A DNA stretch of 64,000 nucleotides from an uncultured Pirellula sp. (GTDB taxonomy: Bacteria; Planctomycetota; Planctomycetia; Pirellulales; Pirellulaceae). How positions within the stretch are numbered: position 1 is the first letter of the stretch; each line of letters opens with the position of its first letter. Positions 1-64,000 of this stretch are shown here, one piece after another. The notes below the pieces were generated by a model, which saw nothing but the letters and a program-made list of their open reading frames with translations, did not search any database and had not been told where the DNA came from. The position numbers and the translations under genes are program-made. The stretch is from positions 46 through 64,045 of the forward strand of contig CAYMXM010000001.1 in the NCBI GenBank assembly GCA_964394065.1. Reading direction: 5' to 3'.

Positions 1-155
1 GTAAGCGAGGAATAGCGCTGGCAACCAGACATCCACCCAAGTTCTCACAGCACGCCCTTCGTGCCTCAGGGGCGTGCCACCCGGCGCCTTAGATGTTCCG
101 GCAAGGGCTACGTTCATTCGCGACGCTATCCCTCGCTAACGCGTCGGGTTGTGAT
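1..155. repeat. MITE/REP-like palindromic element family B (cut by window start)
   Basis: Ends in ...CCCTCGCTAACGCGTCGGGTTGTGAT and shares the internal CCTCAGG/GCACGAAGGGCGTGCTG block with the copies at 46682, 48864, 51203 and 57877. Confidence 0.8.
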
Positions 156-243
156 GGCAGGACGCGAAGCGTCCTACCACTTAACGCCGATGCGTCAGGC
201 CACGGTGAGGAAATGATAAATTCATCTACCCCTCCCCCTTAAA

Positions 244-1851
244 CTATTGATCTTTGATCTTCGCGAGGCGATTTTGGGCTCGCTCGACCTGGGAAACCAT
301 TTCCTTGTTGCCATCGTACAAGCTGACGATTCCTTCCCACGTCTGCTTGGCGCTCAACACATCCCCCTGGCCATACTTGCGGTCCGCTTCATCGAGTTTC
401 TCTTGGAGGAAACGTCGCAGCTCGTCGGTGTCCGGAGGATTGTCTTCAATCTTCTGGATCTGCCGCCTTGCCAAATTGACAAAAGGGCGTTCACTCTCTT
501 CATCCCGAAGAAGATGGATGATCGCTCGGTATTTGTCGAGCGCGGTGACGCGGTCTCCAAACTGTTCGAATCGATTCGCTTCCGTAAAACGTCTCTCCCC
601 TTCGCTCGAAGGCTCCCGACCGAAACGACGGTTGCTCTGCATTCGCTGCTCCGCATTGACCATCTCGATCTCGATCAACCTCTCTTCCGCCCACTGAGCT
701 GAAGAACTTTGTGGGAAGCGTTCCAAGAGGGGTATCAGATACCGATCTCTCGCTTCGTTCAGCGAACCGACATCCCCCTGGGCTATAAAGATCTCGGCCC
801 GACTTCGAAGAGTTTTCTCACTGAGAGGCATGAGCAAGTACCCGATGACTCCGACGATGGCGAGAAGCAATCCAAACAACACGGCAGGACGTTCCAGCAG
901 AGTCGGAGAATCGTCGACTCCATCCTCACCACGCTTTCGTTTCGACTTTTTTGGTTTTCGTCCGAGCGCTTTTTCGGCCTCCTCTTTATCAGCCTTCATC
1001 TGCAATGGGCTAAATCCCGAAACCGCGTGCTGCACGACAGCGACGCCAGATGTAGCTCGCTTCTGCGCTTCGCGGAGTGCCATCGAAGTTGCCACCGCCG
1101 AATAGGGACGCTTCAAAGGATCCCGGTTCATCAAATGCTCGACGATGGCGCTCAACCAAACGGGGCAATCGAAGACCAGCGTCGCGACCGGAGGGACGTT
1201 TCCACTGAGGACAGCCTCCCGGACCATCCCTGCGTTGCCACCTGCAAAGGGAGCTTGGCCCGTCAATGCATGATAGAGAGTTGCTCCGAGACCATAGAGA
1301 TCGGAGGCAACGGTGTTCTTCTGCGTTTCGATCTGTTCGGGGGCTTGATAAACAAGCTCAAGTGGTTGAGGTGGCGTAGGAGCTCTTGGACCTGGCCATA
1401 CCTCGTTGAGTTTCGCAACCTCTCCTCCTAGAGTTAGTAGAACTTTATCGGGTCGAACACGTCCGTGCACCCATCCTGATTCGTGCGCTTTGTGCAACGC
1501 ATCGCAGAGTTGCAATCCATAGTCGAGAACGGTCTCCCAAGGCAACCGTTCACGTCGATCCAACAACACATCCAGAGACTCTCCCTCGACGAGCTCGTAA
1601 ACTAAATAGGCATCTTTCGCATCGAATCCTCCGCCGTAACAGCGAACAATTCCCGGATGCTTGAGGGTTTTGATCCGCTCCAGGCTACCTGCAAATTCTT
1701 GCTTCCCTTCGGGAGTCATTCCCATCGGCATCGAAAAAACGCGTACGGCAACTTGAGAACGTTGCTGAACGTGGATGGCCCGGAACAATTTCGAACCCGA
1801 TCCACCTAAAGGGGCTTCCAGGGCTAACGGGCCGATGCGTGAGCGGGTCAC
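244..1851 (-). CDS. Membrane-anchored Ser/Thr kinase-like protein, probably a pseudokinase
   Basis: Kinase-fold motifs LKHPGIV, YQAPEQ and SDLYGLG, then a TM helix (AVLFGLLLAIVGVIGYLLM) and a helical C-terminal region. Catalytic motifs are degenerate: VAVR, HGRVRPDK, no DFG. Confidence 0.85.
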   Translation of the reverse strand: MTRSRIGPLALEAPLGGSGSKLFRAIHVQQRSQVAVRVFSMPMGMTPEGKQEFAGSLERIKTLKHPGIVRCYGGGFDAKDAYLVYELVEGESLDVLLDRRERLPWETVLDYGLQLCDALHKAHESGWVHGRVRPDKVLLTLGGEVAKLNEVWPGPRAPTPPQPLELVYQAPEQIETQKNTVASDLYGLGATLYHALTGQAPFAGGNAGMVREAVLSGNVPPVATLVFDCPVWLSAIVEHLMNRDPLKRPYSAVATSMALREAQKRATSGVAVVQHAVSGFSPLQMKADKEEAEKALGRKPKKSKRKRGEDGVDDSPTLLERPAVLFGLLLAIVGVIGYLLMPLSEKTLRSRAEIFIAQGDVGSLNEARDRYLIPLLERFPQSSSAQWAEERLIEIEMVNAEQRMQSNRRFGREPSSEGERRFTEANRFEQFGDRVTALDKYRAIIHLLRDEESERPFVNLARRQIQKIEDNPPDTDELRRFLQEKLDEADRKYGQGDVLSAKQTWEGIVSLYDGNKEMVSQVERAQNRLAKIKDQ

Positions 1852-1852
1852 G

Positions 1853-2812
1853 TCAGTCTCCTCCCGTGGATTGGCCAGCGAACTTCAGTCCGTTGATCAC
1901 ACAATCCCGAACCGCATCCGCGTCCACCTTGGTGACGATCTCGATACCGGGTCGATTGGTTGCAAAAGGGCGGCGGTCAACGATCGTAGCCCCCCGAGTG
2001 AGCTCTCCAACCTCTTCGACCTCGATCGACAGCTCATCGGAACCGAAGAGCATCGGCTCGACCAGGTAAGCGACTCCGATCACGGCATTGAGATTGATCG
2101 TTTCCTGAGCACGCTTCTGACGATAGCTTCGGAACAAATGGAGAACGATCGGATGGAGAATCCCTCCTGCCCGGGTATCTTTCGACGGCAAACATTCTAG
2201 AAGGTTGAAATCGAACGCCACTTGGTTCGTGACATCGAGAGGAATGAGAGCCTTGGTTGTCGGAGACCGAAGAACGCTCGTCGCAGCGGAGGGATCGAAG
2301 TGCATGTTGAACTCCGCCGACGGAGTCACATCGCCGATGCCATGGGTCGCTCCTCCCACCATGACGATCTTGTCGACCTGTTCGGTGATAGAGGGGTCGC
2401 GTTGGAACGCTCTGGCGAGGCCGGTCAACGGACCCAAGCACAAAACGGTCACCTTTTCTGAATCGGCTTTGATGCGATCGGCGATCAGCTTTTCGCTAGG
2501 CATCAGATGGTGGCGTTGCACCGGGGGGAAGCCAAGATTCCCCAACCCATCCTCCCCGTGCAAAAAGCGTCCATCGGAAACCGGGGCATCGTCGGGGTCG
2601 GTACCAGCACCGACGCGCGGAAGACGAGGTGGGTCGAGTTTTTCAAGAAGCCCAAGGACGTTTTGGGTGCATCGGTCCGACTCGACCGTTCCCGCACAAG
2701 TCGTGATCGCTACGATTTCTAGGCGTGGGTCGAAGAGAGCCATGATCAACGCGATCGCATCGTCGATCCCGGGGTCACAATCGATAATTACTTTCTTCGG
2801 CATGCTAGACAA
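1853..2812 (-). CDS. Inosine/uridine-preferring nucleoside hydrolase family protein
   Basis: N-terminal DCDPGIDDA, HGEDGLG and AEFNMHFDP motifs. Confidence 0.9.
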   Translation of the reverse strand: MSSMPKKVIIDCDPGIDDAIALIMALFDPRLEIVAITTCAGTVESDRCTQNVLGLLEKLDPPRLPRVGAGTDPDDAPVSDGRFLHGEDGLGNLGFPPVQRHHLMPSEKLIADRIKADSEKVTVLCLGPLTGLARAFQRDPSITEQVDKIVMVGGATHGIGDVTPSAEFNMHFDPSAATSVLRSPTTKALIPLDVTNQVAFDFNLLECLPSKDTRAGGILHPIVLHLFRSYRQKRAQETINLNAVIGVAYLVEPMLFGSDELSIEVEEVGELTRGATIVDRRPFATNRPGIEIVTKVDADAVRDCVINGLKFAGQSTGGD

Positions 2813-2913
2813 AAACCGTTCGAGGAATTCAACTCGTATCCACTACGCAACTCTAATGTTGTACGTAACTTAGCCGTCTGTTACCAGTCGATAACCCCAG
2901 TTGCACTCCACCA

Positions 2914-3930
2914 ATGCTTGAAGATTACCTAGAAGTTGTTCAACAAAAGTCTGATCTGACTGCCGACCAGATGCAACAAGCAATCACCTGGATGCTGGCG
3001 GGGCGGGTCGAAAACGAACAGATCGGAGCCCTTTTACTCGCTTTGCGTGACAAAGGAGAAGCGGTTAGCGAGCTGGTCGGGGCGGCCCGCGCGATGCGAA
3101 CGATGATGACACCAATCCGGACCAAGCGTTCGAATTTGATCGATACTTGCGGAACGGGTGGAGACGGTGCGAGAACGTTCAACATATCGACCGCAACCGC
3201 GATCGTGGCGGCAGCGGCTGGGGCGCCGATCGCCAAACATGGGAACCGGAAGATCACCAGCGCCACCGGCTCAGCCGATGTGCTGAGTGAACTCGGGGTC
3301 GATATCGAAGCCCCGCGCGAACGTGTAGAACATTGCCTCGACATGTTGGGATTGTGCTTTTGCTTTGCTCCCAAGCTTCATCCCGCAATGAAGCATGTCG
3401 GTGAAGTCCGGAGATCCCTTGGCGTACCAACTCTCTTCAACTACCTGGGGCCTCTTTGCAATCCAGCAAGTGCTCGGTTCCAAATCATCGGCGTCGGAAA
3501 AGAAGAGTTGCAAACCAAAATCGCAGCAGCTCTCCTGCAGCTCCCCCTGGAAGCAGCCGTCGTCGTCCGGGGAGAGGATGGGATGGATGAAGTCACCTTG
3601 TCAGCGCCGACTCAGGTGCATCATATTGCTCACGGAATGCTGACGCAGACAACCTGGACCCCCGCCTCCTTCGGACTCTCCCCGATCCGCGTTGAAGATT
3701 TGATCGTCGACGGCCCGGTCGAAAGTGCGAAAGCGATTCGAAGCATCCTCTCTGGAGAGCGAGGACCGATGCGAGATATTGTTTTGGCAAACTCCGCTGC
3801 TACGCTATGGGTCGCAGGACTAACCCATTCCCTCCCCGATGGAGTGGCAAGATCCGCGAAAGGAATCGACTCCGGCAAAGCCGCAGAACTGCTGGAGCAA
3901 CTAGGTAAAGCGAGCAGAGAGCAGGAGTGA
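2914..3930 (+). CDS. trpD: Anthranilate phosphoribosyltransferase
   Basis: DTCGTGGDG, FNIST, AKHGNR and GEDGMDE motifs. Confidence 0.97.
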   Translation: MLEDYLEVVQQKSDLTADQMQQAITWMLAGRVENEQIGALLLALRDKGEAVSELVGAARAMRTMMTPIRTKRSNLIDTCGTGGDGARTFNISTATAIVAAAAGAPIAKHGNRKITSATGSADVLSELGVDIEAPRERVEHCLDMLGLCFCFAPKLHPAMKHVGEVRRSLGVPTLFNYLGPLCNPASARFQIIGVGKEELQTKIAAALLQLPLEAAVVVRGEDGMDEVTLSAPTQVHHIAHGMLTQTTWTPASFGLSPIRVEDLIVDGPVESAKAIRSILSGERGPMRDIVLANSAATLWVAGLTHSLPDGVARSAKGIDSGKAAELLEQLGKASREQE

Positions 3931-3967
3931 AGTGTGAAGAAGAGGGCTTCGCCTCTTAATGTTTCCG

Positions 3968-4010
3968 CTCCCCTCGCCCCTTTTAGGGGAGAGGGGCTGG
4001 GGGTGAGGGG
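3968..4010. repeat. REP-like palindrome family A
   Basis: CTCCCCTCGCCCCTTTTAGGGGAGAGGGGCTGGGGGTGAGGGG; the same sequence occurs at 60951-60993 and an inverted variant at 45886-45923. Confidence 0.85.
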
Positions 4011-4192
4011 TTAGAAGTGTTAGTAACTGTCCTTAAATAATTCCCGATCTTGAGCAGGTTCGTAGTCGTAGGGTGTGTGAAGTGGTCGCTCTTTCCATCT
4101 TAGATCGAGATAGCACGTCAATCCTTGTTTCTATTGCAATCACCTTCCCCCTCAAAGCGACGACGTAACACACCGGAAGTGTAGTTGGCACC

Positions 4193-4321
4193 ATGTCCCC
4201 CTTCGAAACCGTACACGCAACACAAGCATACCGAGCATGGTGCGAAGATCGGGTCGCTGTCTTTACGCAGCCTTCGAGAACTGTCCTTGTTGTCGCAGAT
4301 GGCGCTGGGGGTGAGGGGTAG
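4193..4321 (+). pseudogene. 5' fragment of a PP2C/SpoIIE-like phosphatase gene
   Basis: Translates as MSPFETVHATQAYRAWCEDRVAVFTQPSRTVLVVADGAGGEG*, with the PP2C EDR and VADGxGG motifs. It stops inside the REP-A tail sequence. Confidence 0.6.
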
Positions 4322-4388
4322 AAGTGTTAGAAACATCGGCTACGTTGGCGGGGGCTGGCACCCAAGAGCGCTGCCCGTACACTGAACT

Positions 4389-4829
4389 TTGGGAGCCGCC
4401 TCGTGGATGACGAAGTCATGTGTTGGCTCTTTCGCAACAGGTTCTGCTAAGGGAGATAGTAGCTTGAATCCACAAAGAAATATTGGCGATAAATGCATCG
4501 CATGGAAAACCAAACGGGGTGTCGGCTTAGAGCTTTATGGTTTGGATGATCCGCTTCAGATTCTGAAAGACATCAGCGCGAAACAGGAGATTCGGTGGTT
4601 TAGTATTTGCGGTGACGATTTAAATGAATCCCTAGTGGAATTCGTTTTACAAATGGGGACACTCGAGTCACTGCATATCGTGGAGTCTACCCCATCCGCC
4701 CAAATGTTTCATATGTTACTCCAGTCGTCGATTGTTGAGGTCACATCTAGCAATAGTGAGATTGTTGAATGGATGCGAAGCGAGGCGATGAAGGTGGGTT
4801 CAACGGTCAACGTGCAAAGATCACTTTGA
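4389..4829 (+). CDS. Hypothetical protein
   Basis: 146-aa ORF in an AT-richer patch; start codon uncertain; no motif recognised. Confidence 0.4.
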   Translation: MGAASWMTKSCVGSFATGSAKGDSSLNPQRNIGDKCIAWKTKRGVGLELYGLDDPLQILKDISAKQEIRWFSICGDDLNESLVEFVLQMGTLESLHIVESTPSAQMFHMLLQSSIVEVTSSNSEIVEWMRSEAMKVGSTVNVQRSL

Positions 4830-4958
4830 TCAAAGGGGGCCGGTCGCTTAGATTTGTAAACTAGCTGGCGGATTCGAAATCATTCGAACACCGGCGTCAT
4901 GCTTCCAAAAGCCTCGGGGGTTTGGGGGATGGCCTTGCCTTTCTAGATTGGATCCTCA

Positions 4959-5519
4959 ATGACCCCAGAAAAAAACGCTGAAGAATTATTTGAATCGGGA
5001 AGATTGCTAGCCGTTTTAGATCTATATAGGGCTACGAAAACCGAAGATTTATCTCCATTAGACAACTTCCGCATTGGAGACGCGCTACGGCAAATCGGAA
5101 GGCTTCAGGAATCGATACGAGTTCTCAGGCATGTTGCTGAAGGAGAGTCAGGGCCTGCGTTTGATGCCTCTGTCTCGCTAAGCTTGGCCTTAAAAGAGTC
5201 TGGGGATTTCGAAGGTGCCGCGAGAACACTTGATAGATTGCTTAGCACTAAAAAGTCTGTTCCAGGTTGGCTTTGGGTTATCAGGGCTAGTCTCGCTGCC
5301 CGTTTGGAAGAAGTCGAAGACGCTTTGCAGTTTCTGGATTACGCAAGTGAGAGCTCGGATGTTGATTTAGATGAAGTCTATCTCAACAAAGCAATGTTTT
5401 ACCGCTATCTCTTTAATGAAAAACTGGCTCGAGAGTGTGCTGAAAAAATTATTTCCATGGGTAGCAGTCTTTCAAGGGACGCACAGGAAATTATTGATTC
5501 CTTATCCGTTAGGACCTGA
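4959..5519 (+). CDS. TPR-like repeat protein
   Basis: Helical repeats with TPR-like spacing (IGDALRQIGRLQESIRVL, LSLALKESGDFEGAARTL, YLNKAMFYRYL). Confidence 0.7.
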   Translation: MTPEKNAEELFESGRLLAVLDLYRATKTEDLSPLDNFRIGDALRQIGRLQESIRVLRHVAEGESGPAFDASVSLSLALKESGDFEGAARTLDRLLSTKKSVPGWLWVIRASLAARLEEVEDALQFLDYASESSDVDLDEVYLNKAMFYRYLFNEKLARECAEKIISMGSSLSRDAQEIIDSLSVRT

Positions 5520-5824
5520 AATTCTTTCTCCCCAAATCTGAAAACCCTTCCGACTACATCGGATCCATCCGGTTTGACGGAGATGATTTCCAAAGCTCAA
5601 CTTGCACAAGCAAGGGTGGCACGCTCAGAGCGGAGCGATGGGCGTGGAGAACTGCTAGAAAAAAGGGCCAAGCTGGCAACTCCCAACTGGAACGGATGGC
5701 GCTTCTGCGATCCCTCCGGGATATCGGTTTCTCTGCGCCCTTGCGTCTCACCGGCTCTGCGTTGTTTTCCTCCGGTGACGGTTTCGTTGAGGAGAGAGGA
5801 GAAGGGCGAGATCGTAGGTTTTCT

Positions 5825-5876
5825 AAGTGGTCAGGGCCGGGATCGAACCGGCGACACATGGATTTTCAGTCCATTG
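5825..5876. repeat. Prophage att direct repeat, left copy (duplicated 3' part of tRNA-Phe)
   Basis: 52 bp AAGTGGTCAGGGCCGGGATCGAACCGGCGACACATGGATTTTCAGTCCATTG, identical to 42044-42095. Confidence 0.97.
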
Positions 5877-5957
5877 ATCAGGCGGTCAGCTTCTTCCGTT
5901 TTCAAAAGCGCGAACTAACCTGAAGGGAGACCACGTACTCTCAGAGGGGATTTTGCG

Positions 5958-6836
5958 ATGTTTCTGGCGACCGTAGTCGACCAGATCGAGACGGAATGCG
6001 ATTTGGATTACACCACGATTGGACTCTATGATCGGGCAGTGAGGAAGTTTTCGGAGTTCATAGGAAAGCCCGCAGAAGATGTAGATCTGGAGCGAGAAAG
6101 CCTGAACAAGTTCATCCAGCACATCCAGTCGTCTAGATCCAACACGACGGCATCGAACTATCGCCGTGGCCTATGTCGAGTCTGGAATTACCTCACCGAA
6201 TTTCACGACAAACCTGCCTACGAAATCCGTAGATTGCGTCGTCCGAAATCAGAAGACACGCCAGTGATTGCATGGTCGACGCAAGACGTATCTGCTATTC
6301 TCAACGCATCAAAAACGCTGGTTGGAACCCTCAAAATCGGCGTCGAGGCTAGCAGCTTCTTTCACGCGATGATTTGGGTCGCGTACGATACCGGCTTAAG
6401 ACCGAGCGATATCTTCCGAATCACCTGGGAGCAAGTGAGCCTACCCCAAAGGTGTATAACGCTTGTCCAAAACAAGACAGGCAAGCCGCATGTCGTTTTC
6501 ATGCGTGATGCAACGATCGCGGCACTTTCGGATATCAGACTTCCGAGCAGAGAGCGGGTGTTTCCCGTAACGTGGGGCTGCACGCGTCGGTGGATGGAAA
6601 AGATCTTCACGTCAGCGGCAGAATATGGGTTCGTTCGAGTTGCGGGGAAAAATCTTGGTACACTTAGAAAGTCGAATGCGACTCAAGTTTACATTGAGCA
6701 CGGAGAGTCGGCAGCAGCGGAATCCCTCGGTCACACAAGCGGTACCAGGATCGTGCGAAAGCACTACATAGACCATCGCGCTCTTCGCAAGTACTCCGTA
6801 CCAACGAATCCACATGACAACCAAAAAAGAGATTGA
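5958..6836 (+). CDS. int: Tyrosine recombinase/integrase 1 (att-proximal)
   Basis: YDTGLRPSD (Arg I), GTLRKS (Arg II), LGHTS and KHY (Tyr); AGAGGGGA RBS; adjacent to att. Confidence 0.9.
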   Translation: MFLATVVDQIETECDLDYTTIGLYDRAVRKFSEFIGKPAEDVDLERESLNKFIQHIQSSRSNTTASNYRRGLCRVWNYLTEFHDKPAYEIRRLRRPKSEDTPVIAWSTQDVSAILNASKTLVGTLKIGVEASSFFHAMIWVAYDTGLRPSDIFRITWEQVSLPQRCITLVQNKTGKPHVVFMRDATIAALSDIRLPSRERVFPVTWGCTRRWMEKIFTSAAEYGFVRVAGKNLGTLRKSNATQVYIEHGESAAAESLGHTSGTRIVRKHYIDHRALRKYSVPTNPHDNQKRD

Positions 6837-7029
6837 GGAAGCCGTCCAAAGAGAAAGAGACCGATGTGCCGGTCTTATGGACGCTTATCGCCAAGATTTT
6901 GAAAATTCGCCGGATGAGATGATGGCATCTCTTTGGTGTCGGATCCGAAACCAAATCACACTCGGCGTCGATCCAGAGAATTCCGACTTCGGCTCTCAGT
7001 TCAGTGATGAAGATGACGAACATGTCTAA
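6814..7029 (+). CDS. Small acidic hypothetical phage protein
   Basis: 71-aa ORF overlapping the int stop and followed by a terminator. Confidence 0.6.
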   Translation: MTTKKEIEEAVQRERDRCAGLMDAYRQDFENSPDEMMASLWCRIRNQITLGVDPENSDFGSQFSDEDDEHV

Positions 7030-7037
7030 TCGACGTT

Positions 7038-7067
7038 GAGGCGTTGGGATCCCCCAACGTCTCTTTT
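7038..7067 (+). terminator. Intrinsic terminator of the int transcript
   Basis: GAGGCGTTGGG-ATCC-CCCAACGTCTC-TTTT. Confidence 0.7.
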
Positions 7068-7516
7068 CATTTCCGCGGAAACGCTTCTGCGTTGCCCGCT
7101 TGAGCTGACCAAAACTCGCGGGCTGCGTCCAACGTCAGATCCTTGTGCCCGAGCTTATGATTCACCGCGGATTTCAGCTTCCACTTCCATTCGAGCCGTA
7201 GGGGAAAGTCGGGGGGATTTGTGATCTTCCAATCGCGATAGAAGCGCTTGCAGGAACAGCCGTAGGAAGGAATCTTTTTCTCCCAATCGGTTAGCTGCTC
7301 CTCCGATTCGACCTCTAGGAATAGTTCTCGCCAAAGCCGCTTTCCGGCCTTCGTGAGACGGACCTTTTGCTTTCGGGCTTTGCGATTCTGTTGCTTCGTG
7401 GTTCGAATGAATCGCGAGCCAATCTCGGCAACGCTTTCCGGTTGCCAGTTCGGATTTGGTGCCTCACCGTCGATCAGTGCTTTGAGTTGCCAGTCAGGCA
7501 TTTGCGAGAAGAGCAT
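7067..7516 (-). CDS. ERV/ALR sulfhydryl-oxidase-like protein (divergent)
   Basis: GKRLWRELF...IPSYGCSCKRFY...NPPDF...WKWKLKSAVNHKLGH...TLDAAREFW parallels the ERV1 pattern G..W..LH...PC..C..HF...PP...W....HN.VN..LGK. The ATG directly follows the upstream stop, with a GAGGAGG RBS. Confidence 0.55.
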   Translation of the reverse strand: MLFSQMPDWQLKALIDGEAPNPNWQPESVAEIGSRFIRTTKQQNRKARKQKVRLTKAGKRLWRELFLEVESEEQLTDWEKKIPSYGCSCKRFYRDWKITNPPDFPLRLEWKWKLKSAVNHKLGHKDLTLDAAREFWSAQAGNAEAFPRK

Positions 7517-8707
7517 CTATTCCTCCTCGCACAGCGTTAGGGAGATTGCATAGGGGATTGTTTTATTCTTGCCTGGAATGGTCGTGCAGCCATCACAAAC
7601 AACCTCTTCTGCAAGCCATACCGTTTCATCCGATGTTGGGCCATCTATGCGGTGCAGAGTTGCCGAACAAGGCAGGTCGTCGCAGTCAAAACATTCGCTT
7701 TCCCAAGTCGCTTCGATCGCAGTCGTACCTGCTCCAAATTCACAATCCTCCGTGCCGATCGTCGCTATGCCAGCGCCGCAGCCTCGAGTACCTGAGTAAA
7801 CAGCTATCTCAGTGGAGCCTGTGATTTTCGCCAAATCACAATCTACACCACCTGTCTGAATAGGACCGCCTACGTTATCTCTGAACACCTCCCAGTGCAG
7901 CGTAACTGATTGAGTTACTGCTTCGGGTGGACCGCAATCGCTCTCCGAGTCGAGTTCGCAATCCGTGAATTCCTCATCGATTTCTGAATCTGACCAGTCA
8001 CAAGGCTTGCAGGGAGGATGTGTTGTCGTCGTAGCTGGTTCAACCCAATCTCCATAGATATAGGTTGGCAGCGTCCCGCCGGAAGGTGATTCCCAGTTGC
8101 AGACGACAGTGACCTCGCGATAGCGGCGAAACACTGCTGATTGAGTCGCACCGAATCGCGTTAAACTGTATCGAGCTGCGACGCGAAACTTTACCTTGCC
8201 ATCATCGCAGCAGATGATAGCCGCAGAACTATGCCACCGTTCCTGCTGCCAAACTCTCCAATGATCAACGCCCCTAAAGGAGGATTCATACACCGTTGTC
8301 GATTGCTCGCCGCAGGGAGTATCTACCGGCCCCTCTTCGTCGGACAGGTAGCAAATGCATTGCATGCAGAGAAATGCCCAAGACTTCACGTTGACGTCAC
8401 CAGTGCAGCCGTAACCTGGAGGACACGGAATGATCATATTGATTCCCTCTGGGCTCGACCACGCGCCAGCCACGATACAGTCCGCGATTATCTCTTCGGG
8501 TTCGATCTCGCAAAACGAGGAAAGGCGGCTATCGCACTCTTCAGGGGGAATCGGATCGGGAGCTTCGGGGAATGCCCCCGACATTTCTTTGCCAAATAGA
8601 GAAACCGACCAGCCAGAAATCTCCCAAGCGGGTTCGCACAAACAGCACTCGGCTGGAGGGGGAGGATCGGAGCTGCAGCATCTTTTGCAAGGATAGCCCG
8701 GCATCAC
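7517..8707 (-). CDS. Cysteine-rich acidic tail-end protein (candidate receptor-binding protein)
   Basis: 396 aa with 31 Cys (counted) and no signal peptide; last large gene of the tail module. Confidence 0.75.
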   Translation of the reverse strand: MMPGYPCKRCCSSDPPPPAECCLCEPAWEISGWSVSLFGKEMSGAFPEAPDPIPPEECDSRLSSFCEIEPEEIIADCIVAGAWSSPEGINMIIPCPPGYGCTGDVNVKSWAFLCMQCICYLSDEEGPVDTPCGEQSTTVYESSFRGVDHWRVWQQERWHSSAAIICCDDGKVKFRVAARYSLTRFGATQSAVFRRYREVTVVCNWESPSGGTLPTYIYGDWVEPATTTTHPPCKPCDWSDSEIDEEFTDCELDSESDCGPPEAVTQSVTLHWEVFRDNVGGPIQTGGVDCDLAKITGSTEIAVYSGTRGCGAGIATIGTEDCEFGAGTTAIEATWESECFDCDDLPCSATLHRIDGPTSDETVWLAEEVVCDGCTTIPGKNKTIPYAISLTLCEEE

Positions 8708-9747
8708 TCTTCCTCTGGCTCTTCTTCGGGGACGTCGCAGTCAACTTGGTAAAGCTCCCACTGTTCGGCAGCCCAGTTGTACTCAGCCCTGGCAGTCGCA
8801 TCGGTTGAGGCAGCCCATTTGTGAGAGTTCTTTGCCTCTACCTCACCGGCAGTGCGTATAGCCTCGTTCAAATATCCATCGATCCCCTCAACGTAATGCA
8901 GTGTTACGTCCGAATCCCCCTCGCCAAAGTCCCCATATACCTTGCCCTTCACGCGAAATGCTTGCCGATCAATCGATTCGATGAAGTAGCGATCTGCAAT
9001 GGCATCGTAGGTAAGGTCAACCTTTGCATCCACGAATCCGCACAGCCGTTTTGGGTTATCTACGTTTAGATAGTCGGGTCCCTCTTCTGGAGTCGTAAGC
9101 GGAGGTGTGATGTCGTTCGGCCATTGCGTGTAGACCTTCGACGGAATCACGTCTACCGTAAGAGTGTCTGGGTTCAACTTCGATTTCAAACTAGCAAGAA
9201 TGTGAGCGGCAGGTTGCTGAATCTCGACAACGATCCATTCCCCGTTTTGCATGACCGCAAAACCTCGCGAGCCGATTCGACCTCTTACTCGCCCAACGCA
9301 CTTAACAACGATCGCCGAACCTACTGAGCCGTCCGGGTTGAGAATGGTTGCGGTCGCCGTGGCGATAGCGTTAAATGCTCCGAATGCTGGAACCGAGGTG
9401 AGGACAAAAGCAGTACCTTCAACGCCACCACCTTCTCCCCGATCGTGCACGCAAATACGTCCATCGATCTCGATGAGCAGCACGGCTTTATTTCCGTCAA
9501 CGGCCGCTCCTCGATTCCAGGCGAGTATTTCGTAGGAGTCTTCCCAGCCCGTTGCGGTAGGGACTTGGACGAAGACCATCCCCGTACCATTGGCTGGTAA
9601 TCCTGCGGGTTTCGTTCTGCCGAACTTCGGCTTAAAGCCTCGACGTTGCAGAGATTGGACGAGGTGTTGTCCACCAGCACCCTCGATCATCCCGATCAAC
9701 AGATCCGCGTCCGTTCGGCCGAATCCAACAATATCCCCGTTCTGCAT
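8704..9747 (-). CDS. Putative tail tip/baseplate-hub protein
   Basis: Position two genes after the tape measure gene; beta-rich composition; translational coupling. Confidence 0.6.
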   Translation of the reverse strand: MQNGDIVGFGRTDADLLIGMIEGAGGQHLVQSLQRRGFKPKFGRTKPAGLPANGTGMVFVQVPTATGWEDSYEILAWNRGAAVDGNKAVLLIEIDGRICVHDRGEGGGVEGTAFVLTSVPAFGAFNAIATATATILNPDGSVGSAIVVKCVGRVRGRIGSRGFAVMQNGEWIVVEIQQPAAHILASLKSKLNPDTLTVDVIPSKVYTQWPNDITPPLTTPEEGPDYLNVDNPKRLCGFVDAKVDLTYDAIADRYFIESIDRQAFRVKGKVYGDFGEGDSDVTLHYVEGIDGYLNEAIRTAGEVEAKNSHKWAASTDATARAEYNWAAEQWELYQVDCDVPEEEPEEE

Positions 9748-9754
9748 AGCCAGA

Positions 9755-10585
9755 CTACCTTAGGAACGAGAACGAAATCTCGCGGTGCGATTTGAATTCC
9801 AAGACGTCGGGATCTGCGCTATCCGGTTTTGCAGTGCCGTCAGGATTGAGTGCCACAATCTTGTCCGTAGGGTGTCTCACTCCCGATATCTTGTGGCTGT
9901 ACCCCATGTCGAGAGGTCGGTTCAGCCACGTATCTTGCTTGTAGGCCACCGAGTAATTGATCCGAACCAGGGAGTGTCCGAAGAAGAAGCCACGTTCGAA
10001 ACTGGTAACCGACAATTTGAGCGTCCGCGCCGCGAAGCCTCGATGCGATGCGGAATTGATGGTGTCGTTTCGATCGCCGATTTCAACATCGGTAATCGCT
10101 GCAGGTTCATACTGAAAGAAGTCGTAAACGATAATAGGGCGTTGCAGAATAAGGGGCTCGGGAAACTTGTCCCCTGCCGAGTTGAGGTAAGGACGCCGAG
10201 GACTTGAGAAGTCCTTGTAGAGAACCTCTGGGTAACTCTCAACTTTCCCCGAATAGACTGGAACCCAAGTGGTCGGATCCGGATCTCCATCCGTTTCTTG
10301 CTTCTCCGACTCCGTCGAGAAATCGGCGTCGACGAACCAGACATAGGGGGAGCCCTCATCCTGCTTCGGATCAAGACCGGTACAGATACACTGGTCATCG
10401 GTATCGGGAATCGTCGTGAGCATGACCCGCGGGAGTCCCACTGTGGCCAGGACGTTCAGCACTGACTCGTTGCGTTGATCCGACAAAACAACGTAACGGC
10501 GACGTTCGGTGTAGACGACATTGGCCCCGCTCTTCCGAACAGAACCACCCTTGCCCTTCTGAACACCCTTCAAAACCGTTGCCAC
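9755..10585 (-). CDS. Putative distal tail protein
   Basis: Directly follows the tape measure gene with stop/start overlap. Confidence 0.65.
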   Translation of the reverse strand: MATVLKGVQKGKGGSVRKSGANVVYTERRRYVVLSDQRNESVLNVLATVGLPRVMLTTIPDTDDQCICTGLDPKQDEGSPYVWFVDADFSTESEKQETDGDPDPTTWVPVYSGKVESYPEVLYKDFSSPRRPYLNSAGDKFPEPLILQRPIIVYDFFQYEPAAITDVEIGDRNDTINSASHRGFAARTLKLSVTSFERGFFFGHSLVRINYSVAYKQDTWLNRPLDMGYSHKISGVRHPTDKIVALNPDGTAKPDSADPDVLEFKSHREISFSFLR

Positions 10586-12840
10586 TATCGAGCCCTCCCA
10601 ATCGTTTGAATCCCCTGAATCGCCGCAAGAATGTCTTGTGAAACATCAACCTGCCTCTCAGAGAGGCGACGCAGTGCGATCTTCTCCGCGTGGTCGTTGT
10701 TCTCTCGATCGAGTAGCAGTTTGTAGGCTTCTACCGATCCGGCCTGAGCACTCACTGCCCCGCGATACTCGGGGGAATCCTTTTGCACGGCTTCGACGGA
10801 AGCCTTGCGTAGAGTCGCACTGTCGATAAGTCCCTGGTCGAAGAGTTGCTGCAACTCGGCGATCGTCTCACGCAACTGAATGGCCGGGTTGAACTGTTTG
10901 GTCAACTCCTCTGCACGCGACTCCAAACGCTTCCGTTCGTCATTCGCCTTGCGCATGGCGTTTGCTTGGTCTGCAAGAGCATCGATCTGCTGAAAGTTCA
11001 ACATTCCTTGAGACCGCAACTCGGCATGCAAAGCCACGCGTTCGCGGATCTCTTGCTCTCGTTCTTCGGCCTGTTTGGCCGACATGGAACCAAGGATCTT
11101 TTGAATCTCGATCTCTTGGCGAATCGAATCAAACTTCTTCTTGATGGAGGCTTCGGCCTGCTGAGCAGCTCGGGCCCGTTCCTCCCCAGCTCGCTTCTCG
11201 GCTTGAGCAGCTTCCTTAGCGGCGTTGGCCGCGTCTTGAGCAGCTTGCTTTTGAGCCTCGTAGGCGGCGAATTCGCTTTCGTTGTTCGACCGGTTCTTTT
11301 CTTTCGCTGCGGCCACCTCGGCGGCTTCGTCGCGGGCCTTCTGGATCGCTTCCATATTCTTGCGACCGGTATCGAACGAGAAAGCCGACTCTATGTCCTC
11401 CCCGACCTCGCTCCAATTCAGTGTGACGATGTTCCTAAGCGTGGTTTGGAGTGCCTGGGAAAGTTCATAGACGTCGTAGATCACCCCGGCGAAGTAGACC
11501 GTGTTATCGACGATAGCCGGTAGATGTTTCAGGTAACCACTAAAGCCGATCACCCCCTCGGTGATGCTTTCGAAGATGGCTTGGAGAACCGGCGACGATT
11601 CCGCCGCGATCTGCCGAAAGGCACCGGTAGCAACCATCTCTAGACGTCCCCAAGCATCGTTTGCAGCACCTACTTGCTCGGCTTGTGCGTCGGAAACGCT
11701 CATACCAGCTCGGTCGGCCCATTCGGCCATATCTCGTAGCGCATCGGGACCATCGCGCAAGCTTGAAACCAAGGCAGCCCCTTGCTTCCCAAACAGCTCA
11801 TAGGCCAGGGTGAGCTGGTCGGTCGGGCTCTGCAACTCCTGGGTCTTGAGCATGATTTCTTCCATCGCCTTGACCGGCCCGAGCTTTAGCAGCTCCCCCG
11901 CCTCAAGGCCGATAGAAGAAAGTCGTTCATGGAGGGGACCAGAACGCTTGGTGGCAGCGTCGGATAGACCGAGCGTCATCTTTTGAATGGCGTTGTCGAT
12001 CGACGCATCATCGAGACCAGAACTCTCACCGAGCGAAAGACGCATCGTGGATAGGTCTCGGACAGACACTCCGAGCTTGGATGCAGAATCGGCCATCTCG
12101 TCAATCACTTCGGCCTGCTCCCGAACTCGCCCCCAGGCGAGCCCCAGCGCTGTGATCGCAGCAATCGCAGCCCCAACGCCGACGGCTAGGGTTGCAGCTC
12201 CTGCAACACCAGCAACCATCGCGACTCGCGAGCTGGTTCCCGCTGCGGCCCAAGTACTTTGGAGAGTGCGAGTCTTGTTGAGCGACTCATCGATCGCCTT
12301 GTTATGCTCCCGCTGAGCATCGATTGAACGCTCTTGGCCGACGATCGAACGAATGAGCCCCGTGGGCCCCTGAGCTGGTCGGGGAATGAGAGCGTTTCCA
12401 GTTCCGATGCGAGGGTCATTGCCAACGACTCGATACTCAACGTCGATGATATCGTCGGCAGAATCGGAGACCTTTTCGAGTTCGCGCCCCATGATGCGAA
12501 TCTCTTTAGTTGCATCCTTGGTCTTCTCCTGAACTTCGCCGATCGCCTTCGCCAGCTTTTGCGCACCGGCGGCTTGGCGTGCCGCGAAGATAGCCTGAAT
12601 GACTGCGGCAGTCGATTGAAAGACTTGGATCCCGGTAGCCACTCCAGGGATCGTGGCCATGATGTCGGAGATGCCGGTGGTGACCGCTACGGTGATCGGC
12701 TCGAACGCGGCCATCGAGTTATTGAGGCTATTGACCTCGGTCGAGATGGCCCGCACTTCGTTGACCGAGTTGCGAATGGCCGCGTCGGCTTGCTGCGTCT
12801 TAGCGCCAAGAACGATATCAAGGTTTTCAACAACGGCCAT
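10585..12840 (-). CDS. Tail tape measure protein
   Basis: 751 aa, Ala-rich and helical; MADSASKLGVS..L motif; hydrophobic stretch; long coiled-coil C-terminus; canonical position. Confidence 0.92.
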   Translation of the reverse strand: MAVVENLDIVLGAKTQQADAAIRNSVNEVRAISTEVNSLNNSMAAFEPITVAVTTGISDIMATIPGVATGIQVFQSTAAVIQAIFAARQAAGAQKLAKAIGEVQEKTKDATKEIRIMGRELEKVSDSADDIIDVEYRVVGNDPRIGTGNALIPRPAQGPTGLIRSIVGQERSIDAQREHNKAIDESLNKTRTLQSTWAAAGTSSRVAMVAGVAGAATLAVGVGAAIAAITALGLAWGRVREQAEVIDEMADSASKLGVSVRDLSTMRLSLGESSGLDDASIDNAIQKMTLGLSDAATKRSGPLHERLSSIGLEAGELLKLGPVKAMEEIMLKTQELQSPTDQLTLAYELFGKQGAALVSSLRDGPDALRDMAEWADRAGMSVSDAQAEQVGAANDAWGRLEMVATGAFRQIAAESSPVLQAIFESITEGVIGFSGYLKHLPAIVDNTVYFAGVIYDVYELSQALQTTLRNIVTLNWSEVGEDIESAFSFDTGRKNMEAIQKARDEAAEVAAAKEKNRSNNESEFAAYEAQKQAAQDAANAAKEAAQAEKRAGEERARAAQQAEASIKKKFDSIRQEIEIQKILGSMSAKQAEEREQEIRERVALHAELRSQGMLNFQQIDALADQANAMRKANDERKRLESRAEELTKQFNPAIQLRETIAELQQLFDQGLIDSATLRKASVEAVQKDSPEYRGAVSAQAGSVEAYKLLLDRENNDHAEKIALRRLSERQVDVSQDILAAIQGIQTIGRAR

Positions 12841-13452
12841 TTAGGAACTCGCGATCGATCGAATGTAGGCAAGAATGCCGTCGGCATAGAGTTTCAACGC
12901 CTGAGACCGCGTGCTACGTGCGGCACGGCGCAAGTATTCCTTAGCGGCTACTTGCCGACGCGTAGAAGCCTTTTCTTTCGAAGCGCGGTAGGCTCCCTCC
13001 CTTTTGAAATAGGCTTCTTGTCGGGCTCGAAATTCCGATCCCCGTTTCGAAAGTGCTTTGGCAGCTCGGGATTCGGCTCGCAACTGACGTTCGAACCGGC
13101 GAGCGATCGCAGCATGCGTGCGTTTGCGTGCCCCAGTCTTCCATCCCCACTCTAAAAACGCACCGTAGAACGTCTTTCCCGAAAACTGGTTATCGCTCGC
13201 AGCGGTGGTGACGCGCGCCCCTACACGAGTCCTCGATCGAGCAATGGAGCGTATTTTGATCGATCGCTTGAGCGCTCCGGATTTAACGGGAGCGTTGGCA
13301 CGTGCTGCGGTCAAGGTAGGCTTCAACGCAGGCCTGGCAGCTTTGCGAATGGCGGCCTTCGCTTGTGCACTCGTTAGCTCGAGTAGCTTGCGGTTCAGCT
13401 CGTCGGTACCCGTGAGGACGATGGTAAACTTCTTTTTACGTGGCTTCGACAC
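12841..13452 (-). CDS. HK97 gp10-like tail-completion protein
   Basis: ARANAPVKSGALKRSI and FYGAFLEWG motifs; GTG start at 13452 with a GGAG RBS. Confidence 0.8.
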   Translation of the reverse strand: MSKPRKKKFTIVLTGTDELNRKLLELTSAQAKAAIRKAARPALKPTLTAARANAPVKSGALKRSIKIRSIARSRTRVGARVTTAASDNQFSGKTFYGAFLEWGWKTGARKRTHAAIARRFERQLRAESRAAKALSKRGSEFRARQEAYFKREGAYRASKEKASTRRQVAAKEYLRRAARSTRSQALKLYADGILAYIRSIASS

Positions 13453-13477
13453 GTTAGCTCCGTTTCCGCGGAATCGC

Positions 13478-14169
13478 CTAAGCCCCGGACGCCATGCACA
13501 TGGCTTCGAACGACTCCTCACCCGCCGCTATCTCTTCGGGTTCGAACCGTATTTGCTCCGGCGCGACGGGGAACTGCGAGGCAAGGGAGGCGTGCAAGTC
13601 GAGCCTTTCGAGGCCCAAAGGCTCCAGGCTATGCAGTTCCCGCAGCTCTGCGTACTCAGCAGAGGTCAGACAGCTTAGCCAAGCGGATCTTGATGGAAAT
13701 CCGAGGTAAAGTGCGATTCGCCATTGCCATCGTCGCTCTTCGTCTTTGGCTCCGTTACCTCGGAGCTTTTTTTTAGTACCTCGTCAACACCGATCAATCG
13801 GTTGGCTCCGTTGCAGACCACCCACAGTCGGCTGATCACTCGGTTTCCGGTTCCAGCAATGAGAATCACCAACTCGTCCAGCTCCTTGACCGAGGTTGCG
13901 ATGCGCACGTTCTTCGAGTCACAGAGACAGTATGCGACCATGAACGAACGCCAGATCTCGCGTTCGTTCTTCTCACTGACTTCGCTTCGCTTGCAGAAGT
14001 CGATGAAAGCGGCATCCATCTCGTCTTTCTCCATTGCCGTTAACGACGCAATGTAAAAGACGGTGGACTCCCCCGCCTCGAAGAGGTGTGCCAGCTCGGG
14101 AACGGCGACCGGGTTGGGGAGGAGTGGCTGGGTTTGTTGTTGACGCAGTTTTTGGAGAAGGTTCATCAT
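13478..14169 (-). CDS. Tail assembly chaperone G-T (-1 programmed frameshift product)
   Basis: A8 slippery run at 13767-13774. The -1 frame reads KLRGNGAKDEERRWQWRIALYLGFPSRSAWLSCLTSAEYAELRELHSLEPLGLERLDLH...SGA* to a stop at 13478. Confidence 0.8.
13675..14169 (-). CDS. Tail assembly chaperone G
   Basis: Between the tail tube and tape measure genes; AGGA RBS before the ATG at 14169. Confidence 0.8.
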   Translation of the reverse strand: MMNLLQKLRQQQTQPLLPNPVAVPELAHLFEAGESTVFYIASLTAMEKDEMDAAFIDFCKRSEVSEKNEREIWRSFMVAYCLCDSKNVRIATSVKELDELVILIAGTGNRVISRLWVVCNGANRLIGVDEVLKKSSEVTEPKTKSDDGNGESHFTSDFHQDPLG

Positions 14170-14206
14170 GGGTCCTAAGTTGAGTTTAAAAGTGAATCGT
14201 GGAGAA

Positions 14207-14668
14207 CTAGACACCAGTCACGGCACGGACCGGTTTGGCAACCACCTTGGCTTCGATTTCCACCTTGATCCCCTCCGTGCGTTTGAGACCGCTCGGCGCG
14301 ATCTTGTTGATGCGGCAGGTGTAGGTGATGGTGTTGTAGGTCCAGGTGGACGCTGCGGGGGCGGTACCGGTGCCCGTTTTTCGCACCGAGACGACGATGG
14401 TGGACTCGCGCTCGCTGATATCGTCGTTGTCAAAGAACGTTTCGATCGCTTGGTCTTCGGCCGAATCGGGATCGTAGTAGCCCGCAATCTTGATGCTCCC
14501 GTAGTCTGGGGGATCGTGATCAAGGCTATCCACTGCAAGATCTTCCATCGTCGTAACGTCGGTCAATCCACGCGTGCGCTCAGGAAGTGTGATTTCGTCA
14601 AGGAATTCGAATGCAGTTCCGTTGATAGAGACTTTGGAACCTGCACCGAGTTTGATCTTTTTAGCCAT
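14207..14668 (-). CDS. Major tail tube protein
   Basis: 153 aa with DVTTMED...DYGSIKIAGYYDP; canonical position. Confidence 0.85.
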   Translation of the reverse strand: MAKKIKLGAGSKVSINGTAFEFLDEITLPERTRGLTDVTTMEDLAVDSLDHDPPDYGSIKIAGYYDPDSAEDQAIETFFDNDDISERESTIVVSVRKTGTGTAPAASTWTYNTITYTCRINKIAPSGLKRTEGIKVEIEAKVVAKPVRAVTGV

Positions 14669-14674
14669 AGGTAG

Positions 14675-15085
14675 TTACTCACATTCAATCACGTAGATTG
14701 TCAAAACGAACGCGTGCATGCAAAGCGCGGCATCACCGCTTGCACTTTCAAACTGATAGTCATCATCCATCTCGCTCAGATCACTGGTCGCAAGAAGCAT
14801 GTTTTCCAACTGCACTCCATCAATGTCGAGTGCCTCGACAAGCGCCGTACAAAACCCTTCGTCGAACTCAGGTGTTAGCACCTCGATAACAAATCGATCT
14901 TCCAGGATGCCGTCCGCATCGAGCATCTTCTCTTGAAACGATCCCCGACGTGTGAACCAGATGTGTGGATACTTGGACGATTGCGGGATCTGCTGATAAT
15001 GAACTCGATTGCCTACCTTGTCGGTGATACCGCTGGTCGCAAGGAGTCGCTGTCGAACGAAATCCGGAACGGTCGCGTAGCTCAT
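14675..15085 (-). CDS. Tail terminator-like protein
   Basis: MSYATV...VGNRVHYQQIPQSSKYPHI; ATGA overlap with the head-closure gene. Confidence 0.75.
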   Translation of the reverse strand: MSYATVPDFVRQRLLATSGITDKVGNRVHYQQIPQSSKYPHIWFTRRGSFQEKMLDADGILEDRFVIEVLTPEFDEGFCTALVEALDIDGVQLENMLLATSDLSEMDDDYQFESASGDAALCMHAFVLTIYVIECE

Positions 15086-15402
15086 CCCTGTCGAATCTCC
15101 GCACAAAGTAGGGTTTGCTCGGTACCGCGTTCGTCGTTCGTCACTCCCAAGATGTTGAGAATGCGACCGCGAAAGAGGATACGATCCTTCTCCACTGCCG
15201 GGCTCCGACGGGTTGTTACACTCACGGTGACTTCCGCGACCAGTTGACGAGCCCGTTCCAGCTCCCGCCCAGTAAGCTCGGTGACCTTGGCTGGGTGGTT
15301 GCTCGCGATTGCCTTCCACTCGGCCTGTTCGTGACCGAGCCGGTCGTAAGACTTCTCTCGACGCTCGATGGTGATTCGATGCCGATACTTCCCAGCGCTC
15401 AT
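15082..15402 (-). CDS. Head closure protein (SPP1 gp16-like)
   Basis: AGKYRHRITIE...G...W...RILFRGRILNI motif. Confidence 0.9.
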   Translation of the reverse strand: MSAGKYRHRITIERREKSYDRLGHEQAEWKAIASNHPAKVTELTGRELERARQLVAEVTVSVTTRRSPAVEKDRILFRGRILNILGVTNDERGTEQTLLCAEIRQG

Positions 15403-16001
15403 TTGGTCACCTCAGCATCCACGTAGTCTTCCGGGGGACGCATCATTTCCAGCATCGCTAGTGTGCCATGCTCGACCTCTTTCGATCCGACTCCAATGAG
15501 TACGGTCTCCCGATTCTCATACCAGTGCGATATCAACATCAGTGCCGCTCGGGTCAAAGTGCGTGGGACGAGCCCCGGTTCAGTCCACCCGGCGCGGAAC
15601 TCGATCGACACCGCATTCGGCGTCGCGCGAGTCGCAGGGAAGGGAGCGTAGTCCGCTAACCGAAGAGCAGCTCGCCCGTTCCCCCGAGGTTGAATCAGTT
15701 GCTCGGTTGGGATCGTTTGGGGCTCCCCCTCCGGATCCACATAGCTGACACTGACGATCTCGCTTACAGGCCAGACCGGGAGCGCGATCGATCCTTGTTT
15801 CCGCGGAAACCGGTCGAGCGTCAGTCGATACCCCGCCACTGCGATACAACATGCCAAGTACTCCTCTATGTAATCGTGGGCCGCCTCGATGGCTTCCGTG
15901 ATCCAGTCGTCGTCGGAAGTATCGGGTATTCTCGAATTGCGTCTAACGCGTTCGGGAGTGACCACCCAAAACGTGTTTTCCGAGATTCTCTCGCATCGCA
16001 T
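15399..16001 (-). CDS. Head-tail connector protein (gp6/gp15-like)
   Basis: DDDWITEAIEAAHDYIE and ALMLISHWYENRE motifs. Confidence 0.9.
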   Translation of the reverse strand: MRCERISENTFWVVTPERVRRNSRIPDTSDDDWITEAIEAAHDYIEEYLACCIAVAGYRLTLDRFPRKQGSIALPVWPVSEIVSVSYVDPEGEPQTIPTEQLIQPRGNGRAALRLADYAPFPATRATPNAVSIEFRAGWTEPGLVPRTLTRAALMLISHWYENRETVLIGVGSKEVEHGTLAMLEMMRPPEDYVDAEVTK

Positions 16002-16243
16002 TCGTAGGCTTCCCTATACAGCCAAAGTTGGCGAAACAAACGTTTCGACTCCGAGTTGAACCGCACCCAGCGTCTAGATGCGATCGCAAGCAGTGGATCG
16101 TCGCATTCCAACTGCATGACACTCGCCCGAGGTTTGACTCGAGCGATCGGGGATCGCAAGAGTTCGACGACGAAGTCGCGGCGGAAACGCCGCGACAGAT
16201 CGAACCAGCTAAGATAGATTTCGCCGAACGACTCTATCTCCAC
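15866..16243 (-). CDS. Hypothetical protein (overlaps the connector 5' end)
   Basis: GGAGG RBS before a GTG at 16243; fills an otherwise empty gap, but has a 136-nt overlap. Confidence 0.35.
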   Translation of the reverse strand: MEIESFGEIYLSWFDLSRRFRRDFVVELLRSPIARVKPRASVMQLECDDPLLAIASRRWVRFNSESKRLFRQLWLYREAYECDARESRKTRFGWSLPNALDAIREYPILPTTTGSRKPSRRPTIT

Positions 16244-16266
16244 GTCCTCCGGATCCAGCAGGCAGA

Positions 16267-16647
16267 CTAGCCTTTGCGAGTCCGACGATTCGGTGGTGGT
16301 GATTGTGGGGAATCCTTATTAGGGAGAGCATCATTCGACGCATTCGGATCGGAAGCACTTTCGTTGCCCTCGGAGTCATCACCGTCGTTGTCGGAACTAT
16401 CGCTGTTCCCTTCGGGTAAATCCTCTTCTGGTTTGACGGCTACCGGTTCTGGTTCGATGGCTACCGGAATTGGAAACCGGTATAGCGTTTCCAGTTGCAG
16501 CTCGGTGGGTTCCGACGTCAATAGTCGACGAGCTTGTCCGGATCTAATGAGGTTTTCGGCCTCGGCTTCGGAAATCTCGACCAGTTGGTCGGGAACGAGC
16601 GCGAAGTCGTTCCCGGCGAGGGAAGCCAACAGAATTACTTGTGTCAT
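16267..16647 (-). CDS. Small post-capsid protein with an acidic low-complexity tail
   Basis: MTQVILLASLAG...EISEAEAENLIRSGQA; typical of the gene after the major capsid gene. Confidence 0.7.
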   Translation of the reverse strand: MTQVILLASLAGNDFALVPDQLVEISEAEAENLIRSGQARRLLTSEPTELQLETLYRFPIPVAIEPEPVAVKPEEDLPEGNSDSSDNDGDDSEGNESASDPNASNDALPNKDSPQSPPPNRRTRKG

Positions 16648-16723
16648 TGGGGGGGAATCCTGCTCGACCGGCCATCCCCGGTCGAGCACGTTAGGAGAAA
16701 AAGAAACGTTCAGTTGAACCGGC

Positions 16724-18199
16724 TTACGCCTGGGTCAGCTTCTTGACTGGGCAAGGTGCATTATTGGTCCAACGTTGGAGGCGACCGTCGAACCCTTGGT
16801 AGCCCAAGAATCCAGTATGCAACGTCTCAGCGAAACGTTCGGTGAGTTTTTGCACCAAAACATTTCCCACCTCACGCGCCTTGTAGTACCCGTAGTCACC
16901 GTAGAGCATGGTGATATTGGTGGTCGCGATCACGTTTTGCATGTACTGGTTGTAGATGATTCCCTGACCGTTCAACGTGTCGGGAATTCCATCTTTCAAG
17001 CCAGACGCCCAGAGGAAGCGTCCGGTGGTATCCTTGAGCAATCGAATCGATTTGATGACTGCGTCGTGAGCCATGTACATCCCGTTCGCTCGATAATGCG
17101 GATCCACCGAATGCTGTAGGTTGATCGTATCGTCCGCACTGATGGCTGCAGCGACCGCAGAGGTCACCCCCGCCGCCGCTTGAACAACGATGCCACCAGG
17201 TTGCGTTGTGCCGTTTCCGAGTGTCGCTCGTTTGAGTTTGATTCTCGCCAGACGTTGTCCGAGCATCTCCGCGACAAGCAAGTCAACGTTCGGTAACGAG
17301 TCACGAGTGAGCTGTAGGGATACCTTGATAAACCCCGATGTGAAGTCGTAAGCTCCCAGCGTCAACTGCTCCAGGGCAGCGTCGGGTTGTGCCAGCGCAT
17401 TGATATCAGCTCCTTCACCGATCTGCTGGCCTTCATTAGCGGTGTCATCACCAACCGGCCATTTCATTTGCTCGCCGGTTTCGGTGCGGATCGTATCAAC
17501 GAACGCAAAGAAGGGGCTCGTAGCGAGCATCGCCATCTCGATGGTATTGATGAAGGTGATCGGAACCAATTCAGCACCGGTTCCCGCACCACCTTTTGAC
17601 ATGCTTCGTTGTTGCTCACCGAGCTTTTCTTCAAGGATCGCGTGGTTATAGACGCGTGCCGCTCGCTGAAAACGTTTGTAGTCTTCGGTTGGTAGGAGCT
17701 TGGCACGAACCACCGAATCACGAGGGTCAGCGTGGAGACGCTGGCACGCGTCCCGCATGCGAGAGTCCAGCAGCCCCGGATTGATGTGAGCAACAATGAA
17801 CGCTCGCATGAACTGTCGGCCGTCGGCTTGCCGCTGTGCAAAGCTACGTGCTTCATCGAGGTCTTCGAAATCCTCCCCGTAAGCCTGTCCGCTTGCTGGG
17901 TTGATGTCATCGAGGCCGGGTTTCTGGCGACCGTGGTGGGTCGATCGACCTTCCCAATCGTTGACCTCAGTGATTCGCGAGTTGATCGATTCGTCATCCT
18001 CGATCGACTTGATCTCGTTCCGCAGAGTGTCGTACTCAGAGTTTACCTTCTCCCACGCGGTTCGCGTCTCATCGGGCCAAAGGGCAATAGCGGGATCTTT
18101 TTCCGCGGCCTTCTTCCGTTCGTTGTAGGCAGTTCCTTGCTTCTTGATTTCAGTAGCAAGCTCCCCTGCCTTCTTTCGTTTCTCCGCTAACACGCTCAT
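16724..18199 (-). CDS. Major capsid protein, HK97 fold with N-terminal coiled-coil scaffold
   Basis: GAELVPITF, VSLQLTRDS, DTTGRFLW, LNGQGI and YGDYGYY motifs. Confidence 0.95.
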   Translation of the reverse strand: MSVLAEKRKKAGELATEIKKQGTAYNERKKAAEKDPAIALWPDETRTAWEKVNSEYDTLRNEIKSIEDDESINSRITEVNDWEGRSTHHGRQKPGLDDINPASGQAYGEDFEDLDEARSFAQRQADGRQFMRAFIVAHINPGLLDSRMRDACQRLHADPRDSVVRAKLLPTEDYKRFQRAARVYNHAILEEKLGEQQRSMSKGGAGTGAELVPITFINTIEMAMLATSPFFAFVDTIRTETGEQMKWPVGDDTANEGQQIGEGADINALAQPDAALEQLTLGAYDFTSGFIKVSLQLTRDSLPNVDLLVAEMLGQRLARIKLKRATLGNGTTQPGGIVVQAAAGVTSAVAAAISADDTINLQHSVDPHYRANGMYMAHDAVIKSIRLLKDTTGRFLWASGLKDGIPDTLNGQGIIYNQYMQNVIATTNITMLYGDYGYYKAREVGNVLVQKLTERFAETLHTGFLGYQGFDGRLQRWTNNAPCPVKKLTQA

Positions 18200-18383
18200 T
18201 TGAACCTATTCCTCGAATGTCGGACCCACTATGAATTGACGGTACATGCCCACCGTCGCGTATGAACGCTGGCAAAAGTGAGAAAGTCCAACGTGCCAGC
18301 GTATAGACGTCTGGCCCGTGAGAATCACTGGGCAATCGGAAGCGGGGAGTATAGCGGGGGCTCTTAACGAGGTTTCAATGTAC

Positions 18384-18959
18384 CTAGACAGGTGCCGTGG
18401 CCGCGTAGGTGAAGAGAATGGTTCCGCTGTCCAAGTCAGTGTTGGAGGAGTTCCGTTCCCGCAGGGCAAAGAAGATCGATCGTTCGACCTTGGTGTAGAT
18501 CCGTGGAATCACGACGGAATAGGACGAACCAGTAATGACGGGTGAAAGCGTAGCAATATGCTTTTGATTCTTGTCGCACAGAACGAAGTCGCAAACGGGG
18601 AGCGTTATCGGATTCAAAGCCCCGTCGAGAACCGTTCGCGTGATTGGAACATCAGCATCGATCGTCACCGTGATCGTGGCAGCCGAGTAGTTTCGATCGT
18701 TCTCACCTTGGCTTGGGAGAACCGCCACTGTCTGAATGTGAAAGACTTGAAGCCAATCGTCCCAGCTCTCGGGCTCTGTGGCTCCCCGAAACAACCGCCA
18801 AACCGTAGCGATCGCAGGGTCGACCTCCACCGCGTAAGATCCCGTTGCCACCTCGATCGGGACACGTTTCGTTTCCTCCCAGTCAGCCAATGAAGAGCCC
18901 TCGGAAAGGACGTAGAAATCCGTGACTCCTGAATCTGCGGTGAAGGTTAGGGTTTCCAT
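18384..18959 (-). CDS. Hypothetical beta-rich virion-associated protein
   Basis: 191-aa ORF in the insert between the prohead protease and capsid genes. Confidence 0.65.
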   Translation of the reverse strand: METLTFTADSGVTDFYVLSEGSSLADWEETKRVPIEVATGSYAVEVDPAIATVWRLFRGATEPESWDDWLQVFHIQTVAVLPSQGENDRNYSAATITVTIDADVPITRTVLDGALNPITLPVCDFVLCDKNQKHIATLSPVITGSSYSVVIPRIYTKVERSIFFALRERNSSNTDLDSGTILFTYAATAPV

Positions 18960-18971
18960 GGTACGTCACGT

Positions 18972-19109
18972 CTATTGGGAACTGGAGAAACTTGAAAGAT
19001 CTACCTCGGTGAGTTAGTATCCCCCACCAAGCGTTGTAACTGTTACGTTGATCTCGCTGATGTAGTCACTCAGCAAGGAGAAACCGGTCGCTCCCCAGTG
19101 CGTACCGAG
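18972..19109 (-). pseudogene. Diverged relic of the 3' end of the Ig-protease gene
   Basis: 46 codons align without gaps to 19153-19290 (27/45 aa identical), with one internal stop. Confidence 0.85.
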
Positions 19110-19152
19110 GCTTCTCCGGTTTGATGCCGATGACCCAGCCGCTACAGAGCGG

Positions 19153-20298
19153 CTATGGGAAACTCGGGTAGCTCGACAGATCGACCTCGGTGAGCTGGTA
19201 TCCTCCGCCGAGCGTGCTCATTGCCGCGTCGATCTCGCTGATCAAGTCAGCAATCATTGCAAAGCTTGTTGCTCCTGCATGTACTCCGAGTAGGAGCAAC
19301 TCACTTCCAAGCACACACCAAATCGGCGATCCCGAATCGCCCCCAACGATCGGCTCAGCGTAAGGGGCAAGCTCCGCACGCGTTGACGCTGTGTGAATTA
19401 TTGTTACGTGGGGCGCGGCCGACAGAACGGTATGCGCCAGAACTTGAGCATCCTGGTCGCCGCAGATAATCTCCAGGCCAGCGAAAGAAATATATTCTCG
19501 CCAGTTTTCAGGAAGCACCTTGCACGGAGATATGCTTGCGGGTAAATCGCTATCAAGCAAAGCAATTCGAAGATCGCCAATGCCGATGAACTGTGATGCA
19601 ATAATTGTACGTTCAACCACTTGATTATTTAATGCGACAAACAGCACGACTGACCCGATTGATGGATAAGCATGATTGGCAACTACTAGATGCCTTTTCG
19701 AAACAGCGCATCCATTGAATCGCTGGCCTGTCGTGCTGTTTCGGATAGGCCATGCTGTCAGATCGCGAGATACCCAACAGTTTGCGTTACGCGAGTAGAT
19801 TGCAAGATCGTGAGAGATCGTGCTGTACACAGATTTCGATTTTCCTGGCGCCGCCATCGAAATTGTTGTGTCGTTGATTTCCTTGCCGAGCGTCCCATCT
19901 ATATAGCGTGAAAAAGTATCGACGGTTTCCCCTCCGGTGATCGAACCGTTGTGCACTGTAGTCCTCTTGGCCGGTAGAATGCCTACGACGATGATTACGC
20001 CCCCACTTGCGTGCGTTGTTATTCGTCCAGTCGCATCAACGCTTGCTACCACGGGGTTCGTCGACGAGTAGTATTCGACGAAATTTTCGGCGTTACCCTC
20101 TAGCGTAATTTGCCCATGCACTGTTTTGATTGCAGTTACGACTCTCGTGTAAACCGAGTCTCGCACAGTAATCTCAACAGGAGATGTTCCACCTTCCTCT
20201 ACCACGATCGGGGTATAGTTGATGATGAAATCGGTCGTGGATGGCGAAATCTGTAATGCTCCGGGGGTAATCTGGATCATATTTTCGTCGCCCACCAA
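19153..20298 (-). CDS. Ig-like (Big_2) domain plus trypsin-like serine protease
   Basis: YYSSTNPVVASVDATGRIT (Big_2); triad motifs VVANHAY, GDLRIALL and GGDSGSPI. Confidence 0.85.
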   Translation of the reverse strand: MVGDENMIQITPGALQISPSTTDFIINYTPIVVEEGGTSPVEITVRDSVYTRVVTAIKTVHGQITLEGNAENFVEYYSSTNPVVASVDATGRITTHASGGVIIVVGILPAKRTTVHNGSITGGETVDTFSRYIDGTLGKEINDTTISMAAPGKSKSVYSTISHDLAIYSRNANCWVSRDLTAWPIRNSTTGQRFNGCAVSKRHLVVANHAYPSIGSVVLFVALNNQVVERTIIASQFIGIGDLRIALLDSDLPASISPCKVLPENWREYISFAGLEIICGDQDAQVLAHTVLSAAPHVTIIHTASTRAELAPYAEPIVGGDSGSPIWCVLGSELLLLGVHAGATSFAMIADLISEIDAAMSTLGGGYQLTEVDLSSYPSFP

Positions 20299-21194
20299 CC
20301 AGTAGTACCTTTGAAGATCTGAGCTTTTTCATCCATAGCTAGAACAATATCGGATCCAGTGGTCGTGTAGAGACGATTAGCTGCGTCACTTGAAACGGAA
20401 TTATTCGTGAGTGTGAGCGAGACAGACATGCCATTGTGGACAATGAACGATCTGGGAAAAGCGCCTGCCTCCATTTCTGTTGCAGAAAATCCAGTGATTG
20501 TTCGAGGTGTAGCTCCTCCGGTAACGCGATAGAGGCTTCCACTCGCAGGCCAAATCAAATTGTCCCAGCTTGGGATCGCACCTGACGGGATACTTCTAGG
20601 GCTGAACCACTTGGCAGACAGAGAGACACCTCCAGAAGTCACTCCATTTCCAACGCGAATATCAGATACGCCCTGCGTGCTGTATGTCACGATAGCGATC
20701 TCGCCAAGATTAAGAACGATGGCATCAATCGTAGCCTTGTCTCCGATTCTCACCGATACAATTGCGTTCAGTACTCCACTTGCGTCAAGTGCCGGTGGAT
20801 TGAGTGGTGTATCGAGCTGAGCCTTGAGCACTGCATCAATCGCATCAACCTTCATCGCGAGCGCGGATACCATAGCCTCTAGATCGGCTTTGCTTGCAAG
20901 TGCTATCGATGTTGCATCGCTGATCGGTTTGTTGGCGTCGGATGTGTTGTCGACTGCACCGAGCCCTACGTCGGATTTGGAAAGACTGCTTATCGCATTG
21001 CTAACCTCTCCCGAAGCAACCTCGCCTGCTATTTCCGCAACTCTTTCCTCGTCGGTGCCCCCGATCATCGCCACATTGCCATTTTCGTCCACCGTTACGA
21101 ATCCAGCCTCAGTGGCAGCAAAGCGAATATGATCCTTCTTCGCTGCGTCGATTGCTCCATTCTCAATCTCGATCTGAATTCCTGCTTTTACCAT
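20277..21194 (-). CDS. Fibre/decoration-like protein
   Basis: DVGLGAVDNTSDANKPIS motif, common in phage fibre proteins, followed by a coiled coil and a beta-rich C-terminus. Confidence 0.65.
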   Translation of the reverse strand: MVKAGIQIEIENGAIDAAKKDHIRFAATEAGFVTVDENGNVAMIGGTDEERVAEIAGEVASGEVSNAISSLSKSDVGLGAVDNTSDANKPISDATSIALASKADLEAMVSALAMKVDAIDAVLKAQLDTPLNPPALDASGVLNAIVSVRIGDKATIDAIVLNLGEIAIVTYSTQGVSDIRVGNGVTSGGVSLSAKWFSPRSIPSGAIPSWDNLIWPASGSLYRVTGGATPRTITGFSATEMEAGAFPRSFIVHNGMSVSLTLTNNSVSSDAANRLYTTTGSDIVLAMDEKAQIFKGTTGWWATKI

Positions 21195-21418
21195 AAGATC
21201 AACTCCGATTCCGAGCTTAACACGATTTCAGATCCGGCATCAAGCACGAGGTCGCTTGGTGCGAAGATTGTGCGGCGAGGGGGAATTACGTATGACTCCC
21301 CCTCAACAAGGTGGTTTGGAGCGGGAATCCCAAAATTTAGATCGTCCCGGACCTCTTGGATGTCGTTGTTAAGCGTATCTTGCGAGACAGCTCGTGGTTG
21401 ACCTGGCGTTACTCCCAT
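21188..21418 (-). CDS. Small hypothetical structural protein
   Basis: 76-aa ORF coupled to the prohead protease gene. Confidence 0.55.
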   Translation of the reverse strand: MGVTPGQPRAVSQDTLNNDIQEVRDDLNFGIPAPNHLVEGESYVIPPRRTIFAPSDLVLDAGSEIVLSSESELILW

Positions 21419-22074
21419 AGGTCAAGCTCCCGTAGTCGCACCGATACGTCCTCCCGAGTTGCTGCAAAACAATTCCGCTCGCGCAGAAGTATTTCGCGTT
21501 CACTCGATTGGATCGATCGACTCGAGGTAGCAGCTTCATACGCTGGAAACGTCACCGGGCCCACGTCGTAGCAGACGCCGATTTCCTTGATCCAACGAAC
21601 ATCGTAGGACTTGCCGTCCTCTTCTTTGATCGTTTCCCAGACTGTGACCGACGGGTAGAAGGAAAAACTGGATCCGGTGACGTCCCCCCGGCTGATCTTC
21701 TCCGCGACGCTCAACCATTGCGGATCGCTGCTCGACTCGTCGCTTTCGTAATACAACCCCACGGCATCGGTGGTGAGGCGACAGGTACCAGCTTCGGTTC
21801 GCCCGAGAACGTAGTTCATGTCGTGATTGAACAAGCAGCGAACGTCTTGCTTCTCGTTGATCACGCGATCGAACGCTCCGGGCATGATCCGCTCGACCAG
21901 GTCATCCCAGAGCCAGTACTCTGTGCTTGGATCGGCAGGGTTGTAGAAGACTGCGCCGTAACCGCGAATGACTTTGGAATCGGACGTCGCGTTCCGCTTC
22001 TGCAACGCCAAACGTCGTTCCCCCGAAGCGGGATTCGAGATTGAGAACCGCCTATGTTGCAACCGCATCGTCAT
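21409..22074 (-). CDS. HK97-type prohead protease
   Basis: RGYGAVF, ERIMPGAF, LFNHD, SSFSF and DVGPVTFPAY motifs. Confidence 0.95.
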   Translation of the reverse strand: MTMRLQHRRFSISNPASGERRLALQKRNATSDSKVIRGYGAVFYNPADPSTEYWLWDDLVERIMPGAFDRVINEKQDVRCLFNHDMNYVLGRTEAGTCRLTTDAVGLYYESDESSSDPQWLSVAEKISRGDVTGSSFSFYPSVTVWETIKEEDGKSYDVRWIKEIGVCYDVGPVTFPAYEAATSSRSIQSSEREILLRERNCFAATREDVSVRLRELDLWE

Positions 22075-23599
22075 CTCCCCGTTCTAAAAGTTTGTCGATT
22101 AGCAAGAGGCTGCTCGCCTCGGCGTGGCCGCGAAGGCTCGCAGCGTCCACACCGAGAAGCGAGTCAAACCACGCGTTGGCCCTGTCCGTGCACTCGGTTC
22201 CGACGAGGGCAGCAACGTTTCGCAAAGTGCTATCGATGATTCCTACAATGTTTTCGCGATCGTCCTCGAGGGGCTTCCCTCGATCGACACGGATGCAAGC
22301 TCGATTGATGGCACGAGCAAAAGCCTCCTCGAGGAGCGAACGGTAGATTTCGTTCCGATCCGTTTCCGCGGAATCGGTTTCCCCAACGGGGGAAAGATTG
22401 AGCGGGTAGTAGTACGTGTCCCCACCCTCGTAGCTATCGAGGTTCTCCCACCCGCGTGTTTCGTTCGCACTGAAACGACCGGCCTGAATCCCCGTGATGG
22501 CAATCGTATTTCGCGTTGCAGCATCAGCCCAAAGGAGGGCGTTGACGTTGTTCTCGATGTACATGCCAGCGGCCCGTTCCTCTTCGGTCAACAACTTTGT
22601 CGTGCATTCCGCACAGTTGCCAATTAACCAGTGGGACAGAGCGCCGTCGTGGTAGTTTCCCTTGGCGGCTTCCTCCGAGTTGAAGCTGATGGAATCTTTG
22701 AGCCCGAGTCTAGACGGTTGAATGTTGTACATGCGAGCCACCTCGCGAACCTGGTTCTCGTCCAATTCGAGAAGCTGGGCTTTCTGTGGATCCACTTGGG
22801 TCGACACCCATTGCATGTTGTCTCGAATCACAAGCGTCTTGAATGCGTTGTCCGAACCCGTGAATCGCTCTTCGATTTGCTTACGTGCCTTGGTTACTGC
22901 CTTTGCCGAAGTGCCTGGTTTGACTTGCAGAATCCCCCCCGCGTTCATGTTGTTGCGGAAGAATCGGGCTTCAAACTGCTTTGCCGCCAATGCGATTGCA
23001 AAGTCCTCCCGGAACAAGCGAATAGTGTTAGCCCCTTGCACGCCGTCGATCGAGAGCCCCTCGAGGTGGAGTACGTCGCTAGCGGCAAAGATTCGCGTTC
23101 CTTTGCGTGACTGTGTCACGCATTGAAGTTTGCCATTGATTCGTGCCATCCAGGTGCGGTCCGGCAGGAGTTGGTAAAGCCCGATCACCTCACCACGGTT
23201 ATTGCGGTCGATCCAAGCGTAAGCGTTCCCCCAAATCAGAGCCGAGGTAAAGTAGCGACGCCAGAACTTGTAACCGTTCACCTCCTCATTGGCCATGCTG
23301 TAGCGATGAATTACTTTTTGAACGGGGTGGCCATCAGCAATCTGGCGCCCCGACCTCGTCTTTTGATAGACGTTCAGAGGCAACTTGGCGCAGTCGCCAG
23401 ATATCATGCTGACCGCTTGATTGAGCGGTGCATACCCCAGCACTTTCGATGCTGTGACGGTGCTACCGGTGTCTCCCGTGTAGCTTCCAGTGGCCTCGGA
23501 AGCCAAGATATCAGCCGTCACCGGTTGCGCTGGATCTTCCAGCGAACGTGATACCCACTCCGCAGCTCGTCTTACTCCTCTTGTGAACCAATTGGCCAT
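22052..23599 (-). CDS. HK97-family portal protein
   Basis: AVSMISGDCAKLPL, LIWGNAY, EVARMYNI and ANETRGWENL motifs. Confidence 0.95.
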   Translation of the reverse strand: MANWFTRGVRRAAEWVSRSLEDPAQPVTADILASEATGSYTGDTGSTVTASKVLGYAPLNQAVSMISGDCAKLPLNVYQKTRSGRQIADGHPVQKVIHRYSMANEEVNGYKFWRRYFTSALIWGNAYAWIDRNNRGEVIGLYQLLPDRTWMARINGKLQCVTQSRKGTRIFAASDVLHLEGLSIDGVQGANTIRLFREDFAIALAAKQFEARFFRNNMNAGGILQVKPGTSAKAVTKARKQIEERFTGSDNAFKTLVIRDNMQWVSTQVDPQKAQLLELDENQVREVARMYNIQPSRLGLKDSISFNSEEAAKGNYHDGALSHWLIGNCAECTTKLLTEEERAAGMYIENNVNALLWADAATRNTIAITGIQAGRFSANETRGWENLDSYEGGDTYYYPLNLSPVGETDSAETDRNEIYRSLLEEAFARAINRACIRVDRGKPLEDDRENIVGIIDSTLRNVAALVGTECTDRANAWFDSLLGVDAASLRGHAEASSLLLIDKLLERGDDDAVAT

Positions 23600-23604
23600 G
23601 ATAT

Positions 23605-25407
23605 CTATACGACGAAAACGTCGTCCTCTCCGTCGTCCTCGACCTCAACTCCCCGACCGACGACCGTCTGAAGACTCATCAAAAGCGATTGGGGGCCGTC
23701 GACCTTCTTGAAGTCCCCACGGGCTTGCTTGACGAGTCGTTTAAAACCGTTCGTGTTGGTGATCGCTACGGCGTTTGCCATCTGCCAAGTCATGACGGGG
23801 TTTCCGTTGTGCCGTATCCGTTGTGAGATGATGCGTCTCTCGCACTCTTGAACTACGGGCCCGTAGTGGATGATTTGCTGAGGAAACTCGACTCGTTCCG
23901 CTTCGGTCATCGCCTCAAGCTCTTGAGTGATGTTCTCAGCTTGGTGCGGGTCGTAGTAAAACTCGTTGACGTGAAACATCTTGATGATCTCAGCAAGGTC
24001 TTGCGTCAGGATCGGATAATCGATAACACGGCCTGGCGTTAATCGAATGTGACCTAGCTCGGCCCAGCGGATGTAGTTCACTCGTTTCTGTTGGCGTCTC
24101 GCTTCCACTTCGGGTAGCCAGAACCAAGTCCGAGTCCATAGGATCCCGTCGGGATCTTCGATGCAAAGCGTAGCCGACACGGTGTCCCGTACCGAAGCTA
24201 GGTCCAAGCCGAGCGCGCTGGTGATGGCGTCGATCTTTCGAAGATCCTCATCGGTGTACGCCTTAAAACAATCAATCCGCTTCTTTGCGTTCTTACGTTC
24301 CGTGGGCCCAGAGTCCCAATCGGAAATGCCCCTCGGAAGGGCCGAATCTATCCAACTGTTCATCGACGTTACCCAGATCCCGAGGCGCAAGCGTTTGAAA
24401 GCGATCCATTGCGAAGGATCATCCTTCGCCGCATGGTAGTCAGCACGGAAGGTGCTAAGTTTCAGTGGGCTATCTTTGTCGGTTCCCAACGATGGGTTGG
24501 CTTTGAACCAGTTGGCTTCGTCGTGGGGATCGTCGTCTTTCGAAAGGCCATACACCGTTCCGAGAAACGTCTCGTCGATCGACCGACCGCTATTTATTTC
24601 AAGGGCTTGGTCGTGTGCGTACTTGCAAACGTTTTCCCCTTCTTCGCCGGCAGTCGTGATCGCAATGAATGCTCCCTCCGGTTGGGAGGCGAGCATCCAC
24701 TTGAGTGCGTTGTAAAACTCGAATCCTTTCCAACGATGGAACTCATCAGCCAAACAATGACCGTTTACACCATCGGCCGAAGCGGGATCCGCCGCGATCA
24801 CCTCCCACGTCGAGTCCCCATACTCGACGGTGTAGAACCCTTCCAGCTTCTTCACTTGAGCAGCTTCCGATAGCTCTGGGCAGTTTCGTATCTGTCGAAT
24901 CGCATGCATCAGGCACTTCTGCGCCTGCTTCTTGGTTGTCGCTGCGAGATAGAGTGCGATTTGTCGCATCGCCCCATCCTCACCGACCGAGTCGGCAAAC
25001 AGCAGATAGTTTCCTAGCAACGAAAGAAACGGTGTCTTACCGTTCTTCTTCGGAAGTTCGGCGTACCACATCCGGAACCGGCGGACGTTGTAGCCCCACT
25101 CCTCGTTGAAACGAACCCAGCCAAAGAACTGAGATGAGCAATCCACTTGCCACGGGAGGAGGCGGAAGGGCAGTCCGGCCCAAGCACCTTCGGTCAACGT
25201 GCCGTGGCGATCGGCGAACTCAAGCCAATGTTCGGCCCGCCTGATATCGAACGTACAGCCGTTGAGCATGGCACGCTCGTCGGCTTCCTCCCCAGCTCCT
25301 TGCCGAATGTACTTGAGCCACCCTTCACGCTTTGCTTTGGCGCGAAGCGAAAGGAGGTCGGTACTGTTCGGCTTCTTGCTCTTGATGTTCTTACGCGGTG
25401 CTATCAA
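23605..25407 (-). CDS. terL: Terminase large subunit
   Basis: Walker A PKKNGKT, Walker B LADEFH, LGLDLAS and KKVDG; likely TTG start overlapping the terS stop. Confidence 0.95.
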   Translation of the reverse strand: MIAPRKNIKSKKPNSTDLLSLRAKAKREGWLKYIRQGAGEEADERAMLNGCTFDIRRAEHWLEFADRHGTLTEGAWAGLPFRLLPWQVDCSSQFFGWVRFNEEWGYNVRRFRMWYAELPKKNGKTPFLSLLGNYLLFADSVGEDGAMRQIALYLAATTKKQAQKCLMHAIRQIRNCPELSEAAQVKKLEGFYTVEYGDSTWEVIAADPASADGVNGHCLADEFHRWKGFEFYNALKWMLASQPEGAFIAITTAGEEGENVCKYAHDQALEINSGRSIDETFLGTVYGLSKDDDPHDEANWFKANPSLGTDKDSPLKLSTFRADYHAAKDDPSQWIAFKRLRLGIWVTSMNSWIDSALPRGISDWDSGPTERKNAKKRIDCFKAYTDEDLRKIDAITSALGLDLASVRDTVSATLCIEDPDGILWTRTWFWLPEVEARRQQKRVNYIRWAELGHIRLTPGRVIDYPILTQDLAEIIKMFHVNEFYYDPHQAENITQELEAMTEAERVEFPQQIIHYGPVVQECERRIISQRIRHNGNPVMTWQMANAVAITNTNGFKRLVKQARGDFKKVDGPQSLLMSLQTVVGRGVEVEDDGEDDVFVV

Positions 25408-25856
25408 CGCTCCGTCTTTCTCCGTGCGAAAGCTTGGATTCCAGCCCCTTTGTTCGAGGCGATCCCCCCATGCTTGCGCATTTGGGCTAAGGAGAACGGA
25501 TGCAAACCGAACTTTGCCCAAAGCCGTTGAAGGTTCGCGAGCGCTTTCTCGCGCATACGCACCTGCGGGGATTCGGACTCGTACCCACTTTCCGAAGTGA
25601 ACGTAGCTCGGGACGGATCTTCCATGAGCCAGTTGGTCAGCCTTCGGTATTCACCGTAGGTTCGGCACAACTCCGCAAAGGTCTCAAGGTGCAGCTCGGT
25701 CAGTAGGTTGATCTCGACGAGCTGGGGAGCTAGTCGATTCCAATACGCCTTGCCAATCTCACACAACCCAAACCCTTCGGGATTTGGGGCGCTCTGAATG
25801 GGTGGTGACTTCTTCGAGACTTTCTTAGCAGCCTTCTTGGTGACCTTCTTGGCCAT
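25404..25856 (-). CDS. terS: Terminase small subunit (P27-like)
   Basis: W..LAPQL..., LCRTY, and ESPQV...KFGLHP motifs. Confidence 0.9.
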   Translation of the reverse strand: MAKKVTKKAAKKVSKKSPPIQSAPNPEGFGLCEIGKAYWNRLAPQLVEINLLTELHLETFAELCRTYGEYRRLTNWLMEDPSRATFTSESGYESESPQVRMREKALANLQRLWAKFGLHPFSLAQMRKHGGIASNKGAGIQAFARRKTER

Positions 25857-26132
25857 CTACTCCCCCTTCGCAGTCTTGATGTCGTGGCATTGTTTGCACA
25901 AGGCTTGCCAGTTCCCTCGTGCCCAGAAGAGCGATCGGTTCCCACGGTGAGGTACAACGTGATCGACGACCGTTGCCGCAATGAAGCGATCTTCCCGAGC
26001 ACACTGAACGCAGAACGGATGTTCCCGCAGAAACGCGGCGCGGGCGTGACGCCATTGCCGATCGTAGCCGCGGTCGGCACTCGATCGACGTCGCGTCGGT
26101 TTTGCCTTGAGTCGCTTCGCCCGATCAGCCAT
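25857..26132 (-). CDS. Packaging-associated HNH endonuclease (gp74-like)
   Basis: RGYDRQW, CVQC, VVDHVVPHRG and NWQALCKQCHDIKT motifs. Confidence 0.92.
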   Translation of the reverse strand: MADRAKRLKAKPTRRRSSADRGYDRQWRHARAAFLREHPFCVQCAREDRFIAATVVDHVVPHRGNRSLFWARGNWQALCKQCHDIKTAKGE

Positions 26133-26442
26133 CGGTCATCGGTGCAACGATCGAAAGCGTTCGCTTACATTCCGAAGCCGCTAGACTCTTGAGTTCGGCG
26201 GTACGCTCTGGCCCTACCTCCTTCAGGAACTCATCCGCCCAAGCAACGTAAGTTCGCGATGGGGTCCAGCAGAGGGTATAGCCGGCGCGAATGACCGACG
26301 ACTTGCCGGATTTCTCCAGCTCGACCCGAAACTCGTCCTCCAATTGCTCGCATCTCTTCTTGAACGTTTCGGCTTCGCGGCCTAGTGCGAGTCGTTTCTC
26401 GTTGCAACGATGCCACTCGTTAAGCTTGGTTTCAAGAGACAT
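26125..26442 (-). CDS. Hypothetical phage protein
   Basis: 105 aa with an N-terminal coiled coil; coupled to both neighbours. Confidence 0.7.
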   Translation of the reverse strand: MSLETKLNEWHRCNEKRLALGREAETFKKRCEQLEDEFRVELEKSGKSSVIRAGYTLCWTPSRTYVAWADEFLKEVGPERTAELKSLAASECKRTLSIVAPMTDG

Positions 26443-26938
26443 AAGTCGTATCCTCTTTTACGCGAATGATCGGACTGATGACCCATTCCAGCCATCGCCA
26501 AAATTGGAAGTAGTCAAGAACCGGATTGAGCCAATCGGTTATGACGCAGTAGCGAACCTCGAAAGGACTTCGATGATGTTCGCCATGGTGTCGTGGGCTT
26601 TGTAACAGCCCCGTTTCCTGAAGTGCACGAATGAAGGGGCTACACTTCTGGTGGGCCCAGGCATGTACTTCATTCGCCTGAGAGGCAAAGACGAAAACCC
26701 AGGAGGGATAGATCGCGAAGGCGATCGCAGCCGGGAGGATGGTTGTCCAGTTACGTGTCCAATAATCCCCCTTCAGGAACGCGGCTGGTTGCGCGTGATG
26801 CAAGCTGTTCGGTTTGGCGATGTATTTGCCGATGATTGGCCACTTCTCTTCGAAGTACCGATCCTCGATCCAATGCCAGAAACCTGATAGAAAGTCAGCA
26901 AGCAACCAAGCCACGAGAAGCTCGGTTAGGAAAACCAT
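26432..26938 (-). CDS. CarF/TMEM189/FAD4-family lipid desaturase
   Basis: ADFLSGFWHWIED, LHHAQP, NEVHAWAH, PRHHGEHH, YCVITDWLN and FWRWLE motifs. Confidence 0.88.
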   Translation of the reverse strand: MVFLTELLVAWLLADFLSGFWHWIEDRYFEEKWPIIGKYIAKPNSLHHAQPAAFLKGDYWTRNWTTILPAAIAFAIYPSWVFVFASQANEVHAWAHQKCSPFIRALQETGLLQSPRHHGEHHRSPFEVRYCVITDWLNPVLDYFQFWRWLEWVISPIIRVKEDTTYVS

Positions 26939-28029
26939 TTGCTGAGCTGCCCCCGAAAGACGTAGCCTGCGATTCCTCCCGCAGCGAACCCGACAGCAAG
27001 AACAACTAGGTTCCGAAGCAACGACCCGAAAAACGAGATTACTGGTCGATCGGGCTTATTAGGTCGTAGCAAACCCGTGTCGCCATCGGGCTGTTGAGGC
27101 TCCGGCTTGTTCGGCCGAAGTCGTCCCCCTGTGATGGCGTCCACCAGGTCCTCGTCACCCTGCTCGATATCCTGCGTTGGCCAAGCAGCTCGGTAAAGCG
27201 TTTCCGCGGAATCGGTCGCATCGGCATCGAGGCAACTCACTTCCCTGGCGTGGGGTGGTAAGGGCTCGAGCGACTTAGGGAGTCGACCTTGCAGAGCATT
27301 CAGCACGAACGGCATCGATTGTCCCAGTCCTTCACCGCCCCCACCCCATGTGAGAAGACCAACGACCTCGGGACCATTGGAGGTGTAGTCGATGACGCTT
27401 GAACCCGATCGGCCACCGATCGCCTCGGGATGCCAAGTTAGAATCTGCCCCTCGGATCGATTCAACTTGAGCACCTGAAGGGAAGGCCATTCGCATCGAG
27501 GACACCCATAGGTGGTGATCAATGCGGATGTGTCCGGTTGTCGGTTCGCGATGGGGACCGGCTTCACGTCGGTACCGAATCCTTCTGCAGCTCGTAAGAT
27601 CGCGAAGTCGATCGACATACCTCGACCGTAACCACTTGCGACGATCGATGCGGTGGATCGCTGACTCCGGCCGTTGAGTTCCCAACGTTCGACATTGACG
27701 ACTCGTCCCTTGGTGGTCCCTGCTACGTGGGCATTGGTCAAGATAAGAGACCGCCCATTTGCATCTTTGCCAACGATAGTACCGCTTCCGCAAACGCCAC
27801 TTACCGTAACCCGAACCGTGGCCCGAATTACCTGCTCGAACGCATCGCCACCAGCGCCGGCTTCTGCTGGGCTCACCGAGCTGGTCAACCCTTGCGAGTC
27901 GGCTTGGTTCAGCGTGTGAATGTGAATTCCCTCGACGGGGAGACAACCGTTCGGTCCACAGACCACTTGAGCCATTGCTGGCGTGACGAAGAGCGTCACG
28001 AGAGCACTGAGTACTGCAAAGCGCAGCAT
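26926..28029 (-). CDS. Secreted trypsin-like serine protease with C-terminal membrane anchor
   Basis: Signal peptide MLRFAVLSALVTLFVTPAMA; triad motifs LTNAHV, IDFAIL and GGRSGSSV; C-terminal TM helix LVVLAVGFAAGGIAGYVF. Confidence 0.88.
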   Translation of the reverse strand: MLRFAVLSALVTLFVTPAMAQVVCGPNGCLPVEGIHIHTLNQADSQGLTSSVSPAEAGAGGDAFEQVIRATVRVTVSGVCGSGTIVGKDANGRSLILTNAHVAGTTKGRVVNVERWELNGRSQRSTASIVASGYGRGMSIDFAILRAAEGFGTDVKPVPIANRQPDTSALITTYGCPRCEWPSLQVLKLNRSEGQILTWHPEAIGGRSGSSVIDYTSNGPEVVGLLTWGGGGEGLGQSMPFVLNALQGRLPKSLEPLPPHAREVSCLDADATDSAETLYRAAWPTQDIEQGDEDLVDAITGGRLRPNKPEPQQPDGDTGLLRPNKPDRPVISFFGSLLRNLVVLAVGFAAGGIAGYVFRGQLSKWFS

Positions 28030-28033
28030 CTTC

Positions 28034-28222
28034 TCACCTCTTTCTTGGAGACAGACTTTTAGAGATTCTCCAGACAGTGACGCGACTGATGCCAAACTTT
28101 TTGGCGATGTCCTTCGTGCGAACTCCAGATCTTTTCGCAACCGCGACTCGCATTCGGTCTTGGCCGCTTAGCAATTTTTTTTGCTGTCCGTTCTTGAAAC
28201 GCTGGTACTGTCTTGATCTCAC
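28034..28222 (-). CDS. Small helix-turn-helix protein
   Basis: GVRTKDIAKKFGISRVTVWRI HTH. Confidence 0.75.
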   Translation of the reverse strand: MRSRQYQRFKNGQQKKLLSGQDRMRVAVAKRSGVRTKDIAKKFGISRVTVWRISKSLSPRKR

Positions 28223-28301
28223 GACTAAGAATTCGGCGGCAGTATAGTGGGGCGGATGGGTGATGTTTCAATGTACCCAAACACCCCACCCTAAAAACAT
28301 T

Positions 28302-28372
28302 CCAAAAATGTGCGCGCCTACTTCGCGGTCAACGGCTGGGCCCGGACGCCAAAATTTTGCCCCCCTCCCCGA
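28302..28372 (-). other. Candidate cos/packaging site
   Basis: Minus strand reads GGGGAGGGGGGCAAAATTTT...GACCGCG...GCGCGCACATTTTTGG, resembling the layout of cos regions in HNH/P27-terminase phages (recognition only). Confidence 0.4.
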
Positions 28373-28568
28373 CCGTCGTGCGGCTTTCCGCACAGCCCGT
28401 CCTGTCCCTGAACTAACAGGTCGGTCGGTCTGAAGCGCCATTTCCCACCGAGTACCTTCTATGCAAACGAAGGTCTTAATGGGTATGATCCGAACGTTTG
28501 ACTACTAACTCTGGTTCGGATGAGCCGGTAGCAAAAGCCTCGTAGAGCTGGAGGACACATAGAAAAGT

Positions 28569-30290
28569 ATGGACAGAGTAACAACCAATCTATTGCAAGA
28601 GTTCGTAAGGGAAAACCAACATGAGTCCTTGCAAGTATCTGAGCAGTTTGAACACTTTGTTAATTTTGCGACGGTGTCCCGCGAGTACGCAGATACCTTT
28701 GACCACACCTCCGTCCATGTGGGAAAAGACGGAAACCCAGGAATCGACGGGGTTGGAATCATCGTAAACGGAGCGATCGTTGACGATGCCGAGGAGATTG
28801 ACGATCTATTGGAAAAAAACAAGTACCTCGAAGTTACGTACGTTTTCGTGCAAGCAAAAACGAGCAGTTCGTTCTCAAGTGGCGATATCAGCACGTTCAT
28901 TGAGTCTGTTCGGGATTTTTTCCGTGAGGTTCCCGGACAGGTACAAAGCGAGGACCTCAAGAGAAAGTTTGACCTTCAATCTAAAATCCTCAGTCATTCG
29001 GGGAAGATGCGAGCTAATCCAAAGTGCAGCTTGTACTACGTCACGACTGGCACATGGGTCGGTGATCAGAATTTAGTTTCCCGAATAGAGTCGGGTAAAA
29101 AGGATCTTGAAGACACAGAGCTGTTTAGTACAGTTTCCGTGACTGCATGTGGAGCGAGGGAAATCCAACAGTACTATCGTCAAAGCAAGGAGACGCTCGA
29201 CGCAGAGTTTGATTTCACTAACAAAGTGACGCTCCCATCGATCCCCGGTATCAACGAGGCACATATAGGCATCCTCCCAATGGGAACGATTCTTCGCCTT
29301 ATTTCCGACAGTGTCGGAAACGTGAGAAAGGCCGTTTTTGAGGACAATATTCGAGACTTTCAAGGTAGCTCGGAGATTAACGAACGAATCCAAACAACAT
29401 TGAAGGATGACGAAGCGGCGCTGAGATTTGCCGTTTTGAACAACGGAATTACCATCGTCTGCAGGAACCTCAGGTTTACAGGAGCACGCTGCAAGATTGA
29501 TGGCTTTCAGGTTGTGAACGGTTGCCAAACCTGTCACGTCCTTTTCAATTGCTCCTCCGTTAATCACGCGGATAATGTTTTTGTTCCGGTTAAGCTAATT
29601 GCGACACAGGACGAAGACATTGTCAATTCGATCATTCGCTCAACCAATTCACAGAACGAGGTCAAGCCTGAGCAGCTAGAAGCGATGACGGAGTTCCAAA
29701 AAACATTGGAGACTTTCTATAAGACCTATAGGAAAACTCCGGGAGAGCTTTTTTATGAACGCCGATCAAAGCAATATGCTTCCGAACCTATAGAAAAAAC
29801 TCGAATTATCACGATTCCCACTCAGATCAAATCGTTTTCCGCGTTGTTTCTGGCGGTCCCCCATCGCGTCGCAGGCTACTACGGAACCATACGCGAAAGA
29901 ATGAACGATCAAATTTTCAAACCAGAACATAAACCTATCGCATACTACGCTTGCGGCTATGCGTGGTACAGGCTTGAGACACACTTCCGAGTGAAGGGAG
30001 TTGACTTTAACAAGTGGAGGTCGCTTAAGTGGTATATGCTGATGATTTTTGCGAGAATGGCAGCTGGTGCTCCCCCACAAGCAGCAACAAGGGAATGTGA
30101 GAGATATTGCGAAAAGCTCATAAAGAAGCTGGATGACACCCAAGAAGTTAAGCGATTGTTCGACTCAATTGCAACTCGGCTCTCAAAGATTAATCCAAAG
30201 ACGGATAAGGATTCGGTGAAGACTCTGAATTTCAGAGATTCTATTTTGGATGGTTTCAAAGACTTGCTTCTTCCAGAGAAAAATCGATAA
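28569..30290 (+). CDS. AIPR family protein (abortive infection phage resistance), moron
   Basis: FEDNIRDF, FAVLNNGITI, QVVNGCQT and STNSQN motifs; opposite strand; AT-richer than its neighbours. Confidence 0.88.
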   Translation: MDRVTTNLLQEFVRENQHESLQVSEQFEHFVNFATVSREYADTFDHTSVHVGKDGNPGIDGVGIIVNGAIVDDAEEIDDLLEKNKYLEVTYVFVQAKTSSSFSSGDISTFIESVRDFFREVPGQVQSEDLKRKFDLQSKILSHSGKMRANPKCSLYYVTTGTWVGDQNLVSRIESGKKDLEDTELFSTVSVTACGAREIQQYYRQSKETLDAEFDFTNKVTLPSIPGINEAHIGILPMGTILRLISDSVGNVRKAVFEDNIRDFQGSSEINERIQTTLKDDEAALRFAVLNNGITIVCRNLRFTGARCKIDGFQVVNGCQTCHVLFNCSSVNHADNVFVPVKLIATQDEDIVNSIIRSTNSQNEVKPEQLEAMTEFQKTLETFYKTYRKTPGELFYERRSKQYASEPIEKTRIITIPTQIKSFSALFLAVPHRVAGYYGTIRERMNDQIFKPEHKPIAYYACGYAWYRLETHFRVKGVDFNKWRSLKWYMLMIFARMAAGAPPQAATRECERYCEKLIKKLDDTQEVKRLFDSIATRLSKINPKTDKDSVKTLNFRDSILDGFKDLLLPEKNR

Positions 30291-30379
30291 AGGTCAAACT
30301 GGCATTCTGCTTGGCAGATAGGATTTCTTCGTTATGTGGGTCCACCGGGGCTACACAACCCATGAGCCAATCACCTTCT

Positions 30380-30802
30380 TTAAGTTGCGTCATCAAACAC
30401 CTCACATTGAGCATATCGGACTGGTGGCCGCGTCCCACCAGGGATACCAACCAACCAAGGGAAGTCATCATCGCCGCCATAACCGAGGAGAGCACAGTGC
30501 GCCCACTCTTCGTTCTCACTATCGCGAACACGACACTGCAAAGTCCCCGCTTGCACAAGATCAGAGAACCGAGCCGGTCTCCACTTGCGTTCAGCCCAGT
30601 CCCAACCGTCACAGTTGGGCAATATCCTCAACCAACTCGGTAGCTCACGTGGGAGTGTCAACGTGTCGCCATTACGTGTTATCGCTATCATCGGATTGCC
30701 GCCCTCGAAGTCCGAGCATGTTTCTAGGTCTAGCACAACTTGGGAGCGTACGCCGTCCAACGACTCGAGCCAGTCACCAACAAAGATTACGTTACTCATC
30801 AA
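30380..30802 (-). CDS. Hypothetical phage protein
   Basis: GAGGTG RBS; contains LPNCDGWDW...KWRPA...CRVRD. Confidence 0.7.
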   Translation of the reverse strand: MMSNVIFVGDWLESLDGVRSQVVLDLETCSDFEGGNPMIAITRNGDTLTLPRELPSWLRILPNCDGWDWAERKWRPARFSDLVQAGTLQCRVRDSENEEWAHCALLGYGGDDDFPWLVGIPGGTRPPVRYAQCEVFDDAT

Positions 30803-30847
30803 TCACCTCACAGAATGTGTAGTTAACGATGTAGTTTCGACCATTGC

Positions 30848-31258
30848 TTATCGCGAGCCAGGGGAGCGCAGTCGGGAGAACACATCCGCTCTCGTCCACC
30901 TGGAATGTGCTGTACCCACATAGCACAGCGGCCCCAATGGGGCATCCTCATTGTCCCGTACACGACACCTAACAGGAGCCGTTGTGTTGATGTCCATAGG
31001 CGTAGCGGGTCGCCACTTGTCAAGCTTCCCCAAACAGTACGTCGGGCAGCTTTGTAATTCAGGGCTTCCCCACACATGGATACAATACAATCTTACCACG
31101 ATAATCGACGCCAATCATGGGGTTGGCTGTTGTGGTATTCCGATTGCTCTGGGCGAGTGTCAACTGAGATTGACTCGCTGGTCAGTTCGCAAATGCTAAA
31201 GTATCCATTTGAGTCCCTTTACCCTGCCTTTCTTCGACACTTTCAAATCAGTGATCAT
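30848..31258 (-). pseudogene. Degenerate paralog of 30380-30802
   Basis: Strong RBS at 31258 with an early stop. NPMIG in one frame and KWRPATPMD...CRVRDNE in another match NPMIA and KWRPARFSD...CRVRDSE of the neighbour. Confidence 0.55.
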
Positions 31259-31303
31259 CGTTTTCCCTCTTCTCCTTTTTGTGGTGAACCTTTCCATCGT
31301 GAA

Positions 31304-32986
31304 TCACACTAGTGCTTTCGGTATCGGTAGCATTTTCTCTGAGTGAGACTTGATCAGAGCCGTGACTAGCTCTCCACGCTTTTCGAGTTTCGTCGACAGC
31401 TTCAACTCTTTGCATCGGATCTGCAATTGATGAATCGTATGTCGGCCTAGCCAAACGGTGAGCAATTGCTGTTGCGGCCCTTCCTCCGTTGTCGACTTCC
31501 AGAAGTCTCTCATGCTGATTCCGCAGAACTCAGACAATTGATCAACCAAGTGATGTTGGAGCGCCGGCAGTTTCGAAAGATCGGGGAGTTCCCCAGCTCC
31601 TGGAATCTCTTTGCTCTTCGTTGGTTTGCAGGAGACAGGCCACAGCATGAGACGCCACCAATCCACTAGGTATCGAACACCGTGGGAAACCGGGAGGCGA
31701 ATTGGGGATCCCCAACCGCTCTTCAGGGACTTGGCTTGGGCGTCGGCTTCGTCATACGCCAGCGAAACAATGTCTTGCATTCTGTTCGATTGCAAATACG
31801 CCTCGATCACGAATCCGAGCGTTGATAGCTTTTGCGTCTCAGTCGCGTTCAACGCCAACTGACAACGTAGAGCCATTGACTTCCACTCTGCGGTAAAGTT
31901 CTTCAGCCTTCGATCGGCTTCGGCTCGATTCTCCTTGTCGATCTCGGCTTGCTCCTCGGGGGACAACGCGGGAGCTGCGCCGTCGAGCTTTTTCTTCGCG
32001 TTCCCGTTGCGAGCCCTGGAGACGGACCTTCTCTCCAACGCTTTCGTTTGAAGCTTATCCCACAACTTCATGTTCGTAGTTGCGATGTACTTCTCACCTG
32101 CAACCTGAAACTCGATCGGGTTTAGCTCCTGCAATTGCTCGGCGGTCGGCTTGAAGAGCATCTTATCGCAACCGTGGAAAGTCTTATCGACTTGCCAGTT
32201 GCTTATCTCCCGATCATCCATCGGGCGAGTGAACTGGCTGAATGTCCACTCAAGCCAGTACGGCCATTCGTCGGTAGTCATCAATTCCACTCGGTTCTCT
32301 TCATCGAGCAGGTCTGATTCGATCTTCTCCATCATCGCGGGGATCTCCAGCAACGGTATCAGTCGCCGAGCTGCTCGTTCGCTCAACTTCCCTGAGATGA
32401 TCATGGTTCGAATCGATTCGGGGAGTCGCAGGATCCGCAAAGCGTTCTTCGTGCCGCTGTCGCTGTTGAGACCGACGGCCTTACCGGCTGCGGCTCGCTC
32501 CAGGCCGGATCCCCCTTCGGAAATTGGCCGCATCAGTTTCGAAATCAACTCGGCTCGCTCAACAGCATTCAAGTCGCGTCGGTTGCTGTTCGCTGCAGCT
32601 AGGCGAACCAACGCATCGTCGGAGTTCTCACGAACGACCGTTGCACGAATCGTATCGCGTTTCAGTTCCATCAATGCGCGGTAGCGACGCTCGCCGCTAA
32701 GAAGCTCATAGGGATACTTGCTATCCCCGGTAGCTCGAACGGTTGCTGGCTCAAGCTGCCCGAAGGTAGCGATCGAGTCGGCTAGGTCGTAGATCGAGCT
32801 ATCCCCCTTCAAGTTGCGATTGCTCGCATGCGGTTTGATTTGCTGGATCGGAATATCTTCGATAAGGCACTCGGTCACGAGGGCTTTGGCTGGGTTCGTT
32901 CCCGAGTATTCCTCGGGCTTTTCGACATTTGTAGTCGGCTGTTTGCACGCGGTAGTCGGCTTGCGTTTTGATGTGGTAGATGCCAT
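31304..32986 (-). CDS. ParB/Spo0J N-terminal domain protein
   Basis: LADSIATFGQLEP...YELLSGERRYRA and NSNRRDLN motifs, followed by an HTH. Confidence 0.88.
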   Translation of the reverse strand: MASTTSKRKPTTACKQPTTNVEKPEEYSGTNPAKALVTECLIEDIPIQQIKPHASNRNLKGDSSIYDLADSIATFGQLEPATVRATGDSKYPYELLSGERRYRALMELKRDTIRATVVRENSDDALVRLAAANSNRRDLNAVERAELISKLMRPISEGGSGLERAAAGKAVGLNSDSGTKNALRILRLPESIRTMIISGKLSERAARRLIPLLEIPAMMEKIESDLLDEENRVELMTTDEWPYWLEWTFSQFTRPMDDREISNWQVDKTFHGCDKMLFKPTAEQLQELNPIEFQVAGEKYIATTNMKLWDKLQTKALERRSVSRARNGNAKKKLDGAAPALSPEEQAEIDKENRAEADRRLKNFTAEWKSMALRCQLALNATETQKLSTLGFVIEAYLQSNRMQDIVSLAYDEADAQAKSLKSGWGSPIRLPVSHGVRYLVDWWRLMLWPVSCKPTKSKEIPGAGELPDLSKLPALQHHLVDQLSEFCGISMRDFWKSTTEEGPQQQLLTVWLGRHTIHQLQIRCKELKLSTKLEKRGELVTALIKSHSEKMLPIPKALV

Positions 32987-33053
32987 AGTTTGTTGTCCTT
33001 TCGGGGATAATTGAGAGGGTGTGAGGGGGAAGCAGCTCACGCCCTCTTTTTCG

Positions 33054-34166
33054 TTACTGGGTTGGTGGTTGAGGGTTGGTGGGCGTTGTTGGTCTAGGAC
33101 GTCCTAGGTTTGCGATTATCTTGCGTTCCTCCTCGGTGAATCCCTTTGCACGCTCTTCGGGGGCCAGATAGATTTTTGACCGTTGTTCTTGAGGAGGACT
33201 CGGGGGAGAGGGCGACGGAGCCGGTGGAACGAACGGCGGACACCTTGCTCGAATCTCGTAGTAGGACAATTCCAGGTCCTGGCAGATTCCACGAGCACAT
33301 GCTCGAAGGTAGTTCGCAGGGGAGGAGAAAGATTGCTTGCCTCGGATGCCAGCGCGTTGTTCTGCAAGCTGTTCGCCACCAGTGATTCGCTGGGCAACCA
33401 AGCAGACGAAGGCTAACTCCCACGCTACCGAAAGGATCTCGGGACGCAAATGCTTCGGGAACGCAGTGACGATCTTCTCGGATGCTTCGATGAGTTCGTC
33501 CAGTTGATCGTCGTCATCGTCATCAACAGCCGCCGTCGCCGTCTCATTCTCCAAGCGACGGCGACAGCGGTAGTGATTAAGCGTAAGCGTATATAAAGAG
33601 GGATTTGAAATTGTCGCTTCGTTGTCGTTCGATTGTCGCCCAGTTGTCGCGACATTGTCGTCTTGTTGTCGCGAGTTTGTCGCGTTGTTGTCGTGCGACT
33701 GTCGCCCTGTTGTCGCGTCGGTTTGGCCCTCCGCCGAGACATCATTTTCGGGGGGGCAATTTTCCCAAACGATGCCAGACGAAGCCTCTGCAAGTGCAAC
33801 GATGTTGGACCAATTGATTTGCAGAGCAACCATTCCATCTTCGCCAGGGACGGAACGGCACAGGCGTACAAGATCAAGGTCCTGCAATCGCTTCAACGCC
33901 CGCTGAACATTTCGCAAACAGCAGTCAAGCTCGACGGTAAGCTGTTCATGCGTTCTGGTGAAAGTATCGAAGCCGCACAGGCGAACAGCGTTTCGCAGGA
34001 GAATCCCAGTCGCCGACTTCACCCTTATGCCAGCGACGCTCAATGCAATCTCTGTCGTCTTGAGCATTTGGTTACGGGCGATATCTCGGGCAACCTCACT
34101 AGCCTTCTTATCCTGAGCGGCACCAAACTGGTGATCAAAGAGGGGATATTCCGACTCTCGTGTCAT
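33054..34166 (-). CDS. Replication initiator-like protein
   Basis: N-terminal HTH (EQLTVELDCCLRNVQRALKRLQDLDLV), an internal 11-aa repeat linker encoded by iteron-like DNA, and a C-terminal helical domain. Confidence 0.75.
   Translation of the reverse strand: MTRESEYPLFDHQFGAAQDKKASEVARDIARNQMLKTTEIALSVAGIRVKSATGILLRNAVRLCGFDTFTRTHEQLTVELDCCLRNVQRALKRLQDLDLVRLCRSVPGEDGMVALQINWSNIVALAEASSGIVWENCPPENDVSAEGQTDATTGRQSHDNNATNSRQQDDNVATTGRQSNDNEATISNPSLYTLTLNHYRCRRRLENETATAAVDDDDDDQLDELIEASEKIVTAFPKHLRPEILSVAWELAFVCLVAQRITGGEQLAEQRAGIRGKQSFSSPANYLRACARGICQDLELSYYEIRARCPPFVPPAPSPSPPSPPQEQRSKIYLAPEERAKGFTEEERKIIANLGRPRPTTPTNPQPPTQ
33611..33715. repeat. Putative origin iterons: ten (T/C)TGTCG motifs at exact 11-bp spacing
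   Basis: Motif starts at 33611, 33622, 33633, 33644, 33655, 33666, 33677, 33688, 33699 and 33710; AT-rich tract at about 33575-33612. Confidence 0.8.
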
Positions 34167-34575
34167 TTTTGTATCTCCGGCATCATGTCGGAAGAGTGTT
34201 GTAAATTGCGTTGTAAATCGGGTGTTTTTCGATGCCAAAAACCAAGAAACAATAGTCTTAGGAAGACTATGGTTTTCAGCGTTTTTGAATCGCCTTCATC
34301 GACCTCTAAAGGCGTACCTTTAGCGGTCCGAGCAACCATCAGTTGCTAAGTTGAGTGCGTACAACGAACGGACTGAGAAACGCTCAGTTTTTGAACATCG
34401 ATGTTCGCGGGATCAAATTGTCCGTACCGGTAGCGGCTCCGTTGGCTCGCATTGCAAATTGAGACAGCGGTTAGGCAGACCGGACGTCGGGGAGGGGAGC
34501 GGTTAAGGTCCAGATGGCATGGTTGTGAGCCTTCTTGTTAAAGTGAATTGTCTTGGTGCAGTTGAGCTGCGCCGG

Positions 34576-34998
34576 CTAGCCGGGACGCTCGAACTCGATC
34601 GCGGCTAGTAGGCCGATGTCTCTTGCAAGCAGCAAGCAGCTGACGGCGTTGTGACACGCCATGAGACGATGTGCGATCTGTTTAACGAACTCACTCCGAC
34701 ACTCTTCTGAGATACGGAGGAATGGGCCTAAGGCACATCCACAGCTCGGATAAGCTTGCACATATTCCCACATAGCATCACGCCAATGGTCCGGAAGATC
34801 GCTAGGCACGCCATCTTCAACGATGTGCATTTGTCGTGTTTCGATTCGCGCGTGATCGGCACCTTCCGGAACCATGCAAGAAATGGTTTTATGAACTTCG
34901 CTTCTCCAAATCTTCCCAGGCACCAATAGCGTCGGTAGCCCCCACTCGCGCACGTCGATGCGGTCAAGCAACCGTCGTTCGATCGAGACGGCGCTCAT
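34576..34998 (-). CDS. Hypothetical phage protein
   Basis: ORF with an AGGA RBS at 34998. Confidence 0.6.
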   Translation of the reverse strand: MSAVSIERRLLDRIDVREWGLPTLLVPGKIWRSEVHKTISCMVPEGADHARIETRQMHIVEDGVPSDLPDHWRDAMWEYVQAYPSCGCALGPFLRISEECRSEFVKQIAHRLMACHNAVSCLLLARDIGLLAAIEFERPG

Positions 34999-35008
34999 CG
35001 CGGTGTTC

Positions 35009-35650
35009 CTAAGGGGTGTTGCCATCATCTAAAAGCGCCCTCCCTTTCTCTGTCGGGGTAAAGATTGGTCCAGGCATCCACGCAGCATCTTCTCTCGATA
35101 CCAGACCGGCAGTCCACATGTGCTGCAGGAAAAAGAATTCCTCAGACTCGTACTCCGAGACTAAGTAATAGGGGGGCTCATCCACCATGCGCTTAAGAAA
35201 CTCTCGCGCACGACCGGTGTTGGAACAATTGACTTCCTTGAGACGTTCCTGTTCAATCGGGAAATCGAAACCGTCTCCATGTAGTTTCGCGAGAAGCCTA
35301 TACGCTTTTCCACGTTTTCTGATACAGGCAACGAGGGATTCTGTTTTCTCCTGAAGCTTCCTTTTTAGCCCCTCAATGTGCTCTTCTCGAGTGGTTTTAA
35401 AACCCATGAGCCGAAAGGCCGCGTCACTTATTCCTGTGCTTGCTTTGATGGCATCTTTGAGACACCGGTACTCAAGCATGTCGAGCAAACCAGAATGCGC
35501 CGGATCTAGATGGGTCAAAGCAGCCAGCGCAGCGTCGACGTCTCTCGCTACTTGTTCGACCTTCTCTGTCATGAACACCTCGATTTCATACTCGATATGT
35601 TCTCCCTGAGTGCATGTGCTGTAGCGTCGCCTGATTTTGATTGATGACAT
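35009..35650 (-). CDS. Hypothetical protein with a C-terminal winged-helix-like motif
   Basis: C-terminus LQHMWTAGLVS...PTEKGRALL. Confidence 0.65.
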   Translation of the reverse strand: MSSIKIRRRYSTCTQGEHIEYEIEVFMTEKVEQVARDVDAALAALTHLDPAHSGLLDMLEYRCLKDAIKASTGISDAAFRLMGFKTTREEHIEGLKRKLQEKTESLVACIRKRGKAYRLLAKLHGDGFDFPIEQERLKEVNCSNTGRAREFLKRMVDEPPYYLVSEYESEEFFFLQHMWTAGLVSREDAAWMPGPIFTPTEKGRALLDDGNTP

Positions 35651-35747
35651 ATATCGTTCCTAAGTGGGTATAAGAAGAGCCGACTCGACGATTTCAGCAT
35701 CGCGAGGAAAGCACGTTTTGATTTGTCAGACGGGTTTGTGGGCTATT

Positions 35748-35987
35748 TCATGATGGCTGCTCCTCAAGTAACGCTTTGCCTTTCTCGGTCGCTTGGTAGA
35801 TCAGCCCAGGACACCAGGATCGGACACTCTTTGTCATCAGCCCCTCTTTGACCATGCGTTCAAGAACATCGAAATTTTCGCATCTCTCCTCGGTAACGAA
35901 GTGGTTTCGATAGTTCTTTGGATAGCCGGTCGTGTGTCTGAGGATTTCCAGGCGTCGCTCTTCGAAAGTTGCGCTGGGTGAAGTCAC
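35748..35987 (-). CDS. Small winged-helix-like phage protein
   Basis: YRNHF...LERMVKEGLM...YQATEKGKALL; GTG start. Confidence 0.65.
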   Translation of the reverse strand: MTSPSATFEERRLEILRHTTGYPKNYRNHFVTEERCENFDVLERMVKEGLMTKSVRSWCPGLIYQATEKGKALLEEQPS

Positions 35988-36000
35988 GGTAAAGGGCCTT

Positions 36001-36627
36001 TCAAAAGGGAAATAAGGAGGTCGTAACTGCCGACTGCGACTCGAGCCACGGAAGAGCTGCGGGGATCGCTGGTGACATCCGACGGAACCGTTCGCCGAAT
36101 GCCCATTCACAGAGTCGTTCGCATTGACGCATCGAGAGACCGAAGCATTCGTCGCGAATCCGCGATCCGCAAAGCCAGTAGTAGGATCGATCGAAGAGTC
36201 GACCGATCGCTAGATTCGCGACTGGAGACCAGGGGCATTGCTTGTGGGGGACGTGGCCAACGATCGCCGTCGATCGCCCACGACGTTCGTCGAAGCTGAG
36301 TCGGCGGATCGGCTGCAGGAAGACATGCTTCCCGACGCGCCATTGAGTTAGCTCGATAAATACCGAGTCGAAAATTCCGTCCCCGCCACACTTCCAGCAA
36401 ACATCCTCGAAGCCTGAGTAGTCGCATACGCCGCCGCGTCCTCCACATCGCCAGCATGGGTAGTCGATTCGCTGAACCACCTTGCCGGTGCAAGTTCCAA
36501 TGGACTCGCAGATCGCAGTCTTGAGTTGATAAAACTCATCTTTGGCCAAGGGAGCCGTGTTCGCGGCCCAGAGCACGTGAGCGACTCGATTGATTTGCTC
36601 TTTGGCGACTTCAGAAAACGTACTCAT
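36001..36627 (-). CDS. Protein with DnaJ-type zinc-finger repeats
   Basis: CWRCGGRG and CWKCGGDG; ATGA overlap with the upstream gene. Confidence 0.7.
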   Translation of the reverse strand: MSTFSEVAKEQINRVAHVLWAANTAPLAKDEFYQLKTAICESIGTCTGKVVQRIDYPCWRCGGRGGVCDYSGFEDVCWKCGGDGIFDSVFIELTQWRVGKHVFLQPIRRLSFDERRGRSTAIVGHVPHKQCPWSPVANLAIGRLFDRSYYWLCGSRIRDECFGLSMRQCERLCEWAFGERFRRMSPAIPAALPWLESQSAVTTSLFPF

Positions 36628-37313
36628 TCTGCACTCGGAATGGTGAGGTCGATATATGACGGATCGCAATCGATTTCGAGTTTGGTTCCGGCTGCCTTCA
36701 TGGCAAAAAGAGCTTGCTCGAAACCGTAGAGTGGACCGATAAACAATCCCTTGAGGTCGTTGTATTTCCCGAGCTGCAAGCGGTAGAGTTCCCCGTTGTG
36801 AATGCCGATTTGAATATCGCAATCCTTTTCGAGCTTCCCCGTCTCCTTATCCAGAAACAACTCGTGAAATCCTTTGTAACGACCTTCGTTGAGGATTGCC
36901 GTGACCGTATGGGATCCGTCGCAGTAGCATCCATACTCGTGCTCTTTGACGTGCTTCACAAATAACTCAACAAGTGTCGATAGTTTGATTGACTCCGGGG
37001 GAGGAGAGAGGAGTGTCTCCAGATCACCTACTACTTGTCTCTGAATCGCATTGTCCATAGCCTCCGCTAGGAGGCGTCGGGTGATTTTCAAGATGGCGTC
37101 GTTGTAGCTTGGCAAGTCGAGTTTTCCATGCAAGCCGATGGCTTCTTGGATCGTTTTCGCAAGCTGCTTGCTGAACTCGCTGTAAGGCTCCAACGATTGC
37201 CGAATCGCATGAGCAACGGACTTGTGCAGTTGCTCCTCGATCGCTTTTTCGATCTCGCCCGATGCGATGACGCTATCCATCGCTTTTCGCAGAACCGATT
37301 CAATGGTCGTCAT
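36624..37313 (-). CDS. Hypothetical phage protein
   Basis: 229-aa ORF coupled to its neighbours. Confidence 0.75.
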   Translation of the reverse strand: MTTIESVLRKAMDSVIASGEIEKAIEEQLHKSVAHAIRQSLEPYSEFSKQLAKTIQEAIGLHGKLDLPSYNDAILKITRRLLAEAMDNAIQRQVVGDLETLLSPPPESIKLSTLVELFVKHVKEHEYGCYCDGSHTVTAILNEGRYKGFHELFLDKETGKLEKDCDIQIGIHNGELYRLQLGKYNDLKGLFIGPLYGFEQALFAMKAAGTKLEIDCDPSYIDLTIPSAE

Positions 37314-37315
37314 GC

Positions 37316-37606
37316 TTAGATGCCCTCGTCTTTCGGGACCAAGGAGTCGATCGCTGCGCTGACAGCTCGTTGCAGCTTGGCATCGTTACCGTCGTAGTGA
37401 ATTTGGATGTCCGCTATCTTGGCCAGCTTGGCTGGTAGCGGTTTATCCGTTCGCAAGATGGCGATGAGGGGTTTGTCGGTCGATGCCACATAGCCCGCTT
37501 GAAGCATTGCCGACAAGCGATTGATTGCGCCGTCCCAGACCAAGACGAAAACGTCGGCTTGGTCAAGTTCCTCCAGCGACAATGGCTTGTCAAGAATGGT
37601 TACCAT
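37316..37606 (-). CDS. Nucleoside 2-deoxyribosyltransferase/TIR-like fold protein
   Basis: ADVFVLVWD...SAMLQAGYVASTDKPLIA resembles the NDT pattern aD.vv......t..E.GyA....Kp.i, with Q in place of E. Confidence 0.5.
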   Translation of the reverse strand: MVTILDKPLSLEELDQADVFVLVWDGAINRLSAMLQAGYVASTDKPLIAILRTDKPLPAKLAKIADIQIHYDGNDAKLQRAVSAAIDSLVPKDEGI

Positions 37607-37815
37607 CGTGAGCTTCTCGCTTTCTTGAAGTTGCGGTTGAGGGTGCGGTCCATCCTGGCACACTCCTCCGGGTGGCGTTCTCGCATTCGTTCGACGAGCC
37701 GCTCCTCTACGAGGGAGAGTGAGCGATTGCTCACGTGAGCGTGTGTTAGTGCCGAGAGATACAGCTCGGCTTGGTGCGGATCGATCGATCTCGGCTTAGT
37801 TGCGAGCATCAGCAT
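37600..37815 (-). CDS. Small hypothetical protein
   Basis: AAGGA RBS; overlaps both neighbours. Confidence 0.55.
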   Translation of the reverse strand: MLMLATKPRSIDPHQAELYLSALTHAHVSNRSLSLVEERLVERMRERHPEECARMDRTLNRNFKKARSSRW

Positions 37816-38128
37816 CTTGGTGAGTCCTTTGTTTGAGTACATCGAGCGTTTGATGAAGTTCTTTTCTTGCACGTGTCGAGCCGTCCCAGTCGTAAATCAC
37901 TGCATCAACTAAGCGGAGAATCTCGGATCTCATGGGAACTTTCGGGGGAACCAACAACACGGTCTTGCGACCGTCGGCGATCGCGGCCCCAAGGCTCATG
38001 TAGCAACAGTCTTGTTCATTTCGGCTGGGCCCCCACAGCACGCATTGAAACCAATACTTCCGCATCGTCTCATTGAGTGCTTGGGATCTTGTAGTTCGGT
38101 CGGGGAATACGCGATTGATTCCGGTCAT
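37796..38128 (-). CDS. Second NDT/TIR-like fold protein
   Basis: CVLW...CYMSLGAAIADGRKTVLL.P...LVDAVI; S at the catalytic Glu position. Confidence 0.45.
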   Translation of the reverse strand: MTGINRVFPDRTTRSQALNETMRKYWFQCVLWGPSRNEQDCCYMSLGAAIADGRKTVLLVPPKVPMRSEILRLVDAVIYDWDGSTRARKELHQTLDVLKQRTHQDADARN

Positions 38129-38361
38129 GATTTCACCTCGCATGGCCTCAGATCGTCGAGGCTCCACAGATCCGTCCGTTTTCGCCAGCCGGAACGGACG
38201 ACCACCTCAAAGAATCCCTTGAACAGTCCTTGCTGCAACACCTCGCCACGTCCGCATACGCGCGATAGGTGGTGTTCACGCGATCGCACGAACACGCGAT
38301 CCCCGGGGCGCGGGCTCCAGCCATCGACTGGCTTCGCGAAAGCTCGTTGTCTCGGTGTCAT
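38125..38361 (-). CDS. Small SH3/KOW-like hypothetical protein
   Basis: PGDRVFV...GEVL...EVVV...LDDLRP; overlaps both neighbours. Confidence 0.6.
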   Translation of the reverse strand: MTPRQRAFAKPVDGWSPRPGDRVFVRSREHHLSRVCGRGEVLQQGLFKGFFEVVVRSGWRKRTDLWSLDDLRPCEVKS

Positions 38362-39452
38362 GACGCGAGCCTCTCAAGCAGGGATTCTTCCACCTTGAGA
38401 TAGTTGTTCCTCGCAACCATCGGGGAATGCCCAAGAAGCATTCCGGCCTGCTGAGGTGTGATTGTCGGATCCGACGCCAAATGATTCGCACGCGTTGCTC
38501 GTAAGGCGTTGTATGGGGGCGCCCAACGTGGGACGCCGGCGCGGGTCTGCAAACCGTAGAGCCATTCGTAGCAGTTGTTCTCCGTGATCCTCGATAAGAT
38601 GCGTTCCTCCGGATCTCGGCCGCTGAGCAGCTCGGGGAGATGCTCGCGAATGGCCGGGTAGACCGGATTGACCCGGACGCGTTGATTCTTCGTCTCTTGA
38701 ATGTAGATACGGTTGCGATCAAGCTCGATATCGCAAGCGCGCAGGGCGAGCCCTTCCCGAAGGCGACAACCGGTCCATTGGCAAAGCCGCAACCAATAAC
38801 GTTCTTCTGTGTCGGTGCAAAGCTCGACCAGGTAGTCGATCCATTCCCAATGCACCGTGTCTTTGGAGCGTGGGGCAATGGTGCGGTTCAAAGCATCGCA
38901 CGGGTTAGTCTTGATCGCTCCTTTACTTCGGAGCCACTCAAAGAACAACCGCCAGTTCTTCGCGATGCGAGCCAGTGTATTCTCAGCGTATGCGTAGGAC
39001 TCCTCGAGGTCGGCTAGCAGGTCCGTGAGGCACCCCTCATCGATGCGAGGTACGTCGATCGATAGACGCTGCAGCTTGCGAACGTCGCGTAGAACTGCCT
39101 CGTCAGTTGCGACGTCAGTCGATTGTTCTTGGCGAAATACCTCGAACTCATCGATCCAATCCTCCCACGATCGCCGCTCCGGATCGATTGCGTGCGAGTC
39201 CTCGAGGTGCAACCGCTCCTGCAGGTACGCGAACTGTTTCCGCGGAATCGCTTTGAGCCAATCGGTCGTCGCTTGGGCGATCGGCAGCTCCAACTGCTGC
39301 GCCTCGAGCAATCGTCCGACGTGCCGCTTTAGTGTCGACCACTCACGTTCCCCAAGCTTGAACCGCTTGAAGCAAAGCGTGTCCTGTCGGCCAACGCGGG
39401 GCCCAGCCTGATGCCGGAAGATGAGTTGTCGATCGACGTCTCGGCTAAACAT
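38358..39452 (-). CDS. Tyrosine recombinase 2 (in the early operon)
   Basis: WTGCRLRE, NALRATR and LLGHS...NNY motifs, plus a core-binding domain. Confidence 0.88.
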   Translation of the reverse strand: MFSRDVDRQLIFRHQAGPRVGRQDTLCFKRFKLGEREWSTLKRHVGRLLEAQQLELPIAQATTDWLKAIPRKQFAYLQERLHLEDSHAIDPERRSWEDWIDEFEVFRQEQSTDVATDEAVLRDVRKLQRLSIDVPRIDEGCLTDLLADLEESYAYAENTLARIAKNWRLFFEWLRSKGAIKTNPCDALNRTIAPRSKDTVHWEWIDYLVELCTDTEERYWLRLCQWTGCRLREGLALRACDIELDRNRIYIQETKNQRVRVNPVYPAIREHLPELLSGRDPEERILSRITENNCYEWLYGLQTRAGVPRWAPPYNALRATRANHLASDPTITPQQAGMLLGHSPMVARNNYLKVEESLLERLAS

Positions 39453-39825
39453 TGCTGGCCTCCGGTTGCTTGGGAAGTCGATATTCCGCTCCGAGCCCCT
39501 TTAACACTTCGATAACATCTCCACGCGTGGCATAACGCTTGCCGGCGAGGACCAACCCCTCCCCCGATGCCATACGTCCAAACGCTTCTTTGATCCCGGC
39601 CATCAACTGCAGCTCAAGGAGACGATTGGCGAATATGCAACGGATCCACAGAACGCTGGTGTACGATTCGTGAATGGTGAAGTCAGCGTATTGATACTCG
39701 GCGGCCTGGCTCACATCCCCGCCGATTGAATGAAGCCAAGCCATCGTTACCGGCTCTCTTGCCTCGCTGATGCCTAGCGGTTGCTCGATCGTGATTAGTA
39801 TGTCCTGCTCAGGTTGCCGCGACAT
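39445..39825 (-). CDS. Hypothetical phage protein
   Basis: AAGGAGG RBS before the ATG at 39825. Confidence 0.7.
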   Translation of the reverse strand: MSRQPEQDILITIEQPLGISEAREPVTMAWLHSIGGDVSQAAEYQYADFTIHESYTSVLWIRCIFANRLLELQLMAGIKEAFGRMASGEGLVLAGKRYATRGDVIEVLKGLGAEYRLPKQPEASNV

Positions 39826-40156
39826 GACGGTCCTCCTTGCGAGACGATTGCATCGTGATTTCGTGGCGTGCAATGTTCACGCAACGGGGAGCTTCGATCG
39901 CGAGCTTCAAGTCGTCCGAAGTAAACTCCGACACTGTGATCGTGACCTCGATGTCGTCGACGGTCACTACGATTGATTCGCCTGAGTGGCGTCGGATGAT
40001 TGCGCCAACATCGCTTGTGACGGGGGAGGAGCTGTCAGTCGCGACCAGCGACATAACAGCTTCGAGACGATCGCGGCTCAATAGCGTGAGCATGATGCGG
40101 ACGTCGAGCACCTCCATGATGATCGATCGACCAATCTTTCGTCGTAAGCAGAGCAT
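39809..40156 (-). CDS. csrA: Tandem-domain CsrA/RsmA-like RNA-binding protein
   Basis: Unit 1 MLCLRRKIGRSIIMEVLDVRIMLTLLS; unit 2 IRRHSGESIV...IEVTITV...LKLAIEAPRCVNIARHEI. Confidence 0.75.
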   Translation of the reverse strand: MLCLRRKIGRSIIMEVLDVRIMLTLLSRDRLEAVMSLVATDSSSPVTSDVGAIIRRHSGESIVVTVDDIEVTITVSEFTSDDLKLAIEAPRCVNIARHEITMQSSRKEDRHVAAT

Positions 40157-40160
40157 AGGT

Positions 40161-40201
40161 TCATCCCTGTATGGCAGCCGTTAAATGGAGCCCTCATCCT
40201 G
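40161..40201 (-). promoter_or_regulatory. Two CsrA-type binding sites in the csrA-like leader
   Basis: AUACAGGGAUGA over the RBS (40172-40161) matches RUACARGGAUGU at 11/12; CAGGAUG at 40201-40195. Confidence 0.6.
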
Positions 40202-40258
40202 CCTCGCGTAGTACTACGAAACAGAATGAGGGAAATGGCCGCCGGCGCTCTTGATGAG

Positions 40259-40495
40259 CTACGGCAGCGACACCTCGATCCGCCTCTCGACGGACGAGGA
40301 GGTTCGAACCAACGAACTGAATCGGATGTTGTCAAATCGCCACGCGCTCCGAGAACGATCCACCGCGATGCGAATCGAACGAGGCAACGCTTTACCGTTG
40401 TGGATGCGTCGCATCGCTTGTTGTTCTTCGCGCATGCGTTGAGCAGCCGCGAAACCGCGTAATGCCGGTGTTCTGTTATTGCTGCTTGTTGACAT
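40259..40495 (-). CDS. Small basic hypothetical protein
   Basis: 78-aa ORF just after the 40520 terminator; weak RBS. Confidence 0.45.
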   Translation of the reverse strand: MSTSSNNRTPALRGFAAAQRMREEQQAMRRIHNGKALPRSIRIAVDRSRSAWRFDNIRFSSLVRTSSSVERRIEVSLP

Positions 40496-40519
40496 GATCG
40501 ATTTTGTTTTACTGGTTCG

Positions 40520-40563
40520 AAAAAGCCCGCCACCCCGGATTGATGATGCGTCGGGGTGGCGGG
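40520..40563 (-). terminator. Intrinsic terminator in the early leader
   Basis: Perfect 12-bp stem CCCGCCACCCCG/CGGGGTGGCGGG followed by CTTTTT. Confidence 0.85.
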
Positions 40564-40628
40564 AACACGAAAGGGGGCTTTGGTCCCTCCGCGTCCCCCT
40601 CGCAATCGCCTGACAGCGTGCGAGGGGA

Positions 40629-40751
40629 AACCGCCTGCAGGATTCGAACCTGCGACCTACTCGGTAGTGCAACAGCGCAGAGGTTCGACAGTCGGAGAAG
40701 TCCTCAAGCTATTGCGATACCGAGTCGCTCTACCAACTGAGCTACGACGGT
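40629..40751 (-). ncRNA. tRNA-like RNA with the anticodon loop replaced by a 57-nt hairpin
   Basis: Acceptor ACCGTCG/AGGCGGT, D arm GCTC-AGTTGGTA-GAGC, anticodon stem ACTCG/CGAGT, variable loop AGGTC and T arm GCAGG-TTCGAAT-CCTGC; the insert self-pairs. Confidence 0.85.
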
Positions 40752-40855
40752 ACGGCTCGATGCAAGAGCACCGAGCATGAGCCCGAGACAGGCAGCGTTT
40801 GAGACCACTCGAAACAAACGCCGCAAGGGCTTGAAGAACGCGAGCCACGCGGCCC

Positions 40856-40893
40856 AAAAACGAACAAAGCCCACTGAATCAGGTCCAGTGGGC
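40856..40893 (-). terminator. Terminator-like hairpin downstream of the XRE gene
   Basis: GCCCACTG/CAGTGGGC stem followed by TTTGTTCGTTTTT. Confidence 0.65.
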
Positions 40894-40901
40894 CACAGTG
40901 T

Positions 40902-40950
40902 CGGCAGAATTCTGCCGGCGTGCAATAGGGATTCGGCAGAATTCTGCCGA
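40902..40950. promoter_or_regulatory. Two identical perfect operator palindromes overlapping a putative early promoter
   Basis: CGGCAGAATTCTGCCG at 40902-40917 and 40934-40949; minus-strand TTGCAC-N17-GACACT at 40925-40897. Confidence 0.75.
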
Positions 40951-41202
40951 TTATTTTCGAAATTCGTCCATACTTATCTCGAAGAAATCGGCAATTGCAG
41001 CCGCGGTATCGCCACTAATTGAATACGGATACGTGCCGTTATACAGAGCTTGGGTCGAGCGTTCCGCTATGCCAAGTGCTTTCGCAACGTCTTGGTGGCG
41101 GATACCGGACTCATCCACAAGTTCCCGAAAACGCTTGCTCACACCTTTAGTAAACTCAAGGTTCGCGATTGTTGCCGCTTTAGCTGTTGCCATTTCAATC
41201 AT
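40951..41202 (-). CDS. XRE-family HTH regulator (repressor/Cro-like)
   Basis: RFRELVDESGIRHQDVAKALGIAERST...IADFFEISMDE. Confidence 0.9.
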   Translation of the reverse strand: MIEMATAKAATIANLEFTKGVSKRFRELVDESGIRHQDVAKALGIAERSTQALYNGTYPYSISGDTAAAIADFFEISMDEFRK

Positions 41203-41308
41203 CCCCTAAGAATAGTCATTAAGCCCGAACGAGCAAATCTGCTTCTTTTGTTTCCGCGTCGTGGCGAGGTTCATTTTGCTGTTCACCTGAAGTGGGTTTA
41301 GGCAGGTA

Positions 41309-41791
41309 TCAAACCGGCCAGAATGGAGCACCAAAAAGATCTTGGATGCGTTTCCGTTCCTCGTCCGTCGTGCTCGGATCTTTAATGAGAAGGTCGATTG
41401 CTTCATCGCAAACGCGACCAGACTTTCCAGAAGCTTCGTACACTTGCTCCTGGACCGAACGGATAAACTGCTTGGAAGCTGGAAAAGCAGTAGGATCCTG
41501 GACGATTGGTTTGGTCACCTTGTGGCAATCATCAATGCGGATTCTTTTCTTCTCACCCAACTCCTTTATCCGGCTGACTCCTTTGGCTGTGATGCCTTGA
41601 ATAGTCATAAACTTTTCGCCTGATAGACCTGCGATGCCGAGCCGAACGTCTAGGAAATTGCTATCCGCTAGGTATTGGCAACGGTGGTACAGTGTTTCCT
41701 CGTCGGCGTACTTAATCACCATCTGCCCTGGAGTACAGTCTGGGTTGTTTTTGACGAACCCAAGGATTGCTAAGTCAAGAGAATCGCTCAC
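41309..41791 (-). CDS. Winged-helix-like hypothetical protein
   Basis: LAILGFV...CQYLADSNFL...ITAKGVSRI; GTG overlapping the upstream stop. Confidence 0.65.
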   Translation of the reverse strand: MSDSLDLAILGFVKNNPDCTPGQMVIKYADEETLYHRCQYLADSNFLDVRLGIAGLSGEKFMTIQGITAKGVSRIKELGEKKRIRIDDCHKVTKPIVQDPTAFPASKQFIRSVQEQVYEASGKSGRVCDEAIDLLIKDPSTTDEERKRIQDLFGAPFWPV

Positions 41792-41925
41792 AGCTTCCTC
41801 CTCATCAGGCTCGCCGCCCCAGCATGAGACGCAAGAGATGTCCTAGTGGCGATTTCATCAGACGCCAAACCACTCGACCTAGCGCAAACAATCACAAGAT
41901 CATTAAGCGTAAGTTTCACAAGCAT
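41788..41925 (-). CDS. 45-aa protein, first phage gene after tRNA-Phe (absent from the ORF track)
   Basis: GGAAGGAG RBS; MLVKLTLNDLVIVCARSSGLASDEIATRTSLASHAGAASLMRRKL*; GTGA coupling to the next gene. Confidence 0.65.
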   Translation of the reverse strand: MLVKLTLNDLVIVCARSSGLASDEIATRTSLASHAGAASLMRRKL

Positions 41926-42043
41926 GGTACTCCTTCCTGATTGGATGAAGTGATCAGCTCTCCTGTGGTCAAATCGAAGGGGGGCACCGCCGTTAAACGG
42001 CTATGCTATGCTCGCGATGCGGTTGATCACTTGAAAAATTGAC

Positions 42044-42095
42044 AAGTGGTCAGGGCCGGGATCGAACCGGCGACACATGGATTTTCAGTCCATTG
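42044..42095. repeat. Prophage att direct repeat, right copy (within the intact tRNA)
   Basis: Identical 52 bp to 5825-5876. Confidence 0.97.
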
Positions 42096-42119
42096 CTCTA
42101 CCTACTGAGCTACCTGACC
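42047..42119 (-). tRNA. tRNA-Phe(GAA)
   Basis: GGTCAGGTAGCTCAGTAGGTAGAGCAATGGACTGAAAATCCATGTGTCGCCGGTTCGATCCCGGCCCTGACCA; full cloverleaf; CCA not encoded. Confidence 0.97.
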
Positions 42120-42333
42120 AACCCGGAGAGAGCGGGAGCTCCCCCTTTTGGGAGGGAAGATCGCCACAACCGTGAGGACGAATGTATTTCCAAAAGAGAA
42201 GTTTGTCAATTCAGCCTGCCCATGTTTGTCAAGAACGGCTCCTCACGGTACCCTTGGGAGGGGGATCGCGACGGTTTCCTGGCCAATTTTTCACCAGAAC
42301 GCTCTTGGTTTCGACGGTTGTAGAGGGCAAATT

Positions 42334-43998
42334 TTGTTCAGACGTGCAAAATCGGCAGTTTTCGGTATCTTCTGGATCGTTCTCTGCGCTTCCCTCGCGT
42401 CTTTAAGCTCCTTAGCCGTTGCACAGCCTTATGACCCCTATCACCCCGTCGTTCAGGAGATGGTGAAAAGGGGAATCGGTTACCTTTCTTCTAAACCGGT
42501 CAACGAGGGGAATCCTGGCGTCAACATGCTCACCGCCATGGCTATCTATAAAGCCGATCCTGAAGTGAGCCTGACGCACCCTCGGATCAAAAAGGGAATC
42601 GATGAAGCGGTATTGACGAGTCAGAAATTGAAAGGAAACCGCTTTCATTGGGAACACGATTCGATGTATGCGGTTCCTGTCGCCGGGATGCTTCTAACCT
42701 CGATCGATCCCGCCCGTTACGCCGAGGAAATTCGCTCCATTCGCGACGCCCTTCTCGCAACCCAACGCCCGCATGGTGGATTCGGGTATATGAGTCCGGG
42801 AGAGCAACTTCGCAAGGGGCAAGGAGATATTTCTCAAACGCAGTACGTTATGCTCTGCTTTTGGACTATGCATCAAGCCGATTTTGAAATCCCCCCCAAA
42901 GCACTGACCGACTGCATGAAGTTTTTAACCGCCGCCCAGCATCCCGACGGTGGTTGGGGATACCAGTTTCCTGACCCAGCTCCCACAGAGGCAAATGCCA
43001 CGCACTCCCGCTCCTCGGCAGGTTTTTCTGCATACCTAATTGCAGCGGACACTCTCGGAATGTTTCGGAGCAAATGGGCGGAACTTCAAGAAGACGAAGG
43101 GCTCGTCCCTGCGGCTTTCGTCCGAGTCGATCCGAATGCAGAACAAAAACCCAAGGGGCAGGGGATCGATCGTGCTCAGGTCGAAAGTGTGATTAAGAAG
43201 GGGGAGACTTGGTTTTCCTCCAGATCCTATACGCGAACTATGTTCCATTACTACTATGTCTACAGCCAAGAGCGCTTCGAGTCATTTTTAGAAGCGCAGC
43301 GAGGTAAGAGAGTCAAAAGCCCTGATTGGTACAACCAAGGAGTTGAAGCCTTGATGGCGAGCCAAACCCCGGCTGGGGCTTGGGGGGCAAGCCCCGATGC
43401 GTATGATCAATTTCTCGCTCCTGATGTTTGCACCAGTTTCGCCATCCTTTTCTTGATACGAAGTACTCAAAAAGCCATCGGCGAACTGCATGACGACGTG
43501 CTTTTAGGAGGACAAGGCCTCCCGGAAGACCCGACCTCGGTCGTCGTCAAAAACGGGAAGATTATGAACCGAACGACTGCCTCCAGCATCGACGAAGCGT
43601 TAAAAATGCTTGAGGACAACAGCAGCGCCGATGGGAAAGATGCTCTTCTGCCCGACCAAATCCCCCTCGCGGCTGATCCCAAAGAACGAAAGGATCAGTT
43701 GAATCGCTTTGCTCGCTTAATGCACTCACGAGATGCACCCACGCGACGATTCGCGGCCCGGTTACTCGGACGAGGGGATGATCTCGATTTCGTACCGGCG
43801 CTGATCTATGGACTGACCGACCCCGATAGCTCAGTCGCTAGACACGCGGAAGCATCCCTGCGTCTAATCTCCAGGCAGCTCGGAACCTATCACCTGCCCC
43901 GCGAAGGCTCGATCGAAATGGTCCAACGGAACAACGCCGTTCTGAAATGGCGAAGCTGGTATCTTACGGTCCGCCCCGACTACGTGTTTGTTGACTAA
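42334..43998 (+). CDS. Exported prenyltransferase/squalene-oxidase-repeat protein with HEAT repeat
   Basis: Signal peptide after a TTG at 42334; QxxxGGW-type repeats (TQRPHGGFGY, AQHPDGGWGY, SQTPAGAW); HEAT-like C-terminus. Confidence 0.75.
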   Translation: MFRRAKSAVFGIFWIVLCASLASLSSLAVAQPYDPYHPVVQEMVKRGIGYLSSKPVNEGNPGVNMLTAMAIYKADPEVSLTHPRIKKGIDEAVLTSQKLKGNRFHWEHDSMYAVPVAGMLLTSIDPARYAEEIRSIRDALLATQRPHGGFGYMSPGEQLRKGQGDISQTQYVMLCFWTMHQADFEIPPKALTDCMKFLTAAQHPDGGWGYQFPDPAPTEANATHSRSSAGFSAYLIAADTLGMFRSKWAELQEDEGLVPAAFVRVDPNAEQKPKGQGIDRAQVESVIKKGETWFSSRSYTRTMFHYYYVYSQERFESFLEAQRGKRVKSPDWYNQGVEALMASQTPAGAWGASPDAYDQFLAPDVCTSFAILFLIRSTQKAIGELHDDVLLGGQGLPEDPTSVVVKNGKIMNRTTASSIDEALKMLEDNSSADGKDALLPDQIPLAADPKERKDQLNRFARLMHSRDAPTRRFAARLLGRGDDLDFVPALIYGLTDPDSSVARHAEASLRLISRQLGTYHLPREGSIEMVQRNNAVLKWRSWYLTVRPDYVFVD

Positions 43999-44025
43999 GG
44001 TGAGGGGAGCAGAATAAGAGAAGAC

Positions 44026-44934
44026 ATGGCGAAGAGTAAACCAGGAAAAAACAAAGGGATGTTCGAAGTCGACGACTCGTCGATGCGCGCGAGCAAAGTC
44101 GACCATGTCTCGAGCATGCTCACAAGCCTCCTCGTCCTGGCAGCGCTCGCAGTCATCTTGCTCGGTATCTATTTTTTCATGCACCTGACCTCGACTCGCG
44201 AGGAAGTCCTGGTCTTACCACCTGAACAGATTGCAGGTCGCGGGGACAATGCCCCAGGGTTTGAACGAGACTTCGATCCACCTGCGGCCGACGAGGTCGA
44301 ACAGCTTTCCGAACCTGCGATGGAATCGACCTTGCAGATGGTCTCCGATGCGATCTCCAACGTCACCGATATGATGGAAACGATTCAAGGAGCGAGCAGC
44401 TCCTCGGGAGGACGTGGAGATAGCCGACAAGCTGGCCCCGAAGGAGAAGGGGACAACATCGTTCCCCGATTCGAACGATGGGACCTCAAGTTCCAAGCAC
44501 GTGACCGTCGAGGTTATGCGGCTCAGTTGGATTTCTTCAAAATCGAACTCGGCACCTACGGTGGTACCAATCCGGTCGTCGAATATGTTTCGAATCTAAC
44601 AGGACCCGCCAGCCGACGAACCGGCTCCCCTAAAGAAGATAAACGCCTTTATTTTCTGAGCGTTACCGAAGGGGTCTTAAAACAATACGACAAGCAGATC
44701 CTCGAAAGCGCCGGTGTCAACGTGGGAACGCGCCCACCGATAAAATTTGTCCCTCCAGAAGCCGAAGAGCTCCTCGCTCAAGCCGAAGCGCGGTACTATC
44801 GCGACAAGCATAGCCCCGATATCCGCGTTGCTAACATCGCCAAAACGGTTTTCGAATGCCGCCCCGCTGCCTCGGGAAGTGGTTTTGAGTTTGTCGTTGT
44901 TGATCAGCGATATCGTACGACTCGCAAAGATTGA
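44026..44934 (+). CDS. Hypothetical single-TM protein
   Basis: N-terminal TM helix and an acidic linker; operonic with its neighbours. Confidence 0.75.
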   Translation: MAKSKPGKNKGMFEVDDSSMRASKVDHVSSMLTSLLVLAALAVILLGIYFFMHLTSTREEVLVLPPEQIAGRGDNAPGFERDFDPPAADEVEQLSEPAMESTLQMVSDAISNVTDMMETIQGASSSSGGRGDSRQAGPEGEGDNIVPRFERWDLKFQARDRRGYAAQLDFFKIELGTYGGTNPVVEYVSNLTGPASRRTGSPKEDKRLYFLSVTEGVLKQYDKQILESAGVNVGTRPPIKFVPPEAEELLAQAEARYYRDKHSPDIRVANIAKTVFECRPAASGSGFEFVVVDQRYRTTRKD

Positions 44935-44949
44935 TCTAGATAAATAAAT

Positions 44950-45750
44950 ATGGATAACTCGACACCAAGAGTGACCGTGAGAACGCTTCAGTCGATGAAG
45001 CGAAAGGGGACGCCGATCTCCATGCTCACTGCCTATGACTACCCGACGGCAAAGCTTCTCGACGAGGCGAACATCGATTGCATTCTCGTGGGGGATTCGC
45101 TCGGGATGGTGATCCAAGGAAAATCGACAACGGTTCCAGTCACCGTCGAAGAGATGATCTACCACGGGGAAATGGTAGCACGCGCCACCCGAAGAGCGAT
45201 GGTGATCGTCGACCTCCCTTTCCCCGTCGGTCAACTCGGAGTGACTCATACCGTTTCGGTAGCAGCCGACATCATGAAACGGACCGAGTGCCAAGCGGTC
45301 AAAATGGAAGGTGGACATCAACAAGCGGACTCCATCCGGGCGATGGTCGACGCGGGGATTCCAACGATCGCCCATATCGGCTTGCGCCCGCAAAGCGTCC
45401 ACGCCCTCGGTGGCTATCGAGTTCAAAGAGAACTCGATCGACTCATGGTCGATGCGAAATCGGCAGTCGATGCAGGGGCTTTCGCGGTTTTAATCGAATG
45501 TGTTCTACCTGAGTTAGCCGAGAAGGTAACACAGGAGATCCCCATTCCAACGATCGGTATCGGTGCAGGGAATGGGTGCGACGGTCAAGTCCTCGTGACG
45601 AACGATATGCTGGGCTGGAACAGTGGCTACGTTCCCAAGTTCGCTCGACAATTCGCAGCCATGCGGGAAACGGCGTTGCAAGGGGTACAAGATTTCCGAG
45701 AAGCCGTTCGAGCGAGGAGCTTTCCGGGACCTGAGGAAACAATGAAGTAA
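44950..45750 (+). CDS. panB: 3-methyl-2-oxobutanoate hydroxymethyltransferase
   Basis: LTAYDY, LVGDSLGM, VKMEGG and TIGIGAG motifs. Confidence 0.97.
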   Translation: MDNSTPRVTVRTLQSMKRKGTPISMLTAYDYPTAKLLDEANIDCILVGDSLGMVIQGKSTTVPVTVEEMIYHGEMVARATRRAMVIVDLPFPVGQLGVTHTVSVAADIMKRTECQAVKMEGGHQQADSIRAMVDAGIPTIAHIGLRPQSVHALGGYRVQRELDRLMVDAKSAVDAGAFAVLIECVLPELAEKVTQEIPIPTIGIGAGNGCDGQVLVTNDMLGWNSGYVPKFARQFAAMRETALQGVQDFREAVRARSFPGPEETMK

Positions 45751-45885
45751 GGAAGAGTAGAGCTTTCTTAGTCTTGACCGTAGGTCAAGGCTTGGTAGCC
45801 CCTACCGGGGCTACCAAGAAGGTGCCCATTTTTAAAACTCGACAATTCCACCTAGTCTCCTTAGCTTTACTCCGATGCATCAGGC

Positions 45886-46048
45886 CACCCCCAGCCCCTC
45901 TCCCCTAAAAGTGGCGAGGGGAGCGGAGTTCTTAAAGCGTGGCGCGTTCTAGGGCGCCAAAGCGGTGTCCGACGGGGACGAGCCCCGGTCGGACAAGAAG
46001 CGAATCTGAGAACAAAACTTGCGCAAACCGAATTCCCCACAACACCAA
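45886..46048. repeat. Composite REP element (families A+C)
   Basis: Inverted near-copy of 60826-60993. Confidence 0.8.
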
Positions 46049-46144
46049 TTTTTTTGACAGCCAAGCGCTACCCTCCCCTGAGGGGAGGGTTACTCTCCCC
46101 AGATAAGGTTAATGGTATATGCTCGCCTCAGTTGCGTTCAACGC

Positions 46145-46621
46145 TCAACGCTCAACGCTTAAAACTGCTTCCAGCACGGCGGAATCATGGCCGTCGACGC
46201 TGACTCGTTTCCAGACTTTGGCGACTTTTCCTTTCGGGTCGATGATGTAAGTACTTCGCTGGACTCCCATGCTCTTTTTGCCATACATGTTCTTCTCTCG
46301 CCAAGCTCCATAGGCTTCGGCTATCTTGTGATCGGTATCGGCAAGCAGTGGAAAATTGAGAGAGAATTTGTCGCGAAACTTCGCATGCGAATCTTCATCG
46401 TCGGGACTCACCCCCAGAACCACGGCGCCATGCTTGGTAAGCTCCGATTGTGCGTCTCGAAACGCGCATGCCTCTTTGGTGCATCCCGGGGTGTCGTCTT
46501 TCGGATAAAAGTAGAGGACGACAACCTTCCCGAGGTAGTCGCTCAGTTTCACTTTTTCACCTTTGTCCGAAACGGTCGTAAATTGAGGTGCCTTGCTGCC
46601 AACCTCTACCCAATCGCTCAT
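46145..46621 (-). CDS. bcp: Peroxiredoxin, BCP family
   Basis: YFYPKDDTPGCTKEACAFRD motif. Confidence 0.95.
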   Translation of the reverse strand: MSDWVEVGSKAPQFTTVSDKGEKVKLSDYLGKVVVLYFYPKDDTPGCTKEACAFRDAQSELTKHGAVVLGVSPDDEDSHAKFRDKFSLNFPLLADTDHKIAEAYGAWREKNMYGKKSMGVQRSTYIIDPKGKVAKVWKRVSVDGHDSAVLEAVLSVER

Positions 46622-46681
46622 TCTGTCCTCTCCTGAAAAGTCCATTCGGTCTAGAATTCAGTATACTAAAAACAGAGGCGC

Positions 46682-46843
46682 ATCCCAACCCGTGGCGTAA
46701 GCGAGGGACAGCGTCGCGAGTGCACGTAGCCCTTGTCGGGAATATCTCAGGCGTCGGGTGGCACGTCCCTGAGGCACGAAGGGCGTGCTGGGAGGGATGG
46801 CTGGTTGCCAGCGCTGTCCCTCGCTTACGCCACGGGTTGTGAT
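46682..46843. repeat. MITE/REP-like element family B
   Basis: Terminal inverted repeats of consensus ATCACAACCCGTGGCGTAAGCGAGGGA. Confidence 0.85.
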
Positions 46844-47132
46844 GGGGGGACGCTTCGCGTCCACCCCCTTACCTCCGATGCTTCAGGCCTGGCTGGGGGT
46901 GAGGGGTAGAATCGCTAGAAATAATAGCCGAGTTTAAGCTGCCAACTACACTTCTGGTGTGTTCCGTGGCCGCTTGGCGTGCGAAGGTGATTGCAATGGA
47001 AACGAAGATTGACTTGCGATCTCAATCTGATATGGAGGCAGCGGCCACTTCACACACCCTACGACTACGAACCCATTCGAAACAGCGAAGGTATTTCGGA
47101 ACAGTTCCTTAATTACTTATCACCAATCCAGC

Positions 47133-48761
47133 ATGACACACTCAAGACACCTTTCTTTCTCTCGAAGGCTTCTTGCAAAGCTCGCAATCCTTCTCACGGC
47201 TCCACTCCTCTTTATGGGATCGATGGGATCGTCCCTTCGAGCGGAATCCTCGCCTCCGAATATCGTGATCCTTTTAGCGGATGACCTTGGTTATTCCGAT
47301 CTCGGATGTTTTGGAGGAGAGATCGAGACGCCGAATCTAGATCGACTCGCAAGCAACGGACTTCGCTATACGCAGTTTTACAACACCGCGAGATGTTGGC
47401 CATCCCGCGCGGCTCTCCTAACGGGGTACTATGCGCAACAGGTACGTCGCGATGCGATACCGGGGATGGGGGGAGGCAACCGGGAAAAGCGACCGGTCTG
47501 GGCAAAGCTCTTGCCGGAGCACCTCAAAGGAGCGGGATACCGCTCCTATCACAGCGGGAAGTGGCATGTCGATGGGAAGGTTCTGGAGAACGGATTCGAT
47601 CGATCCTATCTAGTCAATAATCATGGGAACTTTTTCTCCAACCAACGGAATCAGATCGATGATAAACCGATCGATGCACCTGAGTCGGATGGGTTCTACG
47701 TAACCGATGCAACCGCAGACCACGCGGTGGAGTGCCTCAAGGATCATGCGGCAAATCATTCGAACAAGCCTTTCCTCTCTTATGTCGCTTTTATCGCGCC
47801 TCACTTTCCTCTCCATGCCAAGCCGGAGGATATCGCGAAGGTTTCCGATCGTTATCGGGATGGCTGGGGTGCGATGCGTCAACGGCGTTTTGCAAAAATG
47901 CAACAGCTCGGAATCACGACGACAACCCTTTCTCCTTTAGAACGAGAAGTTGGACCACCTTACCCATTTCCAGAGGCGATCGCTCGACTGGGAAGTGGAG
48001 AAGTAAATCGTCCGATTCCTTGGGAAGAATTGACCGAAGGGCAGAAGGAGTTTCAATCGACTAAGATGGCGATCCATGCTGCGATGGTCGAACGGATGGA
48101 TTTGGAGATTGGAAAGATACTTTCGCAGCTTGAAGCGATGGGGGCGATAGAGAACACCCTCATTCTCTTTTGTTCCGATAACGGAGCGAGCGCGGAGATC
48201 ATGGTTCGGGATGGAGGGCATGACCCCGAGGCTCCGATGGGAAGTGCCGCAACCTATCTTTGCTTGGGTCCTGGTTTCTCGAGCGCTTGCAACACGCCTC
48301 ATCGTCGGCATAAGACTTGGGTGCATGAAGGTGGGATCAGCACATCGTTCGTGGCCCATTGGCCCCGAGGGATTCAAGAGGGGGGAGCGATTCGAACGAC
48401 CCCATCCCATTTGATCGATATCGTTCCAACGGTTCTGGATGTCGCAGGAGTGAAGTTTCCGAGCGAAGTCGATGGAACTCCTCTGCCAGCTCCTCCTGGT
48501 CGGAGTCTCGTTCCGTCATTTCGCGAAGATCGCTCGATCGAACGGGAATCCCTTTGGTGGTTGCACGAGGGGAACCGTGCGATTCGAGTTGGGGATTGGA
48601 AGCTTGTAGCCGCGAAAGGAGAGCCGTGGCAGCTTTATGATATGAAGTCGGATCGGGCGGAACAGAATGATGTTGCGGAGCTGAACAAAGAGGTGGTGGA
48701 AGAGCTTGCGGCGCTTTGGGAAGAGAAATTAGAGATGATGAAAAGCGAGCGCGGTTTGTAA
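47133..48761 (+). CDS. Arylsulfatase
   Basis: PNIVILLADDLG, CWPSR (formylglycine motif), GKWH and SDNG motifs. Confidence 0.95.
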   Translation: MTHSRHLSFSRRLLAKLAILLTAPLLFMGSMGSSLRAESSPPNIVILLADDLGYSDLGCFGGEIETPNLDRLASNGLRYTQFYNTARCWPSRAALLTGYYAQQVRRDAIPGMGGGNREKRPVWAKLLPEHLKGAGYRSYHSGKWHVDGKVLENGFDRSYLVNNHGNFFSNQRNQIDDKPIDAPESDGFYVTDATADHAVECLKDHAANHSNKPFLSYVAFIAPHFPLHAKPEDIAKVSDRYRDGWGAMRQRRFAKMQQLGITTTTLSPLEREVGPPYPFPEAIARLGSGEVNRPIPWEELTEGQKEFQSTKMAIHAAMVERMDLEIGKILSQLEAMGAIENTLILFCSDNGASAEIMVRDGGHDPEAPMGSAATYLCLGPGFSSACNTPHRRHKTWVHEGGISTSFVAHWPRGIQEGGAIRTTPSHLIDIVPTVLDVAGVKFPSEVDGTPLPAPPGRSLVPSFREDRSIERESLWWLHEGNRAIRVGDWKLVAAKGEPWQLYDMKSDRAEQNDVAELNKEVVEELAALWEEKLEMMKSERGL

Positions 48762-48863
48762 AAACTGCGGAAGGTGAGGTTTAAGGAATAAGGCTTAAGA
48801 CTTAAGGAAGAAGAGGGGGAGCAAGCCCATCAGCGGTAAGGGGTAGACGCGAAGCGTCCCCCC

Positions 48864-49034
48864 ATCACAACCCGTGGCGTAAGCGAGGGACAGCGTCGCG
48901 AGTGCAAGTAGACCTTGTCGAAAATATCTCAGGCGTTGGGTGGCACGTCCCTGAGGCACGAAGAGCGTGCTGTGAGACCTTGGATGGATGCTTGGTTGCC
49001 AGCGCTATCCCTCGCTTACGCCACGGGTTGTGAT
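48864..49034. repeat. MITE/REP-like element family B
   Basis: Same terminal inverted repeats and internal block as the other family B copies. Confidence 0.85.
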
Positions 49035-49038
49035 TGGA

Positions 49039-49962
49039 CTAAATCATTTTGTTTTGTCGGGCTAGCCAGACGAGGAGTCCTTTTTGGGCGTGCATGCGAT
49101 TGCCGGCTTCTGGGAAGACGAGGCTTTGCTCGGAATCGATGACGTCGTCGGTGATCTCTTGACCACGACGCGCGGGCAAGCAGTGAAGGACTTTGCAGTG
49201 AGAGGGTGCCTTTGCCATCAAAGCGCGATTGATCTGGTAAGGTTGGAAAGCGCTGGTTCGCTTAGCCGCTTCCGCTTCTTGCCCCATGCTGGTCCATACA
49301 TCGGTGTAGAGAAAGTCCGCTTCTCGAACCATCTTGTCGATGTCGGTGCATTGGTCGAAATCGATCCAGCCCGCGTGCTTCTTCACCTTGTCAATGTAGG
49401 CCCCTGGGATCTGGTACTCGGCTGGACCGACCAAACGAAACTTCACTCGCCCCATCGCACAAACATGCAATAGGGACTTGGCGACGTTGTTCCCATCCCC
49501 GACGAAGGTAACTTGCTTTCCTTGGACCTCTCCGAGAGTCTCGCTCATCGTCATGTAATCGGCGAGAGCTTGGCAGGGGTGGGCTTTGTCGGTCAAACCA
49601 TTGATGATCGGGAGGGCGTTGTGAGAGGCGAGTTCGTCGATGGTCGATTGGCAGATCGCACGGCATACCAGGAAGTCGCAGTACTCTCCCAACACACGTA
49701 CAAAGTCGGCAATTGTTTCTCGTTCACGCCAACCTACGTCACTCGTTAAATAGAGGGCGGTTCCACCTAGTTGAGACATGCCAGCTTCAAAGCTCACGCG
49801 CGTTCGAAGACTTGCTTTCTCGAAGACCAACGCCAATGTTCGGTTCTTTAGATGGTCCGGTCGTTCCCCTTGGGCCAGTCCTGCTTTGAGGTCGGCGGCT
49901 AGGGAAAGTATGTCTTGGAGCTCTTCGACCGTTAGGTCAAAGAGAGATCGAATATGCTTCAT
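49039..49962 (-). CDS. argF: Ornithine carbamoyltransferase
   Basis: SLRT, HPCQ, DVWTSMG and HCLP motifs. Confidence 0.95.
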   Translation of the reverse strand: MKHIRSLFDLTVEELQDILSLAADLKAGLAQGERPDHLKNRTLALVFEKASLRTRVSFEAGMSQLGGTALYLTSDVGWRERETIADFVRVLGEYCDFLVCRAICQSTIDELASHNALPIINGLTDKAHPCQALADYMTMSETLGEVQGKQVTFVGDGNNVAKSLLHVCAMGRVKFRLVGPAEYQIPGAYIDKVKKHAGWIDFDQCTDIDKMVREADFLYTDVWTSMGQEAEAAKRTSAFQPYQINRALMAKAPSHCKVLHCLPARRGQEITDDVIDSEQSLVFPEAGNRMHAQKGLLVWLARQNKMI

Positions 49963-49968
49963 TTTCGA

Positions 49969-50889
49969 CTACGTTGAGGTGATGCGCGTAGCGGGTGATT
50001 GGCGTGACTGGATGATTTCCGTCCCCACGCCAGCGGTAGTATAGATTTCCAATAGGAGAGAATGTCGGAGTTGGCCGTCGATGATATGAACCTTTCCGAC
50101 CCCTCGCTGGAGAGTGGAAAGACAAGCCTCGACCTTGGGGATCATTCCACCAGCAATAACCCCTTCGTCGATCAACTGTTTTGCTTCTGCGGCTGTCAGT
50201 GAATGGATGACGCTCTCGGGATCCTCTTTGACCCGACGGACGCCGTTGACATCGCTGATGAAGATAAGCTTCTCGGCCCCGAGTGCCTCGGCGACTGCCA
50301 TCGCTGCGGTATCGGCATTGACGTTGTACTTTTGCCCCGCTTCATCGATACACATCGAGGGGATGACCGGTATTTGTTCGGTATAGGTGAGGGCTTCGAT
50401 CGTCTGACGATCGACGCGCGTTACGTGGCCGACATAGCCCAAATCGATCGAGCTTGAGCCCGGCTCCTCCAGCAGTAGCTTCTCGCCGAACAGCACGTTG
50501 GTCGTCCGGAAGTTCAAGTTCATCGCACGCCCCCCCAACCGCTCGATCTCGTCGGTCAAATGCTCATTGAGTTCATAAGCGAGAGTTTCCTCGACGATTT
50601 GCAAAGTCTTCGAGTCGGTGTAGCGGCGGCCTTGAATCCAGACCGGTTCGATCGCCGCTTTCTCCATCGCCTTATTGATGGAAGGCCCTCCTCCATGGAC
50701 GACGACGGGACGCATACCCACAGATTCCATGAAGATGATATCGAGGAGCGTATGGCGCATCGCGTCGGGATTCCCCATCAGAGACCCTCCGAGCTTAATC
50801 ACGGTCGTTTTGCCTCGGAAGCGACGGATCCACCCCATGGCTTCGATCAACGTATCCGCTTTGGCAATCGCTTCGTGAGGTGCGTTCAA
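49969..50889 (-). CDS. argB: Acetylglutamate kinase
   Basis: VIKLGGS, VHGGG, YNVNAD and GGMIPK motifs. Confidence 0.96.
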
Positions 50890-51202
50890 TTGTGCGTCCT
50901 ATTCTCGACCAATAAACCAACGACGCCGATGCGAACAAGGGTCCGAATCGGCGACGGGTTCTTTCGGTTGTGTCTGTATTAGTAGGTGCTTGCTGGGGCC
51001 TTGAGCCCGAGAGTCTTGGAACAAGGGTGGAAAACCCAACATTTTAGGCAGCCAGGCCGCGCATTGTCAATCATAGCCAAGGGTAAGGGGAGATAAGGGA
51101 AAAACATTTGGAGATTTTGGTACGGAATGAAGGAGATGATGGCACTAATAGGGGAGGCTTGGCGAATCGGCGGTAAGGGGGCGGACGCGAAGCGTCCCCC
51201 CA

Positions 51203-51371
51203 ATCACAACCCGTGGCGTTAGCGAGGGATCGCGTCACGAGTGAACGTTGCCCTCGTCGGTAACACTCAGGCGCCGTGTGGCAGTCCCTGAGGCACGAAG
51301 GGCGTGCTGTGAGACCTGGGATGGATGTCAGGTTGTCAGCGCTGTCCCTCGCTTACGCCACGGGTTGTGAT
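51203..51371. repeat. MITE/REP-like element family B
   Basis: Same terminal inverted repeats and internal block as the other family B copies. Confidence 0.85.
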
Positions 51372-51492
51372 TCGGGCCTCGCTTACGCGTCGGCCAAGAG
51401 AGAGCCTCAAAACAACCTATGAACCCGACGTAAACATGGGCGAGACGCCGGGGCCACGTCATGAGATTGAGTCATAAAAGAAAAACAAAACT

Positions 51493-53763
51493 ATGCGTTT
51501 AACTTTACGAACATTGCTTGCCTACCGCGACGGGGTTCTTGGCCCCAAAGACCGGGCTCTTCTTGAGAACAAGCTGAAAGAGAGTTCCACGGCTCGGGAA
51601 ATCTCGCAGCGAATCGATCAGAGCCTGCGCAACCCGAAGCTAGCGCCGATTCCCGTCGATGCAAAAGAACCCGGCTTCGATGCGAACCAAATCGCCGAGT
51701 ATCTCGACGATACCATTCCCACAGAACAGATTCCCGAACTAGAGCGGCGGTGCCTTGAAAACAATGCTCTCCTCAGCGAAGTGGGGAGTTGCCACTCGAT
51801 CCTCTCGAAGGCTCTCACCGAATCGGTGGAGATCCCTGACGTTCTTCGAGCCAGAGTGCGGGCTTTACCGAGCAACCCTGAGCAAGGACTCGGGAGTCTC
51901 CGCATGCAACGTCTCGCAGGGGAAGGAAGCGGTCAAGCCACTCCTGCCCATCCCGCTGCGTCGGCGGGCGGCTCCTCTGAAAACCTCGCGGTTCGATCCG
52001 TTCCAGTCAACGAGTCGGTTACCAAGTCGACCCGGGAAACACTCGCGAGGGCTTCGGTTCGTGCTGCCCCCGCCGAACCGAGCGGGCGTGGAATCGAACT
52101 GAGCGATTCCTCGGGAGTGCAAGTACCCGAGTATCTCCTCGGAAGTGACCGAAGCTGGATGCGCTCGGCCTTAATGGTCGCGGCTTTGGCCCTCGCATTG
52201 CTGGTGGTAAGCATCCTGGCTATCGGGCCTGTGGAGCGGATCGGTTATCTCCTTGGCCCCGCCAAAACCCAAACGGAGTTGGCGAAGGGGAATTCCACCA
52301 CTCCCTCGGCTCAACCCGAACCTACCCCCAATGTCAAACTAAAACCAACCGATGCACCGGAGGTGACAGCGAACAAAGCAAACCTTCCTTCCGCCGATTC
52401 TGAGAGCCCCTCACCGAAGATGGATGTTCCGGCAGGGGATGTAAAGAACGGTCCCGACGAGCCCTCGGTTCCCGATCCTCCTCCCGCTGCGACTCCGAAG
52501 GAGACGAACGGTGCTTCCGGCAGTGCCTCGGTACAGTGGCTTCCCGCTAGCGAGGAAGCTTCGCGAGCGGTTCTCTTGGTCTGCGAAACACCGGATGAGG
52601 AGTCTCCCAAATGGGAACTTGCCACCGCTGGTCAGGAGTCGAAGAAGGGACATTGGATCGTTCCTTTCGCATATAGGACAGAGTTGCTGCTAGGAAAAGG
52701 TGTGCGAGCGATCGTATGTGGGGATACCGAAGTGATCGGTATCGAGTCAGTTTCTCCCGGACCTTCCGAGGGGGATTCTTCTCAGGCTGCGCCTAGGTCG
52801 ACAACTCCCCAGGTTGAGATCCCCTACGGCCAGATGGTTTTGTTCCCGAAGGGTGAAGCGAAAGAGCTTCTCGTGAAGACTTCGGTCGGAACTTTGGAGG
52901 TTTTCTTCGGGGATGAGCAGGGGAGCTGCGGGCTGGAGATCGGTTCGCGTTGGAAGAATTGGACTGTCATGCCCGGGGAACCGTTTGATCCCAAAACCAA
53001 TGCTCCCCCCCTGGCTGTCTCTCCTTACATCGGTGTGATCGGGATCCAAGGAGCGACGACGATCCGGCTGAATCGAGGCGGAGACGCGGAGCTTCCCGCA
53101 GATTTTATCGAGCTGGATGTGGGAGATTTTGCTAGGATTGGGGAAGACGGCACGGTCGGGGTGAGCGCCATTTCGAATACCCCTCCGTGGCTCCGAGCCA
53201 ATATCGAACGCCCGATCGACCAGCTCGCTGCCAACGACATCGGGAAACAGATCCGATCGGAGGAATCCGAGAATATCGGGGATGTTTTGAGGGAATTAGC
53301 GAGGCACCGAAAAAGTGAAACCGCGTCGATGGCCACTCGGATTCTGTGCCAGATTGGAGATTTTCAGCCCCTTTTTGGGGAAGAGGGACTTTTTGCGACG
53401 AAAGGAAATTTCAGCCATTCTGGAACTTGGATAAATAAAATCCCGAACTTCCTCTATTCTTCTCCTAGAGCTTCCCAATTTTTGGAATCTGCGTCCGAAA
53501 AGTTGGGGGATAAGGTCGCCGGGAAAATAAGATTGATGGTTCCCATGAGCGATGAGCAACTAGCAGCCGGTGGAGAAAAACTTTTGGTCGACACTCTTTC
53601 GAGCCCGTCCCTGGACGATCGAGTACTCGCCATCCATCAGCTGGTTGCCATTACGCAGACCTCCCTCGGCTTTCACCCAGAACGACCCTCGAACGATGCG
53701 GTTCAAAACTGGAAAAAGAAGCTAGGGAAATCGGAAATTCGTTTCACCACCGACACTCAATAA
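51493..53763 (+). CDS. Hypothetical membrane protein with an anti-sigma-like N-terminus
   Basis: LLAYRDGVL...IAEYLD...CHSIL N-terminus, a TM helix, a Pro-rich linker and a HEAT-like end. Confidence 0.7.
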   Translation: MRLTLRTLLAYRDGVLGPKDRALLENKLKESSTAREISQRIDQSLRNPKLAPIPVDAKEPGFDANQIAEYLDDTIPTEQIPELERRCLENNALLSEVGSCHSILSKALTESVEIPDVLRARVRALPSNPEQGLGSLRMQRLAGEGSGQATPAHPAASAGGSSENLAVRSVPVNESVTKSTRETLARASVRAAPAEPSGRGIELSDSSGVQVPEYLLGSDRSWMRSALMVAALALALLVVSILAIGPVERIGYLLGPAKTQTELAKGNSTTPSAQPEPTPNVKLKPTDAPEVTANKANLPSADSESPSPKMDVPAGDVKNGPDEPSVPDPPPAATPKETNGASGSASVQWLPASEEASRAVLLVCETPDEESPKWELATAGQESKKGHWIVPFAYRTELLLGKGVRAIVCGDTEVIGIESVSPGPSEGDSSQAAPRSTTPQVEIPYGQMVLFPKGEAKELLVKTSVGTLEVFFGDEQGSCGLEIGSRWKNWTVMPGEPFDPKTNAPPLAVSPYIGVIGIQGATTIRLNRGGDAELPADFIELDVGDFARIGEDGTVGVSAISNTPPWLRANIERPIDQLAANDIGKQIRSEESENIGDVLRELARHRKSETASMATRILCQIGDFQPLFGEEGLFATKGNFSHSGTWINKIPNFLYSSPRASQFLESASEKLGDKVAGKIRLMVPMSDEQLAAGGEKLLVDTLSSPSLDDRVLAIHQLVAITQTSLGFHPERPSNDAVQNWKKKLGKSEIRFTTDTQ

Positions 53764-53794
53764 AACTCCAATCTCGATCTCGACTTCAATTGCA

Positions 53795-56700
53795 ATGGAT
53801 GTCCCTGACGAGGAACCGCGTATGATGCACCCGCTCCTATTCTCTCCCTTCGCGATCCTAATTGCAGGTTTGGTCGCCTGCGCATTTCCTCTCCCTGCTG
53901 TTGCGATAGCCCAAGGAGATGTGCAGGTCGTAGTCCAAGCCCAAAACCAGCCTGGGAGAGGAGGCCCCCCACCAGGGCAACCGCCCCAACCGGGGCAACC
54001 TGGCCAACCTCCTGGGGGGCCAAACGCCTCGAAGCCAGGTGAAAAGACTCCTGGACAACCGGATGCCAATCCAAACGCGCCAGCTGCCCCGGCTGACTCG
54101 GTGAAGAGGACCGACAAGCCACCCGAACCTCCGAACAAGAAAGAGTTCGACGTTCGCCCAGACGACAAGGGGATGGTGGAGTTTCAGTTTCGCAATCAGG
54201 CTTGGCCGGACATCTTAAGGTGGGTTGCGGAAACTTCCAATTTGTCTCTCGATTGGCAAGAGCTTCCGAACGATTACCTCAACATCGCGACCCAGCGCAA
54301 GCAGTCTCTCGAGGATACGCGCGACTTGATCAATCGCCACCTCCTGGCACGCGGGTACACGATGCTGGAACTCGATGGGGTCATTCAAGTTGTCAAAACA
54401 GCAGGGATCAATGTCTCTTTGGTCCCACGGGTTCCGCCAGCTGTCTTGGAGGCCCTCCCGCCCAACCGCTTCGTCCGAACCTCATTTTCTCTAACGACCC
54501 TTCTCGCCAAAGACGTGGTCGAGGAGTTCAAGCCTTTGGTGAGCTCGAACGGAACGTTGAATGCGCTCGAAGCGACCAATCGATTGGAAGCGATGGATTC
54601 TGCCTCGAACCTAGCCGAGATTGCCAGGATCATTCAGGAGGAGGAATCGGACGAGGCCGCCGAAAGCCTCGCTCGTGAATTCGAATTGGAATTCGTTCGG
54701 GCTGTCGACGCGAGAGAGCAACTGATGAGTTTTCTCGGCATCGAGCAGAAGGGGGGCAACCGCCCGATGAACCCTATGGAAATGCAGATGCAGCAGCAAC
54801 AGATGCAAATGCGCATGCAGATGCAACAGCAACAAGCGGCTTCGGGAGGAAAAGTTAATCAGCCCAAAGAAGCGGCCCCGGTCTATCTCATCGCCAACAT
54901 GCGGCGCAACAGCATCATCGCCCATGCGGCCCCCGACAAAATGGCAATCATTGCCGCCTTCATCAAACGGATCGATGTCCCTAGTGAGAATTCGATGAGC
55001 ATGCAGCGACTGGAAACGCGCATGAAAGTCTACCGTCTCTCAAGCCTTGATCCCAAGCAGCTGGTCGCATCGATGATCGCCATGGATGCGCTGGAACCAA
55101 CCACTCGATTGGAAGTGGATGATAAAAATCGCGCGATCATCGCCTACGCTTCCTTGGGGGATCAGCTACTGATTCAACAAACCATCGATCGCCTCGATGG
55201 ATCGGCACGCGACTTTGAAGTAATCCAATTGAGAAGACTCAATGCGGAGGATGTGGCGGGAACGATCAAGTTTCTGATGGGTAGCGAGCAGCCCAAAGAT
55301 GATAGTCGCAATCGAAACCGATACTACTACGATCCATGGGGTTACAACCAGCCGCAGGAAAAAGAATCGACCGATGCATTCCGTGTCGGTGCCAATTCTC
55401 AAGACAACCAAATCCTCCTTTGGGCCAACGAGATCGAAATCAAAGAGGTGAACAAGCTCTTGATGAAGTTAGGAGAAATCCCACCCCAGGGGCAAGCACG
55501 CAGTACGATTCGAACGATCGATGCATCACGCTCTCAAGAAACGAAAGAGTACCTCGAGCGCCTCCGAGAAGCTTGGAGCAAGGTTTCTCCACAACCACTG
55601 GTTCTCCCAGGGGACGAAGAGTTTCAATCCGACGAGCCCGAGCTCAATCTAATCGAAGAAGAGGACAAGAAGGAAGAAGCAGAGAAAGATCCTGATGCTT
55701 CAAAATCAGACGCCTCGAAATCAGACACCTCGAAATCAGACGCCGAGAAAAAGGAATCCGAAGAGGAGCGAAAGGAACGCCAAACGTCGGCGAGCGAGAT
55801 CTCGTTAGATCGTACTTTTGAGAATGAGCCGAGTTCCATTCCTGCGGGACGTTTGTCGGCCGCGACTGTGCAGGAGGATAGCGACGAGGAGAAAACGGCC
55901 TCCAAAGAACAGTCGAAAGATGTCACCTCGGGCGGGGGAACGGAAGCGACAGGGAAAGGGAAGCCGAAATCGACTTCGGCCAACGATCCTTTGGCAGGAA
56001 TCGAGATTCGATTCGATGAGAAGGGAAACCTTGTCATCGCTAGCGACGATCTCGACGCGTTGGACCGCCTTGAGGAGATGATGATGACGAATTCTCCTCC
56101 CCAACGTAAGTACGAGGTTTTTTACATCCAACACACGCGTCCCTCATGGATTGAATTGAATTTGAAGGACTACTTCAAAGATGAGGATGAACCTAAGAGC
56201 AACTCGAACAGCTTCTATTCTTGGCTGTACGGATTCGATGAACCGTCGAAGAAGGAGAAGAGCGACCCACAGTTGGGAAAAAAGAGGAAGCTCAAGTTCA
56301 TCAGCGACCTAGACACACGTTCGCTGATCGTGATCGGTGCGGATGAGCAGCAGCTCAAGACGATCAAGAGTCTTATCAAACTGTGGGATGTCCCTGAGAA
56401 ACCGAATCGTCAGAAGCTTCGATTTACCAAACTGGTGAAGGTCGAGCATTCGCGAGCCGATTCGATTGTCGACGCGATCAAAGAAGCGTACCGGGATTTG
56501 CTGAGCGCCAACGACAAAGCCTTTAGCAAAGGGAAAGGAGAGGGAAACCAAGAATCGAAACACGAGGACACTTCGGAATCCGTCTCCGACAGTGGCGGGA
56601 TGAGTTTTCGATTCACCGGGCGTCTTTCGATGGGGATCGACCGCGTGACCAATTCGATCATCGTGTCGGCAGAGGGAGAGGACTTACTGAAGCTGGTCGT

Positions 56701-56950
56701 GGATATGATCAAGGAATTGGATGTTGCAGCACAACCCTCGGGGGCTGTTCAAATGGTGGAGGTAGGTGGTACAAATTCGGTGGCGATGGAGCGAGCCCTC
56801 AAAGCGTTGATCGGGCGCAAAGAAGAATCGAAGCCGCCGCAACCCGGCAATCAGCAAGGTGGCGAGGTTCAACAGAACAACAACGATCGCCCACCCAGCA
56901 ACAACCGAAATTCCTCTCAGCGACGAAATCGACAATCATCCAATGACTAA
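53795..56950 (+). CDS. Secretin N-domain-repeat protein (GspD/PulD N-terminal-like)
   Basis: N0-like AWPDILRWVA..SNL and repeated N domains (LEATNRL, NSIIA, DNQILL, TRSLIV, TNSIIV); no secretin barrel seen. Confidence 0.75.
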   Translation: MDVPDEEPRMMHPLLFSPFAILIAGLVACAFPLPAVAIAQGDVQVVVQAQNQPGRGGPPPGQPPQPGQPGQPPGGPNASKPGEKTPGQPDANPNAPAAPADSVKRTDKPPEPPNKKEFDVRPDDKGMVEFQFRNQAWPDILRWVAETSNLSLDWQELPNDYLNIATQRKQSLEDTRDLINRHLLARGYTMLELDGVIQVVKTAGINVSLVPRVPPAVLEALPPNRFVRTSFSLTTLLAKDVVEEFKPLVSSNGTLNALEATNRLEAMDSASNLAEIARIIQEEESDEAAESLAREFELEFVRAVDAREQLMSFLGIEQKGGNRPMNPMEMQMQQQQMQMRMQMQQQQAASGGKVNQPKEAAPVYLIANMRRNSIIAHAAPDKMAIIAAFIKRIDVPSENSMSMQRLETRMKVYRLSSLDPKQLVASMIAMDALEPTTRLEVDDKNRAIIAYASLGDQLLIQQTIDRLDGSARDFEVIQLRRLNAEDVAGTIKFLMGSEQPKDDSRNRNRYYYDPWGYNQPQEKESTDAFRVGANSQDNQILLWANEIEIKEVNKLLMKLGEIPPQGQARSTIRTIDASRSQETKEYLERLREAWSKVSPQPLVLPGDEEFQSDEPELNLIEEEDKKEEAEKDPDASKSDASKSDTSKSDAEKKESEEERKERQTSASEISLDRTFENEPSSIPAGRLSAATVQEDSDEEKTASKEQSKDVTSGGGTEATGKGKPKSTSANDPLAGIEIRFDEKGNLVIASDDLDALDRLEEMMMTNSPPQRKYEVFYIQHTRPSWIELNLKDYFKDEDEPKSNSNSFYSWLYGFDEPSKKEKSDPQLGKKRKLKFISDLDTRSLIVIGADEQQLKTIKSLIKLWDVPEKPNRQKLRFTKLVKVEHSRADSIVDAIKEAYRDLLSANDKAFSKGKGEGNQESKHEDTSESVSDSGGMSFRFTGRLSMGIDRVTNSIIVSAEGEDLLKLVVDMIKELDVAAQPSGAVQMVEVGGTNSVAMERALKALIGRKEESKPPQPGNQQGGEVQQNNNDRPPSNNRNSSQRRNRQSSND

Positions 56951-57794
56951 GGAAACTTCTGCCGAGTCACCCAAAGGATCGGCAGCCTGCTCGGAGCAAC
57001 TACCTCTCGCGGGGCAACTCGCGCTCGTAACGGGGGCTGCTCGAGGGATCGGTGCGGGGATCGCTCGATCCCTTGCCGCTGCTGGAGCCGACGTTGCTGT
57101 CAACGACATCAACGATCCTTCGGAAACGGTCGCATGTTGCCAGTCTCTCGGCAGACGATCTTCTCCCTATACCTGCGACGTATCGAAGCAGGAGGAGGTG
57201 GAGGGGATGGTCGATCGGGTGGAGAAAGAGATGGGGCCCATCTCCATTCTTGTCTCCAACGCGGCTTACAGCGATCGAGAGCTCTTCTACAAAGCCTCGA
57301 TGGAAGGATTTGAAAAGACGATCGATGTCTGCATGTGGGGGCCTTATTATTTAACGCGCGCGGTAGCCAATCGAATGATCCCCCGTTCTTTGGAAGTGGG
57401 GCCAGCGAATTTTCGTGGAAACATCGTCGTGGTTTCTTCGCCACATGCTTATAAGCCGATCCCTGGCGCGATGGCTTACAACATGGGGAAGGCGGCGATC
57501 GATCAGATGGCGAAAACGGCAGCGGTGGAGTTGGCCGAGTACCGCATTCGGGTGAACATCGTCCATCCTGGTTGGACCGACACTCCGGGGGAGCGAAAGT
57601 TCTTTCGGGAAGAAGAGTTGAAGGAGTTGGGGAGTGCCCTCCCGTGGGGGAGGTTAGCGCAACCTGAAGACCTCGGACATGGAGTCGCCTTCTTAGTCGA
57701 TCCTAGAAGTGACTATATCACCGGCGCAACCCTCTCCATCGATGGCGGAATCGTCTTACCGTTTCAAGAGATGTTTCGGGTAAAGGATCGATAG
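56943..57794 (+). CDS. Short-chain dehydrogenase/reductase
   Basis: TGAARGIG, VSNAA, YNMGK and RVNIVHPG motifs. Confidence 0.93.
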   Translation: MTKETSAESPKGSAACSEQLPLAGQLALVTGAARGIGAGIARSLAAAGADVAVNDINDPSETVACCQSLGRRSSPYTCDVSKQEEVEGMVDRVEKEMGPISILVSNAAYSDRELFYKASMEGFEKTIDVCMWGPYYLTRAVANRMIPRSLEVGPANFRGNIVVVSSPHAYKPIPGAMAYNMGKAAIDQMAKTAAVELAEYRIRVNIVHPGWTDTPGERKFFREEELKELGSALPWGRLAQPEDLGHGVAFLVDPRSDYITGATLSIDGGIVLPFQEMFRVKDR

Positions 57795-57876
57795 AGAGTC
57801 TGTTCGTAACCACGGATAACACCGATAGCACGGATTTTTGATATCGGTGCTAAGGGGGGGAAGCGAAGACCCCCCC

Positions 57877-58048
57877 ATCACAACCCGACGCGTTAGCGAG
57901 GGATAGCGTTGCGAGTGAGCGTGGCCCTTGTCGCGAATATTTCGAGCGTCGGGTGGCACGTCCCTGAGGCACGAAGGGCGTGCTGTTGTGCCTTATATTG
58001 GATGCCTAGTTGCCAGCGCTGTCCCTCGCTTACGCCACGGGTTGTGAT
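57877..58048. repeat. MITE/REP-like element family B
   Basis: Same terminal inverted repeats and internal block as the other family B copies. Confidence 0.85.
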
Positions 58049-58175
58049 TTTGTGGCCCGGGCCACGATGAAGACTTTTCGCGATTGCAAAATTTTCACAC
58101 ACCAACCGCGTAACGGCAATCATTTCGCTCTACAATCTACTCCGAGCCCCTTTCAACTTCTCCATTGGACCGAAC

Positions 58176-59945
58176 ATGTTTAAGTATCTGTGCCTAGCGT
58201 TGACCTTCGCGAGCGTAGTTTTCTTTGGCGATGTATCCCAAGCCCAACGCCCCACGGCTCCGCAGCTCTTCAGCGAAAAAGCGATCGTTTATTTCCGAGT
58301 CAACGATGTGCGCGAGTTGAAGGAAAAGATGTCGCAGTCTGCAACAGGTCGGCTCTACAACGACCGGGATGTAAAACCCTTCTTCAATACGTTCTATGCA
58401 AGCATCGCTGAGCTTGCACAAGGGATGCAGCAAGAGATCGGGATTAGTCTCGACGAGTTGCTTTCGATTCCGAACGGGGAACTCGCGATCGCCGTCATGC
58501 CAACGCCCCAGGGAAGACCCAATATCTGCTTTATGATAGAAGCTGGTGAAGAGATGCCGGCAGTTGAGATTCTTCTCGGAAGATTTGAGAAACGGCTAAT
58601 TGAGCGCGAATCCCTTCCCGGTAAAGCGACGAAACAAGTTGGTCGGATTGAAATCTCAAGCATGATAAACCCGTCGGAAGGCCAAGGGTTCGGTTACTTC
58701 ATCGACTCCGGTGTCTTGGTCGGAACCCTTGGCCCCGAGTACATCGAAACCCTTGCTCAGATTTGGCAACAAAGTGGTGTCGATCACGTCCCCCTCGCGG
58801 AGAACCGAGACTTCACCTCGATTCTAACGCGATGCGTCGGGACCGAGGGGGAGCGTCCTCAGATTTCCTTTTACGCTAACCCGATCGGAATCGCACGGGA
58901 ATCGATGCGAAACTCTCCTTCTGCTCTCGTGACCCTGGCTGCGATCAAAACGTTAGGCTTGGATGGTGTCAAAGGAGTTGGAGGAAGCGCCATTCTCGGC
59001 ACCAACGATTTCGATTCGGTAGTGCATGCACACATTCTTCTCGATAACGCGCGGCAAGGTGTTCTGCGTGTGTTGAAGCCCAAGTCGGGCTCGACCGAAC
59101 CGGAACCTTGGGTCGATGAAGATGTTGTCAGCTACAGCACGATCAATTGGGATCTCCAAGCCTCCTTGCGAGCTGTGCGAGAGATGGTTGAGACCTTTGC
59201 AGGTGAAGAAGCGTTTGATGACTTTCTTGTCAAAACATCGCGAGCCTTAGGCTTCGACTTCCAAAAGGATTTCTGGGACTTGCTCGACGATCGCATCACG
59301 ATCATGGGGAAGATATTGCCGTCGAAGAAGATCAATAGTCAGTCCAATCTCCTCGCGCTGCACGTCAAGGAGAAGGACAAGGAGCGTTTTTCAAGTGTCG
59401 TTCTACCTCGTCTCTTTGAGCGGGCTTCCAAAAGCAATTCACGATGGCGTGAAATGACGAAGGAAGGGGTTCGCATTTACTACTTGGATCTCCAGGACAA
59501 CAATCCCTCGATTCGTCCGCCGCAACCCGCCTTTGCGATGCTCGATTCCTGTATGCTTGTAAGCGATTCGCCGGCAACGATCGAGATGGCGATCCAGACG
59601 TATCAGGGGGGAGGAAATCTCCTTGCCGATGCCATCGAGTTCAAGTTGATTCGTGAAAAGATCAAAGCGCAGCTCAACGGCCAGGAGTACTCGATCATGT
59701 CGTATCAGCGACCGGACGAGCAGTTGAGACTTTTCTACGATCTCGCAGCAGATTCTGACAACGTAGGGAGGCTCGAAGAGGCTGCGGCGAACAACCCACT
59801 GTTGATGGCTTTGGTCAAAGCGCTGAGGAACAACAAGCTCCCTCCGTTTGAAACGATTGCAAAATACATGGTCCCCACCGGTGCATTCATCATCGAAGAA
59901 GAGAACGGCCTCCACTACACCGCGTTTTCGTTGAAGCGAGAGTAG
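58176..59945 (+). CDS. Exported hypothetical protein (DUF3352-like)
   Basis: Signal peptide and a long ORF with repeated alpha/beta units. Confidence 0.7.
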   Translation: MFKYLCLALTFASVVFFGDVSQAQRPTAPQLFSEKAIVYFRVNDVRELKEKMSQSATGRLYNDRDVKPFFNTFYASIAELAQGMQQEIGISLDELLSIPNGELAIAVMPTPQGRPNICFMIEAGEEMPAVEILLGRFEKRLIERESLPGKATKQVGRIEISSMINPSEGQGFGYFIDSGVLVGTLGPEYIETLAQIWQQSGVDHVPLAENRDFTSILTRCVGTEGERPQISFYANPIGIARESMRNSPSALVTLAAIKTLGLDGVKGVGGSAILGTNDFDSVVHAHILLDNARQGVLRVLKPKSGSTEPEPWVDEDVVSYSTINWDLQASLRAVREMVETFAGEEAFDDFLVKTSRALGFDFQKDFWDLLDDRITIMGKILPSKKINSQSNLLALHVKEKDKERFSSVVLPRLFERASKSNSRWREMTKEGVRIYYLDLQDNNPSIRPPQPAFAMLDSCMLVSDSPATIEMAIQTYQGGGNLLADAIEFKLIREKIKAQLNGQEYSIMSYQRPDEQLRLFYDLAADSDNVGRLEEAAANNPLLMALVKALRNNKLPPFETIAKYMVPTGAFIIEEENGLHYTAFSLKRE

Positions 59946-59961
59946 GGGCTGGGCTGCGTGA

Positions 59962-60798
59962 ATGATGCGTCATGTTCACAGTGTCTTGTTTCTGTTGATG
60001 GGAACGCTGATCTCCGTGTGGGGATTAGATAGTTTCCTGGTTCCAAACCATTTTATAGACGGTGGGGTGACGGGCATTTCGATGCTCCTGGCCCACTTTG
60101 TCGGTGGGCCGCTCGGGGTTTGGATCGCAGTAGCAAACCTTCCATTTATCTATCTTGGTTATCGATTCATCAATCGCGAGTTCGCCATCAAGACGGCGAT
60201 TGCGATCGGTGCAATGGCGTTTTGGCTCTGGCTGATCCCGTTCCCGATGGTTACGGAGGATCATCTTCTCGGTGCCCTTTTCGGTGGGATTTTTGTCGGG
60301 GCTGGGGTTGGGTTGGCATTGCGTGGAGGAGCCGTAACCGACGGGACTGAAATTCTCGCCGTGATTTTATCGAAGCGTATGGCGGCTACGGTTGGCGAAA
60401 TCATTCTCGTTCTGAACGCATTGATCTTTTTGTTCGCCGCGATTTTCATCGGCGCCGAACCCGCCCTCTACTCGGTATTAACCTATTTTGCCGCATTCAA
60501 AACGATCGATTTCATCTTGCACGGAATTGAAGCGTACAACGGCGTCATGGTCTTTTCCTCTAAGAACGAATCGATACGCAAATCGATTCTGGATCAACTA
60601 GGGCGTGGCGTTACGATGCTCAAGGGGGCTGGCGGGTACACGGCGGCAGAACAACAGGTTCTTTACTGTGTAGTAACACGATTGGAGTTGCCCAAGCTGC
60701 AGAGCTTGGTTCGTGAGATTGATGAGAATGCGTTTGTCGTTGTCGCACCAGTGCATGAAGTGAGCGGTGGAGTGATTAAGCAACGGGTTTTTCACTAG
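59962..60798 (+). CDS. YitT family membrane protein
   Basis: FIDGGVTGIS, GGAVTDGTE and GRGVT...G.Y motifs. Confidence 0.93.
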   Translation: MMRHVHSVLFLLMGTLISVWGLDSFLVPNHFIDGGVTGISMLLAHFVGGPLGVWIAVANLPFIYLGYRFINREFAIKTAIAIGAMAFWLWLIPFPMVTEDHLLGALFGGIFVGAGVGLALRGGAVTDGTEILAVILSKRMAATVGEIILVLNALIFLFAAIFIGAEPALYSVLTYFAAFKTIDFILHGIEAYNGVMVFSSKNESIRKSILDQLGRGVTMLKGAGGYTAAEQQVLYCVVTRLELPKLQSLVREIDENAFVVVAPVHEVSGGVIKQRVFH

Positions 60799-60825
60799 GA
60801 AAACAGCTCTTGGGTGGGCCTGACG

Positions 60826-60993
60826 TTGGTGTTGTGAGGATTAAGATTTGCGCAAGTTTCGTTCTCTGATTCGCTTCTTGTCCGATCGGGGCTCGCCCCC
60901 TTCGGGCACTGCTTTGGCGCCCTAGAACGCGCCGCGCTTTAAGATATCTGCTCCCCTCGCCCCTTTTAGGGGAGAGGGGCTGGGGGTGAGGGG
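60826..60993. repeat. Composite REP element (families C+A)
   Basis: Inverted near-copy of 45886-46048. Confidence 0.8.
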
Positions 60994-61146
60994 TTGAAGT
61001 GCTAGGAACGTTGACCAAGTTGGCGGCTCTGACCCGCCGATTCGTACTCAGCGCAGCGGTACTCGGTGTCTGGTGGGGACAAGCCCCATCCAGACGAGAG
61101 ACACTTTCCCAAAGAAAAATGCTTCACAGCGTTCCTGACAAGGTCT

Positions 61147-61192
61147 ACGTGCACTCGCGACGCCGTCCCTCGCTTACGCCACGGGTTGTGAT
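61147..61192. repeat. Half copy of the family B element
   Basis: ...CCCTCGCTTACGCCACGGGTTGTGAT, right terminal repeat only. Confidence 0.7.
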
Positions 61193-61417
61193 GGGGGGGA
61201 CCATTTTTCTCTGAAACGGACTCATTTGCAATTAAAATGCAAAAGCATCCTGTTGCGATTAGAGAGGGCGTTTGTTATTGTAGTGTTTTTGGTTGTTCGA
61301 TGCATATGCATTAGTGTTGCAAATTAGATTTCGATGTGTTTGCCAGAACGATCAGCCTACTATCATCCTCGCGGGAACGGTTGAGATTCCGTAGTCCCTA
61401 ACTGAGCTGAGCCCCTC

Positions 61418-62980
61418 ATGGCGGAAGTTGCTTTTTGGAGTGTCGTGCTGCGGTTCCTGCAGGCTTGCCTGCAAGGTGCTCCCTTTATCTTTACGGGGTT
61501 CTGTGTCATGGGGCTGTTCCATCGATTGATGGGGCATCGGCACACGAAATGGCTGTTCGGCTCGAATAGCTTGAGCTCTCTTTTCCAATCTTGGGTCTTG
61601 GGGATGCTTCTCCCTGGCTGCTCTCTCGGAACGATCCCAATCGTCAAACAGCTGCGACGAAGCGGGATCGCGGTCGGAACCATCTTTGCCTTCGCACTTT
61701 CCTCGCCTCTGTTTGATCCCCTCTCCCTCCTGTACGGGCTCACCCTCTCCAAACCCTTCACCATCCTCGCATTTGCGACCTGCTCATTGATCGTGGTCAC
61801 CATATCGGGAAGCCTGTTCGATCGTTGGTATCCTGATACCGAGATCGATATTCCGGAGCCACCGACAGCAGAGATGGGCATTAAACGACTCCTTGCAATT
61901 TTGGTCGTGATGGCGCGTGAGTCGGTGAGCAGTACTTTCCTCTATATCCTCATTGGCCTCTTCGGGTCGGCTTTTTTGACTGGGATGATTCCCAACGGAA
62001 GCTTGCAGCGATCGATGGATCACTCCAATTCATGGGCCCCCTTGGTGATGACCGGCGTTGCAATTCCTGTCTATGCAACACCGATGGCGATTATGGGGAC
62101 CCTTGGCTCCATGTTCCAACACGGGAACTCCGTAGGAGCTGCTTTCTCTCTTCTGATCTTCGGTGCAGGGGTCAATCTGGGCTTGATCGTCTGGATGGGA
62201 TGCAACTATGGCTGGAGGAAGTGCCTCTTCTGGATGGGGCTGATGGTCTCCATCGTTCTTGTGATTTCCTATGTTGTCGAAAACCCACTCTATCCGCAGG
62301 ATATCGAACCCGCAGATCACACCCATGCCTTCGACCCCTTCTGTCAACCTTTTATGGCGGGGACTACCCCTGCCGGTGGCTTTCCTTCGGAAGTCGTTCG
62401 AAAGATCCGAATGGAAACCCAACTTCATGAGATAGCTGGTGCGATCGCCTGGGGATGTTTGCTCGCAACCGGGCTCGGTCTTCGGATCCTCGATCGGCGA
62501 TGGAACATCGACGATTGGTTGGTGGCAACGCCCACTCTCGATGGAGTTCCTAAAGAGCGAAGTCGTTGGGACATCGAGATTCCCAATCCGGTCCTGGCCG
62601 TTTTGGGCTTAATCGCGATCGTTGCTTTCAGCATTGTCGGTTGCTTCGCTTACTATCCGGATCCCAAAGAAACGCTTGAGGAGCTTCGTGTAGCCAACAC
62701 GGAAGCTTTCTCTGCCGCCAACTCCGGTAACAAAGGGAATGCAAAGCATTGGATTCCCATCTGCGAAGGTTGGAATCGTCGTCTCTTGGTCGGAGTCTAT
62801 TTGCGAAAGTGGAAAGTAGGCGATCAGCAGCTCGCCACGTCTCGCACCTATGCAGATCGACTCGAAGAGCTAGAGCACCTCGTTGAAGATGGAGCGGAGT
62901 CGAGTGTGATACGAGCAAAAGTAAGCGAAGCATCGGCCGCAGCTCGCGAGATGTCACGTGCCTTCTCGGAGCAGGAGTAA
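61418..62980 (+). CDS. Predicted permease (DUF318-like)
   Basis: LPGCSLGTIP, FALSSPLFDP and GAGVNL motifs; many TM helices. Confidence 0.8.
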   Translation: MAEVAFWSVVLRFLQACLQGAPFIFTGFCVMGLFHRLMGHRHTKWLFGSNSLSSLFQSWVLGMLLPGCSLGTIPIVKQLRRSGIAVGTIFAFALSSPLFDPLSLLYGLTLSKPFTILAFATCSLIVVTISGSLFDRWYPDTEIDIPEPPTAEMGIKRLLAILVVMARESVSSTFLYILIGLFGSAFLTGMIPNGSLQRSMDHSNSWAPLVMTGVAIPVYATPMAIMGTLGSMFQHGNSVGAAFSLLIFGAGVNLGLIVWMGCNYGWRKCLFWMGLMVSIVLVISYVVENPLYPQDIEPADHTHAFDPFCQPFMAGTTPAGGFPSEVVRKIRMETQLHEIAGAIAWGCLLATGLGLRILDRRWNIDDWLVATPTLDGVPKERSRWDIEIPNPVLAVLGLIAIVAFSIVGCFAYYPDPKETLEELRVANTEAFSAANSGNKGNAKHWIPICEGWNRRLLVGVYLRKWKVGDQQLATSRTYADRLEELEHLVEDGAESSVIRAKVSEASAAAREMSRAFSEQE

Positions 62981-62984
62981 CTCA

Positions 62985-64000
62985 ATGTTGCGTCGCATTC
63001 GCGCGTGCAATCGCTGGTTGCAAGCCTTGCTTCTTCACGACTTCTTCCCCACGTCGCCGTTCACCCTTGGACTTCGACGCTTACGGGACTTGCTGAAAAC
63101 GCCGATCGCATGCTTGTCGATTGCTGGGATCGTTGCGTCGGTTTGCGCTATTTATATCAATCCACTCGCATGGCCAATCGTCCTCTCTATCGCCGGTCTT
63201 GCATTGATCGGAACAATCTGGCCGATCCTTTCCGTGAGAGGAGTTCGTTGTGAACTTGTTTTCTCGGAGCCGCGAGGACGCGTAGGGGAGACGAGCATCG
63301 CGAAGGTTCAGATGAGAAACCTTCTCCCCTGGCCGGTATGGGGACTGGCGATCGATATTCCCGCTGCAGAGGTTGGAAGTCGTGGCCCGAGCGTCTCGCC
63401 CGGAATCGCAAACACTCTCTCGGGCGAGACACCCGGGCCACGGATTGCGATCGCCCAACTAAATGCTTGGAGCGAGATCGAATTTACTTGGGAAACGACT
63501 CCGCTCCTTCGAGGGCGTTATCCAATCAGTCCCCCTCTAGTTTCGACCGGTTTTCCTTTTGGTATCCTTTGGGGGAAACGGAAAGTCGATGTTCGCGAGC
63601 AACAAATTGTATGGCCCCAATCGGTTCCGCTCGATTCCTTTCCTCATTCCGAATGCATAAATGTCTTGGACCTTAGCTACTCCGATCGAATCGTCGGGGA
63701 TTGCGGCGACGTACTGGGAACTCGCGAGTTTCGGCATGGTGACTCTCTTCGCAAGATCCATTGGGGACAAACAGCTCGTCATCAACGAGTCATTGTTACT
63801 GAACGGCAGGCCCAAGCGAACGTGACTGTAAGTTTGATGGTGGATGTCGACCATCGATCTCATTCGGATCGTCACAGTCCGGGATCCTTGGAGCAGATCA
63901 TTCGGATCGCCGCCAGCATCTGCGAGTCGATGCCTCGTCTGTCGATCCAAGTCGAGTGCGAGATTGGCAAGGAGCTGTTTCACCTTGGCAGACGCGATAC
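62985..64000 (+). CDS. DUF58 family protein (runs off the window end; absent from the ORF track)
   Basis: GGAG RBS and an ATG at 62985; open frame to the window end with GFPFG and REFRHGDSLRKIHWGQTAR. Confidence 0.88.
   Translation, partial: MLRRIRACNRWLQALLLHDFFPTSPFTLGLRRLRDLLKTPIACLSIAGIVASVCAIYINPLAWPIVLSIAGLALIGTIWPILSVRGVRCELVFSEPRGRVGETSIAKVQMRNLLPWPVWGLAIDIPAAEVGSRGPSVSPGIANTLSGETPGPRIAIAQLNAWSEIEFTWETTPLLRGRYPISPPLVSTGFPFGILWGKRKVDVREQQIVWPQSVPLDSFPHSECINVLDLSYSDRIVGDCGDVLGTREFRHGDSLRKIHWGQTARHQRVIVTERQAQANVTVSLMVDVDHRSHSDRHSPGSLEQIIRIAASICESMPRLSIQVECEIGKELFHLGRRD
63382..63441. repeat. REP-like palindrome (family D) inside the DUF58 coding region
   Basis: GTGGCCCGAGCGTCTCGCCCG...CGGGCGAGACACCCGGGCCAC, exactly 60 bp; related arms occur intergenically near 51440 and 58052. 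Confidence 0.7.

What the first reader, a model, noticed from the sequence alone, without database searches (positions are those of the whole stretch)
19153..20298. Ig-domain chymotrypsin-fold protease in the head module, in addition to the prohead protease
Seen: a Big_2-like domain followed by a complete His/Asp/Ser triad (ANHA, GDL, GDSGSP), with no signal peptide. The phage already encodes an HK97-type maturation protease. Inference: a virion-displayed protease that digests host surface or matrix protein during adsorption, a proteinaceous analogue of depolymerases, or one that processes the fibre proteins.
Basis: partly seen in the sequence, partly recalled or inferred. Interest (0 to 1): 0.65.

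Follow-up and report, generated by a model that had tools for sequence, protein, structure and literature searches.

The report
Fibre-partnered serine protease in planctomycete prophage
A prophage of a Pirellulales planctomycete carries, translationally coupled to a tail-fibre-like gene, a leaderless antibody-like-domain protein ending in a complete chymotrypsin-type serine protease; it belongs to a large family that no database searched here names, and is most likely a protein-cutting counterpart of the sugar-cutting enzymes phages carry on their fibres, though no activity or virion location has been shown.

Summary
Window 19153-20280 (-) encodes a 375-aa protein with no signal peptide. It has N-terminal Ig-like (Big_2-type) sandwiches and a chymotrypsin-fold domain (AF2 pLDDT 93; Foldseek to chymotrypsin/plasmin, E about 1e-7). 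His203, Asp236 and Ser316 are invariant in 41 homologues. Pfam, NCBIfam and PHROGs do not cover the protease domain, yet 2,410 representative clusters match it.

"Head module" is true only of position. Eight of nine related Pirellulales prophages have the capsid gene directly after the S78 prohead protease. Here a 3.2-kb block sits between them. The closest relatives fill the same slot with an unrelated Kelch-propeller fibre cassette. A decayed 3' end of an earlier protease allele lies just after the gene.

The gene overlaps (ATGA) the stop of a fibre-like gene. That fibre-then-protease pair recurs in 56 of 101 viral copies, sometimes in tandem, and other proteins fuse the domain to fibre shafts or lectin-like modules. 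In genomes, the family's C-terminal motif was confirmed only in Planctomycetota/Verrucomicrobiota-group assemblies (16 of 16). One nested clade is cellular and has signal peptides.

Best reading (about 0.5): a fibre-docked virion protease that cuts a host surface protein. Main rival: a fibre-maturation protease. Other windows of this scan hold analogous, sequence-unrelated fibre proteases.

The parts
19153..20280 (-). Ig-protease gene (375 aa from ATG 20280; stop codon 19153-19155). The ORF listing start, TTG 20298, adds 6 codons and is probably not used.
20227..20280 (-). N-terminal 18 residues. Residues 1-13 are predicted disordered (pLDDT <50). Candidate docking peptide; this is inference only.
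19903..20226 (-). Ig-like beta-sandwich region (residues 19-126). The Big_2-type match covers residues 62-97.
19156..19833 (-). Chymotrypsin-fold (PA clan) serine protease domain, residues about 150-375
19672..19674 (-). Catalytic His203 codon (ANHA)
19573..19575 (-). Catalytic Asp236 codon (GDLRIALL)
19333..19335 (-). Catalytic Ser316 codon (GGDSGSP). Asp315 and Gly317 are also invariant.
19156..19212 (-). Family-signature C-terminal tail LGGGYQLTEVDLSSYPSFP (residues 357-375), following the last helix. It is the most conserved stretch of the family; its function is unknown.
18972..19094 (-). Relic of an earlier allele: a 123-nt ungapped pseudo-copy of the gene's last 40 codons plus stop (GATGFSLLSDYISEINVTVTTLGGGY*LTEVDLSSFSSSQ*). 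It has an in-frame TAA and is about 71% identical in nucleotides.
20277..21194 (-). 305-aa fibre-like partner. Residues 55-113 match PHROG tail-fibre and minor-tail families. Residues about 124-195 carry an Mtd_N-type segment shared with the genes upstream of the protease in other phages.
21188..21418 (-). 76-aa ORF at the left edge of the cassette. It overlaps both the S78 stop and the fibre start. Only its first 28 residues are shared with the 51-aa ORF of the closest relatives.
18384..18959 (-). 191-aa protein of two Ig-like sandwiches, directly upstream of the capsid gene. It is kept (59-65% identity) in relatives whatever cassette they carry.
21409..22074 (-). Peptidase_S78 prohead protease (context, left flank of the slot)
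16724..18199 (-). HK97-type major capsid protein with an N-terminal coiled-coil region (context, right flank)

Best explanation
The gene encodes an active chymotrypsin-fold serine protease made in the cytoplasm without a leader, together with the fibre-like protein encoded just upstream. I infer that it is built into the virion as the enzymatic partner of that fibre. Its disordered N-terminal peptide and Ig-like domains would dock and position it, much as a secondary receptor-binding protein docks on a primary one in branched systems. On contact with a cell it would cleave a protein of the host surface (an S-layer-like coat, pilus or other anchored surface protein), which lets the phage reach or expose its receptor. 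It would thus be a proteolytic counterpart of fibre- and spike-borne polysaccharide depolymerases. The fibre-plus-protease pair is a swappable host-range cassette that happens to sit between the prohead protease and capsid genes in this phage lineage.

Shown: fold, invariant triad, absence of a leader, coupling to the fibre gene, recurrence of the pair, fusions, cassette replacement, and restriction to PVC-group genomes.

Inferred: catalytic activity, virion incorporation, docking mode, and substrate.
For: (1) The catalytic machinery is under selection. His203, Asp236, Asp315, Ser316 and Gly317 are the only invariant columns in 41 homologues. The AF2 model is confident (pLDDT 93.3) and matches S1 proteases.

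(2) The family is large and mainly viral. There are 2,410 representative clusters at E <= 1e-3 and 96 confirmed places in IMG/VR.

(3) Partnership with a fibre.
- ATGA start/stop overlap with the 305-aa fibre-like gene.
- A fibre cluster with the Mtd_N-type segment lies directly upstream in 56 of 101 viral copies, with tandem fibre-protease pairs and one triple. The paralogues share only 32-43% identity.
- Pfam Mtd_N or T4_gp9_10_N matches on upstream neighbours.

(4) Fusions.
- The domain is followed by GH[TSK]H-type fibre sequence in P0004, P0051, P0055 and P0059.
- The domain lies at the C-terminus behind Big_2, Laminin_G_3, ArabFuran-catal-like, cadherin-like or G8 modules, which are binding modules that a purely internal maturation enzyme would not need.

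(5) A nested cellular clade carries signal peptides and TSP3 repeats. One copy lies beside the ribosomal-protein/secY operon. This indicates the domain works outside the cytoplasm.

(6) Slot behaviour typical of host-range genes.
- The block is absent in 8 of 9 related prophages.
- It is replaced by a Kelch-propeller fibre cassette in the closest relatives.
- A relic of an earlier allele lies downstream.

(7) In the one GenBank phage record with a homologue (a podovirus), the gene follows the internal-virion and structural genes.

(8) The Ig-like part resembles domains of a solved short tail fibre and a Hoc-like capsid protein.

(9) Docking of a secondary enzyme-bearing receptor-binding protein on a primary one is an established design (PMC8262889, PMC13352976; abstracts seen).
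Against: - There is no direct evidence of activity, substrate or virion presence.
- The map position is among head genes, so the location on the particle (capsid, neck or tail) is unknown.
- Gene order (fibre, then partner) is also the classic order for fibre plus assembly chaperone.
- In four fusions the protease lies N-terminal to the fibre shaft, which is an unusual place for a distal enzyme.
- The very conserved C-terminal tail could mark a self-processing function.
- In some large phages the pair lies beside nucleotide-metabolism or replication genes rather than in a recognisable structural block.
- I could not inspect model coordinates, so I cannot say whether the active site is open.
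Confidence: 0.5

Rival explanations
1. Fibre-maturation or assembly protease. The protein acts inside the infected cell on its cognate fibre, trimming a folding or chaperone segment or otherwise licensing trimer assembly. It would be a trans-acting analogue of the self-cleaving C-terminal chaperone domains of tailspikes, or a proteolytic version of tail-fibre assembly proteins. It may or may not stay on the fibre.
For: The gene lies immediately downstream of the fibre gene and is translationally coupled to it, which is the canonical position of fibre assembly genes. There is a one-to-one pairing in tandem arrays, with both partners diverged, suggesting cognate specificity. The protein has no signal peptide. 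In many proteins the domain is the C-terminal end of a long chain.
Against: Relatives carry lectin-like, cadherin-like and Ig-like targeting modules. A nested clade carries signal peptides and has no fibre-cluster gene next to it. Four fusions place the domain before the fibre shaft, not after it. No similarity to Peptidase_S74 or to tail-fibre assembly families was reported by Pfam or PHROGs.
Confidence: 0.2
2. Soluble, non-virion enzyme. The protease is released at lysis, or leaks from lysogens, and degrades proteinaceous matrix or surface proteins of neighbouring cells. This could aid progeny spread or alter the lysogen's surface, without being part of the particle.
For: Free forms of phage depolymerases are known (my own knowledge). 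The intact triad and the signal-peptide-bearing cellular relatives point to an extracellular substrate. In some large phages the gene is not in a recognisable structural block.
Against: The tight coupling and recurrent pairing or fusion with fibre proteins is hard to explain for a free enzyme. In this prophage the gene sits in the late structural operon between the S78 and capsid genes.
Confidence: 0.12
3. Envelope-breaching or lysis enzyme. The protease cuts peptidoglycan peptide stems or an envelope protein from within, at entry or exit. Some chymotrypsin-fold bacteriolytic proteases of the alpha-lytic protease group are reported to do this (my own knowledge).
For: The catalytic site is intact.
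Against: The protein has no export signal or membrane segment. It shows no detectable sequence relationship to the exported Trypsin_2 protease of the putative lysis block. The pairing with fibres and Ig or lectin modules points outward. It is absent from most related prophages, so it is not a core entry or exit function.
Confidence: 0.05
4. Binding module only. The protease fold is used as an adhesin, and catalysis is irrelevant.
For: Protease-fold binding proteins exist; hepatocyte growth factor beta chain is among the Foldseek matches.
Against: The triad, Asp315 (equivalent to Asp194) and the Gly-Asp-Ser-Gly motif are invariant across sequences of 24-43% identity. Non-catalytic homologues normally lose these residues.
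Confidence: 0.03

Closest known systems
Clan PA, family S1 chymotrypsin/trypsin-type serine proteases (nearest solved folds: chymotrypsin(ogen), plasmin catalytic domain, tryptase, trypsin)
   Same: Double beta-barrel fold (Foldseek E about 1e-7, TM-score normalised to target length 0.5-0.66 against single-domain targets). His-Asp-Ser order. TAAH-like, D-x-x-L-L and G-D-S-G-x-P motifs. The Asp before the Ser is conserved.
   Different: No Pfam or NCBIfam protease model reaches its cut-off on the query; of 41 homologues, single members gave sub-cut-off matches to protease models, the best being PF00089 Trypsin at E 5e-4. The family has its own motifs (Y-x-R-N-x-x-C-W, S-P-R-H) and a highly conserved about 19-residue C-terminal tail, LGGGYQLTxVDLSxF. 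There is an N-terminal Ig-like module and no leader or obvious pro-peptide. The family is mostly phage-borne.
Branched receptor-binding protein systems with enzymatic secondary RBPs (Klebsiella phages KP32/K11/KP34; PMC8262889, PMC13352976)
   Same: A primary fibre or anchor gene followed by a second gene for an enzyme-bearing protein with a short N-terminal segment. The cassettes are modular and swappable, and some phages carry several pairs.
   Different: The known enzymes are beta-helix polysaccharide depolymerases; here the enzyme is a serine protease. Docking is not demonstrated. A weak T4_gp9_10_N match was seen on only one homologue's fibre partner. In this phage the cassette lies among head genes.
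Tail fibre plus downstream assembly/adhesin gene pairs (lambda stf-tfa, P2 H-G, Mu S-U, T4 gp37-gp38)
   Same: The gene order and tight coupling match, and the pairs are duplicated or exchanged as units.
   Different: There is no sequence similarity to these assembly proteins. The partner here is a 375-aa two-module enzyme with an invariant catalytic triad.
Self-cleaving C-terminal intramolecular chaperone domains of tailspikes and fibres (Peptidase_S74; K1F endosialidase, T5 pb1)
   Same: A serine peptidase linked with fibre proteins; in many relatives the domain sits at the C-terminus of a long protein.
   Different: The fold and catalytic residues differ: S74 uses a Ser-Lys dyad (my own knowledge). 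Here the protease is a separate gene, in some fusions it lies N-terminal to the shaft, and a nested clade of cellular homologues carries signal peptides.
T4 Hoc-type Ig-like virion surface proteins
   Same: The N-terminal Big_2-type domains resemble those of a Hoc-like protein (7x30_P) and a short tail fibre (9cuy_c). The map position is next to the capsid gene.
   Different: Hoc-type proteins carry no enzyme domain, and capsid binding is not shown here.

Membership tests
Clan PA / family S1 serine proteases | Two-beta-barrel chymotrypsin fold | tested here: met
   AF2 pLDDT 93.3. Foldseek gives 315 PDB matches at E <= 1e-3; the 50 listed are S1-family folds, with TM-score normalised to target length of 0.5-0.66 against single-domain targets.
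Clan PA / family S1 serine proteases | Catalytic triad in the order His, Asp, Ser, with a G-D-S-G-x-P nucleophile motif | tested here: met
   His203, Asp236 and Ser316 are invariant in 41 homologues, and GGDSGSP is present.
Clan PA / family S1 serine proteases | Match to a curated S1 sequence model (PF00089 Trypsin, PF13365 Trypsin_2) above threshold | tested here: not met
   The query has no protease match. One of 41 members matches Trypsin at E 5e-4 and one matches Trypsin_2 at 0.025. NCBIfam gives none.
Clan PA / family S1 serine proteases | Measured peptidase activity | not testable with these tools
   Needs an enzyme assay.
Virion-associated depolymerase-type receptor-binding proteins | Presence in the virion, attached to the tail or fibre | not testable with these tools
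   The support is only indirect: coupling to, pairing with and fusion to fibre genes.
Virion-associated depolymerase-type receptor-binding proteins | Encoded in a modular, exchangeable cassette with fibre or anchor genes | tested here: met
   The slot is empty in 8 of 9 relatives, holds a different fibre cassette in the closest relatives, and is followed by a relic allele. A fibre gene lies upstream in 56 of 101 copies.
Virion-associated depolymerase-type receptor-binding proteins | Degrades a host surface polymer | not testable with these tools
   The substrate is unknown.
Peptidase_S74 intramolecular chaperone | S74 fold and sequence, positioned as the C-terminal domain of the fibre polypeptide | tested here: not met
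   There is no S74 match in Pfam, the fold is chymotrypsin-like, and it is a separate gene.
Caudovirus prohead protease (S78/S77/S80) | Herpesvirus-protease-like fold and sequence model | tested here: not met
   The S78 model matches the neighbouring 221-aa gene, not this one.
Tail fibre assembly proteins | Sequence membership in a tail-assembly family | tested here: not met
   Pfam and PHROGs give no match for the query. Only the gene position resembles these proteins.
Big_2 bacterial Ig-like domain | Match to PF02368 above the gathering score | tested here: inconclusive
   The query scores 17.2 bits against a 22.8-bit cut-off. Five of 41 relatives match at E <= 0.1, the best at 8.9e-9. The family profile matches Big_2-type domains in the PDB, and the model shows beta-sandwiches.

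The most novel reading that the evidence does not exclude
These proteins are the first family of proteolytic 'depolymerases' on phage fibres. They would be a receptor-binding module, specific to phages of the Planctomycetota/Verrucomicrobiota group, that cuts protein rather than sugar to get through the host's proteinaceous surface. The target may be exosortase-sorted PEP-CTERM surface proteins: 5 of the 6 cellular relatives have a PEP-CTERM gene directly downstream or one small ORF away, and the host of this prophage has an exosortase and at least 18 PEP-CTERM domains.
Probability: 0.35. Interest if true: 0.78.

Novelty: new variant of a known kind. Interest (0 to 1): 0.6.

Why it matters
Phage host-range enzymes characterised so far mostly cut sugars (capsules, O-antigens, exopolysaccharide) or peptidoglycan. 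How phages cross protein surface layers is largely unknown: a recent structure of an S-layer-penetrating phage reports no enzymatic domains for penetration and calls the problem open (PMC11948020, abstract seen).

This is a large, unannotated family of intact serine proteases tied to fibre genes. Its signature motif was confirmed in genomes only in a bacterial group long noted for protein-rich envelopes (my own knowledge). It offers a concrete candidate for a protein-cutting adsorption step.

It also gives a handle on phage-host recognition in planctomycetes and verrucomicrobia, for which few phage systems appear to have been studied (my own impression; the paper searches turned up none).

The family could also yield surface-specific proteases, and it would improve annotation of about 2,400 protein clusters that currently have no name.

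Tried and rejected
- Sequence search of the PDB with the protein and with the family profile found no protease relatives, only Ig-like domains.
- PHROGs and NCBIfam gave nothing for the protein.
- The phage GenBank collection gave a single weak hit, 22.5% identity, to an unnamed gene of an uncultured podovirus.
- The first genome scan with the 41-sequence alignment failed for lack of a conserved stretch. It worked with a 12-sequence alignment.
- An exact search for the fibre motif VDNTSDxxKP in related loci found it only in the window, so fibre partners were compared by clustering instead.
- I tested whether the Kelch-fibre cassette of the closest relatives is related to this one. It is not, apart from the first 28 residues of the small leading ORF.
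- I tested whether the protein is related to the prophage's other (Trypsin_2) protease. It is not detectably related.
- I folded the 191-aa neighbour hoping for a capsid-decoration or fibre-chaperone fold. It gave only two generic Ig-like sandwiches.
- PHROG annotation of neighbours in large IMG/VR phages gave ribonucleotide reductase and helicase, not structural genes, so context there is uninformative.
- Seven paper searches found no description of the family, one further search supplied only the branched-RBP comparison, and the one paper opened did not describe it either.
- I rejected the prohead-protease duplicate idea (different fold and family) and the exported-enzyme idea (no leader).
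- I could not examine model coordinates, so the position of the conserved C-terminal tail relative to Ser316 is unresolved.
Full report
**What is at the coordinates**

The ORF 19153..20298 on the minus strand exists. The database copy of the protein, P0001, is 375 aa and starts at the ATG at 20280. That ATG overlaps the TGA stop of the upstream 305-aa gene as ATGA. I therefore take 19153-20280 as the gene, and residue numbers below use the 375-aa form.

The start/stop overlaps run from the S78 prohead protease through the 76-aa ORF and the 305-aa gene to this gene. It is therefore part of the late structural operon.

The N-terminus has no hydrophobic leader: the highest mean Kyte-Doolittle value for a 15-residue window is 0.55.

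**Fold and active site**

- Pfam reports only a weak Big_2 match (E 0.005, below the cut-off) and no protease family.
- PHROGs and NCBIfam report nothing.
- A search of 5.8 billion proteins found 41 relatives.
- An exhaustive search of representatives found 2,410 clusters at E <= 1e-3 and 1,434 at E <= 1e-10.

In the alignment of the 41 relatives (24-43% identity), the only invariant columns are His203, Asp236, Asp315, Ser316 and Gly317. These sit in the motifs ANH-A, GD-LRIALL and GG-DSG-SP, the classic positions of His57, Asp102 and Asp194-Ser195-Gly196 of chymotrypsin (my own knowledge of the S1 family).

The AlphaFold model built on this alignment has mean pLDDT 93.3 and pTM 0.82:
- a disordered tip (residues 1-13);
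- beta-sandwich strands over residues 19-126;
- a helix (131-142);
- a beta-rich domain to residue 341;
- a last helix (343-357);
- a 19-residue tail.

Foldseek against the PDB gives 315 matches at E <= 1e-3. The 50 listed are S1-family folds (chymotrypsin(ogen), plasmin, tryptase, trypsin), with TM-score normalised to target length of 0.5-0.66 against single-domain targets. In the viral structure library the only close match is an uncharacterised protein of an uncultured tailed phage (2e-19). Most of the named remaining matches are RNA-virus proteases and polyproteins, and many rows have no name.

The family profile matches Big_2-type domains of a solved phage short tail fibre (9cuy_c, 3e-6) and a Hoc-like capsid protein (7x30_P, 5e-5).

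This is an Ig-like module plus a complete chymotrypsin-fold serine protease, distinct from the S78 prohead protease at 21409-22074 (E 9.6e-34). It has no detectable relationship to the prophage's third serine protease, the Trypsin_2 gene at 26926-28140.

**The setting: an integrated prophage of a Pirellulales bacterium**

- The window is flanked by host-type genes: a Ser/Thr kinase, TrpD, a sulfatase, a secretin and a permease. A phage integrase lies at 5958-6836.
- Minus-strand order: TerL, portal, S78 protease, 76 aa, 305 aa, this gene, 191 aa, capsid, connector, tail completion, major tail protein, tape measure.
- A genome that the tool ranks in the same order as the window's genome (G051) has a contig of exactly the length of JBGSSS010000078.1, titled 'Pirellulales bacterium'. 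This places the host in Pirellulales.

**'Head module' is only a map position**

I fetched the region upstream of capsid homologues in 13 related Pirellulales loci.
- Nine show the TerL-portal-S78-capsid order.
- In eight of those nine the capsid gene follows the protease within about 20-280 bp.
- None has a relative of the 305-, 381- or 191-aa proteins there.

In the window the same junction holds 3.2 kb.

The closest relatives of this phage (metagenome contigs L080-L082) have the same gene order, from the Trypsin_2 and desaturase genes through to the tail, and a 191-aa homologue at about 65% identity. In exactly this slot they carry a 51-aa ORF, a 698-aa protein and a 177-aa ORF. The 698-aa protein has an N-terminus matching tail-fibre, tailspike and hyaluronidase families, with Mtd_N and Kelch-propeller matches. 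These genes are unrelated to the window's, apart from the first 28 residues of the small ORF.

Directly after the stop codon of the protease gene lies a 123-nt ungapped pseudo-copy of its own last 40 codons. It is about 71% identical in nucleotides, has an in-frame TAA, and ends at a TAG in register (18972-19094). This is the scar of an earlier protease allele that was replaced.

The slot thus turns over the way host-range genes do.

**The protease is a partner of fibres**

The 305-aa upstream protein matches 16 PHROG families, of which six are annotated as tail fibre or minor tail protein, through residues 55-113. It shares an Mtd_N-type segment (residues about 124-195) with the genes upstream of the protease in other phages.

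In 80 IMG/VR loci plus earlier phage loci I found 101 family members.
- The same fibre cluster is the immediately upstream gene in 56 of them.
- Several phages carry fibre-protease-fibre-protease arrays, and one carries three pairs.
- The paralogues are only 32-43% identical, and their fibres 33-48%.

Some proteins fuse the partners.
- P0004, P0051, P0055 and P0059 have a short N-terminus, the protease domain ending in LGGGYQLTxVDLxxY, then GH[TSK]H-type sequence and a long C-terminal part.
- Others place the domain at the C-terminus behind Big_2, Laminin_G_3, ArabFuran-catal-like, cadherin-like or G8 modules.

In a different Pirellulales prophage with lambda-type head genes, the pair lies between the capsid gene and the tail genes. 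In the single GenBank phage with a relative, a podovirus, it follows the internal-virion and structural genes.

**Distribution**

A scan of one genome for each of 185,579 prokaryotic species with the family's C-terminal motif gave 20 stretches. Sixteen were confirmed, and all 16 are in Planctomycetota (Pirellulales, Sedimentisphaerales) or the Verrucomicrobiota group (Opitutales-type, Prosthecobacter, Verrucomicrobiae, Kiritimatiellia, Lentisphaerales).

Within Pirellulales the family is sporadic: strong matches in 4 of the 300 other genomes searched.

Six of the genome copies are not phage genes. They encode 388-1,480-aa proteins, and those examined (L012, L015, L018, L020) start with signal-peptide-like N-termini.
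- Five of the six contain TSP3 calcium-binding repeats; the sixth was not scanned.
- The protease domain is at the C-terminus.
- One lies right after what I recognise by eye as the ribosomal-protein/secY operon.
- Five of the six have, directly downstream or one small ORF away, small proteins of one cluster. The two cluster members tested carry PEP-CTERM sorting signals.

In a FastTree of 92 protease domains (midpoint-rooted, support values not examined), these six form one clade nested among phage sequences. The family therefore looks primarily viral, with one cellular offshoot that carries signal peptides.

The window's own genome has an exosortase (94.7 bits) and at least 18 PEP-CTERM domains. 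This is compatible with such proteins being targets, but it is no more than a lead.

**Most likely mechanism**

I judge with high confidence (about 0.9) that this is a catalytically competent serine protease.

My best reading (about 0.5) has four parts:
- it is made with its fibre partner and docks on the fibre, by its disordered tip and/or Ig-like domains;
- it travels on the virion;
- it cuts a host surface protein during adsorption;
- the pair acts as an exchangeable host-range cassette.

The design parallels branched receptor-binding systems, in which a secondary, enzyme-bearing protein docks on a primary one (PMC8262889, PMC13352976), but with a protease in place of a glycan depolymerase.

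The main rival (about 0.2) is a fibre-maturation or assembly protease, which the gene order and one-to-one pairing fit equally well. The lectin-like and Ig-like targeting modules, the signal-peptide-bearing clade and the fusions with the domain ahead of the shaft argue against it.

Lesser rivals are a soluble enzyme released at lysis (0.12), an envelope or peptidoglycan-peptide hydrolase (0.05) and a non-catalytic binder (0.03).

Where on the particle the pair sits (capsid, neck or tail) cannot be decided here.

**Comparison with what is known**

By fold and active site it belongs to clan PA, S1-like. It fails the curated sequence models, so I treat it as an undescribed subfamily with its own motifs and its conserved C-terminal tail. 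It is not a prohead protease, not an S74 chaperone domain, and not a known tail-fibre assembly protein (membership table).

Seven text searches and one paper reading found no description of it. One of the searches supplied only the branched-RBP comparison. A recent structure of an S-layer-penetrating phage states that it has no enzymatic domains for penetration and that the problem is open (PMC11948020).

Other windows of this scan have produced analogous chymotrypsin-fold proteases tied to phage fibres or capsid anchors (e1-5091305, e1-5091304, e1-2371159, e1-816529, e1-3475790). The sequence look-up found no look-alike of this gene in other windows. I did not test those notes and use them only as a sign that the theme recurs.

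**Verdict**

The finding is a real feature. It is a new variant of a known kind: a fibre-associated phage enzyme that is proteolytic instead of glycan-cleaving. It is also an unannotated subfamily of a known fold. Interest is 0.6. The fold and context are solid, while the function is inferred and directly testable.

Noticed in passing
window 18972-19094 (-): A decayed copy of the last 40 codons of the protease gene sits directly after its stop codon. It is 123 nt, ungapped, about 71% identical, and has an in-frame TAA. It is the scar of an earlier allele replaced by recombination.
   Followed up: yes
L080 6128-8906 (also L081, L082) versus window 19153-21418: The closest relatives of this phage carry a 51-aa ORF, a 698-aa Mtd_N/Kelch-propeller fibre and a 177-aa ORF in exactly the slot that holds the 76-aa, 305-aa fibre and protease genes here. 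The junction between prohead protease and capsid is a cassette-exchange site in this lineage.
   Followed up: yes
window 18384-18959 (-): The 191-aa protein is predicted as two Ig-like sandwiches (pLDDT 77.8). It is conserved directly upstream of the capsid gene in relatives whatever cassette they carry. A distant homologue (E 6.6e-8) lies two genes after a protease-fibre fusion in an unrelated IMG/VR phage (L089 8254-8841). It is possibly a Hoc-like surface protein or part of the fibre module.
   Followed up: partly
L020 4695-9375; L016 17-3118; L013 88-2356; L015 203-5562; L018 3104-5753: Cellular relatives in Kiritimatiellae, Lentisphaerales and Verrucomicrobiota encode large proteins (signal-peptide-like starts in the four examined by eye; TSP3 repeats in the four here that were scanned) that end in this protease domain. 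A small protein of one cluster lies directly downstream or one small ORF away; both cluster members tested carry PEP-CTERM signals. This may be a protease-substrate or protease-inhibitor pair on the cell surface.
   Followed up: partly
L141 172-6146; L085 4335-9665; L137, L138, L140, L142, L099: Large uncultured phages carry two or three tandem fibre-protease gene pairs with 32-43% identity between protease paralogues. This is reminiscent of phages that carry several depolymerase spikes.
   Followed up: partly
L023 8001-8126 (Pirellulaceae bacterium SH449, CP197409.1): Only a 42-residue match to the family's C-terminal tail (55% identity), inside a 69-aa ORF, is present in this complete genome. 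It may be another relic of a lost protease cassette.
   Followed up: no
window 21188-21418, 20277-21194, 19153-20280 (-): Start and stop codons overlap at each junction from the S78 protease through the 76-aa ORF and the fibre to the protease (ATGGGAGTAA, ATGGTAA, ATGA). This implies translational coupling of the inserted cassette to the head operon.
   Followed up: yes
window 7517-10585 (-): The three proteins after the tape measure (276, 347 and 396 aa) have no Pfam or PHROG match, so the distal tail of this phage is uncharacterised. No long fibre gene is recognisable in the tail block, so the fibre in the head-gene slot may be the phage's only fibre.
   Followed up: partly
L015 4711-5130: A 139-aa fragment of the protease domain lies between two PEP-CTERM genes downstream of the full-length cellular protease gene in a Lentisphaerales assembly. 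The contig has masked bases nearby.
   Followed up: no

What the first reader, a model, noticed from the sequence alone, without database searches (positions are those of the whole stretch)
26125..28222. No recognisable holin, endolysin or spanin; candidate protease/lipid-based lysis cassette
Seen: across the whole att-bounded element I found no amidase, muramidase, holin or spanin motif. The first late genes are instead HTH, a signal-peptide serine protease with a C-terminal TM anchor (GGRSGS active site), the desaturase and a 105-aa protein. Established: planctomycete envelopes have thin peptidoglycan and are protein-rich. Inference: a periplasm-facing anchored protease plus membrane remodelling may replace classical lysis genes. 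Divergent lysis genes could be hidden among the hypothetical proteins.
Basis: inference. Interest (0 to 1): 0.7.

Follow-up and report, generated by a model that had tools for sequence, protein, structure and literature searches.

The report
Serine-protease lysis cassette in planctomycete prophage
A prophage in a Pirellula-like planctomycete has no known cell-bursting genes; where they would sit it carries an exported serine protease plus a lipid desaturase, a block that related phages swap for an exported cysteine-protease block, so it is probably an undescribed protease-based way for a phage to burst its host.

Summary
The 36-kb tRNA-Phe prophage (5825-42098) has no lysozyme, amidase, transglycosylase, holin or spanin that Pfam, PHROGs or six-frame searches can see. 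Its late operon opens with an HTH gene, a signal-peptide S1 serine protease with a C-terminal membrane anchor, a PF10520 lipid desaturase and a 105-aa orphan. These genes overlap one another and run straight into HNH-TerS-TerL.

Comparison with relatives adds the main evidence. Protease plus desaturase form a mobile two-gene unit found only in Pirellulaceae phage late operons. In two unrelated phage backbones this unit is replaced cleanly by another cassette: a lipoprotein papain/C39-like cysteine protease, a CxxC protein with signal peptide and C-terminal anchor, and a small membrane protein. The flanking DNA stays 90-94% identical. Of 41 close backbone-2 loci spanning the slot, 29 carry the cysteine cassette, 12 the serine one, none neither, none both. 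Two complete-length phage genomes also lack any classical lysin.

The best reading, at about 0.5, is a lysis module whose lytic enzyme is an exported peptidase. Its substrate, its trigger and the desaturase's role are inferred. The HTH and the 105-aa gene are not part of the swapped unit. No experiment or expression data were available.

The parts
28034..28222 (-). 62-aa HTH protein, first gene of the late operon. Probably a late activator or DNA-binding protein. It flanks the exchanged cassette and is not part of it.
   Evidence: Pfam HTH_23 E 2.5e-7. PHROG HTH / late activator hits. 61-65% identical copies precede the protease in L001, L026 and L027.
26926..28029 (-). 367-aa exported S1 (chymotrypsin-fold) serine peptidase. 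It has a cleavable signal peptide (residues 1-21), a ~45-aa Cys-bearing N-terminal segment, and a catalytic domain with H101/D141/S208 and an invariant CPRC (176-179). A Pro-rich linker leads to a C-terminal transmembrane anchor (about residues 330-350).
   Evidence: Trypsin_2 at 37.7 bits. Triad and CPRC are invariant in 19 homologues that are 46-69% identical. The AF2 core has pLDDT 70-90. Foldseek gives probability 1.0 to trypsins, DegS/DegQ/Deg8 and Rv3671c. Hydropathy.
27406..27408 (-). Codon of the catalytic serine S208 (GGRSGSS).
   Evidence: Invariant column in alignment A1.
26432..26938 (-). 168-aa integral-membrane lipid desaturase of the CarF/PEDS1(TMEM189)/FAD4 family. It is a short form lacking the N-terminal ~80 aa of the cellular enzymes. 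It is co-inherited with the protease as one exchange unit.
   Evidence: PF10520 E 5.8e-39. Eight His are invariant in 35 phage and cellular sequences. Only 33% identical to the host's own CarF-like gene on contig C18. It lies inside the swapped segment L005 9951-11676.
26125..26442 (-). 105-aa soluble orphan protein. It is present only in the closest relatives and is not a constant part of the cassette.
   Evidence: No Pfam or PHROG hit. Only one other cluster among 5.8 billion proteins. 53-55% identical copies in L001/L026/L027; absent in L013, L047, L050 and L051.
25857..26132 (-). HNH endonuclease, the conserved downstream flank of the slot (packaging module HNH-TerS-TerL).
   Evidence: Pfam HNH E 5.8e-9; phrog_2323 E 1.7e-31.
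23605..25856 (-). Small and large terminase subunits.
   Evidence: Terminase_4; TerL_ATPase and TerL_nuclease; phrog_9 E 2.6e-108.
5825..42098 (.). The whole prophage, bounded by a 55-nt att repeat at tRNA-Phe. It holds no recognisable lysis gene.
   Evidence: family scans; six-frame searches.

Best explanation
The two genes at 26432-28029 are most likely the phage's lysis module, or its enzymatic core.

Shown:
- They are transcriptionally packed into the start of the late operon.
- The protease has a Sec signal peptide, an intact His-Asp-Ser triad and a C-terminal membrane anchor. Its catalytic domain should therefore sit on the periplasmic face of the cytoplasmic membrane.
- The desaturase keeps all eight iron-binding histidines.
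- The pair moves as one unit and is allelic to a cysteine-protease cassette in related phages.

Inferred:
- Late in infection the tethered peptidase accumulates in the periplasm and cuts peptide bonds that hold the wall together. These could be peptidoglycan stem or cross-link peptides, as S1 enzymes L1/L5 of Lysobacter and the papain/C39-like N5 domains of mycobacteriophage LysA do. They could be the Cys/Pro-rich wall proteins of planctomycetes. Or the peptidase could act indirectly by activating host autolysins, as the membrane-anchored S1 protease MarP does.
- The desaturase changes membrane lipids next to the head group. It may help to time or complete envelope failure, taking the place that the CxxC anchored protein and the small membrane protein hold in the alternative cassette. 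This last step is the weakest.
For: 1. No classical lysis family appears in the element. None appears in a complete 38.7-kb relative with the cassette (G203) or in a 38.2-kb relative without it (G201).

2. The protease is the only exported enzyme of the phage, and the desaturase is its only polytopic membrane protein.

3. The genes overlap one another and lie directly upstream of HNH-TerS-TerL. This is the position of S-R-Rz in lambdoid phages (position from established knowledge).

4. The module occurs only in phage late operons:
- 13 genome loci and 29 IMG/VR loci.
- Protease in 10 of 201 Pirellulaceae genomes, and absent in two genomes of the same genus.

5. The exchange is clean:
- The host's own second prophage (contig C61, L086) is 94.5% and 90.5% identical in DNA to L005 on either side.
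- In between, L005 has protease plus desaturase (9951-11676).
- L086 has a lipoprotein cysteine protease, a 346-aa signal-peptide/CxxC/C-terminal-anchor protein and a 98-aa membrane protein (814-2995).

6. A survey seeded with the capsid gene, and so unbiased for the cassette: of 41 close loci spanning the slot, 29 carry the cysteine cassette, 8 protease plus desaturase, 4 protease alone, 0 empty, 0 both.

7. In backbone 1, a survey seeded with TerL gave 4 loci with protease plus desaturase, 4 with the cysteine cassette and 0 with neither.

8. The alternative enzyme folds (pLDDT 93) like staphopain and C39-like peptidases, including 3erv. These are the same matches that define the N5 peptidase domain of mycobacteriophage endolysins (PMC3314691).

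9. S1-family proteases that hydrolyse peptidoglycan bridges exist (PMC12250508).

10. Even 31-38% identical S1 homologues sit in the same phage slots.
Against:
- The serine cassette has no small holin-like membrane protein, and nothing identified would keep an exported wall-cutting enzyme silent until the right time.
- Foldseek neighbours are generic trypsins and HtrA/DegS/MarP-type proteases, not specifically bacteriolytic enzymes. The model is only moderate overall (mean pLDDT 64).
- The profile found no solved relative by sequence.
- The desaturase is missing in L007, L010, L011, L028-30, L123, L125, L130 and L132, so it cannot be essential to the function.
- In backbone 2 the cassette sits between head and neck genes, a place where morons also insert.
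- More distant relatives (capsid gene at or below 67% identity) have the slot empty. Some carry a remote version one or two genes further on.
- About 20 hypothetical proteins of the prophage were not tested at fold level.
- Many IMG/VR contigs may be redundant samples of few phages.
Confidence: 0.5

Rival explanations
1. Superinfection-exclusion or receptor-destroying module. The anchored periplasmic protease, with lipid modification, alters or removes envelope proteins. Incoming phages cannot inject, or progeny are not lost on cell debris. Lysis is carried out by other, unrecognised genes.
For: The proteins are exported and membrane-anchored. In backbone 2 the block lies amid structural genes like a moron. 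Non-homologous cassettes swapped at one site are also typical of exclusion or defence hot spots. An Abi gene (AIPR) lies next door.
Against: The genes are translationally coupled inside the late operon, with no promoter- or terminator-like site of their own. No close relative lacks both cassettes (0 of 41 and 0 of 8), which is unusual for an accessory function. The phage would still be left without any lysis gene.
Confidence: 0.15
2. Classical lysis genes exist but are too divergent to recognise among the roughly 20 hypothetical proteins. On this reading the protease-desaturase pair is an auxiliary envelope or lipid-metabolism block that improves phage yield, for instance through membrane fluidity or turnover of periplasmic proteins.
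For: Many ORFs have no family, including 7067-7516, 7517-8707, 8704-9747, 18384-18959 and 20277-21194. The desaturase family is otherwise metabolic, and the host has a cellular copy in a lipid locus.
Against: Outside the cassette no hypothetical gene has a signal peptide or membrane segment, so there is no holin or exported enzyme candidate. No unknown non-structural gene is shared by the window, G203 and G201. The alternative cassette has an endolysin-type (N5-like) fold.
Confidence: 0.15
3. The cassette is the lysis module, but the protease acts only indirectly. It cleaves and activates host peptidoglycan hydrolases or their inhibitors, so the wall is cut by host autolysins.
For: Rv3671c (MarP), a membrane-anchored periplasmic S1 protease, and DegS/DegQ are among the best structural neighbours. 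That MarP activates the hydrolase RipA comes from my own knowledge. The host encodes two Amidase_2 enzymes.
Against: No substrate was identified. The alternative cysteine protease resembles endolysin peptidase domains that act directly. High conservation of the catalytic domain across hosts (46-69%) fits either model.
Confidence: 0.12

Closest known systems
Lambdoid lysis cassette (holin S, endolysin R, spanins Rz/Rz1) at the start of the late operon, upstream of the terminase genes
   Same: It is the first block of the late operon, directly upstream of the packaging genes. It is tightly packed. It is a mosaic unit in which non-homologous enzymes replace each other at the same site in related phages.
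   Different: No holin, muralytic glycosidase or amidase, or spanin homologue is present. The enzyme is a serine peptidase and its partner is a lipid desaturase.
Secreted and signal-anchored endolysins (fOg44 Lys44 with a cleavable signal peptide; P1 Lyz and phage 21 R21 with SAR domains)
   Same: Holin-independent, Sec-dependent delivery of the lytic enzyme to the periplasm, and membrane tethering before action.
   Different: Here the signal peptide looks cleavable (AMA|Q) and the tether is a C-terminal helix. The helix composition is not distinctly SAR-like (Gly/Ala/Ser fraction 0.21-0.53). The catalytic fold is S1, not lysozyme.
Mycobacteriophage lysis enzymes: LysA with a papain/C39-like N5 peptidase domain, and LysB esterase (PMC3314691, PMC6116114)
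   Same: Host-envelope-specific enzymes are added to, or replace, standard lysins. The alternative Pirellulaceae cassette has the same fold matches (staphopain, B. anthracis C39-like peptidase) as the N5 domain.
   Different: LysA is cytoplasmic and multidomain with glycosidase or amidase modules. The planctomycete enzymes are single-domain, exported and lipid- or helix-anchored. No esterase is present.
Bacteriolytic S1 proteases of Lysobacter (alpha-lytic protease, L1, L5; PMC12250508)
   Same: Chymotrypsin-fold serine proteases that lyse bacteria by cutting peptidoglycan peptide bridges.
   Different: They are secreted predatory enzymes with large pro-regions, not phage genes. No detectable sequence similarity was found.
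CarF / PEDS1 (TMEM189) / FAD4 lipid desaturases (PF10520)
   Same: The HMM match is full-length and all eight conserved histidines are kept. The protein is membrane-embedded.
   Different: It is 168 aa against about 250-310 aa, lacking the N-terminal membrane region. It is phage-borne, late-expressed and paired with a protease. Substrate unknown.

Membership tests
Peptidase family S1 / clan PA (Pfam Trypsin_2, PF13365) | Profile score above the curated cut-off | tested here: met
   37.7 bits against 27.6, E 4.2e-9.
Peptidase family S1 / clan PA (Pfam Trypsin_2, PF13365) | His-Asp-Ser catalytic triad in that order | tested here: met
   H101 (TNAHV), D141 (DFA) and S208 (GGRSGS) are invariant in 19 homologues.
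Peptidase family S1 / clan PA (Pfam Trypsin_2, PF13365) | Double beta-barrel chymotrypsin fold | tested here: met
   AF2 core pLDDT 70-90. Foldseek probability 1.0 to chymotrypsinogen, DegS and Rv3671c; target-normalised TM 0.5-0.62.
Peptidase family S1 / clan PA (Pfam Trypsin_2, PF13365) | Proteolytic activity and substrate | not testable with these tools
   Needs purified protein.
CarF/PEDS1/FAD4 lipid desaturase (PF10520) | Profile score above cut-off over the whole domain | tested here: met
   134.4 bits against 26.4; profile positions 1-171 of 175.
CarF/PEDS1/FAD4 lipid desaturase (PF10520) | Conserved histidine ligands | tested here: met
   H22, H47, H48, H92, H96, H118, H121 and H122 are invariant in 35 phage and cellular sequences.
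CarF/PEDS1/FAD4 lipid desaturase (PF10520) | Desaturation of a defined lipid (vinyl-ether or delta-3-trans bond) | not testable with these tools
   Needs lipidomics.
Canonical holin-endolysin-spanin lysis cassette | Muralytic enzyme of a known family | tested here: not met
   No such Pfam or PHROG family in any ORF. Six-frame Amidase_2, Phage_lysozyme and SLT searches found nothing in the window.
Canonical holin-endolysin-spanin lysis cassette | Small membrane protein (holin) next to the enzyme | tested here: not met
   No small transmembrane ORF in 25800-28600. The only 2-TM ORF (30256-30612) is outside the operon, has poor coding score and no PHROG holin hit.
Canonical holin-endolysin-spanin lysis cassette | Late-operon position beside packaging genes, and mosaic replacement by analogous cassettes | tested here: met
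   Gene order and overlaps. Clean swap with 90-94% identical flanks. Counts 29/12/0 across 41 loci.
SAR (signal-anchor-release) endolysins | Uncleaved, weakly hydrophobic N-terminal anchor | tested here: not met
   The N-terminus looks like a cleavable signal peptide with AMA|Q. The anchor is C-terminal and of ordinary composition.
Moron / lysogenic-conversion gene | Own promoter and terminator; expressed in the lysogen | tested here: inconclusive
   The consensus scan found none within the block, but planctomycete promoters are not covered. No RNA data.
Moron / lysogenic-conversion gene | Dispensable: close relatives lack it without replacement | tested here: not met
   0 of 41 close backbone-2 loci and 0 of 8 backbone-1 loci lack both cassettes.

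The most novel reading that the evidence does not exclude
Phages of Pirellulaceae burst their hosts without any muralytic glycosidase or amidase. An exported protease, serine or cysteine type and interchangeable, dismantles a wall whose integrity depends on protein or peptide links. In the serine version a phage lipid desaturase acts as an enzymatic timer or membrane-breaker, a holin-like role carried out by lipid chemistry rather than by a pore-forming protein.
Probability: 0.12. Interest if true: 0.9.

Novelty: new variant of a known kind. Interest (0 to 1): 0.68.

Why it matters
Every characterised tailed phage of walled bacteria lyses with a muralytic endolysin, and lysis of planctomycetes has not been studied. 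I found no paper on it in the library.

The comparative pattern here points to a whole group of phages that use exported peptidases instead. This bears on the long debate about what holds the planctomycete wall together: thin peptidoglycan or Cys/Pro-rich protein. It would provide a natural probe for that question.

It would also add new enzyme classes to the lysin toolbox and give genetic tools for a phylum that is hard to lyse and to manipulate. A late-expressed phage lipid desaturase tied to a protease has no described precedent.

Tried and rejected
- **Classical lysis families.** Pfam and PHROGs on about 50 ORFs, and six-frame searches, found nothing.
- **Holin candidate 30256-30612 (118 aa, 2 TM).** It overlaps the better-scoring ORF 30380-30802, lies outside the late operon and has no PHROG holin hit. 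Set aside.
- **Recent capture of the host's own desaturase.** Rejected. The cellular copy on contig C18 is only 33% identical and longer.
- **Host (cellular) origin of the protease.** Rejected. There is one copy in the genome, none in genomes of the same genus, and all homologues examined lie in phage contexts.
- **Sequence profiles against solved structures.** Neither the protease nor the cysteine-protease family gave a hit.
- **SAR-like character of the C-terminal anchor.** Its composition is not distinctive.
- **Promoter/terminator scan.** Fewer sites than in shuffles, so uninformative.
- **105-aa protein.** Only one other cluster exists and nothing was learned.
- **Viral structure library.** Only generic S1 folds with no functional annotation.
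- **Host Amidase_2 genes as prophage lysins.** Rejected. They have housekeeping neighbours (BacA, ABC1, HemD).
Full report
**1. What is in the window**

A 55-nt direct repeat (5825-5879 and 42044-42098, one mismatch) overlaps the 3' part of tRNA-Phe (42046-42119). It bounds a 36.2-kb element. A tyrosine integrase lies at 5958-6836. Nearly everything else is on the minus strand.

Family scans give a siphovirus-type map:
- Early region: XRE repressor-like gene (40951-41202), CsrA-like gene, a second integrase-like gene, and ParB-like gene (31304-33040).
- An AIPR abortive-infection gene on the opposite strand (28569-30290).
- Late operon, start: HTH (28034-28222), protease (26926-28029), desaturase (26432-26938), 105-aa ORF (26125-26442), HNH (25857-26132), TerS, TerL.
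- Late operon, continued: portal, prohead protease, major head protein, adaptor, tail completion, major tail protein, tape measure (10585-12840), and four unassigned distal genes.

**2. The observation**

The protease ORF most plausibly starts at 28029. Its features:
- Signal peptide MLRFAVLSALVTLFVTPAMA|Q.
- Trypsin_2 match above the gathering score.
- A hydrophobic helix near the C-terminus.

The desaturase matches PF10520 over the full domain (134 bits). The genes overlap by 13, 11 and 8 nt, and HNH abuts TerS. No terminator-like hairpin lies between them on the coding strand. They are therefore read as one late transcript, though this is inferred from layout and not measured.

No ORF of the element matches a lysozyme, amidase, transglycosylase, peptidoglycan peptidase, holin or spanin family in Pfam or PHROGs. 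The small ORFs in the gaps were included.

A hydropathy scan finds membrane segments in credible genes only in the protease, the desaturase and the tape measure.

Six-frame searches of the whole 5.8-Mb assembly give:
- Amidase_2 only on contigs C183 and C271, beside BacA, an ABC1 kinase and HemD, so these are cellular genes.
- No Phage_lysozyme.
- No SLT above cut-off.

The limit is that about 20 hypothetical proteins were tested by sequence profiles only.

**3. The protease**

Nineteen homologues that are 46-69% identical share:
- an invariant His101, Asp141 and Ser208;
- an invariant CPRC at 176-179;
- a signal peptide;
- a pair of cysteines just after it;
- a C-terminal membrane helix.

An AlphaFold model is confident in the core (pLDDT 70-90) and poor in the N-terminal segment and linker. 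Foldseek places it in the chymotrypsin fold. Bacterial neighbours are Deg8, DegQ, DegS and the membrane-anchored mycobacterial protease Rv3671c. The viral library gives only generic S1 folds. A sequence profile finds no solved relative.

At least 246 protein clusters belong to the family. All are named 'hypothetical' or 'trypsin-like peptidase', and all come from Pirellula, Pirellulaceae or Planctomycetota.

**4. The desaturase**

Eight histidines are invariant across 35 phage and cellular PF10520 sequences, so the catalytic centre is kept.

The host has its own CarF-like gene (contig C18, 248 aa). It lies beside a fatty-acid-hydroxylase-like gene and a diacylglycerol-kinase-like gene. The phage copy is only 33% identical to it and lacks its N-terminal ~80 residues. 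It is an old phage lineage of the family, not a recent capture.

**5. Where the pair occurs**

The protease is present in 10 of 201 Pirellulaceae genomes. It is absent from two genomes of the same genus and single-copy in the host. All 13 genome loci and 29 IMG/VR loci are phage late operons.

Two backbones carry it:
- **Backbone 1 (this prophage).** The order is HTH, protease, desaturase, sometimes the 105-aa gene, then HNH, TerS and TerL. It includes a 38,668-bp record that IMG/VR classes as complete (G203).
- **Backbone 2.** The order is TerL, portal, protease-capsid fusion, one or two DUF2190-like genes, a small gene, protease, desaturase, then neck genes and tape measure.

The desaturase is absent from several backbone-2 phages. 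In some of these the protease instead carries two or three extra N-terminal membrane helices (L092, L123, L130). Even homologues at 31-38% identity sit in the same phage slots.

**6. The key result: an allelic cassette**

Backbone-1 relatives with 71% identical TerL (L057-L061, G201) lack both genes. In the same place, upstream of HNH, they carry three genes:
- a ~200-aa lipoprotein with invariant GSC.HAS, WWKPSHC and LDNN motifs;
- a ~300-aa protein with signal peptide, CPPC motif and C-terminal anchor;
- an ~85-aa protein with an N-terminal membrane helix.

The lipoprotein family has over 225 clusters, many on contigs of 35-40 kb. It folds with pLDDT 93 as a papain-like protease. The best matches are staphopain, C39 peptidases and the B. 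anthracis C39-like peptidase 3erv. These are the matches by which Payne and Hatfull defined the N5 peptidase domain of mycobacteriophage endolysins (PMC3314691). The same trio lies upstream of the terminase of an unrelated lambda-like phage (L078).

The host genome itself carries a backbone-2 prophage (contig C61, L086). Its DNA is 94.5% and 90.5% identical to L005 on either side of the slot. Between the flanks, L005 has exactly protease plus desaturase (9951-11676). L086 has the cysteine-protease trio (814-2995).

A survey seeded with the capsid-fusion gene, and so blind to the cassette, returned 80 IMG/VR loci:

| Group | Loci | Cysteine cassette | Protease + desaturase | Protease alone | Empty | Both |
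|---|---|---|---|---|---|---|
| Seed gene at least 78% identical, slot spanned | 41 | 29 | 8 | 4 | 0 | 0 |
| Seed gene at or below 67% identical | 17 | – | – | – | 17 | – |

Among the 17 distant loci with an empty slot, four have a remote cysteine-protease hit just beyond the next gene; in the one locus examined (L137) a CxxC anchored protein lies beside it. An 18th distant locus (L153) has the serine protease two genes on.

In backbone 1 the TerL-seeded loci split four with the serine cassette, four with the cysteine cassette, and none with neither.

Pfam scans of all remaining ORFs of G203 and G201 gave 23 families, none of them lytic.

**7. Interpretation**

Two non-homologous cassettes, each built around an exported protease, replace each other at the same site in different phage backbones. 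Every close relative has exactly one. None of these phages has a recognisable lysin. The cassettes contain the only exported proteins of the phage.

This is the behaviour of lysis cassettes in lambdoid phages, where transglycosylase, lysozyme and SAR-lysozyme versions replace each other upstream of the terminase genes (established knowledge). Peptidases of both folds are known to cut peptidoglycan peptides:
- N5 domains of LysA (PMC3314691);
- S1 enzymes L1 and L5 of Lysobacter (PMC12250508).

I therefore take the block as the lysis module, with the protease as the lytic enzyme, at a confidence of about 0.5.

Whether it cuts peptidoglycan peptides, wall proteins or host autolysin precursors is open. 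How it is held in check is unknown. Candidates are a pro-segment, the CxxC motif or the anchor.

The desaturase belongs to the exchange unit but is dispensable in some phages. A role in timing or membrane failure is conjecture.

The HTH gene is a conserved flank, probably a late regulator. The relative's version has a weak Mor match. The 105-aa gene is a lineage-specific orphan.

**8. Rivals**

- An exclusion or receptor-destroying module is possible. It fits poorly with late-operon coupling and with the absence of relatives lacking both cassettes.
- Hidden classical lysins cannot be excluded without fold-level screening. However, no other gene has export or membrane signals.
- An indirect, MarP-like activation of host hydrolases is a variant of the lysis reading.

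**9. Earlier notes of this scan**

Notes found only after I had reached this reading report exported papain-type protease cassettes with a thioredoxin-like partner in other planctomycete phages, read as protease-based lysis. They are unchecked AI notes, not independent evidence.

They agree with what I derived here for the cysteine cassette. What this window adds is a serine-protease plus desaturase allele of that cassette and the clean exchange between the two.

**10. Novelty**

I found no paper on planctomycete phage lysis or on phage CarF-type desaturases in the library. I class the finding as a new variant of a known kind: a phage lysis cassette with unprecedented enzymes. If the wall target proves to be protein, and the desaturase a lysis factor, it would be further from anything described.

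Noticed in passing
G000 contig C61 (L086 642-2808): The same host genome carries a second prophage of a different backbone. Its slot holds a lipoprotein papain/C39-like cysteine protease, a 346-aa signal-peptide/CxxC/C-terminal-anchor protein and a 98-aa membrane protein. This cassette is far commoner than the serine one (22 of 201 family genomes, up to 4 copies).
   Followed up: yes
window 19153-20298 (minus strand): A second chymotrypsin-like protein lies in the head module. It has a weak Big_2 match (E 0.005), then ANHA / GDSGSP motifs and no signal peptide. It sits between the prohead protease and the capsid gene, next to a 305-aa protein with tail-fibre-like repeat hits (20277-21194). The relative L001 has an 823-aa and a 306-aa protein there instead.
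   Followed up: partly
window 28569-30290 (plus strand): An AIPR / Abi-alpha-like abortive-infection gene (PF10592 E 1.7e-48, phrog_1841 E 1.4e-85). It is the only long gene on the opposite strand, lies between the early and late operons, and is in the lowest-GC stretch of the window (0.48). It is probably a defence moron.
   Followed up: no
G000 contig C18 (L067 246-3059): A cellular CarF-like desaturase (248 aa) is flanked by a diacylglycerol-kinase-like gene and a 380-490-aa fatty-acid-hydroxylase/sterol-desaturase-like membrane protein. The same trio recurs in other Pirellulaceae (L065, L069, L073). This suggests a sporadic ether-lipid or plasmalogen-type pathway in the family (PF10520 in 17 of 201 genomes).
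   Followed up: partly
L012 2190-2672; L058 7056-7943; L137 10013-11416: Periplasmic CxxC motifs recur in these cassettes. Examples are a membrane-anchored CPPC protein between protease and desaturase in L012, CPPC or CRYC in the ~300-aa anchored partner of the cysteine protease, and the invariant CPRC inside the serine protease. Disulfide chemistry may be part of the mechanism.
   Followed up: partly
L092 9672-11255; L123 9792-11378; L130 10330-11898: Protease-only variants without a desaturase are 522-528 aa. They carry two or three extra N-terminal membrane helices, a Cys-rich linker and a basic cytoplasmic tail.
   Followed up: partly
L058 6214-7053 and many homologues of 245-290 aa: In backbone-1 relatives the HTH domain and the lipoprotein cysteine protease lie in one open frame with no stop between them, giving an HTH / membrane helix / protease layout. 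This could be a real ToxR-like fusion or an internal start; not resolved.
   Followed up: no
window 7067-8707 (minus strand): The last two late genes have no family hit. One is a 396-aa acidic protein with 31 cysteines. The other is a 149-aa protein whose C-terminal half carries a GCSC...W...AVNHKLGHK pattern reminiscent of Erv1/ALR sulfhydryl oxidases, as another first-stage note proposed. Pfam does not detect it.
   Followed up: no
window 46675-46939, 48846-49040, 51178-51377, 57870-58054, 61161-61198, 124-198: A family of 90-115-nt intergenic repeats with inverted-repeat ends (CACAACCCGTGGCGTAAGCGAGGGA...) lies in the host DNA outside the prophage, in four to six copies. They look like REP or MITE-type elements.
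   Followed up: no
window 38358-39452 (minus strand): A second tyrosine-recombinase-like gene (Phage_integrase E 2.6e-8) lies inside the early region. It is conserved at 67-72% identity in L001, L026 and L027.
   Followed up: no

What the first reader, a model, noticed from the sequence alone, without database searches (positions are those of the whole stretch)
26432..26938. Phage-encoded CarF/TMEM189-type lipid desaturase in the late operon
Seen: a compact 168-aa membrane protein with all the His boxes (HW..D, HH..P, H.W.H, H..HH) and YC.IT.W.N, overlapping both neighbours in the packaging operon. Established: this family includes Myxococcus CarF and animal TMEM189/PEDS1 (plasmalogen vinyl-ether formation) and plant FAD4. 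Inference: the phage remodels host membrane lipids late in infection, for example to weaken membranes for lysis or to buffer oxidative stress. The substrate cannot be determined from sequence.
Basis: partly seen in the sequence, partly recalled or inferred. Interest (0 to 1): 0.8.

Follow-up and report, generated by a model that had tools for sequence, protein, structure and literature searches.

The report
Compact phage-borne CarF/FAD4-family lipid desaturase
A prophage in a Pirellulaceae (planctomycete) genome carries an intact, miniaturised membrane lipid desaturase of the CarF/FAD4/PEDS1 family. It belongs to a large, apparently undescribed clade found in hundreds of phage genomes, is almost certainly not the plasmalogen-making type, and its substrate is unknown.

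Summary
Window 26432-26938 (-) encodes a 168-aa protein that matches Pfam PF10520 Lipid_desat (E 5.8e-39). It has all eight family histidines and the essential Asp, and it overlaps both neighbours in a run of Trypsin_2 peptidase, desaturase, 105-aa ORF, HNH, TerS, TerL, portal.

It is not a one-off. At least 200 IMG/VR contigs, some complete with terminal repeats, encode relatives. These form essentially one phage clade inside a "compact" subfamily. That subfamily lacks the first transmembrane helix, has a shortened hydrophobic hairpin, and carries Asn where all canonical forms, including the host's own 248-aa copy (33% identical), carry Phe. dN/dS is 0.04-0.09.

It fails the plasmalogen-desaturase tests: Gly replaces the PEDS1-specific His, and it scores 73 bits against a 500-bit CarF equivalog cut-off.

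In about half of the dereplicated phage representatives the gene directly follows a membrane-tethered, probably extracytoplasmic serine or cysteine protease and/or a CxxC thioredoxin-fold protein, inside late or structural operons. Three common endolysin families are absent from the 18 such phage records tested.

Best reading: a late-expressed enzyme that remodels host membrane lipids, possibly as part of an envelope-disruption module. Substrate, timing and benefit are untested.

The parts
26432..26938 (-). Compact PF10520 lipid desaturase, 168 aa. Invariant H22, D26, H47, H48, H92, H96, H118, H121, H122; N44 in place of the family Phe; G57 in place of the PEDS1-specific His. Hydrophobic segments 1-21 and 64-88.
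26926..28029 (-). Trypsin_2 (S1) serine peptidase. Signal peptide MLRFAVLSALVTLFVTPAMA, triad H/D/S conserved in relatives, invariant CPRC motif, C-terminal TM anchor. Probable ATG at 28029 behind GAGGTGAG (the longest ORF reaches 28140). Its stop overlaps the desaturase start by 13 nt.
28034..28222 (-). 62-aa ORF with a helix-turn-helix-like sequence, first ORF after the conserved non-coding block. The Aureliella prophage has an HTH_23/HTH_28-like gene at the same position.
   Evidence: The HTH assignment in the window rests on sequence inspection only.
28241..28375 (-). Non-coding block about 90% conserved with the SH501 prophage while its flanks diverge. Contains TTGAAA (28271-28266), a 19-nt spacer and TATACT (28246-28241). 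Candidate late promoter and/or cos region.
   Evidence: Not called by the consensus scan, so weak.
26125..26442 (-). 105-aa soluble ORF of unknown function, overlapping the desaturase stop by 11 nt. Conserved in the SH501 prophage, absent in the Aureliella prophage.
25857..26132 (-). HNH endonuclease (packaging-associated)
25404..25856 (-). Terminase small subunit (Terminase_4)
23605..25521 (-). Terminase large subunit
22052..23599 (-). Portal protein
28569..30290 (+). AIPR/Abi-alpha-like abortive-infection gene on the opposite strand, in a variable island just upstream of the operon. Context only; not part of the desaturase module.

Best explanation
The gene encodes a catalytically competent, oxygen-dependent di-iron membrane desaturase of the PF10520 family, in a miniaturised form. 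It has one N-terminal TM helix, a short re-entrant hydrophobic hairpin and the complete 8-His + Asp metal site. It belongs to a phage-borne clade that circulates mainly among phages and prophages of Pirellulales planctomycetes and is under strong purifying selection. In this prophage it is most likely co-transcribed with the late genes: promoter-like block, small HTH ORF, secreted membrane-tethered serine protease, desaturase, HNH, terminase, head genes. By analogy with the two characterised family members, which both act on intact glycerophospholipids at carbons next to the glycerol linkage (PEDS1 at delta-1' of the sn-1 alkyl chain, FAD4 at delta-3 of the sn-2 acyl chain), it probably introduces a double bond near the head-group end of a host membrane lipid chain late in infection. 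It is not a plasmanylethanolamine (plasmalogen) desaturase. Because most Pirellulaceae genomes have no PF10520 gene at all, the phage brings in a new activity rather than boosting a host pathway. The benefit to the phage is inferred, not shown. The recurrent pairing with probably extracytoplasmic proteases or CxxC thioredoxin-fold proteins suggests remodelling of the cell envelope around assembly and release. My odds: family membership and intact active site about 0.95; phage-clade membership about 0.9; late co-transcription about 0.65; lipid substrate near the head group about 0.5; not PEDS1 about 0.85.
For: Family and active site: PF10520 at 134 bits. The eight His and the Asp are invariant in 39 phage, 51 chromosomal compact and 120 canonical sequences. 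These are the residues shown to be essential in CarF and PEDS1 (PMC9131029, PMC8960569). The AF2 model is confident (pLDDT 92.7, pTM 0.86) and shows a helix-turn-helix hairpin at residues 59-85. Constraint: dN/dS is 0.04-0.09 where dS is measurable, and dS is saturated in more distant pairs. Phage origin: the same synteny occurs in the Pirellulaceae SH501 and Aureliella helgolandensis prophages. At least 200 IMG/VR contigs encode relatives, including records with direct terminal repeats and 100% CheckV completeness. In the tree the viral and prophage sequences form one group of 39 rows; the labels need 6-7 changes against 30-35 in shuffles. Operon embedding: overlapping stop/start codons; no minus-strand terminator or promoter-like site between 28140 and TerS. 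In other phage lineages the gene sits between capsid/cement genes and head-tail-joining, neck, major-tail and tape-measure genes. Across phage-clade loci the median gap to a same-strand downstream gene is -4 nt. Not PEDS1: the H22-to-H47 spacing equals the mouse H96-to-H121 spacing, which places N44 at F118 and G57 at H131 (PMC8960569). The NF045946 CarF equivalog model gives 73 bits against a cut-off of 500. New activity: only 10 of 121 Pirellulaceae genomes have any PF10520 match, and the same-genus complete genome has none. Partners: directly upstream lies an S1 protease in 31, a Trx-fold CxxC protein in 10, a papain-like C1 protease plus Trx in 5, and S1 plus Trx in 1 of the 84 loci with enough upstream sequence.
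Against: The candidate promoter has a 19-nt spacer and was not called by the consensus scan. There is no biochemical evidence for any member of the compact subfamily. The one bacterial non-myxobacterial, non-Leptospira homologue tested in the literature (Bradyrhizobium) did not complement a carF deletion (PMC9131029), and I do not know whether it is of the compact type. The replacement of the Phe that stacks on an iron-ligand His (F118A retains 6% activity in mouse PEDS1, PMC8960569) by an invariant Asn could mean different chemistry (hydroxylase or another oxidase) or a different substrate class. The 25-residue hydrophobic segment could in principle be a single membrane pass, which would split the metal site; AF2 argues against this but was not validated. 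The SH-aLRT support for the phage clade is only 80. 16 of 35 dereplicated phage representatives show no recognisable partner upstream.
Confidence: 0.55

Rival explanations
1. The desaturase is a working component of a non-canonical lysis or envelope-disruption cassette. A Sec-exported, membrane-tethered protease (S1 or papain-like) and/or a thiol-disulfide oxidoreductase attacks the protein-rich planctomycete envelope, while the inner-membrane desaturase alters or destabilises the membrane, or times or releases the tethered enzymes, in place of a holin.
For: The cassette sits where lysis genes sit in model phages: first genes of the late operon just before the terminase here and in L001, L002, L087 and L088, and between head and tail genes in other lineages, as in P2 (established knowledge). 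The protease family is exchanged non-orthologously (S1 versus C1) while the adjacency is kept. All partner types carry a signal peptide or an N-terminal anchor. No Pfam endolysin family was found among the window prophage ORFs of at least 100 aa that were scanned, about 45 ORFs; overlapping alternative-frame ORFs were not scanned. Phage_lysozyme, Amidase_2 and SLT are absent from 18 of 18 desaturase-bearing viral records, 9 of them at least 90% complete.
Against: A strictly conserved di-iron site, with its need for O2 and a reductant, is an odd requirement for a membrane-lesion function, and desaturation does not by itself rupture a membrane. No spanin-like or holin-like small TM protein was identified. 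Only three endolysin families were tested; divergent or other endolysins (M15, M23, GH19, GH25, GH108, CHAP and so on) were not excluded, and lack of canonical endolysins may be general for planctomycete phages whether or not they carry the desaturase. 16 of 35 dereplicated phage representatives have no recognisable partner. The idea also appears in an unchecked first-reader note (e1-5273098), which is not independent evidence.
Confidence: 0.22
2. It is a lysogenic-conversion gene (moron). It is expressed from the resident prophage and changes the lysogen's membrane lipids for stress tolerance (cold, oxidative or light stress) or for superinfection exclusion.
For: The window element is an integrated prophage carrying other host-benefit cargo just upstream (the AIPR abortive-infection gene). 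The conserved promoter-like block directly upstream of the HTH-protease-desaturase run could be active in lysogeny. Characterised family members have stress-related roles (CarF in singlet-oxygen signalling, FAD4 in chilling and redox; PMC9131029, PMC12456178).
Against: The gene overlaps both neighbours and has no promoter-like or terminator-like site of its own. In other lineages it lies inside structural-gene runs. It is also present in complete non-integrated genomes with terminal repeats and in records of 145-149 kb.
Confidence: 0.12
3. It is a true plasmanylethanolamine desaturase (CarF/PEDS1 function) that makes plasmalogens in the infected cell.
For: Same Pfam family, with all eight shared His and the essential Asp. 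NCBI names the 84%-identical SH501 protein 'fatty acid desaturase CarF family protein'.
Against: The ninth His, required in CarF and human PEDS1 and absent from the non-complementing plant and alphaproteobacterial homologues, is Gly here and G/Q/N/K across the phage clade (PMC9131029, PMC8960569). The conserved Phe is Asn. The score is 73 bits against the 500-bit equivalog cut-off. No ether-lipid precursor pathway was examined in the host.
Confidence: 0.05
4. It is a di-iron oxidase acting on a non-glycerolipid substrate (for example ornithine lipid, hopanoid, carotenoid or a lipid-linked intermediate), or a hydroxylase rather than a desaturase.
For: There is a weak secondary hit to FA_hydroxylase PF04116 (E 0.001). 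The top, non-significant PDB fold hit is the Scs7p fatty-acid 2-hydroxylase. The F-to-N change lies next to an iron ligand (PMC8960569). The host's canonical copy sits next to an OlsE-like ornithine-lipid hydroxylase gene.
Against: Both characterised PF10520 enzymes are desaturases of intact phosphoglycerolipids. No substrate-pathway genes accompany the phage copies.
Confidence: 0.06

Closest known systems
FAD4 (plant/algal chloroplast 16:1 delta-3-trans desaturase of phosphatidylglycerol), PF10520
   Same: Same Pfam family. It has the eight-His motif and the essential Asp, and it lacks the PEDS1-specific ninth His. FAD4 activity depends on or is stimulated by a thioredoxin-fold protein (PRXQ; PMC12456178 citing Horn et al. 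2020), and 16 phage-clade loci place a membrane-anchored CxxC thioredoxin-fold gene directly upstream of the desaturase.
   Different: FAD4 proteins are longer, and the Phe equivalent to mouse F118 is totally conserved in them (PMC8960569). The phage protein has Asn there, Gly rather than the plant Arg at the ninth-His position, no first TM helix and a shortened hairpin. The window prophage has no Trx-like neighbour. The product is unknown.
CarF / PEDS1 (TMEM189) plasmanylethanolamine desaturase
   Same: Same family and same metal-site residues. The spacing from His box 1 to His box 2 is identical (25 residues).
   Different: Nine His are required there and eight are present here (Gly57). Phe is replaced by Asn. 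The experimentally shown four-TM topology contrasts with two hydrophobic segments here. The distance between box 2 and box 3 is 21 residues shorter than in mouse. The NCBIfam equivalog score is 73 of the 500 bits needed.
Uncharacterised compact (about 170-200 aa) chromosomal PF10520 proteins of Bacteroidota, Verrucomicrobiota, Acidobacteriota and Proteobacteria
   Same: Same architecture and the same invariant Asn. Together with the phage clade they form a group separated from canonical forms with 100% SH-aLRT support.
   Different: They are 36-46% identical. They sit in ordinary chromosomal contexts (LysR regulators, CobW, SDR, FAD oxidoreductase) without phage genes. None has a known function.
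Cyanophage-encoded lipid desaturases (Roitman et al., PMC5776448) and giant-virus desaturases
   Same: Virus-encoded membrane lipid desaturases regarded as auxiliary metabolic genes. The only significant viral fold matches in BFVD are a Harvfovirus 'Lipid desaturase domain' protein and one unnamed protein.
   Different: From my own knowledge, not checked here: the cyanophage enzymes belong to the classical FA_desaturase family and mirror host cyanobacterial desaturases. Most hosts of the present clade have no PF10520 gene, and the gene sits in late/structural operons next to proteases.

Membership tests
PF10520 Lipid_desat (CarF/PEDS1/FAD4 superfamily) | Match to the Pfam model above the gathering threshold | tested here: met
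   134.4 bits against a cut-off of 26.4, model positions 1-171 of 175
PF10520 Lipid_desat (CarF/PEDS1/FAD4 superfamily) | Eight conserved, essential histidines (mouse H96, H121, H122, H187, H191, H215, H218, H219) plus the essential Asp (D100) | tested here: met
   H22, H47, H48, H92, H96, H118, H121, H122 and D26 are present, with matching internal spacings; invariant in the 36-sequence alignment and in all three groups (PMC8960569)
PF10520 Lipid_desat (CarF/PEDS1/FAD4 superfamily) | Phe equivalent to mouse F118, totally conserved in PEDS1 and FAD4, which stacks on the iron-ligand His187 | tested here: not met
   Asn44 here. Asn in all 89 compact sequences with a residue at this column; Phe in 120 of 120 canonical sequences
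PF10520 Lipid_desat (CarF/PEDS1/FAD4 superfamily) | Four-transmembrane-helix topology (shown experimentally for CarF) | tested here: not met
   Only two hydrophobic segments (1-21 and 64-88), against 29-50, 56-85 and 122-164 in the host copy. AF2 shows a short helix-turn-helix at 59-85. The NCBIfam match starts at model position 58.
CarF/PEDS1 plasmanylethanolamine desaturase (functional equivalog) | Ninth histidine (CarF H113, mouse H131), required for function and absent in non-complementing homologues | tested here: not met
   Gly57; G/Q/N/K across the phage clade (PMC9131029)
CarF/PEDS1 plasmanylethanolamine desaturase (functional equivalog) | Score above the NCBIfam NF045946 equivalog cut-off | tested here: not met
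   73 bits against 500; the host copy scores 178 bits
CarF/PEDS1 plasmanylethanolamine desaturase (functional equivalog) | Forms a vinyl-ether bond / complements M. xanthus delta-carF | not testable with these tools
   Needs a wet-lab assay
FAD4-type desaturase | Functional dependence on a thioredoxin-fold redox partner (PRXQ) | tested here: inconclusive
   No Trx-like gene lies next to the window copy. A CxxC Trx-fold gene lies directly upstream in 16 related phage loci (Foldseek matches to thioredoxins, best E 7.8e-4, prob 1.0). This is adjacency only.
FAD4-type desaturase | Delta-3-trans double bond in the sn-2 16:0 chain of phosphatidylglycerol | not testable with these tools
   Needs lipid analysis
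Phage auxiliary metabolic gene | Encoded within bona fide phage genomes and maintained by selection | tested here: met
   Prophage hallmark genes flank it. Relatives occur in IMG/VR genomes with direct terminal repeats. dN/dS is 0.04-0.09.
Phage lysis cassette | Holin plus cell-wall hydrolase (plus spanin) acting together at the end of infection | tested here: inconclusive
   Position and neighbours are compatible. No canonical endolysin was found. No holin or spanin was identified, and there is no functional data.

The most novel reading that the evidence does not exclude
Phages of planctomycetes use an enzymatic envelope-disruption module in place of the classical holin-endolysin pair: a membrane-tethered extracytoplasmic protease and/or thiol-disulfide oxidoreductase acting together with a minimal di-iron lipid desaturase. 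Oxygen-dependent modification of membrane lipids would then be an integral step of phage release, possibly with the desaturase's catalytic face or its redox supply on the periplasmic side through the CxxC partners.
Probability: 0.2. Interest if true: 0.85.

Novelty: new variant of a known kind. Interest (0 to 1): 0.55.

Why it matters
Virus-encoded lipid desaturases are known from cyanophages and giant viruses. I found no paper describing PF10520 (CarF/FAD4/PEDS1-family) enzymes in bacteriophages. PHROGs v4 has no family for this protein, and the GenBank phage copies are annotated as hypothetical.

The family is of wide interest because PEDS1 makes human plasmalogens and no structure exists. 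A 168-aa natural minimal version that keeps the full metal site and is present in hundreds of phage genomes would be useful in three ways:
- It is a tractable object for the structure and mechanism of this enzyme class.
- It is a new type of phage accessory gene that gives most hosts an activity they lack.
- It offers a handle on how phages of planctomycetes, whose envelope is unusual and whose lysis genes are unknown, leave the cell.

A cultured strain with a complete genome, Pirellulaceae SH501, carries two such prophages, so the hypotheses can be tested directly.

Tried and rejected
- Sequence search of the PDB found no relative. Foldseek against the PDB gave only a non-significant top hit to the Scs7p hydroxylase (E 1.2).
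- PHROGs gave no hit for the desaturase, the protease or the 105-aa ORF.
- I tried to obtain named CarF, PEDS1 or FAD4 sequences for a joint tree. The search with the host copy returned only unnamed or generically named bacterial canonical forms. The comparison with PEDS1 and FAD4 therefore rests on published residue numbers and identical motif spacing, not on an alignment made here.
- Recent capture from the host was rejected. The host's own copy is only 33% identical and falls in the other major clade.
- A decaying or inactive relic was rejected on the invariant metal ligands and low dN/dS.
- An internal promoter or terminator around the gene: none was found by the consensus scan, but that scan is weak for planctomycetes.
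- The 105-aa downstream ORF as holin or spanin was rejected: it has no hydrophobic segment in its sequence and it is absent from the Aureliella prophage.
- Caveat on the neighbourhood survey: my ORF calling in fetched loci is a crude longest-ORF, greedy method, so neighbour counts are approximate.
Full report
**Observation.** The minus-strand ORF at 26432-26938 (ATG start, 168 aa) is real. It matches Pfam PF10520 Lipid_desat at 134.4 bits, E 5.8e-39, against a cut-off of 26.4, over model positions 1-171 of 175. A weak secondary hit to FA_hydroxylase has E 0.001. The ORF overlaps the upstream gene by 13 nt and the downstream ORF by 11 nt. That ORF overlaps HNH by 8 nt, and HNH abuts TerS.

**Setting.** On the minus strand the order is:
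- a secreted, C-terminally anchored Trypsin_2 peptidase (26926-28029)
- the desaturase
- a 105-aa ORF
- HNH endonuclease
- TerS
- TerL
- portal
- S78 prohead protease
- further genes, then the HK97-type capsid, connector and tail-completion genes

Host genes flank the element at about 1-3930 and from 42148. There are two integrase-family genes (5958-6836 on the plus strand, 38358-39452 on the minus strand) and a ParB-like gene. An AIPR/Abi-alpha abortive-infection gene lies on the opposite strand just upstream (28569-30290). The assembly is a 5.8-Mb, 926-contig genome of a Pirellulaceae-like planctomycete: the closest homologues come from Pirellulaceae, and the nearest prophage is in strain SH501.

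**The gene is one of many.** A protein search found 137 relatives of 160-215 aa. The 84%-identical protein of Pirellulaceae SH501 and the 66%-identical protein of Aureliella helgolandensis lie in prophages with the same order: Trypsin_2, desaturase, (105-aa ORF), HNH, TerS, TerL, portal, S78 protease.

A scan of IMG/VR found 200 stretches encoding a relative. The records holding 18 of the fetched loci include four with direct terminal repeats and nine that are at least 90% complete, with sizes from 30 to 149 kb. GenBank phages hold only two copies, neither with a functional name: Erythrobacter phage vB_EliS-L02 (40% identity; annotated 'hypothetical protein') and an uncultured 595-kb phage whose record has no annotation (32%). 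PHROGs v4 has no family for the protein. BFVD gives only a Harvfovirus 'Lipid desaturase domain' protein and one unnamed protein as significant fold matches. Literature searches for PF10520, CarF plus phage, Kua-ubiquitin plus phage, and TMEM189 plus auxiliary metabolic found no description of phage copies. Cyanophage desaturases are described in PMC5776448; from my own knowledge, not checked here, they belong to a different family.

**Where it sits in the family.** The host genome has a second PF10520 gene on contig 18. It encodes 248 aa, scores 189 bits, is only 33% identical to the prophage copy, and lies next to a lipid-kinase-like gene and an OlsE-like hydroxylase gene.

A scan of one genome per GTDB species found more than 550 stretches related to the compact form, across many phyla. 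In a maximum-likelihood tree of 105 dereplicated sequences:
- The compact forms separate from 15 canonical planctomycete-type sequences with 100% SH-aLRT support.
- Inside the compact group, the viral and prophage-context sequences plus four Pirellulales contigs form one group of 39 rows (support 80).
- The chromosomal compact copies of Bacteroidota, Verrucomicrobiota, Acidobacteriota and Proteobacteria fall outside that group.
- The viral/chromosomal/canonical labels need 7 changes on the tree, against a mean of 42.5 in shuffles.

The outside copies have ordinary neighbours: LysR, CobW, SDR and FAD oxidoreductase genes. The Erythrobacter phage copy groups with Sphingomonadales sequences, which points to a separate acquisition. 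Only 10 of 121 Pirellulaceae genomes carry any PF10520 gene, and a complete genome of the same genus carries none. The phage gene therefore usually adds an activity that the host lacks.

**Anatomy.** The eight histidines and the aspartate that mutagenesis showed to be essential in CarF and PEDS1 (PMC9131029, PMC8960569) are invariant in all three groups. The H22-to-H47 spacing equals the mouse H96-to-H121 spacing. Mouse F118 therefore maps to residue 44 and mouse H131 to residue 57.
- Residue 44 is Asn in every compact sequence with a residue at this column (38 phage, 51 chromosomal) and Phe in 120 of 120 canonical sequences.
- Residue 57 is Gly here, G/Q/N/K in the phage clade, and R/C/S in the canonical planctomycete forms.
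- Hydropathy shows two hydrophobic segments (1-21 and 64-88). The host copy has three regions that correspond to four helices.
- The distance from box 2 to box 3 is 43 residues here, against a phage median of 50, a canonical value of 59, and 64 in mouse by published numbering.
- AlphaFold2 with a 36-sequence alignment gives a confident model (pLDDT 92.7, pTM 0.86) in which residues 59-85 form a helix-turn-helix, consistent with a re-entrant hairpin rather than a single pass.
- NCBI's CarF equivalog model matches only from position 58 and gives 73 bits against a cut-off of 500.
- dN/dS between phage copies is 0.04-0.09 where dS is not saturated.

The protein is thus a constrained, probably active, minimal member of the family. 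It fails the tests that define plasmanylethanolamine desaturases.

**Neighbours across phages.** I clustered ORFs around the gene in 164 loci. The partner counts below come from 99 phage-clade loci, of which 84 have at least 1.5 kb of upstream sequence.

| Directly upstream, same strand | Loci (of 84) |
|---|---|
| Trypsin_2 (S1) protease | 31 |
| Membrane-anchored CxxC protein only | 10 |
| Papain-family C1 peptidase + CxxC protein | 5 |
| S1 protease + CxxC protein | 1 |
| Two signal-peptide CxxC proteins (unknown family) | 3 |
| None recognised | 34 |

After dereplication, 19 of 35 representatives have such a partner.
- **S1 protease.** It keeps its His/Asp/Ser triad, an invariant CPRC motif and a C-terminal TM segment in all 28 distinct sequences. 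In the window it has a typical signal peptide.
- **CxxC protein.** Its C-terminal domain has a thioredoxin fold. The evidence is Pfam Thioredoxin_2 E 0.0047, PHROG thioredoxin 8e-4, a PDB profile hit to glutaredoxin at E 0.095, and an AF2 domain (pLDDT about 85-90) that matches thioredoxin-fold chains by Foldseek (best hit a complex I subunit at E 7.8e-4; E. coli thioredoxin 1.5e-3; prob 1.0).
- **C1 peptidase.** It scores 22.3 bits against a cut-off of 20.7.

In two other phage lineages the cassette lies between capsid/cement genes and head-tail-joining, neck, major-tail and tape-measure genes. In L087 and L088 it lies just before a gpA-type terminase. Where the next gene lies on the same strand (81 of 94 loci upstream, 59 of 98 downstream), the median gap is 34 nt upstream and -4 nt downstream.

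**Transcription in the window.** No sigma-70-like or terminator-like site lies on the minus strand between the protease start and TerS. Upstream of the protease, a block of about 110 nt (28265-28375) is nearly identical in the SH501 prophage while its flanks diverge. Just downstream of it, the hexamers TTGAAA and TATACT (28271-28241) keep their positions across a diverged 19-nt spacer. They are followed by a 62-aa HTH-like ORF and a GAGGTGAG-ATG start for the protease. This is consistent with one late transcript that starts there, or with a cos or regulatory region. It is weak evidence, and RNA data could not be consulted.

**Lysis question.** None of the prophage ORFs of at least 100 aa that I scanned (about 45; overlapping alternative-frame ORFs were left out) matches a Pfam endolysin family. 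Phage_lysozyme, Amidase_2 and SLT are each absent from all 18 desaturase-bearing viral records tested, although each family was detected in 3 to 8 of the 14 control genomes. Trypsin_2 is present in 6 of the 18. The cassette's positions are the classical positions of lysis cassettes: first late genes before the terminase, or between head and tail genes (established knowledge of lambda and P2). This keeps a lysis or envelope-disruption role alive. It does not show one: only three endolysin families were tested, no holin or spanin was found, and desaturation is not an obvious lytic chemistry.

**Verdict.**
- *Shown:* an intact PF10520 enzyme gene of a distinct compact subfamily; a member of a large phage-borne clade; under purifying selection; embedded in late-type operons; frequently next to probably extracytoplasmic proteases or thioredoxin-fold proteins; not of the PEDS1 type by three sequence tests.
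- *Inferred:* late co-transcription; a host glycerolipid substrate modified near the head group, by analogy with PEDS1 and FAD4, the only characterised members; a role in envelope remodelling around release.
- *Unknown:* substrate, product, electron donor, membrane orientation, and benefit to the phage.

Two earlier unchecked notes of this scan describe related phage copies, one of them beside a CPPC thioredoxin-fold gene (e1-3271130, e1-3580207). A first-reader note proposes the protease/lipid lysis cassette for this same stretch (e1-5273098). My results agree with them, but those notes are not independent evidence.

Noticed in passing
G000 contig C18 (locus L003 1126-1872, +): The host carries its own canonical 248-aa PF10520 gene (189 bits). 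It lies between a divergently oriented gene that by sequence inspection looks like a diacylglycerol/lipid kinase (no family search was run on it) and a FA_hydroxylase-family gene that weakly matches the ornithine-lipid hydroxylase OlsE (126 bits against a cut-off of 475). This may be a small lipid-modification cluster. Canonical copies are also patchy in Pirellulaceae.
   Followed up: partly
window 28241-28375 (-): A non-coding block is almost identical to the SH501 prophage while its flanks diverge. It is G-rich (GGGGAGGGGGGCAAAATTTT) and is followed by TTGAAA-N19-TATACT. It could be the late promoter or regulatory region, or the cos site of this HNH-terminase phage.
   Followed up: partly
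window 28569-30290 (+): An AIPR/Abi-alpha-type abortive-infection gene (PHROG 1841, E 1.4e-85) sits on the opposite strand in a variable island between the ParB-like gene and the late operon. The SH501 prophage has an N6_N4 methyltransferase and another gene at the same place.
   Followed up: no
window 7067-41800 and 18 IMG/VR records (L006-L075): No Pfam endolysin family was found among the scanned prophage ORFs of at least 100 aa. Phage_lysozyme, Amidase_2 and SLT are absent from all 18 desaturase-bearing viral records, nine of them at least 90% complete. How these phages lyse their hosts is open.
   Followed up: partly
L077 1402-2229, L080, L083, L085: In one phage lineage a papain-family (Peptidase_C1) protease replaces the trypsin-like protease upstream of the thioredoxin-like gene and the desaturase. 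This is a non-orthologous replacement within the same cassette.
   Followed up: partly
window 26926-28029 (-) and 27 relatives: The trypsin-like partner has an invariant G-C-P-R-C-E-W-P motif about 30 residues before the catalytic Ser. Every recurrent upstream partner except the papain-like C1 peptidase (S1 protease, Trx-fold protein, clusters 88 and 89) carries a CxxC motif together with a signal peptide or membrane anchor. The motif may be structural or redox-active.
   Followed up: no
L086 and L097 (CP197422.1, Pirellulaceae SH501): The cultured strain SH501 carries two different prophages, each with a Trypsin_2-desaturase pair. In one the pair lies before HNH/TerS. In the other it lies between the capsid and tape-measure genes.
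   Followed up: partly
L005 (Erythrobacter phage vB_EliS-L02, 2337-2873): The copy in this 150-kb cultured phage lies between phoH and the portal gene. It groups with Sphingomonadales chromosomal copies, not with the planctomycete phage clade, which indicates an independent acquisition.
   Followed up: partly
window 7067-7516 (-): A first-reader note calls this 149-aa ORF ERV/ALR-like. Pfam and NCBIfam gave no hit at E 0.01 or better. The Aureliella prophage does carry a gene with a recorded Evr1_Alr hit.
   Followed up: no
window 5958-6836 (+) and 38358-39452 (-): Two Phage_integrase-family genes are associated with the element, one at its tail-side edge and one inside the early region. Prophage boundaries and att sites were not determined.
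   Followed up: no
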